Source of the DNA: Euglena gracilis
Lineage: Eukaryota
Reading direction: 5' to 3'
NCBI GenBank assembly: GCA_039621445.1
Contig: CP154954.1
Span: 44,495,847 to 44,559,846 of the forward strand
DNA length: 64,000 bases
The position numbers and the translations under genes were made by a program. How positions within the stretch are numbered: the first letter of the stretch is position 1; each line of letters starts with the position of its first letter. The notes beneath the pieces are model-generated. The model searched no databases. It was given only the letters and a program-made list of their open reading frames with translations, and was not told the origin of the DNA. Positions 1 through 64,000 of the stretch are shown here, piece after piece.

Positions 1-689
1 GGGAGGAGGGTTGCACGGGAAAAGCCACCCTCTCCTGCTCTTTCCTGAGGACGGTTCACCATCAGCGCGTCTTTTAACGACCCCCTCCCCCAGGTTGTCC
101 AGTTCAGAGGCTGGAAAACTCGGGCTGCCGGATGAAGGCTGCTGGTTGACCTTGGGGTGCCAGGCTTGGGCTGGAACTGGGCCCAACCCAGGGTCGAACC
201 GGGAACCCAAATTTCAACACTGCAAAACTCCAAAAAAAAATCTCCAATTGTGCAAAAAGACGATTTTTTTCACCCCAAATTCGTCCTGGCCAGCCCTTTC
301 CGACCCATTTTTGCCCATTTTCGGCCCATTTTTTGAAGCACCTGAAAGCCAAAATTTCATCACCGTCCAGGGTGGCTTGGAACAAATGATAAAACCCGTT
401 GATGGGGGGCGTCTAAGCTGGAAAAAGGCTGGCTGGCTCCTCCCTGGGGGTGGGATCGAATTTTCTTCAACTCACCAATCTTTCTGCATCCCTGGCTGCC
501 GTTCTGTGCCCCCCCCCCCCAAGTGGAAATCACACAAGATGACCATATCCTATTGCCCAGATTGATTCCACTTCCCGCCTGGCCGGAGAACGTCCGTCCA
601 AAATCAGTCATCACGGCCAGAAGGCAGGTCTTCAGCCCATCCCCCATCTCCGGGCCCCGCGATAAAAAAGCCACCCAGCCTGCGGGGCC

Positions 690-823
690 GCAGGGCGCCA
701 TGCCCGCAGGGAGCCGCCCTGCCGGTGGACCATCCAGTCCGCGCACTCCAGCGCCGCCCGGCACGCATGGTACTCGTGGTCCTTGACGGGGGACGGGGCG
801 TTCCAGAAGGCCATGACGCAGTC
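690..823 (-). CDS. Cyclase exon 16 (DCVMAFWNAPSPVKDHEYHACRAALE)
   Basis: Carries the second metal-binding Asp; acceptor CTGccggt|GAC. The 3' boundary is approximate. Confidence 0.85.
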
Positions 824-3800
824 ACCGGCAGGCGATGGGCCGGGGCTTTGTTGTCCAGAAATGCGGGTCTTGAAAAGCAGGGGATGCCAGTGTTCACGGT
901 TTTCAAAAACGACAGAGAAAAGGATGTGGTCGGGAAATAAAAAAAAGCACACAACCAACACCCTTCACAGCCCTCCACCCATTACCCCACAACGATGTCA
1001 TCTCGTTTCTGTGCATTACATCCTTTGATCCTGAATCTCTTTGGTAAAGGAAACGCTTGCTGAAATCAACGGCAAATAACTGCGGACAAAGATCAATCCC
1101 TCGTCCAGGAAACCACGAGTATCAAAGAGAAGCAGGGAGTGAGATGCTTCTCCAGCGGGTCTAACACAGCACTCCAAACTCATGCATATGGTCTGGGGCC
1201 AAGGCCCACCCTGGCCGCCAATGTACTTGTCGATCACCCCGCGGCGCCGCACGATGATGGAGGACAGCTCCTCGAAGAACGCGCCGATGCTCTCCACCAG
1301 CTGGGCCCAGGGATCGGCAACAAACAAAAGCCAGAAAAACAAACGCGAACCGCCACCGAACTACCCTGCATTCAGCCTCAGAACAAAGTGCTCTAATTGT
1401 GCCAAGGGCTGGAGCACTGGTGGGCGTGGATTTACCTCGCCAGGTCGGGAAAAACCGCTGCAGACCATTGTCCTTCAGCAATGCAAAGCCCCAGCAGGGG
1501 GGGGGGGAAGATATTTGCAAAAGGAGGGCATTGCAGGAAGTAATCCATCCGGAGACATTTTTGGTGCACAGGGCGAAGCGCCAAGCTGAAAAACCTGCCT
1601 CCCAAAATGCTTCCTGGAGTCAGTCCCTTCCTGGAGTCAGTCTGGCCCTCCTGGTAGGTGGAGGTTTGGTCCGGACCCCCCTCCAATCTAGGAGGGGGGG
1701 GGGGTGTCAACCCCCATCCTGGACACCCTCCATTGTCCCCAGGATTTGATCCACAAAGCTGTTGGGGGAGGTTGAAAACTCATTGCAAAGAACTGATATG
1801 CCCAATCCCACGGGTAATGGGGTTGGGGAACTCTTCTTCTATTGGTGAAAGTTCGTTCTGCCCTCAACGGCATGCGAAGACCTGACTGGGCCGCATCGGT
1901 GGACTCGGTTAGGTTGGTAAAGTTCTCAATGTCAAGGAAGAACACTGTGGCAGCCGTTGGGGCAGAGGGGGACCAGCAAAATATCTTCAGGAGAATCTCT
2001 TCTCCTATTTGCGACACAAATTGGAAAGAAGACATTACCTTCCCCCCCCCTATGTCCAACGACCGGTAACCTGTCCTCTGACCGGGGGGGGGGGGCGGTC
2101 GTTGAACATAGGGTAGTGACCAAAAAGGTGTCCTCTGACCAGGGGGGATGCCTAACAAGCGGTGCCGGCACCGCTGGGGCACCGCTGGAGCACCGCTTGA
2201 CACCGCTGGGACAGGAACCCATGGACTAATACTGAGGAAAAAAATGCGGGGATTCCCCATAAGGAAGCACGAAAGCATCTCGTTGTGACATAAACATTTG
2301 TGGCCACCAAAAAAACCTGTAAAGAACAAAAGCACATGGAAAAAATTTTGCAAGGGTTCCCCTTAAAAAAAGAAAGCCTTCCGTCCCAGCGGTGTCAAGC
2401 GGTGCCAGCGGTGTCGGCACCGCTTTCTAGGCATCCCCAGGGGGGGTGGTAGTTGGACACAGGGTCGGGGGAAAAAAGTTTGCCGAAACCCCCCCAAACA
2501 GGTCAAAATTTTCCTTCCGGCGCTTCGCGCCCCATTTCCAGCCCTGTCAACAAATATTTCCTCAAAGCACCCAAAACGCACCTTCACGCCGCGGGATTTC
2601 ACAAAACAAAGATACCCAGTCGACAATCCCTGCATTCCATCAACCATCTTCACTGCATCATACAACCTAGCAAACACCCGAAAATGTCATGGTGGAATGT
2701 TGGGAGTGTGGTGAAGCTCCTTCAACAACCGCAAGCACTATCCCCCCGGTGGAGCGCTCGTAATGCACAAAACTCCCGAGAGGGAACATTTTAATGGACG
2801 ATGGGCTGTGGGGTAGAGGACAAGGGCGGAAGAAAAGCATATCAGGGCTGGCAAACCTCCGGTTTTCACACACCTGCATAAAAAAAAACATCAAACCTCC
2901 GAAAAGGTGTCCTCTGACCGGGTGGTCGTTGGACATTGGGGGGTCGTTGGACATAGGGGGGGGTACAAAACGATTGCCCCATATATCTGATGGGTATGAT
3001 CGTGGAGTACAGGGTGACGTATTTCATTGTTGCTGGTCACAAAAACAAGAAAAAGTCGTTTGATTGGGAGCAAGATGGTCAACGCCTGGGTTCTTGTGGT
3101 TGCAGGGGGTCACTACGGTCCCGCCCTGGGGGGCACCATCGAGAAGCCCACCGGCGTGCCGCTCTTCAGGCAGGGTTGCAGGACCTCCACCGGCAGGAAC
3201 CGCGTCGGGGCAGCAGGTGTCTGCCGTGGCCCAGGGGGGCTCCTTTGGTCCTCGGGGGGAACAGACAACTCGTGAGATGTGATTTCGGAAGTTTGGATTT
3301 TTACGTTCTACCCCCCCCCCCCCGTGGGGAACACGTCCACCGGCGCAAGGCAAGAAGACAAACTCCTCCAGGCGGACTTTCCAACGTGAAATAGTTGTCG
3401 ACCGCAGCCATCTTTGAATCTTTTCCCCCCAAAAATGCGTAATGCACCGAAACTTTTTTCCAGTCCATTGCGGCTGTACCAGGCTACACCAACTTTCAGC
3501 GACCCTCCCCTCGGGGGCCTGCAGCCTTGCTGGGAGCTGCTGGTTGGGAAAAAGTGCTCCAGCTGGAGCCCCCCCTAGTCCTTTCCACCAGAAGTGATAC
3601 CCTGGTGGGTATCATATGACGCTCCACTAGAGATTCCATAATTTCTAACAGATTGTGCCAAGCTTCAATTTCGGCAAGAACTGATGAAACTGATCAACAA
3701 ACTGAATTTGTTCTTTGTTTTGGTTCCCAACGATCGATTTCCCAATATAATATTCTACAGTCACAAAACTACACAGTTTATTTTTGGGAGGGTTTCAAGA

Positions 3801-6800
3801 ATGTGACAAGCTGGGCTGGAAACAAGCAATGGCCGCCTGGCCACGGTGTCCAGCATGACGCGCATCTTGGCGAAGGACTCCATCATCAGGCTGAGCTCCC
3901 GCACACAGGTTCCCCGGGGCACGGCAGAGCCCACCACGTCCAGCTCCACACAGCGGTGCATGTCCCGGTTGAAAGGGGGTGCATATATTTGATGCACGGC
4001 GCCAAATGACCCACCGGAGGTCAGCTCCTGGCTGAAACAGAAAAGCTGGCGGGATGGGTGAGGCCGGACCGGCATAAGCAACGACCTGAGAGGCAAAACT
4101 TTGAGATAATTTCTTGTCATCAAATGGTAACTTCCCCTTGTCATCAAATCAACCTTCGCTTTTGCTGAAATGTCGAAATTTCAAGAAATATCTTATAAAA
4201 ATTGCTTTCCTGGAACATGATTTAAAAAAAATTAAAAAAGCACCGGAGAAGGGGTTATAGTTGGACAAATGTCAGTGTTTAGACAAGGGAAGAAGGGAGG
4301 TGACGTGAGCTTAAAGATCCTGGACAGAGTCACCCCCCCCCGACTCCAACGAAACAATCAATCCTGGAAAGTTGACACAAGAGTCAATAAAGCGGGACGG
4401 ACATGGACCATAGCACAAAGACATCCAAAAAACCTGGTGGAGTGTCCAGTGACAAATGTGAAAAACTCAAATGCAAAAATGGTTGACCCCCCTCAAAGTG
4501 GCCATTTTCCTTCGGCACCAAAGGCGCCAAAGGCCAAAATTTGACACCCCCCAAAGCGTCCGCCAAAGCCTCTGCCGCCCCTTTGCCACGCGACCTGCCT
4601 CAGAGGGGAGGCGATCATCTTGTTGGTGAAGAGCACCGCGACGAGGGCCACGGCGGCCAGGCTGGTGACGCTGATGATGACCAGCAGGGCCACCGACCAC
4701 CGGATCGGTCCATCCACTGCGGCGGTGGGACACCTGCGAGTAGTGTGACTCAGCCAGCCAGAAACTTCAAGGTTCCATTTTTTTTTAAAAAAAATGCGAC
4801 ACCATCTGCACTTCTTTGGTGTCATGCTGCATACTCACATCATTGATGTAAAAAGGTTGCAGGTAATTTTCATTCTGGTTTGAGAAGAATCTGATAACTT
4901 GACGCTTTGAAAATTAATTAACCCTGGGCCGACCGAGAAAAAATACAAAAGAAAGACACAAAAAAATTAATATCCACCCCTCCGATGAAAATTTTATGGT
5001 GTCTAAAAAATTTACCATCCCAATCTTGACTGAAAAACAATGAAACATCTCAAACTTTGATATTTTTGGCGCGTCGAAGAAACCTGAAACTGATCTTTTG
5101 GAACCTGAAAAATGAAAAATGATGGTTTTTTTGTTGGGGCCAAGGTTGGTCAAGGAAAAATCTACAAATAAGACCTTCCCAAAATGTAAGACCCCACTAG
5201 AGGTTTCCAGCAACTTAGACGGCCGTAAAGGCACTTAAGGGGTTTCGGGCCCAAAAACCGGATCGTCCGCGGTTTTGGGACCGGCCGTGGTCAAAACCCC
5301 CACTGGGAACGACATGAGCCGAACGCAGGACGCGATGCGGCGCACCTGCGCTCGTGAGGACACGTCCGGCGCGCGCACCTGCGCTTGACCCCAGAATCAG
5401 GCGCAGGTGCGCACGACGGATCAGTGAGATCAGGCGCAGGTGCGCGCGATCCGACCGTGAGATCGTGGCAGGTGCCTGGGTGCTGGGGCCCCGGAACGAG
5501 TGGCGGCAGGGAGGGGACACACTCTGTTTTGAGGGCAACGCCCGCAGAACCCACCAATGGCTGCAGGACCGAGAGTCGGTCTCCGGAGGACTCTGGAACA
5601 CACATCAGGCACACAGGGGCCGCAAGCCCACCGCCGCCGTGTTGGATACCCCCGAGCCAGATGGACCCACACCCAGCACCGAACCGCGCGCACCTGCGCT
5701 CGGGGACACACCCACTTCGGTCGCAGGTGCGCAAGATTGAGGTGTGGACGAGGGACCCCGTGGCGTGTATTGAACGGCCAGGCCAGAGGGGCGATGCATC
5801 CCGCAAGTGTCGTGTGCATGTGCGCGCGTTGGGGACCCCCCTGGTTGTTGCCCACAGCGGCCGCTGTTTGAAACCCGTGGCCGCACACTCACAACGGAAC
5901 GTTCAGGGAGCGGGTGTGTCCCCCTTGGGACGTGCACGCGTGCGTGAGGGAGGGTGGTACAGCCAGGTGAACACGTCCGCTACCAACGCTCAACGGTGGT
6001 CCGGTGCTCGCATTTGCGCTCTGGGGGCAGTGACGACATACGCCACCATCACGGACCCCGAGACGTGGGTCCAAGGGTGACAAGGCAGGGCACGAAGGGA
6101 CCGTGTCCTCAAGCGCAGGTGCGCTCCAGGATGCCCCGCAACCGGCGCTTCGAGACCCTTGCCACGGGCCCACCGGCGCAGCAGATCAGGCCGATGCCGT
6201 CGCAAGGGCCGACCGGAGCAGAGCCGAGGCCTCCTCCACTGGCTGCCCCAGAACAGCGCAAAACACCACCCGGGGTGTCACGTGCGCCACCCACAACACC
6301 CCCGGAGTCCATCGGTGGCACGCATTCGTGACCATTCGGGGTGTTCCATCCGACCTGGAGGGACACCCAGGTCGCCTGCCGTCGTCATCCGGGCGCAGGT
6401 GCGTGGGCACCAGGTGATTTTCCCTCGGAAACTGTGAATACTGCGGTCAGTATGAAACCTGCATGATTTTGACAACCGAAGGGTGCGATGGATGGACACT
6501 GAGATACAGAACCTCCCGGACCAGGTGGGAGGCCCCGGCGGTGCCCGGGACCGGAGTTTGGTGTCTGAAAGTCCCCAAAGGAATTTCCCACGGACGCGAT
6601 GCAAAGCGCGTTTTGAGGACCTTTGCAAAACCCTATGGTATTTTGGGCTTTTCGCAACACGCAAGAATTGACAATTTGCCAAAATTTTGCGTCGCATTTT
6701 ACTGGGTCGAAATGGGCAGGATCCAAATTTGGCGGACCGAAACGACAAAAGTCACAATTTTTCCGTTGTGAGGGGGCGGTTTCCAATCAGTACAGGCAGT

Positions 6801-9800
6801 GGGGTATCGAGAAAATTTCCCCATCCACCGGAGGGCTGCGGAGAGGGGGGTGGCGCCTTCGATTCCGAACTTTGCATCGCCCCATGATTTCACATTGGCC
6901 ATCGATGGAAACGACACTTCCTTGCGTTCTCATTTCCCGGGTGAAAAGGTCTGACGGGTGATGCCCCCAGCCCTTCCTCCCCTGAAGAAGTGGCGACGGA
7001 TTCCGGGGGTCCAGGCTGGGGGACCCAACCACGTGAAATCGGCGGCCCACAAGGAGAAGGGGGAGGGCCATCGGAAAAAGCCAACCCTGACGCCAGTTGC
7101 GGGCGGGGTGTGAGTCCGGCCGCAGACACAAGACCCGGTTTCCTGCTTGTTTAACGCTGCCAGCAACCCTGCCCCGACGACCTCAACCACGGGTGAACCT
7201 CCGCCGCCTGGGGGCTGGGGAGGTTCAGGAGAGAAGACCCGGGAGCTTTCCATTCCCCCGGACAGGGCGCTGGTTGTGGTGGCGTCGGCGGCCGGGGCAC
7301 CGGGTGTGATCCCCGCAGGGATGGAGCGCGTTGGATTGGCGCGCACCTGCGCACAAATCTGCCCCTCCCTGCTCCCCATCTTGAACCCACCCACCGAATG
7401 CATAGGAGGCGCGCAGGTGCGCGCGCACCTGCGCGCGTTCGGGCCCAGCTCCCTCCATTCGGTGACGGCGACAGTCCTCGCCCACCGGCCTCCCACCCTC
7501 CGCCGTCACCGGAGATTTACACACCGCCTGACCGCTGACAGTGGCGGTGCTGCAGCGGCTGCAGGGAGGGGAGCGGCCTCGAGTGGTGTCGGTCGCACCT
7601 GCGCGCACGGTCACGCCCACAACAGGCGTCGCTGCAGTCCTGCCCGGCGGTGCTGCCCGTCCCGGCCACACCCGACCCCTCTGGAGGGCTTGGCCGTGGC
7701 CCCACGGCCTACCAACGGAGCCTGCAAATGCAAAGCCTCCTCCCCCTCAGTCCGGCGAGCGCACCTCCGCCTGACAGCCCCCCCTTGTGCCCTCGCGGGA
7801 ATGCCCTCCCGCCCGGTGGCACATCCCCTGGGAGCACACAATCGCGCGCACGCAGCACTGTCCCACACACAGGGTTGGCTGTAGACTCATGTATGGGGTG
7901 GCTGGTTTGGGTAGCACGCACACGAGGGGGGCTGGTCCGGCACGCTCCCCGCTCCCCTTTCGCACCCCCCCCAATGGGGCAAGGATGGCCCTGTGTGTGC
8001 ACCCGGAATGTGGCCTGGCGGTGAGGTGCCGGCCAGCAGCATGCGACCCACCCTCCCCCCCTTTGGCCCTCCGGTCCCACGACACACTCCTCTCCCGACC
8101 ACACACCTGCGTGGCACTTGTCGGCCGGGACACTTTGTGCGAACGATTGGGCCGTCCCGCCTCACCCGCGTCCAAAACACCCCTCCTTTTGGCAAAGAAA
8201 AAAACCTCACGAAAACGTTCCCCGAGGAGCATGCCGCCGCCACGCTTTCACCCTCGGACTTCGCTGCCCCTCCCTTTTGGCCTTCCCCAGTTGGTCCCAT
8301 TCCCTCTTCCCGCCGGCTGCCCAGCCCCGGCACCCCGTGTTTCCTCGCCCGCCTCCCAACCCGCACTTTTGAGGACATCCCTCCACCCCCCCCCTTGCCC
8401 CCTTGTTTTGTCCTTCACGGCACCCCCCCCCCGCACTTCCGGCCTCGAAAGTGCGCCAAACGCTTTCCGGGGGGTGCCAAAGAATCAAGCGCAGGTGCGC
8501 GCGAGCCGGCAGGAGAAATGCCTTTGTTTCAAAGCGTCCGCGGTCCGCGGCCTGCCGGGCTTTCAGGCACCGTCGGGCATCGATTTTTTTTGATTTCGGC
8601 CGCCGGCGGGGGTTTCAGACACGGCCGGCAACAGTCGGCGGACACCCAAAAACCGACCAAAAAAAAAGCGTCCCGCACGCGGTCTGCCGGGGTGCCCGTA
8701 AACCCCGGTGAACCAAAAACAGCGGGACACAAAAAACGAGACGCCAGCGCCGTCCGGGGTTTCAGGCACGGCCACCCCCAAAACCGCGGACGCAAAATTG
8801 CATTTGGTGTCCTCGCGCGCACCTGCGCCCAAATTGGAAAAAAACCCTTAAGTGCCTTTACGGCCGTCTAAGAGCAACGGACCAAGAAATTTGGGGGAAT
8901 TAAAAAAATAATTAATACGCACTCAAACATGCACAAATATTTCATTGCAACATAATGAATGCTTGTAGACAGCTCATCTAGCCAGCCAGCCATCAATCAA
9001 AAAATAAAGATAAAAGCTGATTAATAAAGATTGAAAATAGCAACTTATCATGGAAGATGGCAAGTATGGCACATATGGGAGTTGAATAGAACCGAAAGAC
9101 ACTCAGTCTGAAGAATTCTCAGCACGTTTTGTTAGAAGTGCCCCACCAGGTTGAACTATGAGGGGTGGCTAGCACAAGATAATAAGGGGTGACATCCCCG
9201 CGGGAGGAAGGCAGGGGTTGATCAAACACAGCGGTCTGGGGAGGGGCTAAGACCACTCTTATGAGAGGCTGCTCTCAGGAAGAAGACACAGGCACTGTCA
9301 CACACACATTCCCTTACCTACAGCAAATATCTGCTTGCACCTTCCCCTGACTCCTGGCATGCAATGCAAAGACAGTGGAGTGTGAATGTTGAAATGCAAG
9401 GTTTCCCTAAAGAGATGCGCAGAACTGCCTCGCGCAAAAAAAAGCTAAATCATCAGCACCAGTGCAAAAAAAAGGCACACGATGAATCAGAAGGATGTGG
9501 CGACACAACCCCGAGTAAAATTTCAATGGAATGCGGATTAATCTGAAAGGGTGGACTGCGCATGCACGGAAGGGTTGGCCAGGGGGAACTGAGACAGCCC
9601 ATCCGTTGGGCGTTGGGGGGGGGGGGAGGGCAGCGACCCCTGGGCGTCACGACACGCTGCCAGCTGATGAGGAAGCTCCCAGTGACCGTTGCCACACTGG
9701 CGGCGGTGGCCTGGGCCTCGGGAGGGGCGGCAAGCGGGGCCAGGGCCTGGTAGGTCTGGGCCACCACGGCACAGTCGGAGCCGGCGGCGGCCACCAGTTG

Positions 9801-10617
9801 CCCGGCGCGGTGGGTGGCGCCAGGGGCCTCGGGGGGGGGGGGGGCTGTCGGGCGAGGTCGGCCGTGCCGGCCTGCCACCCACATGCGGGGCGTCACCCCG
9901 GTAGACGGGACAGTCAGCCAAACTCCACGAACATTCCACCAAGAGCGGGCCGGCAGAGGAGCGACAACACAATCTGGTTGCATTCTCCCAACTTGGGTTT
10001 CCTTTAGGACCCGGGGGTCCCGGCCCCCCACCCCCTTTGGGGGCTTTGAGGGTCGATGTTCGGGACCCAAAGACTCGAGTATGCCAAAAGTCAAGGAAAA
10101 GCCCCCTCCGGGCTTTTCCTACCCACTCAGCCCATACCCGGTGGGTCATCAAAAAAGGCTTTAAAACAATCTCTGCCCCGCCCAAAAAAACTGGCATCTG
10201 AGAGCTTGGACAGCATTGGGACCTTCACAATATCCCTGGCATGGCCCTAGACCCCCAAAAGGAACCGCAATAGACTTCCACTCCAGCAATATGCTCCTGG
10301 CATCAGGCAATCTGACAGTCATGTTGGCCTTCCAGACGAGCAGGTTTCTCCTTGAAGAAGCCAAAGAGAGGGGTTTAGACCAAATCACTTGACAGTGAGC
10401 ATTTTGAGGACTTTTGCATTCGAGCCATTTAATCATTAATCTGATAAACAGCCCCTCACCAAAATTGTCGCATCCAAAAACCACAATACTAAACCCTTTC
10501 AATCCAAAAATGCCAAAAATAACGATACGTTGGAGGAAAATATGGCAGCGAGGGAGGGGATTGGTTGGGTTTGGTCTGCAACGGCTGATTGCGGCTGCTT
10601 AAAAAAAAAAAAAAAAC

Positions 10618-10657
<40 letters not shown>

Positions 10658-13600
10658 GAAAAAAAAAAAAAAGGCCACCCCCCTCAAAAAAAAAAAAAAA
10701 AAAAAACCAAAAAATGATGGCAACTGCAGCGGCCGTGGCCATGCCAGTCAAATCCGGCACCAAAAATGGGGGCACCCCCCAACACCACTTCCCATGGGCC
10801 GTCCTTTTTCTTTGGAGGGTCGGTCATAAGGAGGAAATAATATTTCACAAAAAAAGGTATTTTCTACGTCAGCTTCTGTCTGTTGCAGATTTCTTGGCCG
10901 TTTGAATCCCCATTGGCATCTTTCCCCTCCGCTTGGCGTTCACCCTACCGACCGCTCCCGTCACAAATTGGGAATGGAAAGAGGGGGTCTAGGAAGTGTT
11001 CGAGAGACTTTGACTCTTGAGAGTGAACCTCCATCTGAATGGATCATCACTAAAATGAAAACGATACATCTGATTTAAAGAGCAAAAAATTGGCGTCACT
11101 ATACTCTCTGAATTATTTTCTAAAACATTTTTGCCTTCTCGACATTTTGATGGATGGAGCTAGATGAAGGCTGGGGGGCTGTGATGGAGGAAGCTGATGA
11201 GGGGAAGAAATGCAGGGATAGGTGAGCTGGGCAGCCCAGTGGGCTGGCTAGCCTGCAGCCAGCTGGCCCAGCCTTCGGCTGGCTGGTACAGCCTCCGGCC
11301 GGGCTGGACCCAACGTTATTTCACTCGACCCCCCCCCCTCCCCGGGGGGCTCCCAGCCCGAATTTGGGCTGCTGGCTGGATTTGAGCTGCTGGCTGGCTG
11401 GAGCCCCCCCCCCCCCCGGGGGATAGGGTACCCTCCGGTTTAAGAAAACCCCTGGATGCAAGATACATTCATTTGTGACTCCCAACTGGCAACTGCTCAG
11501 CAGATTGTCAAGCGACTGGCTCAGGCCTCCGTTCAAGCCACTTTGGAGGTGGACGCCTACGGTTCCGGGGAGTCCGCGGAGGGCCCCTGCCCGGCGCCGC
11601 ACGTGGCGGCGATCAGCGTGCCGCGGTCGTCCACGAGGTACGCCGTGGAGGCCCCCGCCGCCCCGCCGCTGAACCGCTGCACCGCGGAGTGGAGCAGCGC
11701 CGCCCAGTCAGCCCCCAGGGCCTCGCCCCCTCTGCTCCTCCGCCCATCCCCTGGCTGAGCAGTGCAGCTGTGGGCAGGGATTTTTTCTAAGACCGGGGGG
11801 AGGGGGTCCCCCCACCCACCCACCCCCTGGGCCCCCAAGAGGGGGGGTCCCGGGGGTCCCACTCAAAAATCGCGAAAAATTCCAAAAATAGCACCTTTTC
11901 AAAAAAATTTTCGCGCCTTCTACACCAAAAAGTATACCACTCCCCGCCTGGGGGGGACCCCCCCCTGGGGGGGACCCCCCCTGGGGGGGGGGGCTCGGCC
12001 GGACCCACCCACCCTACCCCCCCCCCCGGGTCCACGACTTAAAACAACCCTGGCTGTGTGAGTGCTGTGGTGTTGGTCGGAGGCGGTCCGCCAGGCCCTG
12101 GCCCACGTCCTGCATCCACACGAAGTGGATCACGGGGAGGCCGTCCACGCGGGTCATGCGGTACTGCCCCACCTCCGTGAAGGTCAGGGGGATGGCCCCT
12201 CGCGGCCAACCCAGGTGTTGGGCCAAAAAAAGTGATGGTGGATGTGATGGGGGGAGCACACGGCTGGCCGACGGCTGGACGACGGCTGGCCGACGGCTGG
12301 CCGACGGCGTGACGGAAGCCGGGTCAGGTTGTCTATCTCATATGGGTAGCAAATGCCTAATTTGGCGTGATATTGCAAATTTTGAGGACGAAATTCCTAA
12401 TTTCATGTGTAAATTCCTAATTTTGAGTGGTCCTAATTTCATGTGTAAATTCCTAATTTTGAGTGGCAAGTGCCTAATTTTGGGTGTAAAATCCCATTTT
12501 CATGTGGAAAATGCACAATTTTGGCTGGCATGAGTGGCAAATGCATATTTTGCGGTGAAAATTGCTTTCATTTCAGCACCTAATGCCTAAATTTGGTGTG
12601 CAAATGTTTCATGTTGGGTGCCAAATCTTAATTTCGGATGTTCGTTTTGAATTATCTTTCGAATTTTACAAGAGGGGCTACAATTTTGAGTCACTTGAAA
12701 CCATTTCACACAATATTTGAGCCCTTTGTCGTCCATTATTAGGTAAATTTTGCCAGTGGGACACCAGCTGAGCATTTTTTAGTCATTCGAATCCTATGCA
12801 GGCAATAACCGTTCACGATGGATCTAGAATGACCCCCCCCAATAGGCTGAAATGGTCAAAATTGGTCAACAAAAGTCCAAAATCGGCAAAATTGGCAAAA
12901 ATTGACGAAAAATGACTTCAAATGGCGGTGAAATTGTTTTTGCATTGCAAGGCTGTGGCTCGGGTCATTTTCCTGTGAGTCACACGGCTGGCCGACGGCT
13001 GGCCGACGGCGTGCTCCCCCATGATGTAATGATGAGAAATACACGCCCGTATTTGCCTCCCCAAACCGCATCCCTCGCCGGACTCACTCGGCCAGGGAGG
13101 AGGCGCCATGCGTGGGGCACTGCCGTCCGGCCGGTCCTCCTGCCACAGCCACGGCTCCAGCCACTCCGCGGAGCCGTCGCTCATGTTGAAATACTGCTCC
13201 CCCCGGTCGGACGGGGCGTCCCACGTCTCGAGGGTGGCCGGCGGCAGGGGGTCCCGTCGCCCGTGCAACGCTCGTTTGTGTCACCCCCAGTGTGACTACC
13301 GTTTGCCGGGATTCGTTGCAAAAAATTCACCGTCTTCACGGTGTCCTGCAGAACACCCTGGGCCCGAGGTTCCAGTACCGGTCCACATGATCCGGCGCAG
13401 GCAGGTATTTGCTGTCGGCCGCAGAATGTCGGGAGGGGTCCGGAACGTCGGGAAGATGGTGCTGTGGCGAAGACTATCAGGACTGAACGTTTTTTATTAC
13501 CTCCCACAGTAACCTTCCCGAACCCCCCCCCCAACCTGCCAAGGGGTCCGGACTGCCCTGGGGTACCCGGAACCCCCCAAAAGTCCAATTTTTTCCTTGT

Positions 13601-16600
13601 GCCAATTTTTTTGCAGTTTTCAGAAATTTTGTGAATGATTGCCGGTCGATTTTGGGGTGGTAAAAATGGCCATGTCCAGGTAGGAAGTGTCCTTACACCC
13701 CCCCTTTGAATGGATGGGGGTCTGGACCCCCACCTATCCTTACATCGAGCCCAAAATCTCCCACATGAAGCCAATCAGAAATAAATGACGCATGTGTTTC
13801 GTCATCTGTTCAGCCCAGAGTTTTTTTTTTAAGTTTTGTGAGCCTGGTGGGGGTGGGTGGTTGGGTGGGTCCCGGTCGAGCCCCCCCCACCCCGGGGGGG
13901 GGGGGGTCGGGCTGAGTCAGGTACCCTGCCAGAGGCAAGGTTTTGCTCCATTTTTGGCGCGAAGCATCGAATATATTTTGGATGGTTGGGTGGGTGGATC
14001 CGGACCCTTTTCTGTCCTAGAGCACATGGCGCGGGAGTTGGCGTTGCCGACCATGAAATGGCACAAGTGAGCTCTCATAGTCTGCTAGGTGATAGGTGAT
14101 GGGTTTGATCCCCTCATGTGCATTGGACAGGTCTTTGGGATCGCTGGGTGTCCTGTAAAGGCCAATATAATGACGATGCACAGCAAAAAATGTAAAACAT
14201 TTGCATTGGAACCCTATGCCTTGATGGAACATCATCAGTTACTGCAGGACGTGGGAGGTGCCACTGCTGCCCCTCCCACGGCAACCTGGCGGGGGGGGGG
14301 GGTCCGGATCCGAACCATACCACTGGTTAGCGACTGCTGGGGGGAGGGGGGAGGGGGTCACTTTCAACGTTCAAAAAAACCAGTCAGTAACTATTCAAAA
14401 ACCAGTAACCCACTTCCCCGGGGGGGGGGTCAGTCAATTTGGCCACTTTGGCTCAAAATCAATTGATTTTGGCGAAAATCCCAAGAAATGTTCTGGCGTC
14501 TTCAGCGAATCCTTGGCCTTCGGCGGACATTTTCGGCAAATCCTGGCCGACTCCAACAATCCCAATCCAATACCCATGATAAGGCATTGGTATCAGGCAA
14601 TGGTATGATCCGGATCCTGTTTCCCAGTCAAAAGCGGGGCGTGGGGCACCCTTCACCTAAAGCCGGTGCAGCCTCATCATGTTCAACCATGGGGTCTGGG
14701 TTCAGCGGAAAGGTCCAGCCTGGGGGCGGTACATGACCGTGCTGTTTGTGAAGTGTTCCCAGAACAGGTCCCGGCGGCCGGCAAAGTCCATCCGGCTGGC
14801 GCAGAAGCTCCACTTCTTGCCCCCAGGGCAGCCCCCAGCCTCAACCCCCAAGGCAAGAGTTAAAAAAAAATACCCCTGGAGGCTGAAGACCTTGTGACTT
14901 TTTGCTGTGGCTTGAATGGCACACAGCAAGCGCTGGTTCACCCTTGGGGGAAAACCCCAGCTGGATTGCACACCGGCGAACGGGGGAATGGAGCTTGGTT
15001 GCAGGATCAAGGAAACCCTCTCAGAGCAACTTGTCGGAAGACAGCAGATCTGGAGCAGGAAAGGCTCCACAGCCCAGGTTGCAAACAGCTGGAGACCTCC
15101 CTGCCTGACGTGGGGACTTTGTGTCGGCTTCGTTTTTATTACATTGTTATTATCACTCACAATGCATTGATATCTTAATCACCTTCTTTGGAAGGATGAT
15201 GTGAACACCTCTCGTTTGGCGCGGGTGCATGCTTGCGTTAATCAGACAATCGGCACTCTTGGCATGTGAGAGGGCTGCCCTTGCCACCAGGCACATACTC
15301 GCGAGGGAAGATGGTGCACATGCCGCCGACGCGGTTCGCTACGCCCGCCATCCAGGGGAGCATCACCCGCTTTGGGGAATGGGCTGACCTCCACTTAGCA
15401 AGGGCATCAAAGAAAACTGTCTCATACCCCCCCAGGAAACTGTCACCAGACAAGTCAGTGAGCACAGAGGCAGGAGACCGGTCCCTATCAGGGCAGGGCA
15501 ACCAATATTGTACCAGAGGCCAATTTCTGGGGGATCCAGGGCAGAGAGATAAAATGACTTTTTGGACTCTCCAGCTGCCGAATATCCGAAAATGCACTTT
15601 TTCTTGAATCCATTTCTTCCGAAGATGCAGTTTTTTTCCCACATGTTTTGATCAGGTGCCAGATAAACTTGGAAAGCATTTTTTTTCAATTCGAAAAATA
15701 ACCTCTTCGTCACAAAAAAATGTAAAAATCCGAAAAAAGCAATAGGAAAAAAGAAATAGGAAATGGGAAATGGCCAACAGGTGCAAAGGGTGGGCAGATT
15801 TCGATGAAGACAGGTCAACAGTCCTCGTCACATGTGGTGACAAACGGCCTGCGGCGTAGGGATGTATGGGAAGCGGGGGGGGGGGTGTTCCACATGAAAA
15901 ATGTAAAACATAACAAATATTAGGCTCCATATTGTTCTACCGCTAGACACATTTTGATCCGTCTGATAGCAGCACAGATCTGAAGTTTTTTATGCCACAA
16001 TCGTCGCCTAATTTACCATCACATCACGTTGTCCAAATGATGGAGAGGCGGTCCCCTTCAAACAGGTATACAGTAACCGGCAGTTACAGGCAGCACGTAC
16101 ACACCAAAACCCATCGTTGCAACAGCCAGGGTGTGCATCGTTGCAACAACCCACCTGTTTTTACAGACAACAACACCAATCTGTCGTTCCAGATGTTTCA
16201 CACAGCTCGTTAGGATGATAATATGAGAACTTTGTGTTTCCTAACCTGTATTGTGAGGCGTGAACCTCACATATTGCTGTTTCACCAGGCGCAGTCGGCG
16301 CTACAAGAATATTGTAAAAAAAAAATGTCGATTTGCGCAATTTCGCACATCGACAAAGAAAAAAACTTTCGCCATTTTTGGAACTTGCTGAGGGGGGTCT
16401 GGACAAACCCTCCAAAAAGGGGGGAGGTTCCAGGTCCCCCCTGCCACCGTACCCGGGGGGTTAGGGCCCCGCCCTACCACCTAAATCAATAATGCCAGGC
16501 TTCCCATCTATCCCTTGGGGCAAGCTGGGAGGCATCCGCTTTTCATTTCTCATGCACTGCACAGAGGCTGGGCAGGGGTATGGTCGACTGGGCTGGAGGC

Positions 16601-19168
16601 GGGGGGGGGGGTCAGAGCGGCCCAGCCCAGGCAGGTCCGGCTCCATCACGGCACCGGACAGGTCCCCTTCCCGGTGCCGCAGCCAGGCGTCCCGGGCAGG
16701 GGGCGGGGCACGGAAACCAACCAGAAGGCTGGGGCGGGGGGCGGGGGGGCACCACCCTGGGGCCAACCCCAGCCCCTGGGCCATGTAGTTGACCCAGTAA
16801 TCCGCCTCGTCCAGGGCGGCCTGGACGCGGAGGGCCAGCACGTGGAAGTGCTGCGCCGACACCTCCGCCAGCAGGTCGTACCCCAGCGCCTGCGTCTTGA
16901 CGGCACTCACCGCTGCCGCCGGGGGCCCCATTGGCCGATGGCCGGTCCCCCCATTTGTTCCGCACCGCGAGCGACCGCAGGTTCGGCCGCCACCCGGACC
17001 GCGGTCGGATTTCGCCCCTGAGCCAGACCAATCAATGGTCGCTGGGTTTGCTCATGAGGGACTTTGGGTTTGACGACCAGGCAGACCGGGCAGACTCCAA
17101 ACGAGGCTCCAGGACACAGAAACTGTGGGGACGTATCAGACGGGTGGATTTCAATTTGCACGACAGAAAACAGAGAAAGCGATACCTTGAAAATAACACA
17201 CACAACGCAGTAGAGCATTACATGCATGTCAAAGTTATGTGGTGCGTGACGTTTCCTGTCTCCTTTGCGCGTACCATTTTCACTCATTTTCAACCAATTC
17301 TTTGGATGTGCAATAAAATTGTGAAAATACATTCAGCGGTGCCCTTCCTTGCGGTTCTACAACGGACGAAGCCAGCTGGCCCCCGGGCATCACTGGGGAG
17401 GTGCTGCAGACGCTGATGAAGATGGCGAGCAAGCACGTCAGCAGCAGAACGGGGATCAGCAGCAGGCGCTGGCGGTGCCGCGCCTCAGGAACAAGCAGGG
17501 GGAAGTGAGTTGCCAGCGACACAGGAGAGGGGTGGGGGAGGCAGAGACCCACTTTTGCAATTTCATTTTTAGGTCTCAGAGAAATTGGGCACTTTCTGCC
17601 AACAGTTAGGGGTATAACCCACCCGTCTTCCATGGGTGCCACTCGTCCCAACCCCACAGTCCGGTCGGACCCCCCTCCAAACCTAAAAACATCTCTGATT
17701 GGAATTGGCCGCACTGCGAACCACTGTCAGCGCTCGCTTGACACCGAAATTGGTTTGCTGACCACGTCGTGAATGTGTTCTCAGGCAGCCAAGGGAACAC
17801 AACAAAATGCATGGGTTTTAGGGTCAAAATTCAGCAAAACATCTCTTTTGCACTTCTTTGGGGCTAGAGGACATTAAATATTCCCGTCTGAGCCTGAATG
17901 GGCTGAGCTGGCTCCAACTTTACTTCAGCGGACCGGGGGTTGTATAGCCCCGATTGGCTGGCCCTCCCAACAAGGTAAGAAAAACCCCCGAAGAAAGCTT
18001 GAGGAAAATCCGCCAAGTCCAATGTAAATACAAAAAGAGGCAGCAAAAGCGTTCTCCATCGCAACTGCACATTTGGGGGGAAATTTGCATCACTTCTTCA
18101 ATTCATTGTCATCCTTTCATTCACTGTCAACTGTAAATGTTGAATTGGCACGTGTGGGGTGCGCCTGGACAGTGGCACTTGGCGAGACGGTGGGATAGAG
18201 CCAGGGTTGCAAGGTTTGTTGAATGCGCAGCCGGTTGGGAACAGGAGTTTCACAGACATGCTTTTTGCTGGTGGCCCGGGTTGGGGTTGTGTGTGCATTT
18301 TGAGAATCAGGATACGAGTGCCAAGAACTGATTCTCTTTGCCAACGTCAGCACAAGCAATACGGACAAGGCCCTCATCTCTTCTACACAACCGAGGAGGT
18401 GCCGTCTGCTGTTCGGCGTTGTCTCCCTTCATCGAGAACCCAAGGGGAGGGTTCATTTCGGGCCTGACCAGGGTTTGAAATGAAGCACGGATCCTCCTAT
18501 GGTGACCCCCACCTAAACAGTGGCCTGGCAACAGTGGCACACCGCGCGCCAAGCCGAACCTTTTTGCCTCCCCCAAAACGATGTCAAAAAGGCTAAAAAT
18601 TTAGCGGCGCTAAGAGGGTCCCGACCCCCACCTCCCAAAGAGGTGGCAGGCAAAGAGATGGGAGGAGTTCTGGACCCTTCCCATGGTCAAGACAACTCAG
18701 AGAACTCTCCTGTAGTATTTTATTGGGTCACAAATGCCTTCATCAGGGACAGCTGACCCCCCCCCCACATCATCTGTCCATCGAGAGACTGCACCCCCCG
18801 CCAGGATATTATTTACAATTTATCCACCCCCAATGAACAACCGCCTTACCAGGGTCCCTTTGACAATGTCAACCGGATATCTGTGACAGCTCCCTCAACG
18901 CGCCAAACGACATTCAAAGACACATCGAGGTTGTGTTAGAGCATTCTCGAAGCCATTCCTGCTCAAGAAGTTCGTTTCCAGGATGGGCAGCTGGGGGGCG
19001 ACGGCCCCCAATGATTGCCGGCCTCTGCGGGAGCAGCGCCCGGGGTCCTGCGCAGCCCTGGGGCGGGGTCTGCCGCGTGACCGGACCGGACCACCAGGCA
19101 CCGCTCCCACAACGGTCCCCGGCGAGCCCCGGTCAGCCCGCCTGTCCAGGCTCGCTGGTTGAGGCCAT
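690..19168 (-). CDS. Membrane-bound class III adenylate cyclase (TM-Cache-like-TM-HAMP-cyclase); 16 exons in window, 3' end beyond the left edge
   Basis: Exons (minus): 19148-19168, 17389-17486, 16782-16914, 15286-15348, ~14726-14818, ~13120-13239, 12104-~12200, 11593-11709, 9646-9815, 9152-9206, 4588-4717, 3843-3966, 3132-3206, 1888-1958, 1217-1302, ~690-823. They splice in frame: MASTSEP|EARHRQRLLLIPVLLLTCLLAIFISV (TM1) ... YLVDDRGTLIAAT (Cache-like) ... VALLVIISVTSLAAVALVAVLFT (TM2) ... PLRQVAWDM...ELSLMMESFAKM (HAMP) ... TVFFLDIENFT ... IDKYIGDCVMAFWNAP (cyclase). Junctions near 14726, 13120/12200 and 690 are uncertain. Confidence 0.9.
1217..1302 (-). CDS. Cyclase exon 15 (LVESIGAFFEELSSIIVRRRGVIDKYIG)
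   Basis: Class III cyclase motif; acceptor CTGggccc|AG, donor GGC|ggcCAG. Confidence 0.9.
1888..1958 (-). CDS. Cyclase exon 14 (TAATVFFLDIENFTNLTESTDAA)
   Basis: First catalytic motif F-x-D-I-x-x-F-T; donor C|agtCAG. Confidence 0.9.
2038..2963. mobile_element. TA-flanked non-autonomous Tc1/pogo-type element
   Basis: TIR CCCCCCCCTATGTCCAACGACC / GGTCGTTGGACATAGGGGGGGG with TA on both sides; internal GCGGTGCCGGCACCGC-type palindromes. Confidence 0.7.
3132..3206 (-). CDS. Cyclase exon 13 (TRFLPVEVLQPCLKSGTPVGFSMVP)
   Basis: Pre-catalytic R-F/Y-L/V-P linker. Not in the ORF track; in frame with both neighbours (boundaries +/-1). Confidence 0.8.
3843..3966 (-). CDS. Cyclase exon 12 (HAMP: DMHRCVELD...RELSLMMESFAKMRVMLDTV)
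   Basis: HAMP helix 2 pattern; upstream intron ends pair AAAGGGG/CCCCTTT. Confidence 0.85.
4588..4717 (-). CDS. Cyclase exon 11 (TM2 and HAMP start)
   Basis: Hydrophobic run VALLVIISVTSLAAVALVAVLF followed by IASPLRQVA. Confidence 0.85.
5214..8872. mobile_element. 3659-bp non-autonomous TIR element with 5-bp TSD
   Basis: Perfect 28-bp TIR CTTAGACGGCCGTAAAGGCACTTAAGGG; AGCAA at 5209-5213 and 8873-8877; lies inside cyclase intron 4718-9151. Confidence 0.9.
9152..9206 (-). CDS. Cyclase exon 10 (SRGDVTPYYLVLATPHSS)
   Basis: Found from frame and intron-end pairing: 11-bp stem with the 4718 acceptor; CAGGGG/CCCCTG with the 9645 donor. Confidence 0.7.
9646..9815 (-). CDS. Cyclase exon 9 (THRAGQLVAAAGSDC...FLISWQRVVT)
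   Basis: High GC3; acceptor CTGgcgcc|ACC, donor AC|gccCAG. Confidence 0.8.
11593..11709 (-). CDS. Cyclase exon 8 (DWAALL...AYLVDDRGTLIAATCGA)
   Basis: Cache-type YLVDxxG-x-LIA motif; donor GCC|gggCAG. Confidence 0.85.
11775..12052. mobile_element. hAT-like MITE (CAGGG...CCCTG, 8-bp TSD)
   Basis: Flanks GCTGTGGG / GCTGTGTG (7/8); imperfect TIR. Confidence 0.75.
12104..12200 (-). CDS. Cyclase exon 7 (IPLTFTEVGQYRMTRVDGLPVIHFVWMQDV)
   Basis: High GC3; donor GTG|ggcCAG; 5' boundary uncertain. Confidence 0.75.
12244..13026. mobile_element. MITE-like element with CCTAATTT internal repeats
   Basis: TIR ATGGGGGAGCAC / GTGCTCCCCCAT; subterminal ACGGCTGGCCG repeats. The same CCTAATTT repeats occur inverted at ~29550-29720. 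Confidence 0.55.
13120..13239 (-). CDS. Cyclase exon 6 (ATLETWDAP...EWLEPWLWQEDRPDG)
   Basis: Cache-type W-x-E-P-aromatic motif; acceptor CTGccgcc|G; 3' boundary uncertain. Confidence 0.75.
14726..14818 (-). CDS. Cyclase exon 5 (KKWSFCASRMDFAGRRDLFWEHFTNSTVM)
   Basis: High GC3; upstream intron ends pair AGGGCAGCCC/GGGCTGCCCT. Confidence 0.75.
15286..15348 (-). CDS. Cyclase exon 4 (AGVANRVGGMCTIFPREYVPG)
   Basis: 63 nt, in frame with both neighbours, paired intron ends. Confidence 0.7.
16782..16914 (-). CDS. Cyclase exon 3 (AVSAVKTQALGYDLLAEVS...YWVNYM)
   Basis: High GC3; acceptor CCGgcggc|A pairs with donor AT|gccCGG. Confidence 0.85.
17389..17486 (-). CDS. Cyclase exon 2 (TM1)
   Basis: EARHRQRLLLIPVLLLTCLLAIFISVCSTSPV. 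Confidence 0.85.
19148..19168 (-). CDS. Cyclase exon 1 (MASTSEP)
   Basis: acaATGG start; donor CCT|ggaCAGGCGGG forms an 8-bp stem with the 17487 acceptor; reading through hits TGA. Confidence 0.65.
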
Positions 19169-19191
19169 TGTTGCCCCGCCCGCCAACAATC

Positions 19192-19215
19192 CTGGCGCGG
19201 AGGGACGGAAACTGC
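19192..19215 (-). promoter_or_regulatory. Putative spliced-leader trans-splice acceptor
   Basis: Pyrimidine tract TTTCCGTCCCTCCGCGCC followed by AG, 23 nt before the proposed ATG. SL trans-splicing is established for euglenozoans; this particular site is inferred. Confidence 0.5.
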
Positions 19216-22200
19216 CGGCGAAAGCGTCACCCGGCCGGCGGGACCGAAGGAACCTCAAAAGGCAGCACAGGCCTAGCCCGCGCGTTGTCTGCCCACCCGG
19301 AAAACGCCCCAATTTCGCCCAATTTTTCCGATTTTGCCATGAAAAAAAATCCCGGGAAATTTGTGGGTCCCAGGGTGTTCCGGGATATTCTGGGATTATT
19401 TTACCCTGCCGATACCTTACGGGTTCCTGTGAACGTTTGGGTGCCCGAAAAAAAGGTTAAGCAGTGAAGGTGGCTTACGGTTTTACGTAAACGTGCGAAA
19501 ATAGAAGTTTACGGAAAACCGTGTTCCTGAACTTGTTTACTGTCTGCCGTAGACCTGTGCTGCACCCCTCTTGTTTGTGAATGGGGCCCAAACCTTGTCC
19601 CCAACCCCTAAAGCTGTGGTTGTGGCCATTTTGACCAAGCCCCTATCCCATATGTCCGATGCAGCGACCGAATATGTTCACGTGTTTCCGTAAACTTGCT
19701 ATTTAAAATTATTTGCCGTTATCAATGCATCCCTTCCTGGTACAGTCCCTGCGTTCTGTGGGAACAGTGCTGGAACAAGGCACGCTTTGTCCATATCAGT
19801 GTGGTGTTGGTGCCAAGCTGTGGAGGTGTTCCCCACAAACACTGGCTGGGGTTGCTTGTGGGGCGGTGGTCCCCCCTCTCACCAGGCGCACTTGCGACTG
19901 AATGAAATGATGTTCACGGTTTCCCGTAAACTTGGCACAGGTTTGGAGAACAGAATTAACTCTGGGCAAAGAAACCATGTTACTGTTGATGAGCCCAGTT
20001 GCCATAGACCGACCGGCTACAACCACCTCGACACACCTTGGACTGGGTAACAGGTGCCCTCCATTCCCCCGACTTCCCCCGATGCCTCCCAAGAAAGGTT
20101 CCTCAACAACACCCCAGACTGAGCTTTTTAAGGGCTCACTGCAGGGGGTCGCACCTGCTTCCTCACCACTTGTTGGGACTCAGCAGCTCCATCCCGACAT
20201 CAAGATACCCCCCATCTTTGGAATCCAATGTGGTTTCCCTTCAAACTCCCCCACTTACTGAAAATGTTCTGGAAAAATATTTTTATCCATTTGTGCATTC
20301 CATTTCAACATTACAGAGAACTGCCCTCAAAAACACATTTCGCTCTTCAATTTTGAAGAGCTCGGCAAAAGAGGCTGAGTTATGCTGAACGCAAAACTGT
20401 GGAGCTTAAAGTACGTTTTTAGAATTCCATCCGTTGTTGCTTTTGCAATTGGGGGAAAAATTCACCGAAAAAAAGAGGCAACTGGAAATCATCAGAGCGA
20501 ACACCACTCAGAGCAACCGCCTCTCAGGATTGTCACTGACAACCGTCAAAAAAATCAAAAAAATTTGGCCGCTTTCAGCAGGTCAAAATATAGCCTTTTT
20601 TGCAGCATCCTTTGCCAATACGTTTCGAAGGTTAGCAGGTCATTTCATAGGGAGCTTCTTTTGATGACTGTCAAATGATCCTTGGACTCTCTCCTCTATC
20701 TTCAGATCACAGTCCACCGTGAGAGATCGGATGAGAGACACGAGAGACTTGCCTGAAAAAAGGTGAAAAAAATCCAACGACCACAACTTCCTTTGTCTGC
20801 TGTGCAAGATTACTTGAAGATCACTTGGATGAGTGAGCACCAGCTGGTGGTTTGCCCCTCCAATTCTAGGCCCGAGGCAACAATAGAGACCATCTTTATC
20901 ATTACAAATGCAAAAACACTGATATCGTGTTTACGCTTTCTCGGACAATTTCCTTCAACTGAGCACTGTTTACAGTTTCACATAAAACCCACTTTGTGCG
21001 TTGCTTACGGTTGTCTGCAAAGGAGGGGAACCTTTGCTCTTTCGGTCAAACAGGCTGGTGGGGTGAGATCCGATGACCTTCCCCCTCCCACTCCACAGGT
21101 CCTGAACGCAGCAGACGTTCTGGTTCTTATCAGGAGATGGGTTGCAGCAAATGGATTAACACGGTGGCACCGAGCAGTGTGATTCACACAGGGGGTAGCG
21201 AGTCGGAACCCTCGCCAAAACCACTCTCCTGACGGAATGTGTCCTTCCCCCTCTGGGAGACCCCCTATCTGGCAGTTTAGGTGGCTCGGAAAGTTTGTTT
21301 CAAACCAGCTTGGGGCCCGGAAAGAAAAAATATGGGGCATTCTGTCGTCTGCTGTTGACTCCGCTCCCAGGAGTTGAGTGGTGAAAACGACATAAACTCC
21401 TCCGGAGCACCCGCACAGCAACGGTATCCTCCCCTTCAGCTGTTGGAACTCTTCCGCTCCTGTGTAATGCCCTACCAGTCCAGGAGGCAAGGGGCGAGCA
21501 CTGGGGGGTGTCCAGCTGCTTGACAGCCATCAGGGGAACCAAAACGAGAGACACCTCATCCCCTTGTTAACACGGCTTATTTGCATACTTCAAACAAAAT
21601 TTACGCAAAACCGGAAACATCATTAACTTTACGGTTTCCTGTAAAACTTCTTTTTGAAAGTTATACACTCACACCCTGCCCAGGAGAAAGAAGGGGTTCC
21701 ATTTTTGCAAAAGGGGCTCAAAAGGCCAAATCGGGAAAACTGTTTTTACTGGTTTTGCAGGCATTTAGCCAGGCAACCGCTGTTCAGGAGTTATCAGGCC
21801 CTTTTGGGGACAAACACAAAATTTCGGACAGAGTCTCTGCTGGGGGGTGGCAGTCAATTTCAGCCGGCACCCCCAAAAAAAATCTCGGGGAAAAAAATGT
21901 GGACACAGGGGACTCGACACAAAAGGGCGAAAAATCCTGATACAGCAAAAAGCCCAAAGTACCCAAAACGGGATCAAAAGGGTCGTTTTTATCGAGGTGG
22001 AAACCAACCCAGAAAATTTCTGGGAAATTTTTGGAGTAAAACTTAAAGGGAACCCGTGACCCTTTAAGTGAAAAAAACGACGAAAAAAAAAGTGGGCAGA
22101 CAACGCGAGCTAGGACAGGGGGCTGCAAGCGCAAGGTCCGGAAAAAAACAGAAGCTTGCCCCTACCAGCCTGAGGTTCATTGAACTTTGGTGGCTGTGAA

Positions 22201-22329
22201 AGCACTCAAATTTATTTCTCTCTGCAGTATGACTGTGAATATGACTCTGGATGGCAGCTAGCACCTTTTTTTCCAGCCAGACCCCCCCCCTTAGGGGGGT
22301 CCTTAAAAAACCCCTGTCCCTGGCCCTCC

Positions 22330-24041
22330 ACTGAAACGTGGCTGGGCCGTGTTGCCAGCGCCCCGTTGCAGGCCACCGCCCTCGCCCTGGAGCTCGCCTG
22401 GGCCGCCCAGGTCCTGCCCCCCGAGGCCCAGGCCGACCTTCGACCGGGGCCTTGCTGAATGTCATCAACAAACGTACACCCCTCAAGAAGAGTATCAATA
22501 ATAAATAGTGGTTGCATTGAGAGGATTGAAAGGTGTTGTGAACAGGGCGTTAAAGACCCCCCGCCCCTGGGGTGCAGGTCAGAAAGGTTGGCTGGCTGTC
22601 TGGAAAAAGGCTGCTGACTTACCCCCCCCCCCTTCTCGATGGGGTCCCTGGCCGTAACTGGGCCTGACTGGGGGTCGAAACAAATACCAAAAAATCAAAA
22701 CTGCAAAAATGCAAAAAATAATAATGCCAATTATGCAAAAAAAATTCCGACCCCTTTTTTTGCCCAGTTTAGGTCCTTTTTGCACATCCGACAGGGTTAC
22801 CGCATGGCCGCCTTTGGGCAGCCAGAAAAAAAAATAAACTTGTGTGGGGCTGGAAAAAGGCTTCTGGCTGGACCAAATTCTCTTTCGCAACGCCCACACA
22901 CCCACAGAATGCATTTCTAACTTCCATGTCCTTTTTGATCAGGATAATTTCATGACAGCGAAGGACGATCGTGAGTTGGATGTCCTTTGGATTTGGCCTT
23001 GGTGCTGGATGGTTGTGTCCTAGTAACCCCCCCCCCAAAAATAAGACCCGGGTCTTATTTTTGGGTCCGTTGCTGGAAGCCTCCAGGGGGGTCTTATTTT
23101 GGGGGGGTTATTTTTGGATTTTTTCTTGACCGACCGGGCCCGAAAAAGCACCATTTTTCAGGTTCCCAAGACTGCTAAAATTTTTCCTTCGGCGCTTCGC
23201 GTCATGTGTAAATTGGTGTAATTTGACATTTAAGATGTTTTTTGCACTTCAAGAATCTGAAATTTTTTGAAATTTCATCATTTTTGTGTTCGAAATTGGG
23301 GTTTTTGGTAATTTTTCAGGGAAAAATTCACCGTCTTCGCGCCGTCAAGGGGGGTCTTATTTATGGGGGGGTCTTACTTTTGGATTTTTGCTTGATCGGC
23401 CCAGGGGGGGGGTCTTCTTTTGGGGGGGGTCTTATTTTGGGGGAGGGGTCTTATATTGGGGGGGGGGGGTTACTCTCTCCTGGGAATGGTTCAGAGTGAC
23501 GATCATGCTGAACTTAATGTATCTGATGATTTATATCCTTTAAAATCAGGGTTGGTGAGTGGGTGGGTGGTGGGCGGGCGGATGGGTGCGTTCGTACGTG
23601 CACGCATCCATCATGCGTGCATTGCTGCCAGCATTTCGTCCCCAAAACAAGTGCGGCAAGCTGCAACGAGGATTTGGTAGGAACCACCTTTTGTTTTGGA
23701 CATGCTCCTATGCGGCTTCCGGGAAGCGATTGAAATGGTCCCCGGCACACTTTGGGAGCCGCCCCCCATCCCGGCAGGAGAGGCAGCGCTGGACGGTGAC
23801 CGGGGCTCGGGCGGGGCGGGGCGGAGAGGGTGAGCTGCTCGCCGAAGCCCGGCGGGGGCCGGTCGTTGGGCCCGACAGCCTGCAGGGTGATGGCGTGGGC
23901 GGAGGCGGCGGAGGCAGGGCGGCACCAGGAAGGCCTGGGGGGGGTCGACCCCCCACCCACCCCCCATGTGGGGTTGCAGGGAGTCCCGTCCAGCCCTGGG
24001 CGAAGGAGGAGCGCAGCGTGGGGGAGAACCACGGCATAAGC
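22330..24041 (-). other. Spliced GC-rich segments (24002-24041, 23749-23920, ~22330-22438); coding or UTR unresolved
   Basis: Nonconventional junctions C|gccCAG...CTGgtgcc|G and GT|gtgCCG...CGGtcgaa|G keep one frame open (AYAVVLPHAALLLRPASAASAHAITLQ...). No recognisable domain. Confidence 0.35.
23026..23470. mobile_element. TA-flanked pogo-type MITE
   Basis: TA-ACCCCC...GGGGGT-TA ends; repeated GGGTCTTATTTT motif. Confidence 0.65.
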
Positions 24042-25543
24042 CTGGGAGGGGAGGGCGGGAGGCCCTGGGGGGGGCAAAGGTGGAGGCGACAGCGGCGCAG
24101 AGGGGGCCCATCAGTTCACAGACGCAGGCGCGACGCAGAGGGTTGCTGGGGCGTGTGAAAGAGGTGTGGTGTCTGGGATTTTTTTCAGAAGCCTCAGCAG
24201 CCAGCGAGGCTCTGAGAAGCTCTCTTTGAAAAGCCATGTTGAGTAGGACTGGCCATCCAAGCAACAGAATAACTGTACTGCAAAATCATCACATACACAT
24301 ATGTACACATATGGCACAAAGTACTGCCCATACAAATACGTTGCCCATTTGAACAACATTGTGTATTAAACATGCATTGGCACACATTCTGACATTGCCT
24401 CAACGATATAATACACATCTGGATAATTGATGTGATACACTGGATACACAACCAGATAGCTAAAAGAAATCTCATAATCTGAGATCATACCAAAAAAATT
24501 TATGCGATAAAAATGTTTTCATGTGGAATATAAATGTGAAAGGAGGAGGAGGGAAGGGATCATCAAACTAAGCAGCCGCATCTGGCATTCCATCTGGGAT
24601 TGAAAAGGACGGATAAGAAGTCGACATCTGGACGGTTGCCTGCAGCTTGGTCGCAACGACACAAAAAAAAGAAAAGGCTGGCGGCTGAGTTTGCAGTTGG
24701 CGCTGGCTCAATAGCCAAACCATGAGGCACCGGCGGGGACAGAGGAGACTCGTTGAGCCGAGCGGGTGTGGCCAGGCAATAACAGCGATGGCGATGTCCT
24801 ATAGAGCTGGGTGTATGGACACCTGCCAAAGCGCAACGGCGTCGCATTTCACCTTAGGTGAAGTGCGCATGGATTGGAAAGCATCGAGTGTTGCACCGAA
24901 CCAGAATTAAATAAAACTTAACATGTGCTGGGGGATTTCTCAAAGCCTCCAGAACATGGCATTCATGCTGAAAACAAACAAAACAGAACGCCTACGAAGA
25001 GGCAATTGCATGGACACAGCCATCCAGGTCCCAAAAGTCAAAAATCAAAGTGGTTCTTGGAGGTATTTCCTTAATGTCCTAAACTGGTGCGCAGTGCTAA
25101 AAATCCATTCTCGCAACCATCCTTTGTGATTAGGGGGGCTGCTGCCTTGGGACTGCTATCATTAGTTTCAAAGAACCAGTCGACGTTGACAATAACTTTT
25201 CAGAGGGGGAACACCAATCTCTGCCAGTCGCATTACATTGTGCTCTCGGCCAAAGAGCTGGGAAGTGTGAACCGCATCCTGGGCCAGCCAGTAAAACCCA
25301 CCGACCACGTTCAAACCTCTTGGTGCATACCCATGAACCACCAACAGGCATAACGGTCTGGTGTGTGCGGTGTGCTTCGACAGGGGAGCGACACACGACG
25401 ACACCCTCAGAGAGGGGACGGGGTGCGGGAGGGAGGGGGGAGGAGGTCGCCTGCCGGTCACTATCCGGTTCGCCCCGGCCGTCGCCGGGGAATAAGTGCG
25501 CATCAGTCAAGGGCCCACTTCCACGCCCGGGCGGGCAGCTTGA

Positions 25544-25921
25544 TCATGCCCACGCCACCGCCGCTCTCCGCTCCACACCGCTCCGGTTCGGGACGGATCC
25601 CTCAAAGCAGCGGATGTACCTGAAGTCGGTGGTGCTGTCCATCTGTCGATAGCAAACGGGAGGGCTGTGTGAAGGCTGGGGGGGGGGGGTCGACCCTGGG
25701 GGGGCACAAGAACTGTTGCAGGCAAAGGATCTGGGGGGGGTCAGGAGGACGGCGGTGGGTGTGGACGACCTTCTTGGGGAGGGCCGTGCAGCAGCCACAG
25801 CAGGTGAGGCAGGGGCTCAACTTGAGGGGCAGCAGCAGCACCCACACGATGCAGCCCAGCAACGCGATGACGAGCAGCACCGGGAAGAAGAGGATGACGT
25901 TGATCACCTTCAGCGCCTTCA
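25544..25921 (-). CDS. Small Cys-rich membrane protein, partial (exons 25770-25921 and 25642-~25544)
   Basis: KALKVINVILFFPVLLVIALLGCIVWVLLLPLKLSPCLTCCGCCTALPKK|MDSTTDF; very high GC3; conventional GT-AG intron 25643-25769. First exon not located, last exon end uncertain. Confidence 0.65.
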
Positions 25922-26042
25922 CTGTGGGGGCAGGGAAGGCTGAGTGTTGCGATACAGGGCCAGAGGCTGTTTTGGGACAGGGGTCCCAGAAAGGAATCCA
26001 CCGTACAATGGTCAAATGGGGCTAAAATCTGAATTAGAAAAT

Positions 26043-27267
26043 CAGGGGCAGGGAGATATTGTGGTCGGCCGAAAATTTTATTCCGGGGTTTTATTCCAGT
26101 TTATTCCGGGTTATTCCGATTTATTCCGGAATTTATTCTGTTTTTTTCTGGTCAATTTCTGTCTGAGCGGACTTGGGATTTTTTGAAGTACAATTGGGCC
26201 GAGGCTCACCCAGGCTTCAGGATAGGCACTCCTTTGTTGGAAAGTCAAATGGTCACTTTGCACTTGGTGATGCTGGTCTGCACACCACAACAGACCACTG
26301 CCTTTTCAGGAAACATCAGCTGATAAAGATTGGTGCTCAGGGTTTTCTCTTGAGACAGGTCCCAGCCTCCGCTTTCTTGTTCTCCTGCTTCTTCCCAAAA
26401 ATTGTCCTGCCGAGTGCTAATTGCTTCTTCCAACGTGCGGGAAACTAAATGAAACCTCAACACCACAACGACTTGTATCAACTTTGAAAGTTGAAAAAAA
26501 GAAAAGAAAAGATAAGTTGAGCTGCATCAACTTTGGCAACTTTGGCTTCTGCCAAACAGAAAGGTGTGAAAGCTTCTGTGAGCCGAGTTTGATCGATGCC
26601 TCTCCTCAGTTGATTTTCTCAAAATCAATTCTCTTTTCCTACTTTGACAGTATTCTATACTTCCGAACTCTAGTTGGCCGATTGGGTAATCTGCAGTCCA
26701 ATTGGGTAAAACAACTCCAAATAGAAGCACGGATGCGCTTCTATTTGGACTCCACCTACGCGATTTTTGTTGATTTCCTTTAGAAATCCCATCAAAATGG
26801 GGGGGTGTGCTTGCGCCTGATCCACTTTGGTCAAACCGGCCAAATTCCCCATGAACAAAATCCTATGCAGATTAGTTGGTGGTCATGAAAATTTGTTGTG
26901 TGTGCACATTTCAGGTGTGAAATTTCCCCTCACTTTTCACCTGCACTTCCGCCCCGCAAAAAGCACACCACATATTGTCAGATTTTTCACGAACACAAAA
27001 CACTCCCTTGGGAAAATCCTGAATGCGACTGCAATTGCATTTTCACATTTCGCCTCATTCACCACGCCTTCGGAAGATCTTGCCATCTTCATTGGTCCAC
27101 TCTCTTTATCCGATCCACCTGATATGAGACTGACTGAGGAAAACATGCAAACACATCAAACTTCAGCTTCATGTTTTGCAGAATTTTCATGCCACTGGCT
27201 GGCACTTTAATTCCGGTTATTCCGGCTTATTCCGGTTTATTCCGGACCGGAATATCTCCCTGCCCTG
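26043..27267. mobile_element. hAT-like non-autonomous element, 1225 bp
   Basis: TIR CAGGG(G)CAGGGAGATATT; flanks TAGAAAAT / CAGAAAAT (7/8); subterminal TTATTCCGG repeats at both ends. Confidence 0.8.
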
Positions 27268-28730
27268 CAGAAAATGGACATTTTTATTTTTTTCAATCCT
27301 TTGCCCCCCACGGGAAAGGGTTTTCTCAAGGACCCCCAGGGAGAGTCACTCGGGCCGGCTGGAATAAGGTGCTGGCAGGACCCCCAGGGTGGGTGTTGGG
27401 GGGGGGGGGGTCCTGCCAGCTGGGAGCTGGCTGGACCCGGCGGGTACCCCCAAAAAAAATTCCCGAAAAAGACCAAGTCCAGTTGGGCTGTCATTTTTAG
27501 CCAACGTTGGAGGTGAAACCCCAAATCCACCCAAACAGGCCATTTTTTAAAAAAAAAATTACGTGGTAAAATTTTTCGAAGCCGGACAGGACCGAACTTT
27601 ACTTCAGCAGACCCCCTGTGTGATAAATTTGTCGTTCACAAATGGCAGTCGAGGCAATGGAAGGATGTGATGAGGTAACAAAGCAACGCATCGAGGAAGG
27701 GCGACATACCACAACCACCCATTGCCGGCTTCAAATAGAGTGCATCTTGCTTTTCCACAGCATGTGAAGGGTCGGCCTGATAGAGTGGCATGAAAAACAT
27801 GGGGTTGGCATACCAAAATGCATTCCTGTCAGGGGCCCCAGGCAGCCGCAGAAGAAAAATGCTCGTTGGAGAGTCATCCCCTCATGGGGGTAGAGGCACA
27901 GGCCACCTGGTCTGGCATGGACCCCAAACCGAGCAATACCAGCTCTCTGAGTGCGTTTGTTCCAGCCAAGGTATAAATTGAGTCAGCCTCCCACAAAAGA
28001 TCCTTGAAACCGAAAAATTTTGTCATGTTGACACCTTTCTGGGTTGCAAACCAGATTTGGGGTCGAGGGGGTGAGCTTGCACAAAAGGTTCTGGTTATGG
28101 ATCTCAGATGGAGGGGAGGTTGCTGGGCTTGTGTCAGGGATTTGGGCTGGCTGGAAACTTGGGGTAGCTTGCCCTCCTCCGGGGGGGGGGGGGATTCCTG
28201 AACAGGGGATCAAAACCCATATTGGACTAAATTCAAAAAAGGCAAACAAAAATGTATGTGGTGTCAAAATAGTTTACAGCTAACGGGATAAACGTTGGCC
28301 ACCCGACCTGAGAAGCAGGGCCACTGGCCCTAGAACGATGGCCACTGGCCCTAGAACGATGGCCACTGGACCGAAAACTGCGGCCACGGAACCAAAAAAT
28401 AGTGCCCACGTGACCTAAAAATAGGGGCCCCTGGACCTAAAAACCATGGCCACTGGGACCTGAATGTGCGTCATTCACTAGAACTGAAAAAACTTCCAAC
28501 AATCGTCTGGAGAGATTGACCTTTATGCAATGCCATGGGTCAGGGAACACAAATGCAACAAACGTTCCAGAGCTGGTGCATGACGACGGTGCCCAGTTGA
28601 AGTGGTCAGAGGCATATGAGGGGGTCCGACAAACAACAACCTTGCAATCATGGGTGTGAAATCTTTCCCTGGCACACAATTAACAAAAAGTGCAAAGCAC
28701 ATGGTTGTAATGTTGTGAAAATAGCAACAC

Positions 28731-28831
28731 CATTCAAATATGTCATATGTCATATCGTCACCAGGATGATAAAAAAGAAGATTTTCTTTTTATCATCTTG
28801 GTGACGATATGACATACGACATATTTGAATG
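28731..28831. repeat. Near-perfect ~100-bp foldback
   Basis: CATTCAAATATGTCATATGTCATATCGTCACCAGGATGATAAAAA followed by its reverse complement with 2 mismatches. Confidence 0.85.
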
Positions 28832-30799
28832 TTAATTAATACAAAGAAACCTTGTCGGACCTACTGAAAGAGTCCTCCATTCATAAAAAAACTAAGAAAA
28901 ATGTTTGTAGTGACGTGTTGTGCCAGATTTTTTTAAAACTTGCCTTGCCGTCAAAAATAAATATCTGCTTTCTCTGCAACTTTCATCTTGCACCCATGCA
29001 CAGGTCCCGAGACAACTGGGTTCAACAAACGGACAGTGCCCGCCTCATTGAAAACAAATGTCTTCATTGAGGCGCCCACGACGCAAACCAAAATGCCTTC
29101 AAACAGGCATTGAGAAAAAAAAACCGAGGGAAGAGTGAAGAAAAGAAGCCGGGCAGCAGTGTGCCCGTCCTCACCCTAATCCTATTCCTGAAAAATAAGC
29201 ACGCCCTCCCCGAATCCGGCCCCGACGGCCCGATTTCGGCGCATTTCCCTGGTGCCGCTGGACTGAAAATTCGGAAAAGATGGGCGGCTGAAAAGAAAAA
29301 AACCAGGCGGCCCAGACGCCCTCCTTCCCCCAGGAGCACCCTATAGCCCCGGGGGGGGGGGGGGGTGTTCCACTGCAATGCACACACATGTGTGCACACA
29401 TGTGTGCATGCACACATGCACTCTATGGCCCTCTATGTGAAATTTTGACATGCGAACACAGGATCATTCAACGGGGGTGGTTCGGGTCACGGGGGGGTTA
29501 CGGGGGGGGGTCACGGGGGGGTCACGGGGAACACCACATTTTTGGTGACAAAATTAGGAATCACCGAGCGTGCATTTTGGGGGGGAAATTCCAGAAAATA
29601 GGAATCCGCACACCTGAAATTAGGATTTTGACACCAAATTAGGAATCACAAAGCCCAAATTTGAAAAATTTTTGCCTCAAAATTAGGAATCTGCATGAAA
29701 ATTTTATCAAATTAAGCATCCTCTGCCAAAAATTGTCCCCACAAATTTCGCCGAAAAGGGTCCTTGTTTGGGTCACGGGGGGGGGGGTCACGGGGGGGGT
29801 CACGGGGGGGTCACGGGGGGAACACCCCCAACATACAACACAACAAAAAAAAGGCCAACATTTTCAAGTTCCAGAAAAAGTGGCCAACATTTACAGGTCC
29901 AGTGGCACGTTCGGTGGCCAGAGTTTTGGGCTTGGTGGCCATCATTCTGGTCAATGAGGCAAACATTTTTTGGTAAGGTGGCCATCATTCTAGGCTACGT
30001 GGCCATCGTTTTCACGTGTTAGCTGTACCATTTTTTTAATCTCTGCCAAAACCGCATCCATTCTGGCACCAAAAAGGGCATAAAAATATTTCTAAAGAAC
30101 AAAGAGTTGGGGAAGTTTTTTCAATAATGGGCCAGCTTGCTAAGGCTAGCAGGATCCCCCCCCACTATCAGGAAAGGTGATGCTGTGGCTGACAGAAATT
30201 GGGGCTTGCCGCAGCCGCCGCTCCCCTCAGGGGTTTGAAATGTAAAAGAGATGTGAAAGGTTTGAAAGCTACAACCTAAAGTCCATTAGAAAGGGGTGTT
30301 ACCACAGCATGCCAAACACATTTTTTTTTGAGGAAACCGGTCGTGCTGAAACGACCTGATTGCATTTAGAAATGACTTCCTTTCAACAAAAAAAAAACAG
30401 GCCAAAAATGGCCCGAAGTCGGTCGTGAAATGGCAGAGAATATCGACTGGGCAAGCAGGTGGCCAAAACTGCTCACAAAGGAAAATAGGAGGCCATTTGG
30501 TATAACCGACATTGCTATTGCCATTGGCATAACCAAGGCGCGATTATTTGAGATTTTCACAGGTCACATCCAACACAACCTTGACCTCACATCCCTTCCA
30601 TCCTCTTGTTTTATGTTCAAAAAGGGAGAGATCCTTCCCTCCCAACTACGTCAGCGTCCAGACCCGAAATAATCAAAATAATGGATCGTCCCGCACGCTG
30701 CTCACAGTTGAAGTGCAGATCACAATGGCGTCATGCGCAAATGCGTCCCCCGAGGTTCGACCTCGCATCAACGTTTGCCAACAGTGGGGCCGCCCGTCA

Positions 30800-31024
30800 C
30801 TACACGCCGCGGGCGAACAGCACGCGGTGCAGCGCAGGCCGCAGCGCCAGCATCGCCGGCCGGCAGTGCTCCCGGATGTCATCGTCCACAAACAGGAGTG
30901 GCGCGCCCCCCGCGGCGTGGGCGGCGATGACCGCCGCCTTCTCCCCACCCTGCCGGCCACCCACGACGTGGATGGGCAGCGTGGCTGGCGCGCCGTGTGC
31001 CGTGAGGAACGCCTGCATGGAGTC
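30800..31024 (-). CDS. HAD gene last exon (motifs III and IV)
   Basis: DSMQAFL...EKAAVI...LLFVDDDIREH...RVLFARGV*. Confidence 0.85.
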   Translation of the reverse strand, partial: DSMQAFLTAHGAPATLPIHVVGGRQGGEKAAVIAAHAAGGAPLLFVDDDIREHCRPAMLALRPALHRVLFARGV

Positions 31025-34000
31025 GGGGCAGGTGGGGCCGGGGTCGGAGCGGGGGAGGTTTGGGTGGAAAGAGCCGGGGCCCTAGTTTGGAAGCCGAAAC
31101 AAACAGAAACATTTTGGCAAAGCCCACACCTTCTGTTGACCTTGGAAACTAAATTGCATGAAAATCGCCATTTGGCCATTGTTTTGGGCCTTTCGGGAAT
31201 TCTGCCCTTTGATGATACCCTGCGTTCCAAATGGCCAGTCACTCTTTGACAAGCTGGTAACATTGGAACACCTTCTCCGGCCAAGGACCGTCCTTCGGGC
31301 GCTTTTTCGTGCATGAAATACGTATTGCCAACCTTTTCTGTGCCTTTGAGTACATAGTGCACAATGAAACGTCATTCTTCAACAAAAAAAAAAAGAAGCA
31401 AAATGCAACTCCCCCAGTGAAATGAAGCGGATAGTACACGCGAAGCGAAAACAGATCGGCTTAAACACTGGGCGGCGTCGTGTTCGGCGAGGGACCCCCT
31501 GGGAGAGGTGCGGGTTCCGGGTCACGATGTGCACGTTGGGGTGGGCGCAGCAGAGCGCCACCAGCAGCGGGTCCACCGTGTGCTGCCCAGCGAGGGGGTC
31601 CCCGCCGGACGCGCGCAGGCCGGCTGGGCCTGGGCATTGGGGCAGCATTGGGCATGCCCGGGCATTGGGTGTGGGAGGCCGGTAGGGGGCGAACCTCAGA
31701 GCTCATGCCAATGGCAGCGGAGGCACCACTGAGGCAATGCACACTCCCACAACCTTGCGACCAACCACTTGACGGTTTGTGCACGGTGTGAGGGGATGTG
31801 TCCAATCGCCAGTCCAAGGGAAGACAATGAGCAGGGAGCAGGGTTCGATATAAGGAGGGGGGGGGGTGGTCCGGACCCCCCCCCCTGCGGGCCAGGAGGG
31901 GGGGGGGGGGGGGGGGGACACACCCCCCACCTAAACAGTGGCGCGGTCAGGGTGACCGATTTTCGGCCCGGCGCGAAGCGCCGGGCCGAAAAAATTTTGA
32001 CCCCCCAAAACGACCAAAAGTGCCATTTTGGGCACTTTTTGGGCAAAAATGTGCCAAAAATGCAAAAAAAATTTTGGCGCAAAGCGCCGGAGGAAAAAAT
32101 TGACCCTTTTTGGGGGGGTCCCGGGCACCCCCCGAGGGTCGGTCCAGACCCCCCTGGCAGGTGGGGGGGGGTGGTCCGGACCCCCCCCCTGCGGGCCAGG
32201 AGGGGGGGGGTGGGGGGGACACCCCCCCCACCTAAACCATGTACGCCCTCCTTATCGAACCCTGGGGGGGTCTCGGATACCCCCCGAGGGTCGGTCCGGA
32301 CCCCCTTGCAGGTGGGGGGGGGGGTGGTCCGGACCTCCCCTGCGGGCCAGGAGGGGGGGGGGGGGGGGGGGACACCCCCCCACCTAAACCATGTACGCCC
32401 TCCTTATATCAAACCTTAGCCGGGAGGTCCTTTTGCAAAGGAAATGTTCCACCTCAATGAAAAAAATCCAGGGAAAATGGCCAAGAAATGGTCGTCATAT
32501 TGCAAAAAAAAGTTCAACCTGGGGGGAAAATGATTTCTGGCATCCTTGGGCCAGTTTGTCCATCCACCCAAAACATAAAAAATTTTTTCACTTATTTCAG
32601 TTTCAACCTTCTGACCCTTGGGCCAGCTGAGATGGGTCGATGGTTGAGCATAGAGTTTTTTCCCATCCAAAAAGAAAAAAGTCCGCAGAAAGGCGGGTGA
32701 AAAAAGCCCAAAACCTTCGACTTTTGGCGCTTTAAGCCGAAAAACATTTGCAATTGCGACAAAAGTTTACCTAAAATGGCTGACTTTGGGTAGAGAATTC
32801 TTCAGCCCGGAGCTTTGCGCAACACCGAAAAATTGGCAAACCTTCCGAAAAGGTGTCCGCCGACCGGGGGTAGGGGTCATTGGACAAAGAGGACGTTGGA
32901 AGTGGGGGGGTGACGGCGGTTCTTAAGGGGTCCTTTACAAAAAAAAGAATCTGTTCCCTCAAGGACCACCCTGACAACGAGGCAGCCGCCTGGTCCGCGT
33001 GGAGGCAACCGTGCGATCGAAGTCCAGGAAGACGGCCCCTGGGTGAAGTTGCTCCACCAGCTCCATCCCGGGCAAGCCCGTGCAGCCCATCAGCCCTCCC
33101 CAGCGTCAGGCCGTGGGATTGAACCCTGGTGTGCCCGCCCTCCAGTGCCGGTGTCGGTGCCAGACGCTGCCGCTTTCCACGTGGTGGTGGGAGGGGCTTG
33201 GGCACCAGCTCGCCGTCCCCGCGCCACAGGGCGCAGGCCTCGCAGCTCCACAGGTCGCACACGAAACACTTGGCGGCGTGCGGGCAGAAGGCCTGGCGGT
33301 TGCAACTGCTGCGGAAGGGGCATCCCCTCCGGGGCCCGGCGCTGGCGTGGCCCTCTGAAGCAAACGCGAAGGGCACCGGCCTGAGACCAGTTTGCAATGT
33401 GTTTTGAGCGAGGATGCAGCAACAGCCTGACGGCGTGACTAGAAGAAAACGTTACGCAAGGACTGTGGCCAGATCACCTGGATGATGTTCATCACACATC
33501 ATTTCAGGAAGATACCTCTCACTATTAAGAAAGGTTGGTTTTTATTTAAAATGTGGTTGTTGAGTGGAAAACCAATCAAGCTGGAAGGAATGCCTTTGTA
33601 GCCGCTGGTGGTCACGTACTGCACCCTCACCTAAAATCAACACAGCCCAATGTTTGAGGAAGAAAAAAAAGGGGTTTTGACCGAGACCCGGTTGTCCCTC
33701 AGCTCGGGCGGTGGTCTCACACCGCAGGCACACGCCGCGGTTCACCCAAACCTTGTTGACGGGGCGGGCGCACACCGTGCACGGCGTGGAGCCGGAGAGG
33801 TGGCGCTGCGGCAGACATTGGTCGGGGGCACAGCCCTTTCCCAATTTGTGGTGCTACTTCTTTTGTGGTGACAGGGTTGATCAATTTTCGGTCCAGCTTG
33901 GAGCGCTAGGCCGAACATTAGCCAACGCGCCATTGTTCACAGCAGCTGTTCTGCCGCTCCATCAAAAAAGGATGGAAAGCGAGGGGCAGAGAAGCGCTGT

Positions 34001-37000
34001 GGGCACCGTGATCGCTGAAGGCGGCCACCATGTTGTCCCACAGCGGCGCCACCGCCCACCGCACCTCTGCCAACAGCTGCGGCAGCTGGAAGTCCTGCGG
34101 GAGGAAGTCCGCCGAGTGGTGCCGACCGAGGCCCGGCTGTCCGCTGGGATCCCCCCCCCCGTGTCGCAGCGCCCTGAACGTTCGTGTTGACAGGCGAGCA
34201 GTCATTGCTGGACTGTGAGGTCCAGTCGCACTCCCATCGTGGGGTTTTGATGCAGGCTCGAGGGATCTGCGTGCCTGGCGGCCCCCGGGGCTGGCGGGGC
34301 CGGGGTCGCCGATGCGAAATGTAGGGCGGTGCGGGCCTTGCCCCGGGGAGCGCAGCGGCCGCTGGATGACGGCCAGCCAGCGGAGCACTTCGCGGGTCAC
34401 GTCGGCGATGCCCTCCAGGGTGTGAAGGCAGCCACCCCGCTCGCACTGCTTAGCCAGTGCCTCGCCATCCAACACCATGCAACCCATCCGGTTAGGAGTA
34501 TCCACTGGGTTAGGTTGGTTGCACTTGGAGGGTCGTCCTCCCCTTGGACAAAAAGGAACTGGCTTCCGAATGTTTCACCCCCAACGTGCAATCAGAGACC
34601 GGGGCAAATGGGTTCCAAACAAAAGAAATACATAAAGCATGCGGTCAAGGACCGGGCAGGCTTCTATTTACCATTCCCGGGGCCAGGGGAGGGGAAGGGG
34701 GGTGTCTTGTGCTATGGGGTGCCCTCGGGGTCAGTTTTGGACCCCGGTGCCTGCCGATAGAGGTAAATTTCCCTTGAAAATAGCCATTTTCGGGCCCTGG
34801 TGCCTTGTCGGGGGTGTGCTATACCCACCCCCAAACCCTCCCCAACGGTGTCGAGAATGCCCCACTCCCTGCGTGCCCATAGTACCCCCCCAGGGGGGTG
34901 CGCACTTCTTTAGAAAGAAGCCTGGACCAGGCACCTCCAACCTGCGGTAAATGACCGTGGGTGGTCCTTCGAGAGCAAACCAAAAAAAAAACTGTTACCA
35001 TTGTCAACTGTTATTTCTTCCAAAGGAAATGAAAAGGTTCCTCTGCCCTGAAAAGACCCTAATCACCACACAGGACAGGGGTCCCCCCGAATGGAATATC
35101 AAACGCCAAAGACAAATGGCTGTGGCGACGGTTGTACGGGGGCGCTGGGCGGAGGTGCATGGCGTGGTGGATGCGGTCGCTCAGCACGCCCGGGGCCGGC
35201 TGGAACGCCCGCAGCGCGGAGAGGGCCGCCGGCAGCCGGGCCCCGACCCACTCCAGGCTGGCCTCCAGGCGGGCCACCAGGTCCACGATGCGGAGCACCT
35301 TTGGCGGCAGCGCCGGGCCCGGGGAACGCGCCGCACGGGACGCCTTGCTGACCCCGACTCTCGACTCATTGAGTAGGTCTCTGAACCCCCGGCCGAGCTG
35401 CCCCCCCCCCTGCGGAGGGGGGGTTGGGCCGAGCGGGTGCCCAGGGTCACCAGAATCAGTCATCTATTTTTTTTTAACCCCAGAATTGGCCCCCCAAAAG
35501 TGCCGCCCCCCCCCCCCCGGAGGACCCGCCCTAGGGGGTGGGTGGATAGGTCCGGACCCCCCTCCCCCGGGTCCTCAAAAAAAAAGGCCTCAAATCCCCT
35601 GCCTCAGGGGATCCCACCCCCACCCCCCACGAAAACTTAAAATCTTCTACGGGGGATGAATGAAAAAAAAACCGACACACAGCGAATGGCCTTCATTGCT
35701 ACACGCACTCTTTGCTTTCAAGCCGATGCGAAACACCAGCTGCAAACAGGCGTCCTTCGGCAAACGACTGGTTTTGTTTTGCTGCACAGGGAAGAGGAGG
35801 AAACCCTTGCGGTGAAATGCATCGCAAGTCCCGGAGATAATCCGATGAGGTATCCGGCGGGGATCCCCACAGCACGGTGCTGAGTGAGACCCCCCGGGCG
35901 ATGAAGACCTTCTCTGTGTAGGCAAGGATGTGGGCTGCCGGAAGGCGGAAGCCTGAGGACACCCACCCCGAAAGCTTCCCTGCCTTGGCGGGGCTTGGGC
36001 CGCGAAGGGGGCGAGGACGGCGGCGGTGGTGTTGGGGGGCGGGCACCCCCTTTGGCATTGTGAGGAGGAGGAGGAGGAGGAGGAGGAGGAGGAGGAGGAG
36101 GAGGAGGAGGAGGCTCCATCGAGCTGCAACAAAGGCGTATTGGATAAATGGGGAACCAAACAATGGGTCGGGCCATAGAACACCGGCCTGATGGTTGGGA
36201 TCATCGTCATCGCTATCATCCTCCTCCTGACAGACAAAAAAAAAAGGCGTTGAGATTGGCAACGAGGACAAAACCAAATCAAATACTGCAGATGACCCGA
36301 ATTGTTTTTAAAGCACTCTTCTTTGACACCAATTTCTGAAAACGCGCCATAACTTTACAGAGGTGCAGGCAGGAAAAAAAATTTTGGTGGGAAATCCCAC
36401 TGGGAACAATGCATTGTGCTTTGCTGTAGCCACTTTGATTCATGAGAATGGAGCGTCCACGGAGGTGTGATCCTGTGAGAGAATGATGGTCGGTGCCACA
36501 CCATTGTTGGCCCTGCCCAGTGAAGAGATGTTCGATTGTTGTGCCCCATAAACCGCGCAGTACAGACGCGCGCAAGTGCACACACAGAGAGACATCCACA
36601 CACAGACAAGCAAACCCAGAGGGTGCGCACACTGTGTTTGGATACCATCGAGACGTTGTGTTGGGCCCAAAAAGGGGCATCCTCTGATCAAGAACGGCGT
36701 GGTCGGAAGGGAGGTTGTGGCGACCGCACTGCTCTCGCCCGCATGGGCCCGAATCCACGCTTCCGCCCGCTCCAGGGCTCGCGCGACGCCCAGGCTGTGG
36801 GGCAAAGCCACGGTCTGGCTCGACAAAGGCAACGAAGACCGATCAAATGTGGGGCAACGGTCAGAGGGCCAGCCCTTGGGCAGGGCACGCAAGGGCTCGG
36901 GGACCGCTGGGTCTGCAGCAGCTGGAGGGGTGTGAGGAGAGCCAGGGACGCGATTTACCGGGGGGGGGGGGTATGTCGTTGTCCAGGACTGGTTAAAACA

Positions 37001-39930
37001 AACGTCCGTCCCACCGCATTCAGGGAAAAATCCACCGGAAACATGGTTGAAATGGTGGTGCATTCTGGCAGAAGGAGGTCGAAAATGGGGAAAAGGTGGT
37101 TTCTGGCGTCCCTGGAAAACGTCCATCCACCCAAAACATCAATCACCCGTTTGCTGCTCCTCAGGTCTGAAAGGGATTAAAGGTCTTTAAGGGTCCTCAG
37201 TTAATAAGAAATGCCGTCCATTAAAGCACCCTGGCAGGTGATACAGGTAGGCCCAGTGGAGGGGTGTCGGACCCAAGAGGAAATCCTGGCGTTGGGGGGG
37301 GGGGGGTCGGATGCCCCCCCAAGAATGGAGGTGGTTGAACTCCCCCCCCACCACCCATAGGGGTTCGGGGACACCCATACAGCCCTGGAATGAGGGTGGT
37401 GCAAGTGGCCCACAAAGGACGACCTCTGAGCACATCCCTGGCCTGAGACGGGGTCAGTCGCTTTGCTGTTTGATGCCGCGGGCACACGCGCTGCGTGGCT
37501 CTCGAATTCTGCTTCACTGCCTGACAAAAGAAGGGTGACCGGCGGTTTCAAGGCAAAGCCACAGCGCACGTGGTTGTACGGCCGGGGAGTGCGGCGCCGC
37601 GCTCCGCTCGGCCCGGGACCCACGAGCCCCCGGCATCCCCGTCGGGGTGCCTCGGGACGGAGCAGATCCACTTCGTGAACGTCCGGGCGTCCGTCACGGC
37701 CAGCAGCATCCCCTTCAGGCGGGAGAGGAGGCACGAGAGGTGGACGTACCGCTGGTGCTCGGGGGCCTCCGCCGGGGTGTGCAGCAGGTCCAGGGGGTCT
37801 TAAAGACCCCTGGGGGGGGGGGGTCCAGCTCAGAGGCTGGAAAATTTGGGTTGGCTGGAAAAAGGCTGCTGGTTGACCCCCCGGGGCGGGAGCTAGGCCC
37901 GACCTGGGGTCAAACCAGGCCCAAAAACTTGAAATCGCAAAAATGTCCAAAAAATGCCAATTATGCAAAAAAAAGAATTTTTGACCCCAAAAATGCCCTA
38001 AACAGCTTTTTTCAAACCCATTGCACCCATTGCACCCCTGAAAGCAAAAAAAAATACATTACTGTCCAGCCGCCTGAATGGCGGATGCAAATAAATAAAT
38101 CTCGTTGATGGGGGGGGAGGGGGGTCCGGGGTTGGAAAAAGGCTGCTTGGCTGGATCTCCCCCAGGTGGGGTCAAATTTTATTCAACAGTGCCCTGAGCA
38201 GGTCGCAGTAGTGAAAGACGCACAGCCGTTTCAGCTGGCGTTCGACATTTGAGCAGAGGGCTTTGGCGCCAGGTGGAGGCCAACACCCCCTAAAAAAATA
38301 AATAAACACGACACTGACACGGCAGGGGTAGGAAACTTTGCACCAGCAATGAGCACCTTGGAAATCTTTCGAGAGATTGCCAAGCCCCGTCCCGTGGGGG
38401 GAAACCTGACTTCACAACAAATGCATGTTTCAGTCAGCACCATTCTCCAGTGAGCAGCATCTTCCCTGTCGACTGCCACATCCCTCCCCCTTGGATTTAA
38501 ATTGAGACAATCACCAAGCACCCATGGTCATCCAAATTTCCAGACCCAGTCACGCTCAGTCGCGCCAAGTCATGTCACGCCATGTCAGTCTCATGCAGAC
38601 ATGGAAAAGGTCAAAATTGGCCAAAAGTGGCTAAAAATGGAGGGGTATTGTTTATGAGGGGATGGGAAATGCCTCCCTGGAGGCAAACAACCACCCCCAG
38701 GCACCAGCCTCCCTGGCTCTTCAGAGAAAATGCTTGAACCAGAAATGTTTGACTTCAAAAATTCACGTGCCAAACGGAATATACTTGATGGAATGACCCA
38801 AGCGTCGGTGGCAGAAAGACACTTATGGAAACACAAAGCGACCTCTGGAAGGGCAGCCTCCTGAGCTGGGCTCAGGCTGCCCATAAATGTTTCAACGGCA
38901 GCAACCCATGGAAGGCATGGACAGGTTGAACAAACAACAAGAGAACGGAATGTGCACTGAATGAAATGGGGTTTGGGGTGGGGCTGGGTGGGGGCCAATT
39001 GGACTTGGGACATTCCAATCAGAGTATGGGTGGGGGGCAGGTTTTGAGTGTTGGAAGGACAGTAGGGGTTTTGAGGGGACCGCCCCCTTTACAGATGGTC
39101 ATTTTTGGACCCTTCCAACACCCCCCGAGAAAAATGAAAATTTGTCACAAAAAATGGCCACTCTAGGCCCCCAAAAAAGCCTCAAAATTTTTTCGACGCC
39201 TTCCGTGCCAGTTCTTGGCCATTTGGGGGGGGGGGGTTGCAGTGGGAACCCCCCTTCTCAGTGCTGATTTTAGAACCTTTTGTGAACATTGCCAACGCTG
39301 CGTTGGGTTCAAAGCCAGGTCGCAGCGGGAGGATCGGGGATCAAAAAATAAACAACACAAATACGCATTCCAACTTGAAGAAGCTCAAAATGTTAAAGGG
39401 ATTTACCAGCAAAACAAGAAACACCAACCCAAATATAAAATGTTCCGGCATTAAATTTGGGTAATCCACCAAAAAAAATTCATCAAATTGTTGATCGCAA
39501 GAGAATGTGTCAGAGAAAAAGCTTGCCAGGGCTGCTAGGTCAGGTTTCGGGGGACTCTGGTTAGGGGACCACCCCAATGTGGAGGCCATGTCTGCAGATT
39601 TGGAAAACATCATCTCCAGAACATTCTACCTGCAGGAGGTGAAGCCTGATAAAGATGAGGAACACCTTCTTGAGCTGCACGAGCTCCTGGCGGACCATGA
39701 ACGCCTCCGGTGGGGCCGCCTCCTTCTGGCGGCAGCCCCAAAAAGAAATCCAGAGGGCATCGCACTGCCTCGGGGGTGTGGCAATGTTTCAACACAGAAG
39801 GGGAGGGGGCGAAGGAGAAGGCGGAGCACGGCCAGCTCCCGGCAACGCTCCAGGATGCAGCCCACCACAGCGGCGGGCAGTGAACCCTCGAGGTCGCGCT
39901 TGGCCGCTTCGAGGGAGTAGAAGCCAGAGC
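30800..39930 (-). CDS. Large multi-exon protein with Cys clusters and a C-terminal HAD-superfamily phosphatase domain
   Basis: Well-defined exons: 38200-38289, 33204-~33381, 32996-33067, 31505-31610, 30800-31024 (TAG). Approximate exons: 39772-39930, 39630-39727, 38715-38915, 38406-38520, 37620-37785, 37425-37520, 36690-36922, 35815-36051, 35135-35368, 34260-34505, 34005-34180, 33690-33855. HAD motifs FLDFDRT, HIVTRN, EKAAVI and LFVDDD. Start uncertain (possibly the ORF starting at 40644). Confidence 0.75.
31505..31610 (-). CDS. HAD gene exon (motif II)
   Basis: SGGDPLAGQHTVDPLLVALCCAHPNVHIVTRNPHL; acceptor CTGcgcgc|G. Confidence 0.8.
31839..32418. mobile_element. hAT-like MITE with duplicated right end
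   Basis: TIR CAGGGTTCGATATAAGGAGGG / TAAGGTTTGATATAAGGAGGG; flanks GCAGGGAG / GCCGGGAG (7/8); internal second end near 32264. Confidence 0.75.
32996..33067 (-). CDS. HAD gene exon (motif I DxD)
   Basis: MELVEQLHPGAVFLDFDRTVASTR; junctions TTGcccgg|G and CG|gacCAG. Confidence 0.85.
33204..33381 (-). CDS. HAD gene Cys-rich exon
   Basis: CPFRSSCNRQAFCPHAAKCFVCDLWSCEAC. Confidence 0.8.
36062..36112. repeat. (GAG)n microsatellite
   Basis: About 17 GAG units; reads as a (CTC)n pyrimidine tract just before an exon on the minus strand. Confidence 0.9.
37791..38196. mobile_element. hAT-like MITE that constitutes a whole nonconventional intron
   Basis: CAGGG...CCCTG flanked by perfect AGCAGGTC (37783-37790 and 38197-38204); related copies at ~63-480 and ~22543-22900. 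Confidence 0.85.
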
Positions 39931-41573
39931 ATTGCAAGATGTTGGGACAGGGAGTGCCAACTTCAGCAACCATGGCATCCCCCCCCCCTACAGCTCAAAA
40001 GATGGAAAGTCTGACTTTAACAAACAAACAACAACTCTCACAATTTCGCAAGAAACAATTCTCACAAATTCGCAAGGGACCCTCATCCTGATTGGTGATT
40101 ATTTTGTGATAATTCATGGTCATTTGTGATCATTCTACAAAAAAAGCGTCCAGCTTCTCACTGGATACTTTGCAGTCCCTGGGCATCAGGAATTGGAGGC
40201 TAGGCAGTCAAGTTCGGGTCCCCAAACCCCCCCTGTCTGGTTCGGACCTCGACAGAGGGTCCCGCGGGACCCCCATTGTATTTTGTTAGTCCAGCCCCCG
40301 GACCCCCCTCCCCCCACCGACCCGTCTGGTTGAGTTCGCAACTCGACAGGGGGTCCCGCGGGACCCCTCCGGGCCCCATTCCAATAAACATTTATGATAA
40401 AATACAAATTTGCAGTGTTTTGTGGCATTTTGCAAGGCTCTGTGAAAAATTGCAGAATTCCCATTTTCTGCCAAAAAAAATGAAGGCTGTTGTAGGTGCC
40501 TGGGTCAAGCTCAATTTTAAAAGCAGGTTTTTGCTCTAGGGTTGTTGGAGGTTTTTTGGTTACAACCTGGGTTATAACCTGCCTTTTTGGCTTTTTGGGT
40601 TTTTTGCTCCCTGGAATTGGTTTTTTCACAACCCTGTTGCCCATGATTGTTTTCGTTCAATCAGAGGGACGAATTCAGTAATGAAAGAAAATCTGTTTTT
40701 TAAATATTCTTGCTTGTTTGTGTTTATTCGTGATTATTTGTGTGTTTATTCATGATCTGATGATGATTTGGAAAATCCAAGAAAAATTTTGCTGGTTTGT
40801 TATTATTTGTGATCACCCTCACCCCCCGCTCAATTCAACGTGAAATTGGCTTGTTTTCAAATTTTACCCCCCCAAATTGGCCACCTTGCCTGGGAGGAAA
40901 AATTCCCAAAATTCCCCAAAAAAACCCAAATAAAATATATAAATTGGTATAAAAAAAAGGAAAAAAACATTTGGCACAGAAAATCGACAGGAAAAACTCA
41001 AATTGATTTCTGTCTCTCCCACAAAAAGTGGCCTTTTGTCTTAGAGATCTTAGTGAAATTGTAAAGAATTGTGCAACTTCTTTGCAGTCATTCAGCTTTG
41101 TCAAAGAAAAAGTTTTCATTCACTCCCTGAAAATGAGGCTCCACATCAAGAGGGCAGAGCCCAGGTACGCCTCTGTTGATGTGAGCTGCTTGGGCATAGT
41201 TTATAAATTGCGTTGCATCTGCCCATGGCGGCTCTGCAAGCACATCCATTTCTGATACAACAAGACAACGTTGAAAACAAAAATGGCAGATGACTCAAAA
41301 ACCATAGCCAACGTCTGGGGCACAGTTCAAATTGGGTTGGGGCAAATCGAGAAAAAATTGAAATGCCTATGAAATGTGCTATGGCAGAGCCGGGGCATCT
41401 CTTAAGCCAGAGGCACCAATCCCCCGGGGTGCCATTTTCCAGCCTCGGACCCCGTTCCCCCAGGGCTTTTGTGTTCCTGATTCATTATTATTTCTTCTCA
41501 TGGACTGTCAGAGGGGTCATTAAACAACCCTCTGGGTGGAGCAGTACCAGTGCAAGGTGTCTCACCCCTTGTG

Positions 41574-41574
<1 letters not shown>

Positions 41575-41604
<30 letters not shown>

Positions 41605-41628
41605 ATGCGTGTGTGCGTGCATGCGTGC

Positions 41629-41666
<38 letters not shown>

Positions 41667-41720
41667 GTGTGTTTATGTATACACACATATATACATATAT
41701 GTGTGTGCATGTGTATGTAC
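41575..41720. repeat. (TG)n / (TGCG)n microsatellite
   Basis: Directly visible; further tracts at ~42070-42170 and ~45300-45350. Confidence 0.9.
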
Positions 41721-44700
41721 GTTTATGTACCCCACCCTATTTGGCTCTCACCCTCACCGCCTCCCCCCCCCCATTTGGCTCATGCCCGGGCTCCCTCAGG
41801 CCCCAATTAGCCAATTAGGGGAGGGGACAATTAGGGGGGGGGGGGCTCGAAAACCCCTGCCCCTGAACTTTTTAAGCGGTGCAAAAAATGGTCAATTTTT
41901 TGTGAAATTTTGGAACGTCCATGATTTTTTCTCATCCGATAAAATTAAAAAATTTGAAACGGACGTTTTTGGAGTATTTCTGAGCCCTTTTTGCGACCTT
42001 GCCGAAATTGGCCGGTCTTGTCCAATCGAGGGGGGGGGGAGTCAGAAAAGAGTGGGGGTGAGGGTGCATGTGTGTGCATGTGTGCATGTGGGAGTGGGAG
42101 TGGGAGTGGGAGTGGGTGGGTGGGTGTGTTTGTGTGTGTTGTGGGTGGGTGGGTGGGTGTGTGTGGGCGTGTATAATGTCGGTGACAGAGGGTGACTTGG
42201 GTTTTAGTGATTTGTTGGGGTACCAAGTCCCCTCGATCAAAAGCTCTTTTCAACAGACAACTAGCGGTGACCATGGCGAAGTGACGTAGACTGCGGGGGG
42301 GGGGGGGTAGTGGGTAGTGGGCAGTCAGCCAACTACCCAATTGGTCGGCCGACTAGGCCTAGTCGGTGGCCAGTTGGGGAGATGGGGGGGGGGGGTAAGG
42401 GGTAGTCGGTCGACTAGTCGGCCGACTGTCCACTCTAACATTCTAACGGGTGGATACAGACCAGTGCCATTTGTAAAGGATTTTCATGCAAACTTTGTCA
42501 ATGGTATGGCACTTTACCCCTTCGCAGTCCCACTAACCGCAATCCACCCCCCCCCCTACAGACCTTGCATTTTCATCTGTGGGTGATTTTGCTGGTGCAG
42601 GGATTATGCTGGTGCAGGGAACTCGTTTGATCCCATTTGGACCATCTCTGGGCGACTTGGGCCAGCCAGATACCATTTTTATAAGTCTGCTTATGAGACT
42701 TAAAAGTCGGTGAACTAGACCATCTTGAGGGCAGAAAACTCCCCCACCACCACCGCACCCCCCCCCCAGCTGCACCCCCCTCAAACAACAAAAATTCTGT
42801 ATGTTTGCAAAATGATAGGGGGGAAAAGCCTTTTTTGTGAGACATTTTGTCACAAAATCCCTACAGGGGGGCAAAATCTTTTTTTTTGTGGGCCACTTTG
42901 ACATTGGCAGGGGGCTCCACCCCCTCCGCCTTGCAACCCCCTTCAAGTGACAAAATCCCTTGTGCTGGCCAAAAACTTGGGGGGCGAAATCCTTATTTGT
43001 GGAGCATTTTGTCGTTGTTCACAGTATTGACCAATACCAACGGGGACCCGAACCGACCGAACCGAAAGCCGAAGCGTGGAGGCCTTCGAACCAGGCATTT
43101 GCTTAAGGACCCCGGGGGGGAGTACTGGCGAGCCAATCGGCTAGACACTGGAAAAAATGGACTAGCTAGAACCCCTTCCCCGGGGGGGGGGGGGGGTCCG
43201 GGGGTCCCCCAAACTGGTAAAAAATTTTTCCTCCGGCGCACAGCGCCGGAGGAAGAATGAGGTCGCTACGGGTGTACAAAACATGAGCGCCAGAGGGGAA
43301 CATGGAAAATGCCTGGAAAAAGGCAGCATACACGGATGCACCTTCACCTGACCTGCAACCTTCACCTGGGGGGGGTCGTTAGACCCCCCTAACCTGCGAC
43401 CTGCAACGGGGGGGGGGGGGGGGGGCGGGGTGGTTGTAAACCCCCCAAATGCAAAACCCCCCAAATACAACCCCCCCAAAATATAAAACCCCCCCTGAGG
43501 ACCTTGAAATCCCGCCCGAATATAAAACCCCCCCTCCAGCGCGAAGCGCCAGAAGGAAGAAAAATTGACAAAATCTCTCCTGAAATTGTGATTTTTGGCA
43601 GATTTGGGAGTTTTTACCAAAACCAGTGAAAATTGCCCCTTCGCCCGAAAAGTGGAAAAAAATATCCTCCAAGGGTGGGCGTATTTGTGAAAAAGTGACT
43701 ACCCCCCCCCTAATTGACCCCCCCCCCTCGCCACAGCATACCAACCCCCTGAGGTGCCGTTTAGGGGGGGGGGATGGTATCTAAATTTGGTGAGAATTGG
43801 TGTTGTTTAATAATAATAAGAGTGCTGTGGCGGAGGAAAAATTCCATGGCCACCAGCAGCGGTGGACTGGGTAGTGGGCAGTCGGCCAACTACCCAATTG
43901 GTCGGCGAACTGGGCCTGGTCAGTAGCTAGTTGGCGAGACAGGGTCCTGGGGGGGGGGGGTGTACCCTCCCTCCCCCCCGTGTCGTACCCCCCCCAAATA
44001 CAACCCCCCGGTTTTATATTTGGGCAGAAATTTCAAGACCCCCACGGGGGTTTTTGGGGGGGTTATATTCGGTTGGAAAAATCAACTTCTTGGCGGGATC
44101 CAGTACCACCCCCCCCTAATTGACCGTGGGACCTCTCCACGGGACCCCCCTTTTGGTCAATGGGGTTCAATTAGGGGGGGGGGGTCAATTAGGGGGGGGG
44201 TACCGTCAATTAGGGGGTGCTTCGGCACGGAATCCCCCCGGGCAGTCAATTAGGGGGGGTTGAAAAAATTTTCCCCGGGGCGTTTGGTCAATTAGGGTCT
44301 GAATGGGGGGGGTAAATGGCGTGGCGAGGGGAGGGAGGGGTGTACCATGGTTGCAAAATTAAAAATGTGACGGGTCCCCCTCAAGGGGCGGGGGATCCGA
44401 GGGCCATGGCATCGCGGGGGGGGGGGGCAGAGGCAGGAGGCACCGGTGGGAAGGGGGTGGGTGGGAAGGGGGTCCCTGCCGTGCAACTGCTTGCGGTAGT
44501 GGCAACCCCCCCCAATGCAGATCCCCTAGGCCGACCAGTCGGCAACCCCCCCAAATGGACATCCCAAAGCATCCCTGCCTTTACGGCACATGCTTCCCGA
44601 AGGTGGGCAAGAGGTTCCTCCAAATCTATGAAGCGTATCTATCTCAAGCATGAAAATACAAAAACTTTGTATTTTTTGGGGATATCATTATTTTGGTGGA

Positions 44701-44810
44701 TAACAATAGCACAAAAATAATGGTGGATTTTAATTGATTAATTTTAAGGAGGCATGGGGCACGACCTCAAAATAAAAACCCGTCGGTTGAAAATAGAGCA
44801 AAAATACATA

Positions 44811-45242
44811 GGAGGCTAGGCGCGCCGCTCGGGGGGGTCCGGGACCCCCCCTCCCCCCCCCCTGCGCGGCCCCTGCGCGGCCGCCCGCGCGGCCGCTCGC
44901 CCCCCCCCTGGCCCCCCCCCACTGTGCCTGGCATAGCCAAGAAAAAAAATTGGTGAAAATCGCGATTTTTTGAGGCCCAAAAATGACCAAAAATGACCAT
45001 TTTCGGACACAAAATGGCAAATTTGGGGGCCGTGCGCTCTGCGAGCGACCAAAAAAGCTCTTTTTTGGTCAAAAAAATGGCCCAAAAATGGCAAAAAATG
45101 ACCACTTTTTGGACCCGAAAATCACCGATTTTAGGATGCGTTCCGCCCGCGCGGCCGCCCTCGGACCCCCCTCCCCCCCCCCCGCGCGGCCGCCCGCGCG
45201 GCCGCTCGCCCCCCTCAGCCCCCCCCACTGTGCCTAGCCTCC
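44811..45242. mobile_element. Harbinger/Tourist-like MITE, copy 1
   Basis: TIR GGAGGCTAGG; 3-bp TSD ATA. Confidence 0.85.
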
Positions 45243-46404
45243 ATACATTTTCTCATGTTTGCAGCCAAGAGTATTCAGCCCAAATTGCGGGTTCTTGGTG
45301 TTGTGTGTGCTTGTGTGTGGGTGTGTGCATGCGTGCGCGCGCGTGCGTGGGTGTCTCGTCGATTTCTTTTGATTCTTTGCCAGAAAATGGTTGTGATGTG
45401 TATCCTGTCAACCAATTGTTCACCCCAAAATGTCAAAAAATGGGCCCAAAATTTCATCCTTAAATTGTGAGCTCCTCCCCAACGGGGCTTCCGCCTGCTC
45501 CACTCTTTGACCATTTTGGGTCACTTTGGGCCTGGAGGAAAGAATCAAACCCTGATTTTCCTTTAATAATCGGCATGAATGTCAGTTATAAAATCATATT
45601 TTGGTTGGTCCAAGGGAATGATGAAATGAAATGATTGGCCCAACAAAACAGAGCCATTGTCATTGTCAAAAAGAGCACAAACGATGTGAAGAATTCTGAA
45701 CAAAGCAGTGTGTTTTTAGGTTAAGGCCTTCTTTGGGTTTGGAAAACTTACCCAAAATAATTATTTTCTGGCTCTGGAAGTCAGTGAAGAGGGGGAATGG
45801 GAAAACTAAACACGTGACACCCTCCGTGTATCAAACCTGGGTAAAATCCTGTTTGCGCCAAGGTTGCTTGATATACTTCAGTACAGATGTTAAACCCCAG
45901 TTGAAGACCTCCTGGTTTGCCCCCCTCCCCAGATGTACACAACCATTTACCTGTGTTCAGGTTTCCGAAACCAGGCTCCAGGGTTGTTCGTATTTGAAAT
46001 TCGCTGATTTCTGTCGTTTTTTTTTGTGCTGTTTCAATGAAAATTTTATTTGGGGTTGCTTAAAGGGGGGGGATTGCTTATATTTTGGGGGGGGTTAATT
46101 GGGCAACCAAAATCCTTCACTTTGAAATTTTGTGGCCTTTTTCTGAAATGCTTACCTTTTTTTTGGAATGTGAACGTTTTTCATTTCATCGATTTCTATG
46201 GTTTGCGGAAGTGGGGTGCTCACTGGAGGAGGGACACTCACCACGAACAAGACAAAACACAATCCGACACATCGAGATGGAATCGTTGGGAATTATCTCA
46301 CTGCATTGCCTTGGCCACCCTTGGGGGGAATGGGTGGCGAGCCCCTCGGAGAGGGGGGGGAGGGGTGTACCAACCCCCCTCGGCTCTGGCTGGGGGGGGG
46401 GGAC

Positions 46405-47560
46405 AGTTTTCTGATACGAAAACTGTGTCCAGAACGCCGATTCGGGCGTGAAGCCATGTTCCAGAACACCCGAACCGGCGTTCTGGAACACGGCTTCACG
46501 CCCGAACCGGCGTTCTGGACACAGCTGTTGAAACCGTGGATTAGGGGCTCTGGCTTCACGCCCGAACCGGCGTTCAAGGAATAAAGGCCAATTTCGCCCT
46601 AAATACCCAGTTTCTGAACATTTTTGGGCATTTTTGGGATCCTTTGGGCTCATGGCCATGTCGATCGGCCGATTGAAGTTTTCATCCGTCTGATGCCAGG
46701 TTACCCATCAATCGAAAGGTTTTTTTTCAGAATTACGATTTGGAAAAAAATTTTGGTTGGACCACCCCTAGGTTTTTTCAGAATCACGGTTGGGAAATTT
46801 TGGCTGGACCCCCACCAGATTTTTTCAGATTTGCAATGCCGAATTTTCGGTTGGACCCCGCTGGTTTTTTTTCCCCAGAATTATGGTTGGGATTTGATCC
46901 CCCCTTTTTTCAGAATTCCGGTTCAGAGATTTTGGATGGGTTTCTTCACAAACACGGTTGGAAAAAAAAATTGGCTGGAGCCCCCCCCCAGGGTTTTTCA
47001 GAAGTACGGTTGGGAAATTTTGGCCCCGGGAATTTTTCAAAATTGTTGGGAAATGTAAATTACAGTTGGGAAATTTTGGCCCCCTTGGGTGTTTTCAAAA
47101 TTGGTTGGACCCTCCCCTGGGTTTTTCAGAATTATGGTTAGGAAATTTTAGCTGGACCCCTTGGGTTTTTCAGAATTACGATTTTTGGACCCTTTTCGCA
47201 AATTCCAAAATCCACTGTTCACCTGCCATGTTGCCCCTTGATCGATAACCCTTCTCAAGGGTTTTAGATGGCCTTAGATTTCTATTTCAGAAAATCCCCA
47301 GATTTGGCCAAATGGAAATTGTTGCACAAAATACCTCAATTTCTGGCCAAATACCCCCCAAAAAGTGCTCAGATATGATTGCCTCATGTCTACAAACCAT
47401 TTTGGACACTTTTTGGCACTGTTCATTTTCGGTCCCCAAGACGCCGTATTCCCGCCCGAACCGGCGTTCTGGACACCGGTTCGGCGCAGAAATTTCTGCG
47501 CCGAACCGGCGTCCAGAACGCCGGTTCGGGCGTGAAGCCAGAGCCCCAATACACGGTTTC
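46405..47560. mobile_element. Repeat family with CGCCCGAACCGGCG arrays and an internal ~40-bp minisatellite
   Basis: Motif arrays at both ends; TTTTTCAGAATTACGGTTGGGAAATTTTGG-like tandem units at 46720-47200; second family member at ~57545-58500. Exact termini not resolved. Confidence 0.6.
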
Positions 47561-49368
47561 AATTGCAAATTCCCAGTCGCAAGCGACAAGGTCCCGAGTC
47601 CGGCCTGAGTTATTCACCCTCCACCCCCCCCCGGAAAGTGGCTGTAACTCGGGCTACACAAAGAGTCGGGAAAAATAAAGCATGGTTGGATGGGGCATTC
47701 CAGCGGCTTCATTTTTGGCTCCGGACATTTCCTTTGATTTTGCTTCATTTCCAAGATATTTGGGATACATGGTTTTTTGACCAAAAAAAAAAACACCAAA
47801 AAACTCCCCAAAATGGCTGTTTTGGGCTCCAAAAGCGAGCCAAAACACGGGGCAGGCGTGCCAGCGGTGATAGAGGGTCTCCAAGGCAACGTTTTAGTCT
47901 CACCGACAGTTTTGTGCAGCGTGCAGCTTTTTTCGAGAGATTTTCGAAAAAGTGCTTTTTGACCGAAAATCTCCCCCTGGCGAAATGGCAGAGTCGAAGC
48001 TGGGAGGAGTTGGCCAGAGCCAGTTTGGACCACTTCACAATTTTGGCCCTCAAAAATCGATGTTGCGAAAATATGTCGGAAATGTAGCAAAATGAAAGGA
48101 AGTGTCTGGTATTTTTTAAGGACCCGGGGGTCCATCCTCCAGCTGGGAAAAAAAACGAGCTGCTGGCTGGACCCGGGGGGATAGGGGGGGAGGGGGGTAG
48201 TCCGGGGTTGGAGGGCTGGGCTGGGCTGGGTCAATGAAAAACAAAATTTTCTTGGACATTTTGCCTTCTCGACATTTTGATGGATGAAGCTAGATCAAGG
48301 CTGGATCGGGACTGGAGGAACAGCCAACTTACCTCCTGACGCATGCCTGGTCCATGGTTGGAGCTTGATCAAGGCTGGATCAGGTCGGCAACCGTTTCGC
48401 AAAGCAGTCATCCACTATCACTCAGGACAGCAACCAGTTGGCTGGCCCGGCCCTCGGCCAGCCAGCCCGGCATCCGGCCGGGATGGACCCAACTTTATTT
48501 CACTCGACCCTCCGGCCCCTGCTGGTGGCCCAAATTGCTGTCAACCCAAACCGAAGCCCCCGAACCTGCCTGAGGGTATTTCAATATCCCCTTAATTCCA
48601 CGGCAAAATGGCCATTTTAAGCTGTTTCGCAAATCTATGCTGTTGTCGACTTGGCTGTTTTCAGGCCATTTCCGGGCCAAAAAAAATCAAAATTTTCAAA
48701 ATATCTCCAAAGTTTTGGGGAATCAAAAGAAATTTCTACGGGCATAGAATTAAATCCCCGGGACCCCCTATAGGCTGCCTGGCCCCAAATACAACCCGTT
48801 TTGGCTGCTTTCCGAGTCAAAAAAAGTTGAAAAATTGCCCAAAATTGCCCAAAACGATGTTTTTTGGCAGCCCCGGAAATAAAAATGTTTTCGAGACGAA
48901 AATGAGTTTTTCACCACCCGGCCCCCCGTTCTCGGCCCAAAGTGCATGCATTTTAAGTCATTCCAGTCAAAAGGGCCAAAAAGAATTCCGGGACAAAAAA
49001 AAACAAAATTTTTTGTCCAAAACGACTTTTTTGGCTCCCAGACCCTGGCTGGGTCGGGCCAGGCCGCCAGGTATGGCCGAAGGTCAGCCCTGGCACCCAC
49101 ACGCCTCAAACATCCATTGCATTATGGCGCCATCAGGCATGTAAAGAGCTCAACAGTGCACAAAACCCGGTCAATTCGGGGTGGGGCAAGGAACATCGTT
49201 CCCAGGGGGAGCCCGACGACTGGCCGACGCACAAAGCACAAATGTTGTTAAGCTTAAGTTGCAAATGCCTAGTTTACACCAGTGTCGAGTTCTGAGGCAA
49301 AATCCTAACCCCCCCCCTAATAAGTGCACGGGTGCGCACATTTTAAGGTTGGGACGACTAGTCGACTA

Positions 49369-49547
49369 CCACCCCCCCCCCTTTATTGTCCCACCGACCT
49401 GCCCCCGGGAGGCCCGACCGGACAATAAAGGGGGGGGGACAATAAAGGGGTACCAAAGGAATTTCATTGGCCGGGCCAAAAAAACCCCCCGTCGGCCGGG
49501 GCCCAGGGACAATAAAGGGGGGGGACAATAAAGGGGGGGGGGGGTGG
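49369..49547. mobile_element. TA-flanked pogo-type MITE (ATTGTCCC family)
   Basis: TA-CCACCCCC...GGGGTGG-TA; other copies at 53409-53589 and, inverted, 55242-55405. Confidence 0.8.
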
Positions 49548-51096
49548 TACATAGTGGGCATTTTTTTTTTGCTTTTTTTTATAATAAAAAAAACAAAACA
49601 ACATATTTTTTTTAAAAAAAAACTAAAAAAAACATAAAAAAAACAAAAGGTAAATTTCATTGGAAAAACTCGTTATGAAACTCCCAAACCATACTTTGAA
49701 TCCTACTCAGTTCAAAACTGCCAAAAATGGTCAAAAACATCCCAAAATGCAACAAAAATGGAACTTTATGACTTTTTTCATTTTTGTGGAAGGAAGTTTT
49801 TGGCAGAAATTACCCAGAAGTTGCCAAAATGATTGAAACCGTGTTTGGGCCGATTTCGAGACTTTAAAAGTCTTAAATCTTCGCCCAAAACACGGTTTCA
49901 AACAAGAAAAGTGTTTTGGGCCAAGGTTTTAGGGGGGCCCAGGGGCGACCACGGCGCCTTCGGCGCCGCGGTCCCCGCCCCTGGGCTCCCCCTAACTCTG
50001 GCCCAAACACAGTTCTTGACACAGAAAATGTTCATTCAAAAAATTTTCCATGCAAAACCCACTGGGCTTTTTTTTTGTGTTTTGTTTTAAAAAAACATTG
50101 TTAGAATTAAAAAAAAACAAAAAAAACAGGCCGCCATGGTCGACTAGTCGATTATTCGTTTGGACCCCAAAACAGGATTAATTGTTCATGCCCAAAACGA
50201 TTAGTCGTGAACAGATTTGCCTTTTATCAAATTGGAGTGATGCCTAGCATTTAGGGGGTATTTCTGGTGAACAAGGAAGACATCACAAAGATGAAGGCTG
50301 CCACAAAGGGGATCTACTAATTGACAGATTGAGGCGGTAGCCTCTGCAATCGCGGCGAAATGTGAGATTCGGTTTCTCAGTATGACTTGCCAGGTTGAAT
50401 TAAGACTTGCCTTTTCTGGTTGCTATCAAGCAATCAGAAAGCACGCCATCGCCAAGCATCAGGAGCCGAATGGAGGACTTCGAGGGCCTCGAACCCCAGG
50501 GCTAATGCCCCCTGGCGGAGTGAAGCAGAAGCACAGGCGAGAAAGTGACATCCTTGAAAGCCACACACTCTTAAAGAATTTTCTCCCCCTTGAAATTTCT
50601 GGTTGCTTTTAGTGGGCTTTGCTCATTTTCATTCCCACAAAGCACATATTAGTTGTAAATAACTCTCACCACCTACGGTGTCGTGAACCGTTAACCCTTC
50701 ACCCGCGCTTTGCAAATGTTGTAAATGGAATGCCCCATCGAGTCCCCTCGGGATGACATGGATTGTACACTTCTGTCCCGCCGGAGCCCCATGTATATAC
50801 AAGGTACACGCCGATGTATATATTTTCATCGACGTGAAGACATCGCAACAACAAACTAGTTCAATAAATATCACCCCTGTTTTGAGGTTGTTACTAGCTC
50901 AGCAGTATCAGGTTTGAAGAATGAGTAGGATTGTTTTTTTCGGAAAAATATAAAAAATTTCGGAAAAATTTCGGAAAAGTTTTGGAAAAATATTTTATAT
51001 AAGGGAAAGTGACCTCACGGTTGAGAACACCCGAGAACTGCCCCCGAGGCCCTGCCCATGCCCTCTTTTTGCCCCGTAGGTCGCGAAGAGGAGTTA

Positions 51097-51579
51097 GGAG
51101 GCTAGGCGCGCCGCTCGGGGGGGTCCGGGACCCCCCCCCCACCCCCCCCCCCTCCCCCCCCGCGCGGCCCCCTGCGCGGCCGCCCGCGCGGCCGCTCGCC
51201 CCCCCCCTGGACCCCCCCTCCCCCCACTGTGCCTAGCATGGCCAAGAAAAAAATTTTTGGTGAAAAAATCGCGATCTTTTGAGGCCCAAAAATGACCAAA
51301 AATGACCATTTTCGGACACAAAATGGCAAATTTGGGGGCCGCGCACTCTGCGCGCGGCCAAAAAAGCACTTTTTTGGTCAAAAAAAATGCCCAAAAATGG
51401 CAAAAAATGACCACTTTTTGGACCCGAAAATCACCGATTTTAGGATGCGTTCCGCCCGCGCGGCCGCCCTCGGACCCCCCTCCCCTCCCCCCCCCCCTCG
51501 CGCGGCCGCCCGCGCGGCCGCTCGCCCCCCCCCTCAGCCCCCCCCCCCCCCCCCACCCCCCCCACTGTGCCTAGCCTCC
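51097..51579. mobile_element. Harbinger/Tourist-like MITE, copy 2
   Basis: Near-identical to 44811-45242; TSD TTA. Confidence 0.85.
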
Positions 51580-52665
51580 TTAGTTCCGAGTTTGTCGCGA
51601 CGATGAGTTCGGGTGTCAGATGAGAAATCGCCAAATGGCATGCTTTCCGTGGCGTCTCATGAAAAAAAAAGTGCTGAGAATGGAGAGGATAAAAAAAACT
51701 TCTTCCTCATTATGTCTAGTTGAAAGAAAAATAAATTTCAATATTTTTCCACGCGGAAAAATAAAAAAAAATATTTTTCCTGGAAAAATTTCGGAAATTT
51801 TTCCATTTTATTTTTCGAAAAAATTTCAGGTACAATCCTAAGAATGAGAAAGCGTTTATATGTAGTAAGTTATTTTTCCATCCTCCAATTTACTCTGCAA
51901 ACCCATGTTGTCCTTGGGCACCGCACACCGAGGAAATTTTTATTTCACGTCCTCATTAGGCTTCCCGATAAGGATAAATTTGACAATAAGTGGGGGTGGT
52001 ATCTGGAGCTTAAGTGCGTAATTTGGGTTAGTGTGACTCTTCCAGGGGTCCATGATGCAAGAAAGCAAAGAAAAGCTGTCCCTCCTGCCCTTTGCCTTTC
52101 TGTAAGTTCAATTTTGGGCCGGTGCAGAAAGAGTGGGCACAACTTGCACGTAAATGTGTGCTTCCCACCAACATCTTTCAAAAAAAGATTCCCACCCAGC
52201 TCTTCTCAGAAAACACGGTGGAATGGAGCAAGTAAATTCTAAGGGTGAAAATAGTCGACTATTCGTCGGATAGGGGAGATTAATTGGTTTTATTCGTTCA
52301 CGAGGTTGAACGAACAGCATTTGTCCAACCTTACACATTTTAAGGACGTAGTTTCGGACCCCAAGAGGTGCGCACATTTTAGGGCACTGCGCACTTTTTA
52401 GGGCAAAACCCAAAATACTTGATTTTTTGCCACTCTTTTTCAGTTTTTCCTCCTTGTTGTGATGTCAAGCAACAAATCAAGTGATTTGGGTTCAGAAGAC
52501 AGAAGCATTTGGTCTGGGGAGGACACTTCTGAGAAGGAATTATCAAGCCAGTCTGATGAACCAGAGGCCAAACGAGTTTGAATTGATTTTGATTTCGAGA
52601 AGCAGATGGCCATTTGCAGGTGAATTAATCTTTCACAAGGACCTTCAACTTTTTTTGAATTTCAG

Positions 52666-55034
52666 ATGTGCAAAGAACACGAGCATTTCAAAGGTCGCCA
52701 GAGATCATCAGATTAATTGTCGAAGGGTCCATAGGATGTTGCAAAAGATGCTTCATCTGGAGGAGATGGAACGCAAAGGGCAGTCGATGTGGGGTGTCAC
52801 GCGCATGAGTGGGTCTGGTCGACCAGCTCACCATCCAGCCCTTGATCAGTTGGTGCTGGATTGGATGCAAAAAAAAGCCATCAAGGTGTTTGGGGGTGTT
52901 CTCCCCGCATCCCCCCGCGTCCCCTCCCCGCGTCCCCCCCCCCCGCGTCCCGGATTTTGGCCTGGCACATTTTTTGGTTGACCAAAGGAAAAGTGCATAC
53001 AAATTTGGGTGACGCCAAAGAAATTGTGTGGGGTTGTTGGGCCATGGTTCCCCCCCGCGTCGCCCCCGCGTCCCCCCTCGCGTCTCCCCCCGCGTCCCGA
53101 ACCACCCCCTTCAGCTTTAATGCAAGGATCTAATCCCATTCTCACCAGGTCTGCAACTTTAGCAAAGGCCGCAGAGATTTGAGTTGCAAACGGCCAACGC
53201 CCCCCAAAAGAGAAATGGCTGCGAACGTTCCTCGCCCGATATCGACTGTCTTTGAAGACACCAAAATGCGCAGGTGACCCTCTTGCGCATTAAAGTGACG
53301 ACAATTAAATTGATAGCGCAATAATTGGCAGACCGGTAATTGGGGGCCACAAGCGATTAACCGTTTCCTCAATTAACCATGGTTAATTGGTTGTGATGGT
53401 GATTGATACCACCCCCCCCCCCATATTGTCCCACCGACCTCTCCCCAGGAGGCCCGCCGGGACAATATGGGGGGGGGGGGGACAATATGGGGGTACCAAA
53501 GGAAATTTCATTGACCGAGCCAAAAAAAACCCCTCGTCGGCCGGGCCGAGGGACAATATGGGGGGGGGACAATATGGGGGGGGGGGTGGTAGGTCGCAAG
53601 TGGGGTATCAAATTGGGTATGTTGTCATCTTGAATACCGATGGAGCGTTGGGGCAATTTTGGGGTCATTCTGAAGGAGGCTAGCGCTCGGGGGGGTCCCG
53701 GACCCCCCCCCCCGCGCGGCCCCTGCGCGGCCACCAGCGCGGCCGCTCGCCCCCCTTCCGCCCCCCCCCCCCAACTGTGCCTAGCATAAAACTGACCTGG
53801 GGGTTTCGGACCCCCCCTCCCCCCCCCACGCGGCCGCCCGCGCGGCCGCTCGCCCCCCTCAGCCCCCAGCCCCCCCCCCCGATGTGCCTAGCCTCCGAAG
53901 CCTTCGGTGCTTCACCATGTGTTGCTGAATGGTTTGCGAAGTTGTGACCCTCTCCCAACCCCCATGGGTCACACTCTGAAATTCTGAACGGAGACAAAAT
54001 GATGGACGTATTGCGGGTCTGAGGTAGGAAAAATATCCCAACAAGGCGCTTGAAGAAGGAAATCAAACAATTTCCATACATAGACAGTCCTTGTTGTCGC
54101 CGCAGTGAAGGAAAACAGGATGTGTTTCAACCGCAATCTCAATGCTAGGCGAGGGAAGCCTAAACCCCCTTTGAACACACAAAAGCTCTACATCCCCCCA
54201 CACGCACTTTGTCCTGAGTCCGGGGGGGGGGGGGCACAGAGTTTGTCCGAAGGACAAAGTCCGTGCCTCCCCCCCCCCCCGGACTCGGGACAAAGTCCGT
54301 GTAGGAAGGGTCTTGCTACAAGTCCGTGTACTGCCCCCCTCTGACTCAGGACAAAGTTGGTGTATCCTAATGAGGAACATTACTATCACTCGGGGTACAT
54401 TTGTCTGTGTCTTCACAGCTCCATGTTGCCCGCACAAGTCGTGAACGTCGCTGAGGCTGCCTTGGGACCGTTGCCAACACCTGCGGAGTTGTTGGCAGGG
54501 TTGAAGGTGGCAGTTGAACCCCAGAACACGGAAACTGCGGACACAGTGCTTTTTGGGGATATTTTCAGCCAAACTGTGCCCCAGCCTAAGGGCAGCGTCA
54601 GAAGGGGGATATATTGCCCTTGCCAATTTTCAAAAAGTTTGCGAACAGCGAGGCTATGCCACCACTGATTTGGATGACCTCATGGTGGCGTTTGCAAAGT
54701 GGGTGCTTTCGGTACACGGTTTGCATGGCGCAGAAGCCGAGAAGATTGCAACGAAGGCACACATCATCCATCACACTCCATCACAAAGGCTACCGCGGTT
54801 GTGATGGAGAACCTACCCAACCCCTTCCCCTGCGGCCTCAAAGCTGAGACCACAAAAGACCGCATGGATGGCAAGCGCCCTATGGACTGTGACTCGTGCC
54901 ACAAATTTTGGCACCTCGATTGCGCAGGCCGTTCTATGCCCCCTCCCCGCAACAGTTGGTGTTGTCCTCATTGCGTCGGCCAGGAGATGCCTCCCTTGCC
55001 AGCTCGTGTCGAGAACATGAAGCGAAAGCAATGA
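52666..55034 (+). pseudogene. Decayed pogo/Tigger-type transposase with C-terminal PHD finger
   Basis: CENP-B-type HTH SGRPAHHPALDQLVLDWM...TRSATLAKAAEI*...KWLRTFLARYRLSLKTP (52666-53270); degenerate DDE start (AEWFAKL*, EILNGDK, TVLVVAAV; ~53920-54170); PHD CDSCHKFWHLDC...WCCPHC (~54885-54975). Has stops, frameshifts and MITE insertions. Linkage of the PHD part is inferred. Confidence 0.65.
53675..53896. mobile_element. Harbinger/Tourist-like MITE, copy 3 (internally deleted)
   Basis: Same ends; TSD GAA. Confidence 0.75.
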
Positions 55035-56813
55035 GGGGGACACCAACTGTCTGCTACCGTTTTTTCCCCTGGAGACATTCAGTGGCACTACGAGTCCCTT
55101 GACCAGGTTTTTACGGTAGCTGCTCCCCATTCCCTCCGTGCCGCGTCCCAACAGCAAGAGGATGATTGTTCTGGGGATCCATTCGCATTCGTACGGGTGG
55201 TGGAAACATGAAGGTGGCCATTGGTGGAAATGGGGGGGGTACCCCCCCCATATTGTCCCCCCCCATATTGTCCCTCGGCCCGGCCGACGAGGGGTTTTTT
55301 TGGCTCGGTCAATGAAATTTCCTTTGGTACCCCATATTGTCCCCCCCCATATTGTCCCGTCGGGCCTCATCGGGAGAGGTCGGTGGGACAATATGGGGGG
55401 GGTGGTACACCGGACTCAGGACAAAGTCCGCACCCCCCCTATAGGTGTAGGAACAATTTTTTCCGGGGGGGGGGGGCGAGCCAAAAAAATTTCCTTGGCA
55501 CGACCAAAATGTATTTTTTTCTGTCCTCCTGGCCCCGAAGGGGCCGAGACCATGGGCTTTTTTAGCCTTTGGAATCCCTCCCCTGGGGGGGAGGGGTAGG
55601 GTTGGTGGGTCCCTTGGACCCCTCTCCCCTTTAGGGGGGGGGGGGGGTTGGGGCTGTGGGTGTATCTTTTTTGGCGCTGAAGGCGCCAAATTTTTTGGAA
55701 AAGGTGCTATTTTTGGCACTTTTTGGCCATTTTCGGGCAAAAGTGGGTGGGTCTTCCGGGACCCCCTCCCCCCGGGGGGTTCCACCCCAGGGGGTGGGTG
55801 AGTGGGTGCCGACCCCCTCCTCCCCCCAGTCTTAAAAAAACCGGGGCCCAGGCACAGGGGGGAGGGGGGGTCCCGGACCTCCCCGTTCACTTCTGAACTG
55901 AACTGGACATGTTGACTTCCTGGAGGAGGGTGGGTCCGGCGCCGAAGGCGCCGAATTTTTTTTGAAAAATGCCCTACCCAGCCTCCAATGCCAAAAAAAA
56001 AAAAACTTGAAAGCGAAATCATGGGCAGAATCCCAAAAAAACAATTAGTATCAAAGGACGAGCCTCAAGGGCTTTATTTCGGCCGCCAAAGGCGGCCGAG
56101 ACGGTAATGGATTTTGCAGTTTCATTTTCTAGAAATGTGATTTTAATTAAAAAGGTGGCTGCCGAAGGCAGCCTAGATGGTAACGCCCTTTGAACCATTG
56201 ATCATGTCATTGCAAAGGAAACTACAGCTAACACCCATATTCTTGAGTCAAGAATGACAAAATCTTTGACATGAATTTAACTGAATTTTTGAATTTTTTT
56301 GACAAGATCTTTGGAATTTTTAGACAAAATTTTAGGAAGATTTTGACCAATTCCAGAAATATTTTGACAAAATTTTTGAAGCGTTCTGGACAAAATCTTC
56401 GATCCATTGTGGGCGCGATTTTTGGGCATCCGCATTTTTCTGGGGAGACATTTGCCACTGGTGGAATGGGAGGAAGAGTCACGTTCATTGTGCTACAGGA
56501 TGTTAAAATATACTACACCAACAAAGAATGTGAAATGGTGGATGGAACTGATGAAAGTGGCCAAAAACAGAAAATGGCGACCCGTCTGAAAGTTCCCCCC
56601 CCCAAAAAATCGAGTCCCAGGAAAGCGTGGATCACTGCAAGGAGGGGAACATGAAGCCAAGGGGAGCCATTTTTAGCAGGGTCACTTGCGACGAGGGCGC
56701 AAATTGTTGAGTTGGGCAGCTGGGCTGCAAGCTCAGCATCCAAACGCTCAGCTATGGCATCAACAGCCTCGGCCGGAGCGTCGTCATGACGCTCGGTGTC
56801 CAGGCCATCATCT

Positions 56814-59146
56814 GGAGATCAGGCAGTAGACTTTGGTAATTTTGACCCCCCTCCCCCCCTCTATGGTGAAGTTCACCGTTTGAAAGTTCACCGGGGGCTC
56901 CCGGACCCCCTCCCCCCCCCCCTCTGCCTAACCCATCGGTGAACTTCACCGGTGAAGTTCACCAAGAGAGCACTTTTTTGGAGGAGCCCACACCGCGGTT
57001 ATCACCGCGGTTACACCGCGGTTACACCGCGGTTACGTGGGCAAGGTGCCTTGCAAGGTGGTGGAGGCAGAGTTTCGGGGGCGTCGGGAAAATGGGAAAT
57101 CCCCCCAAAGTAAGACCACCCGAAAAAACGGTAACCCCCAAATACCCCCCCCCCCGGTGTGTTCATTTTGGATGAGCTGGGGCCCCAGGGGGTAGGGTGG
57201 TGACATTGGTGAAAAGTGGTCGGAAAGATAAGTAAAAAATCGTGAAATTTGGTGAAATTTCAAGTGCCGGAAATTTCAGTCACCACCCTAGGGGGGGGGG
57301 GGTGTTATTTGGGTGTGTGTGGTATTTGACACATGGAAAACCAAAGGAAAACAGGGGGGTGTTATTTTGGCGCTCAAAATCAGCCCCAGAGGGGGGGGTT
57401 ATTTGGGGGATGCTATTTGGGGGGGGTGTTATTTGGGGGGGTTTACTCCTTTGCTAAATGACCCACTTCTAAAAACGCCAAGTCAGTTCTCTTGAGGCCA
57501 GAAACGGGTCATTATGAGGTTATTTGAAGGAGTCGAGTTAGGGTTTATATCGAAAACTGTGTCCCAGACGCCGGTTCGGGCGGGAAACCTGTGCCTGGGA
57601 CGCCGGTTCGGGCGGTAGCCCGAACCGGCGTCCCAGGCACAGGTTTCCCGCCCGAACCGGCGTCTGGGACACAGTGTTTGAAACCGTGGCTAGGGGGCTC
57701 CGTTTTCATGCCCGAACCGGCGGCTAGGGAATCACGGCCAATTTCGCCCAAAATACCCATGTTTGGGGCAGTTTTGGGCGATTTTGGCCCAACTGGGCCG
57801 CCGGTCAAAAATGGCAGACTCCACACTTATGAAGCCATGTTACCCATTAATCGAAAGCTCTTCTCAAGAGCTTTCGACAGATAATCACAGGATTCGGCCA
57901 TAATGCACGCAGCGCTTATTTTCAGCGATCGTGTAGTCCAAAATTTGACATCCTAATTTGTCAAATCCCACAGTTCAGGTTGCAAATTGCATATCAAACG
58001 AAAAGGTCTCGCCAACACCTTTCGCTTGGTACCCACAGAACTCAGCCAGACTACAAAGCGACCTCAAAATCAGCGATCGCATTTTTCCGCATTTTTCAGA
58101 CCCCATTTGCATATCTGAAATTCCACTTTTCAGCAGCCATGTTACCCATCGATCGAAAGCTCTTCTCAAGGGCTTTCAGCAGATGGCCTTAGATTTCAGC
58201 CATGCTGTGTGGTATTCTATTTCAGAAATTCTCCAAAATTGGCCAAAAGGAAACTTTTCCTCAAAAAACCCCAATTTTTGGCCCAAGACCACCCAAAAAC
58301 TGCGCAAATGTGATTACCACATGTCTACAAACCCTTTTGGACACTTTTTGGCACTTTTATTTTGGGTCCCCCAGACGCCGGTTTCCCGCCCGAACCGGCG
58401 TCTGGGACGCCGGTTCGGCGCAGAAATTTCCCGCCCGAACCGGCGTCCCAGACGCCGGTTCGGGCATGAAAACGGAGCCCCCAGACACGGTTTCAAGGTT
58501 CTTGCAAACAGTTTAACCCTTCTCGCTGAACGTCGCGGGGGGGGGGGGTCGGGGGGGGGACGTGGCAGTTTTGACGGGTCACGTGTGACCTGTGTGACCT
58601 CACACACAACGTCAGATGTGACCTACTTTTAGAACTTTTGTGTCCAAAAATAGATCCAATTAGGAATTTATCACACATTTGGGCAATTTTGATTCCTAAT
58701 TTGGGTGCTAATTCCTAATTAGGTGCCATTTTTTGGCTCCTACTGGGATGCGGAAACCCTCCATGTGGGGGTCGCGGGGATTGCGAGGGGTACACCCCTC
58801 TTGTTCTTGTTCTCACCGCGGTTACTCCGCAGTTACACCGCGGTTACACCGCGGTTATCTGGGCTCCTCCTTTGGCCAAAAATGGCCAAAAATGGCATTT
58901 TGGGCAAGTTTTCGGAAATTTCGACAAAATTCCATGAAGCATCAACCTTAAAATGATCATTTTGAGAGGAAAGGAGCAAAATTTTACCCATGAAAATTTC
59001 ACCCCCAACCATCAAAACGGTGAAGTTCACCGGTGAACTTCACCGGTGAACTTCACCGCCGAAAGTACCCCCCCCCCCAGTGAATGTTCACCGGTGAACT
59101 TCACCGGGGGGTCCACAGCCCCCCCCCCCACCCCTGCCTAACCTCC
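56814..59146. mobile_element. Tourist-like element (GGAGATCAGGCAG / CTGCCTAACCTCC) with nested insertions
   Basis: Same ends as 59502-59681; GGTGAA(C/G)TTCACC palindromic arrays; flanks TCT/ACT. Confidence 0.55.
57545..58500. mobile_element. Second member of the CGCCCGAACCGGCG-array family
   Basis: Collinear similarity to 46405-47560 at both arms. Confidence 0.6.
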
Positions 59147-59820
59147 ACTGCATCACATAGGAGGGATTTTCTTTTTCAACGAAGTCACAGACTTCAATTG
59201 TAAGCCCCACCGAAGTCGAAACCTTCAGACCCAGTCATCGTTCACTTTAAACTGCTCGGCAGGGGGCAGAGTTTGCAATCTTTCAATGGTGTGCATCCGC
59301 AGCATGTAAGTTGTGACCTTTAGCCCTTGCACCCGACGAGCAATGACCCACTTCCAGATCTCGCTTTTTGTCTTCTCAAAGGGAGTCGGTCGCCCAGCGC
59401 CCAGTTTTTCGGTGTCTCTTTTCAAACCTATGTTGTATGTGTGCGCTTCGGTTCTTCGTCTTTCAGCTTTCATGATGGGATCTTCTGTGGTTGGACCCTC
59501 AGGAGATCAGGCAGTGAACTTTGGGTTTTTCGGGCGGGACCCCCCCCACTCCCCCCCCGTCTTCATTGGAAATACATGGCGGTGAACTTCACCGGTGAAG
59601 TTCACCGGTGAAGTTTCTCCATTAAAATTCCTTTAGGGGCGAAGCCCCCACCCCCCCCCCCCCCACCCCTGCCTAACCTCCTCAACACTCCCTCGAGCCA
59701 ACCATTTGCGGAAGTGCTGTGCGCTCAGCTGCTCTGAGTGAGGTGGCGCCCTCCAACGGGCCGCCTGGGCTTGTTCACAGCCTTCATCGATGGCTTCACG
59801 GGCATTGTCGAAGAACCTGG
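59147..59820 (-). pseudogene. pogo/Tc5-type transposase N-terminal remnant (CENP-B HTH)
   Basis: GAGRPTPFEKTKSEIWKWVIARRVQGLKVTTYMLR...FKVNDDWV*RFRLRWGLQLKSVT; frame is restored across MITE 59502-59681. Confidence 0.75.
59502..59681. mobile_element. 180-bp Tourist-like MITE
   Basis: TIR GGAG(AT/GT)(C/T)AGGCAG; perfect TCA TSD. Confidence 0.8.
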
Positions 59821-59874
59821 GAGGCCAAACCGGTCGAAAGTTCCCCCCCCCCCCTAGTTTTCGACTCCGGGGGG

Positions 59875-61138
59875 CATAGGTGCAGAAGTGGGGATCGGGG
59901 GGGGGGGGGCGGCCGCCCCCCCCCGAGATTTTGGAAAGAAAGAATTTTTTTTTGAAAATTGTGTGATTTTCTCACCACATTCTTTGTGCCTTTTCAATTT
60001 ATTACATTAAAAGCTCAACATTCATTGAACCTTTTGGTGGTATTGCTGTTGGAGGTCACTACCGTCTCGCCGCCCTTCGGGCGGCCAAACAAGTCCAAAA
60101 CTCATGGGTCGGAGGGCGAAATTCTTTTTTTTTCAATTGTTTGTGAGTATCTCGCTACCGTCTCGCCGCCCTTCGGGCGGCAACAAGAAACACATACACC
60201 TTGACTTGGCCTCGAAATTTTAAACAGCACACCATTTCTGTTGCAAATTTGGCTTTTTTGGGGGGAAGCCTTTGGGGAAAATGCATTACCGTCTAGCCGC
60301 CCTTCAGGCGGCAATACGTTTTTTTTTTTGTTCCATGCAAAACAGCTCGGAGGGGGCGGGTTTTGGGAGGGAACTCTCATTACCGTCTCTTTTTCCGCAT
60401 TTTGCACTCCTTTTGAAATCCCTTTTTTTGAAATCTCGAAACACAAAAGGCATCACCGTCTCCTGCCGCCCGTTGGGCGGCTTATGTCGAAATTGTGGTG
60501 GATTGTGCCGTGATGTCAAAAATTGCCACATTTTGTGTCACATTCAATGCCATCTTTCAAAAAAAGCGCTGCCGTCTTGCCGCCCTTCGGGCGGCGGAAA
60601 AAAAACAATGGTCACATTAGGCATTTGTCAAGGATCTCCCCCCCCGAGAAAAAATTACTTCCACACCCCTGCAAAACAAGTCCAGAACTCATGGGTCGGA
60701 GGGGACGGAAATCTTTCTTTTTTCAATTTCAGTTGTTGTTCGTGAACTTTTCCATTGCCTTTTCGCCGCCCTTCAGGTGGTAACAAGAAACACATGTATG
60801 TTGACTTGGCTTTTTTTTCAAAATTGAAAGCAAGGCTTTTTTTTGACAAGTTTTGCTCTTTTTGGGGAACCTTTTTGGGAAAATGCATACCGTTCAGCCG
60901 CCCTTTGGGCGGCAACTCTTTTTTTTTTGTTCATCACCTTCCCTTGCGTTGGGCTTGAAAGCTTCCAAATTGTGATGGATTTGTGCCAAAAATTGCCACG
61001 TTTTTTGTCACATTCAATGCCAAAAAGCGCTACCGTCTCGCCGCCCTTCGGGCGGCAAAAGAAAACAACAATGTTGTATTGGGCCTTGTCAAGGATCTCG
61101 CCCCCCCCCCCCGAGAAAAAATTACTTCTACACCCCTG
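59875..61138. mobile_element. hAT-like element with internal hairpin array
   Basis: TIR CATAGGTGCAGAAGT / CAGGGGTGTAGAAGT; perfect 8-bp flanks CCGGGGGG; internal tandem duplication; another left end near 63091. Confidence 0.8.
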
Positions 61139-64000
61139 CCGGGGGGGGGTCCGGGTCCCCCGGATTGGAAAAATGAGGTTTTTAACAGGTTTTTGGCTGG
61201 TTTTGTTCCAAAAAAAATCCAAAAAATGGCCAAAAACGGGCATTTTTGGCCATTTTGGGGGTCCCAAAAAAAATTTCCGCCACTTCGCGCCGGTCACTGG
61301 AAAAAAAAATTCCACTAGCTAGCCCTGCTAGCAGACCCCCCCCGGGGGGGTCTGCTAGTAAACCCACTAGCCAAATTTGGACTAGCTGCAGTCCAGCCCC
61401 CCCGGGGGGTAATGCAATCCCTTAAGCAAATGCCTGGTACGCTCAGACGAGGCACCCTGCGGGACAGACATTGGTCATTCAATGACATGGAAATGCACCA
61501 AAAATTTGTCAAAAAGTCTCAAAGATTTTGTCAAATTTGTTTGAAAGATTTTGTCAAAACATTTCAAAGATTTTCTCAAAGTATTTCAAAAATTGCGCAC
61601 AGAAACGTCCAAAAACCTTGTCAAAACATTTCCTGAATACCGGCAAAATATTTCAAAAGCTTTGTCAAAACGTTTTAAAAACGTGTCAAAACGTTTCAAA
61701 AAATAGGGGTGCCGGCTGTATCATACTCATGCCAAAAAATTTTTCTTTCCAAAATCCCGGGGGGGGGCGGCCGCCCCCCCGACCCCCACTTTCTACACCC
61801 CTGCCCCCCCCCCCCCCCGACTTTGTCACCCCTAAGTCCGTCGTAGGGTACACCGACTTTGTCCTGCGTCGGGGGGGGGGTACACGGACTTAAAAGGGAA
61901 CCATTTTGGAACATTTATGGAAGTACGGGAGGTTTGGCGAACCAGACGTTGCAGCACCTCCAATTGAGCCTCTTCCACCACAACGGCAACAGAGAGACCA
62001 TAATTGATGGAGGAGATGGCAAAACCATGGAAGAACCCGAAGGGCAAGCAAAGATGAGGGGATGCTTTCGCACTTTGGTCAGACAGGCAACCATCAAAAA
62101 CCGTTACTTCTCAACCAACCCATCAATTATTTCAACGTGAATTGTTTCAACGCCAGTGGTCCTGGGTTGGGAGCGGTGGTGGGGCGAACCGAGTCCACGG
62201 ATCAGTGGCACAGCCTACTAGATTTGACGTGTTCGGGGGCGTAAGGCTGTACAGAGAAGCTTTGTGAGGCACAGAGGATGGGAGGGTAGGTAGGAGGGTA
62301 AGAAGGGTGAGCTTAGCGAGAACTGGAGTTGCTGCTTGAAGTTGCTGCTTGAGTTGCTGCGCGCTGTTTCAACGTGAAAAAGCGCGTGCTGTCTCGCACT
62401 TGGAATTGGAATCTTGGGAAATCTTTGAAGTGGTCACTCCAAAAAATCCCTTGTTGAACAGCTTCACGAATCAAGTTGATTTTGAGTGGACAAAGAAAAA
62501 GGTCTTGTTGCAAGTAACACGACCAGGGTGTTTTACAAACGAAGGATTTTTTGGGTGCGATATGGTTGATAAGGTTGGGCGACCATGGCGCCAACTCCCC
62601 TCAGAATGTTGAAGTTTACAGTCACTTGTGATGATGATTTTTTATCCCATTCAATTCTTTGAATTCTTTTTTTAGATTACGAATTTTTTCAGAGTCATCT
62701 TACAAGTCATCCGATTGGGGAAGGATAAGAAAAAGTCATTTAATGGAGTTGGATTCTTTTCTCGAGAAACACATTTCCAAAAAAAAATACTAATAAATTG
62801 AAGTAATGACAGTATGTTTTGAAAGTGAAGTGATTTTTTTAAGGACATTCGTGTCAGAGGCAGGGATGTCCCGAGATCTCAAAGAATTCGGAGAATGTGT
62901 GGGAACCATTTTCAAAAATCCCCTTTTTGGTTTTTTTCATAAAAAAAAACGCTAGCATTGCTCAAAACCCTTTGGCACGGCAACCCCCCCCCAATGCCGT
63001 CATAAGCCGATTTCGGAATTTTTCGTCGGCCCCGCTGGCCGAAACCACCCGGCTCTATACGGAAAATTGGCCATGCCGACGATTTTCCACCAAAGGTGTC
63101 ACAAGGGGGGGTCGGGGGGGGGCGGCCGCCCCCCCCCGGGATTTTGGAAAGAAAAAAATTTTTTTGTAACATGAATGTGATATTTTTCTTTGTAATGCCA
63201 TGTTCAATGGTTCAAAGGGCGTTACCGTCTCGGCTGCCTTCGGCAGCCACCTTGCCAGTTAAAAGCACATTTTTGGAGAATGAAATTGCAAAATCCATTA
63301 CCGTCTCGGCCGCCTTTGGCGGCCGAAATAAAAATACTTGAAAAAACCCCACGGCACTTCTTGATGTTTAAACCGGCGTTTGAGACGCCGGGTTCAGGAC
63401 ATAACCGGCGTCCCCCCCCACGGGTTTTCCGGACGCCGGTTCTGTCCTAAAACCCAGCGCCAGGGGGGGTCGGCACACCCCTCCCCCCCCCCCCCTCCAC
63501 CGACCCCCTCCGCCACGGCCATTTTAACCCCCCTAAATTTCAACCCCCCCAATTAAAACCCCCCACCTCACCGCCCCCCCCCCCCCCCTGGCACCCCCGC
63601 TACCCCCGGATCACACCCCAAAGCCCCCCCCTCCCACCCCCCCCCCACCCCCCCCCCCCCCCCCCCCCCCGCGCCATCCTCCCCCCCTCCCCCCCCCTTT
63701 TCAGACCCCCTCGCCACGCCATGTCAGCCGCGCCAAAGAAAATTTTCTTGGAAAACCCCCGCGCACCCCTCCCCCCCCCCCATCCGGCACCCCCTCGCCA
63801 CGCCAAAACCCCCCCCTCCCCCCCCCCTAGCCGGACGGCTCGCCACGGCGTGCCGACCCCCCCAGGAACGCCGGTTCTGTCCAAAACCCAGCGTCCGGTT
63901 TGGATCTTGGCCACAAACCGACTTTTTTTCCCCTCCTTTGGTGCTAATTGTTTTTTGGGACCCCACAAACCACTTTCACCTTGGCTGTTTGAATACAAAC

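Follow-up and report, generated by a model that had tools for sequence, protein, structure and literature searches.

A nonconventional-type intron of Euglena gracilis equal to a dispersed repeat with one of its two flanking 8-mers, probably derived from a DNA transposon

The origin of the nonconventional introns of euglenids has been termed unknown or 'unclear' in publications of 2014 to 2025. A descent from MITEs was put forward in 2014 and 2024, with nothing more to go on than short inverted ends and repeats called 'TSD-like', and with no repeat family tied to an intron. A 2016 paper reported an 8-nt repeat at an intron that had been newly gained. The published genome-wide work excluded slidable introns and leaves the origin 'unclear' (PMC12501133). 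A stretch of 64,000 nt of the Euglena gracilis genome (the window) contains an insert within the coding sequence of a conserved gene, and this insert raises the question of whether a nonconventional intron can be recognized as a mobile element together with its target-site duplication.

The 8-mer AGCAGGTC is present twice, forming by sequence inspection a perfect 8-bp direct repeat, and between the two copies lie 406 nt that start with CAGGG and end with CCCTG (Table 1). The first-pass annotation had described this arrangement, and both repeat copies are located as it proposed: when the intron is slid along the sequence, it can be moved 0 places to the left and 8 to the right, so that the direct repeat is exactly 8 nt long. 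This gives nine equivalent intron placements, from 37783-38196 to 37791-38204, all leaving the mRNA unchanged. The intron is equal to the element plus one 8-bp copy, with zero further bases; on the sense strand the duplicated 8 bp are GACCTGCT. The minus-strand open frames flanking the insert (37548-37799 and 38172-38411) share the same frame, and when the 414 nt of 37786-38199 are taken out the minus strand reads ...VFHYCDLLHTPAEAP... across the junction, in agreement with the in-frame product that had been predicted.

Table 1. Features of the intron, its host gene and the related repeat copies, in coordinates of the window.
Feature	Coordinates	Strand	Remarks
Host gene, ~16 exons	30803..41249	-	Follows the 626-aa orthologue P0001 colinearly; encodes a conserved euglenid protein
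Upstream exon, ...NVERQLKRLCVFHYCD	38200..38253	-	Upper boundary approximate, 38248-38265; from 129-nt arithmetic and gap-free P0001 fit
Downstream exon, LHTPAEAPEHQRY...	37576..37785	-	Bounded at 37576 and 37782 by X15 records 4 and 5
Intron, nonconventional-code placement, 414 nt, GCT-CAG...CTG-GACCT	37786..38199	-	9 placements, identical mRNA
Left direct-repeat copy AGCAGGTC (putative target-site duplication)	37783..37790		Minus strand codes part of D-L-L
Right direct-repeat copy AGCAGGTC	38197..38204		From sequence and slide test
Repeat-family element, 406 nt, CAGGG...CCCTG	37791..38196	+	Orientation as the two in-window relatives; no coding capacity found
Terminal inverted repeat, left arm CAGGG	37791..37795		Right arm CCCTG at 38192-38196; perfect over only 5 bp
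Near-palindromic first 22 nt, CAG at start, CTG at end	37791..37812		Compared with its own reverse complement
Terminal ~20 nt of the element	from 37791		CAGGG.GTCTTAAAGACCCC
Genome-abundant core of the element	37819..37882		Weaker second motif copy at 38130-38147
Relative A, ~72% identical, opens CAGCGCGTC	63..482	+	No recognizable duplication
Relative B, 75-89% identical in patches, opens CAGGGCGTTAAAGACCCC	22543..22933	+	No recognizable duplication

The segment 37786-38199 is removed from the mature mRNA as an intron. The transcriptome-derived orthologue P0001, which is 85% identical, is colinear and gap-free and reads ...FHYCDLLHTPSE... (RQLKRLCVFHYCDLLHTPSEAPEHQRY) with a single DLL. Because P0001 reads through without them, exactly 414 nt are missing from the message. 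In the tblastn comparison, residues 106-124 of P0001 align with 38252-38196 and residues 122-187 with 37790-37593, the overlap being the DLL only. The four read sets compared comprised a raw RNA run, a DNA run and two runs that are RNA by guess. A contig of X15, which is of RNA type by guess, ends at 37782, which is the leftmost placement of the junction, and resumes further up the gene; the leftmost placement is the reporting convention of the tool, as verified on two other introns. This presumed-RNA contig (record 5; 389 nt, depth 31.4) matches 37642-37782 with one piece and 39828-39943 with another, and 129 nt of it separate the two. These 129 nt correspond to two small exons, which fit P0001 gap-free only when one 8-mer is kept. 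The joint 37782/38197 itself, absent from the 15 joints listed out of 60, is inferred from the X15 piece table. The raw RNA run has just 49 reads over 8 kb, with no joint that reached the threshold for listing. Within the nine equivalent placements the mRNA junction is as had been predicted, given the colinear P0001 with its one DLL and the presumed-RNA contig that stops at 37782. As for the encoded protein, the Pfam search of P0001 found no family, and a protein search at near lengths gave no match.

None of the nine placements has GT/GC-AG borders (the ends read GA..TG, AC..GG, CC..GA, CT..AC, TG..CC, GC..CT, CT..TG, TC..GC and CA..CT). One placement, 38199/37786, reads GCT-CAG...CTG-GACCT, with CAG at +4 to +6, CTG at -8 to -6, spacers of 3 and 5 nt and a pyrimidine followed by a purine at both junctions, the purine opening the downstream exon. 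The nonconventional code of euglenids, as given in PMC12501133, a study that used an EgGSL2 reporter, consists of CAG at +4 to +6 and CTG at -8 to -6, with 3- and 5-nt spacers, the acceptor exon beginning with a purine. Judged from its sequence, the intron is of the nonconventional type, as the first-pass annotation had it, with one of nine placements fitting this code and none of nine the GT/GC-AG rule. A CAGGG/CCCUG pairing of the intron ends, 5 bp long, is possible but is not used in the minimum-energy fold of 434 nt (fold z = -1.72), in which the 3' CUG is predicted to be held in a local hairpin. In the sense RNA, 37791-37812 forms a local hairpin beside the 3' splice site, and this is present in the minimum-energy fold.

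The insert is a member of a dispersed repeat family. Blastn of the 406 nt within the window finds matches at 97-279 (71.5% over 186), 419-471, 22594-22627, 22650-22744 and 22846-22872, and a profile built from the three copies spans 67-479, 37792-38195 and 22543-22933, which are co-extensive within the 64 kb. All three copies open at CAG with a similar 20 nt, whereas the DNA upstream is unrelated, and their pairwise homology never extends beyond the element. The last ~9 nt of relatives A and B differ from the intron copy, and the 3' end of the family is not fixed to the base. Both relatives are found at the places named earlier, with the shared strings present, and the element is not single-copy. 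The surrounding translations of relatives A and B gave no clear exons, and there is no gene model there. Genome-wide abundance is seen in the DNA run X2, where the word depth reaches 241,890 in the bin 37772-38038, with a peak of 966,903 at 37851, compared with 20.9-43.2 for single-copy contigs. The core depth is about four orders of magnitude above the latter, and high repetition at a likeness of at least 95% is confined to this core of ~60 nt and does not concern the whole 406 nt. Loose ends in the X2 mapping are clustered at 37818/37819 and at 37862-37882. Repeat-derived DNA joints also fill the joint listing (15 of 60 listed). None of the other repeat families of the window has CAG...CTG ends, and where the 3' part of the element has G-rich matches at further places in the window, these are parts of other repeats. 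A metagenome scan with the 20-nt core motif returned 14 loci, none alike beyond 20-26 nt, being chance matches.

MITEs usually have terminal inverted repeats of at least 10 bp; here, the first 30 nt match the reverse-complemented last 30 nt perfectly only over the 5-bp arms of Table 1, and a GACCCC motif is subterminal in both arms, at unequal distances. A SINE or other retroposon was considered and rejected, the element having no terminal A-run on either strand. The ORFs through the element (37204-38058 on the minus strand and 37539-38105 on the plus strand) have no Pfam match. A target-site duplication of fixed length is another mark of MITEs, and the repeat is a perfect 8 bp at the intron copy but is not recognizable in two of the two relatives.

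The bare pattern of CAG...CTG between identical 8-mers is not rare. With CAG and CTG 40-3000 nt apart and the 8-mers immediately outside, the window has 2 cases with perfect non-homopolymer flanks, whereas 100 Markov-1 simulations average 1.02 and 27 of them have at least 2, so that there is no excess in the window as a whole. The counts for k-mer flanks with k=4 to 12 are 302, 77, 16, 14, 4, 5, 2, 0 and 0, and at k=8 the sole other non-homopolymer match, 15471-16559 (CACAGAGG), has flanks that look non-coding. At any given intron, such a slide is rare: out of 300,000 random pseudo-introns of the window, 175 can be slid by at least 8. The 8-nt slide of this intron sits at a junction set independently by P0001 and by the presumed-RNA X15.

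It is probable that a non-autonomous DNA transposon entered here, duplicating an 8-bp target site, and is now removed as a nonconventional intron. A MITE-like element of ~400 bp, belonging to a very abundant repeat group, would have landed in a coding exon of the conserved gene, and the insertion, presumably recent, would have duplicated the 8 bp GACCTGCT (sense strand), this duplication being attributable to a transposase. Because the element begins with CAG and ends with CTG, the sense strand after insertion would read [5 nt][3 nt]CAG...CTG[5 nt][3 nt]. If the nonconventional pathway cuts 3 nt before the 5' CAG and 5 nt after the 3' CTG, the element and exactly one of the two duplicate 8-mers (406+8=414 nt) would therefore be removed, and the reading frame from before the insertion would be back. 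By analogy, the removal may proceed via the spliceosome-independent, circle-forming pathway of other such introns.

An alternative without a transposase, which we regard as improbable, is double-strand-break repair, in which the fill-in of a staggered break would generate the 8-nt repeat and loose repetitive DNA would serve as filler. PMC4770533 offers this very explanation for the newly gained gapC intron with its 8-nt repeat, and the inverted repeat of only 5 bp and the lack of duplications at relatives A and B are in line with it. However, an insert that is co-extensive with two other copies and shares their CAG start is unexpected for a random fragment, and its ends are an inverted pair matching the splicing code. 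Moreover, the length of 8 in two independent young introns is what the fixed staggered cut of an enzyme would give, and by this analogy a transposase fits better than repair. An older nonconventional intron, later invaded or replaced by the repeat, with the 8-nt repeat a coincidence, would agree with the many nonconventional-type introns of the host gene that have no such repeats and with the commonness of the bare pattern in the window, but the intron contains nothing beyond the element and one 8-mer, and the scarcity of such slides among the pseudo-introns makes this scenario very unlikely. Equally hard to credit is an RNA-mediated transposition, in which the excised circular intron of another locus is reverse-spliced or reverse-transcribed into the exon. 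Circular RNAs from nonconventional introns have been reported (cited in PMC11282704 and PMC12501133), but in such a transposition the 3+5 intronic nucleotides outside CAG...CTG should be those of the donor, whereas eight of eight equal the adjoining exon, as for a target duplication.

If the element is a transposon copy, the transposase superfamily may be hAT or Merlin, both being candidates. The CAGGG/CCCTG ends would fit the hAT terminal motif, and this end and the 8-bp duplication speak for the hAT ancestry assumed by the first-pass annotation. This assignment stays a tentative one, given the 5-bp inverted repeat, the 0 Pfam matches among the 150 longest ORFs of the window (there is no transposase in the window) and the fact that Merlin also generates 8 bp. 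A mobilization by a Merlin-type (IS1595-like) or other 8-bp-duplicating superfamily, rather than by hAT, is rather unlikely, though less so than break repair. PMC8101967 describes, for the Euglena gracilis assembly, two Merlin families in which the DDE motifs are conserved and the duplications measure 8 bp, and the literature search found no hAT element described in Euglena. Against this, the Merlin inverted repeats in that paper are 24-462 bp long with a conserved terminal GG, whereas the present element starts with CAGGG and has a 5-bp repeat.

The transposon reading of this locus leads to a wider and more tentative proposal, a real possibility that falls short of the probable: the 3- and 5-nt spacers of the code might together be a split 8-bp target-site duplication, so that CAG...CTG transposons, in either orientation, are ready-made introns and the removal machinery is an RNA-level excision tuned to one transposon group. 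The logic, already set out in the first-pass annotation, is sound, and there is a second published case (PMC4770533), but these are two cases, and five host-gene introns are without a trace. The host gene is rich in nonconventional-type introns, including CGG/CCG-type derivatives, and the five others have 2, 5, 2, 3 and 2 of 8 positions matching, the background being 2.04. The literature search found no paper that ties the 3+5-nt spacers to an 8-bp duplication. If true, this proposal would explain ~70% nonconventional introns in these genomes, mostly 'slidable', and would account for the spacer lengths measured in experiments. Independently of this, a single locus here unites membership in a dispersed repeat family, an 8-bp duplication without mismatch, CAG/CTG ends and a message restored to the base, illustrating in concrete form how nonconventional introns may arise from mobile DNA. 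Together with the published 8-nt case, it turns the question of origin into a count among hundreds of thousands of RNA-supported junctions, such as the 649,158 published for E. agilis: whether slides of exactly 8 that abut CAG/CTG are in discrete excess, and whether the introns concerned cluster into repeat families.

When compared with known systems, the intron agrees with the nonconventional introns of Euglena gracilis and E. agilis, as described in PMC12501133, in having no GT/GC-AG borders, the CAG/CTG pair, the 3+5 spacers, the acceptor purine and a 'slidable' position due to a direct repeat; what sets it apart is that a single recognizable copy of a dispersed repeat makes up the whole intron, and that its direct repeat reaches the full 8 nt without a mismatch. 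In Euglena agilis strain ACOI 323, the nonconventional intron 4 of gapC likewise has eight-nucleotide direct repeats and is judged young (PMC4770533); the evidence there is presence or absence in strains, with no repeat family and a reading as break repair, whereas here there is a repeat family and no empty site. The 8-bp duplication, the length of ~400 bp and the non-coding nature are shared with hAT-superfamily MITEs, from which the element differs by its inverted repeat of only 5 bp and by having no transposase or autonomous partner in the window. The Merlin elements of Euglena gracilis, according to PMC8101967, have 8-bp duplications and are documented in the genus, but their long inverted repeats starting with GG are unlike the ends seen here. 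The introners of Micromonas, Aureococcus and other transposon-derived spliceosomal introns (reviewed in PMC11282704) are also short non-autonomous DNA transposons in exons, whose removal with one copy of the duplication restores the message; there the spliceosome does this, using one splice site from the element and the other from a 3-nt duplication. In the present case, where a single copy is known as an intron and the pathway would be the nonconventional one, the CAG and the CTG are the element's own ends, and the duplication gives just the 3- and 5-nt spacers.

The direct repeat AGCAGGTC, located by sequence inspection at 37783-37790 and 38197-38204, encloses 406 nt (37791-38196) that start with CAGGG and end with CCCTG. 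Its length is exactly 8 nt, as shown by an intron drawn at 37783-38196, which slides 0 nt to the left and 8 nt to the right. The minus-strand open frames flanking this element are in one common frame, and removal of 414 nt joins ...RQLKRLCVFHYCDLL to HTPAEAPEHQRY..., which confirms the perfect 8-bp repeat around an insert in coding sequence that was reported in the first-pass annotation. Given a junction that other evidence has already placed, a slide of at least 8 nt is rare, being found at 175 of 300,000 random pseudo-introns of the window. The bare pattern of CAG...CTG with non-homopolymer 8-mer flanks is not unusual in 64 kb, as it occurs twice when compared with 1.02 times in simulations, 27 of 100 of which have at least two. 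The sole other stretch with such perfect flanks (CACAGAGG), at 15471-16559, has no inverted repeat past the CAG and flanks that are not coding-like; its pattern is probably due to chance.

That the insert is removed from the message as an intron is well supported, as the orthologue and an RNA-type contig from a putative RNA run agree. A search with the downstream frame finds a single protein, P0001 (626 residues, 85% identity, with a transcriptome-derived source name), which reads ...HIERQLKRLCVFHYCDLLHTPSEAPEHQRYVSL... across the insertion site. By tblastn, P0001 aligns colinearly with the minus strand in some 16 blocks between 41249 and 30803, corresponding to the approximately 16 exons of the host gene (30803-41249). 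One block pairs residues 106-124 with 38252-38196 and another pairs residues 122-187 with 37790-37593; their only overlap is DLL, which the 8-mer encodes. No Pfam family is found in this 626-residue orthologue; the C-terminal part of the host protein (FLDFDRTVASTR..., FVDDDIREH) and a Cys-rich block resemble conserved domains of unknown kind.

Four sequencing runs were compared with 33500-41500, in which the RNA status of X15 and X16 is a guess ('RNA?'); the contigs of both are cDNA-like. Record 8 of X16 covers, with no break in its own numbering, the host-gene exons at 33694-33822, 34004-34120, 34292-34423 and 35151-35281. In record 5 of X15 (389 nt, depth 31.4), positions 1-141 lie on 37642-37782 and positions 271-386 on 39828-39943. 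Position 37782 is the final base ahead of the 8-mer, where the predicted junction falls when drawn as far left as possible; leftmost placement is the convention of this alignment, as verified at 33822/34004 and 34423/35151. The 129 intervening letters fit two small exons (~39711-39640 and ~38253-38197), and this placement gives a gap-free alignment with P0001. The 37782/38197 joint is absent among the 15 of 60 joints listed, which repeat-derived DNA joints dominated, and the raw RNA run holds only 49 reads. All raw RNA reads of X21 disagree with the window at four exon positions, 37598 (C>T), 37606 (G>A), 37632 (G>A) and 37641 (G>T), at which the contigs of X15 and X2 match the window; the mismatches suggest a different strain, allele or paralogue.

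None of the nine equivalent placements of the intron has GT/GC-AG borders. The placement 38199/37786 reads GCT-CAG...CTG-GACCT, with CAG at +4..+6 and CTG at -8..-6; each junction is T|G, and the downstream exon starts with G. The nonconventional type proposed earlier is borne out, and the remainder of the gene agrees with it. A rule-based pass gives nonconventional-type placements for 7 of the 15 host-gene introns and assigns none to the other eight; no GT/GC-AG pair is among the best-scoring placements of the 15. Introns 4, 8, 9 and 14 have CAG/CTG, and introns 6, 10 and 12 have CTG/CAG, CCG/CGG and CGG/CCG, respectively. Apart from the intron described here, five nonconventional-type introns of the gene have 2, 5, 2, 3 and 2 of 8 matches at the corresponding positions (background, 2.04); if they are of the same origin, the trace of the duplication is gone.

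The two relatives noticed earlier are real and co-extensive with the element: by blastn and profile, 67-479 and 22543-22933 correspond to 37792-38195, and when the copies are compared two by two with 300-400 nt of flanking sequence at either end, similarity is confined to the element in each of the three pairs. All three copies open with CAG, and the ~20 nt that come next are alike (CAGGGGGTCTTAAAGACCCC, CAGCGCGTCTTTTAACGACCCC, CAGGGCGTTAAAGACCCC); upstream of these starts the DNA is unrelated; another copy is seen in X15, where the loose-end consensus reads ...CAGGGCATCGTTTAATGACCCC. The last ~9 nt of the relatives differ, and no flanking duplication is seen at either of them. The X2 DNA word depth is 241,890 over 37772-38038 and 966,903 at 37851, when compared with 20.9-43.2 for the listed single-copy contigs, an excess of four orders of magnitude that is not a copy number; the high depth is limited to ~60 nt of the element (37819-37882). 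The metagenome scan yielded no euglenid DNA. At 37791-37812 the element opens with a 22-nt near-palindrome, itself with a CAG start and a CTG end, which in the sense RNA folds into a hairpin that includes the intron's 3' CUG.

Other abundant repeats lie in host-gene introns at 34568-34834 and 40175-40441 (X2 word depth 11,984 and 6,198 vs ~40-100 nearby). The three-copy repeat listed below, in which GGGACAATAT-G-run units surround a short palindrome, is unrelated to the element.

Other repeats in the window
Feature	Position	Strand or orientation	Similarity
Three-copy repeat	49367-49549, 53407-53591, 55242-55406 (minus)		85-93% alike
Two-copy repeat	44809-45226, 51095-51545		~89-90% identical
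Two-copy repeat	56073-56224, 63181-63332	inverted	~89-90% identical
152-bp unit, twice, within long intron	32111-32407		
(GAG)17 run	36062-36113		
(TG)51 run	41570-41672		

The origin of the intron by transposon insertion is well supported. We consider it likely that insertion of a MITE-like element duplicated 8 bp of its target, that the element's own CAG and CTG ends act as the recognition pair, and that the spacers of 3 and 5 nt come from the duplication, so that excision would take the element together with one copy of the duplication. As CAG...CTG is, as an end pair, its own reverse complement, the geometry predicts removal in either orientation. Arrival as a transposed intron RNA is argued against by the identity of all eight spacer bases to the adjoining exon. 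PMC4770533 explains an 8-nt repeat by repair of a break, but this explanation is weakened here by the coincidence of the insert with a family unit and by the length of 8 nt in both of two independent young introns.

Both hAT and Merlin are candidate superfamilies for the element. The 8-bp duplication fits hAT, the derivation suggested in the first-pass annotation, and the CAGGG end probably matches the terminal pattern of that superfamily. The perfect inverted repeat is only 5 bp, and no transposase is seen in the window, where 0 of the 150 longest ORFs have any Pfam match; both points limit the mobile-element reading in general. The labels 'hAT' and 'introner' are not established. No hAT element reported from Euglena was found in the open-access literature. 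According to PMC8101967, Merlin elements with 8-bp duplications are present in E. gracilis, and Merlin ends are long repeats starting with GG.

The MITE hypothesis for nonconventional introns dates from PMC3935182, according to which no transposable element had then been identified in euglenids, and is repeated in PMC11170887 and PMC12621601. CAG/CTG are already drawn as inverted repeats, with TSD-like repeats, in PMC11282704. In the main texts of the open-access literature, no paper was found that ties a named repeat family to a nonconventional intron or that derives the 3+5 spacers from a duplication of 8 bp. The intron described here is a concrete member of the hypothesised kind, which makes the general question of origin countable. 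In PMC12501133, this origin is called unclear and slidable introns (84.4%) are set aside; the Euglena nonconventional code given there combines CAG/CTG motifs, described as weak, with a donor spacer held strictly at 3 nt, an acceptor spacer of 5 nt that tolerates some variation, and an acceptor exon whose first base is a purine. The host-gene introns 34121-34291 and 33325-33693, in which CCG/CGG and CGG/CCG replace CAG/CTG at +4 and -8, match derivatives mentioned in that text, and the placement 38199/37786 of the intron matches its code.
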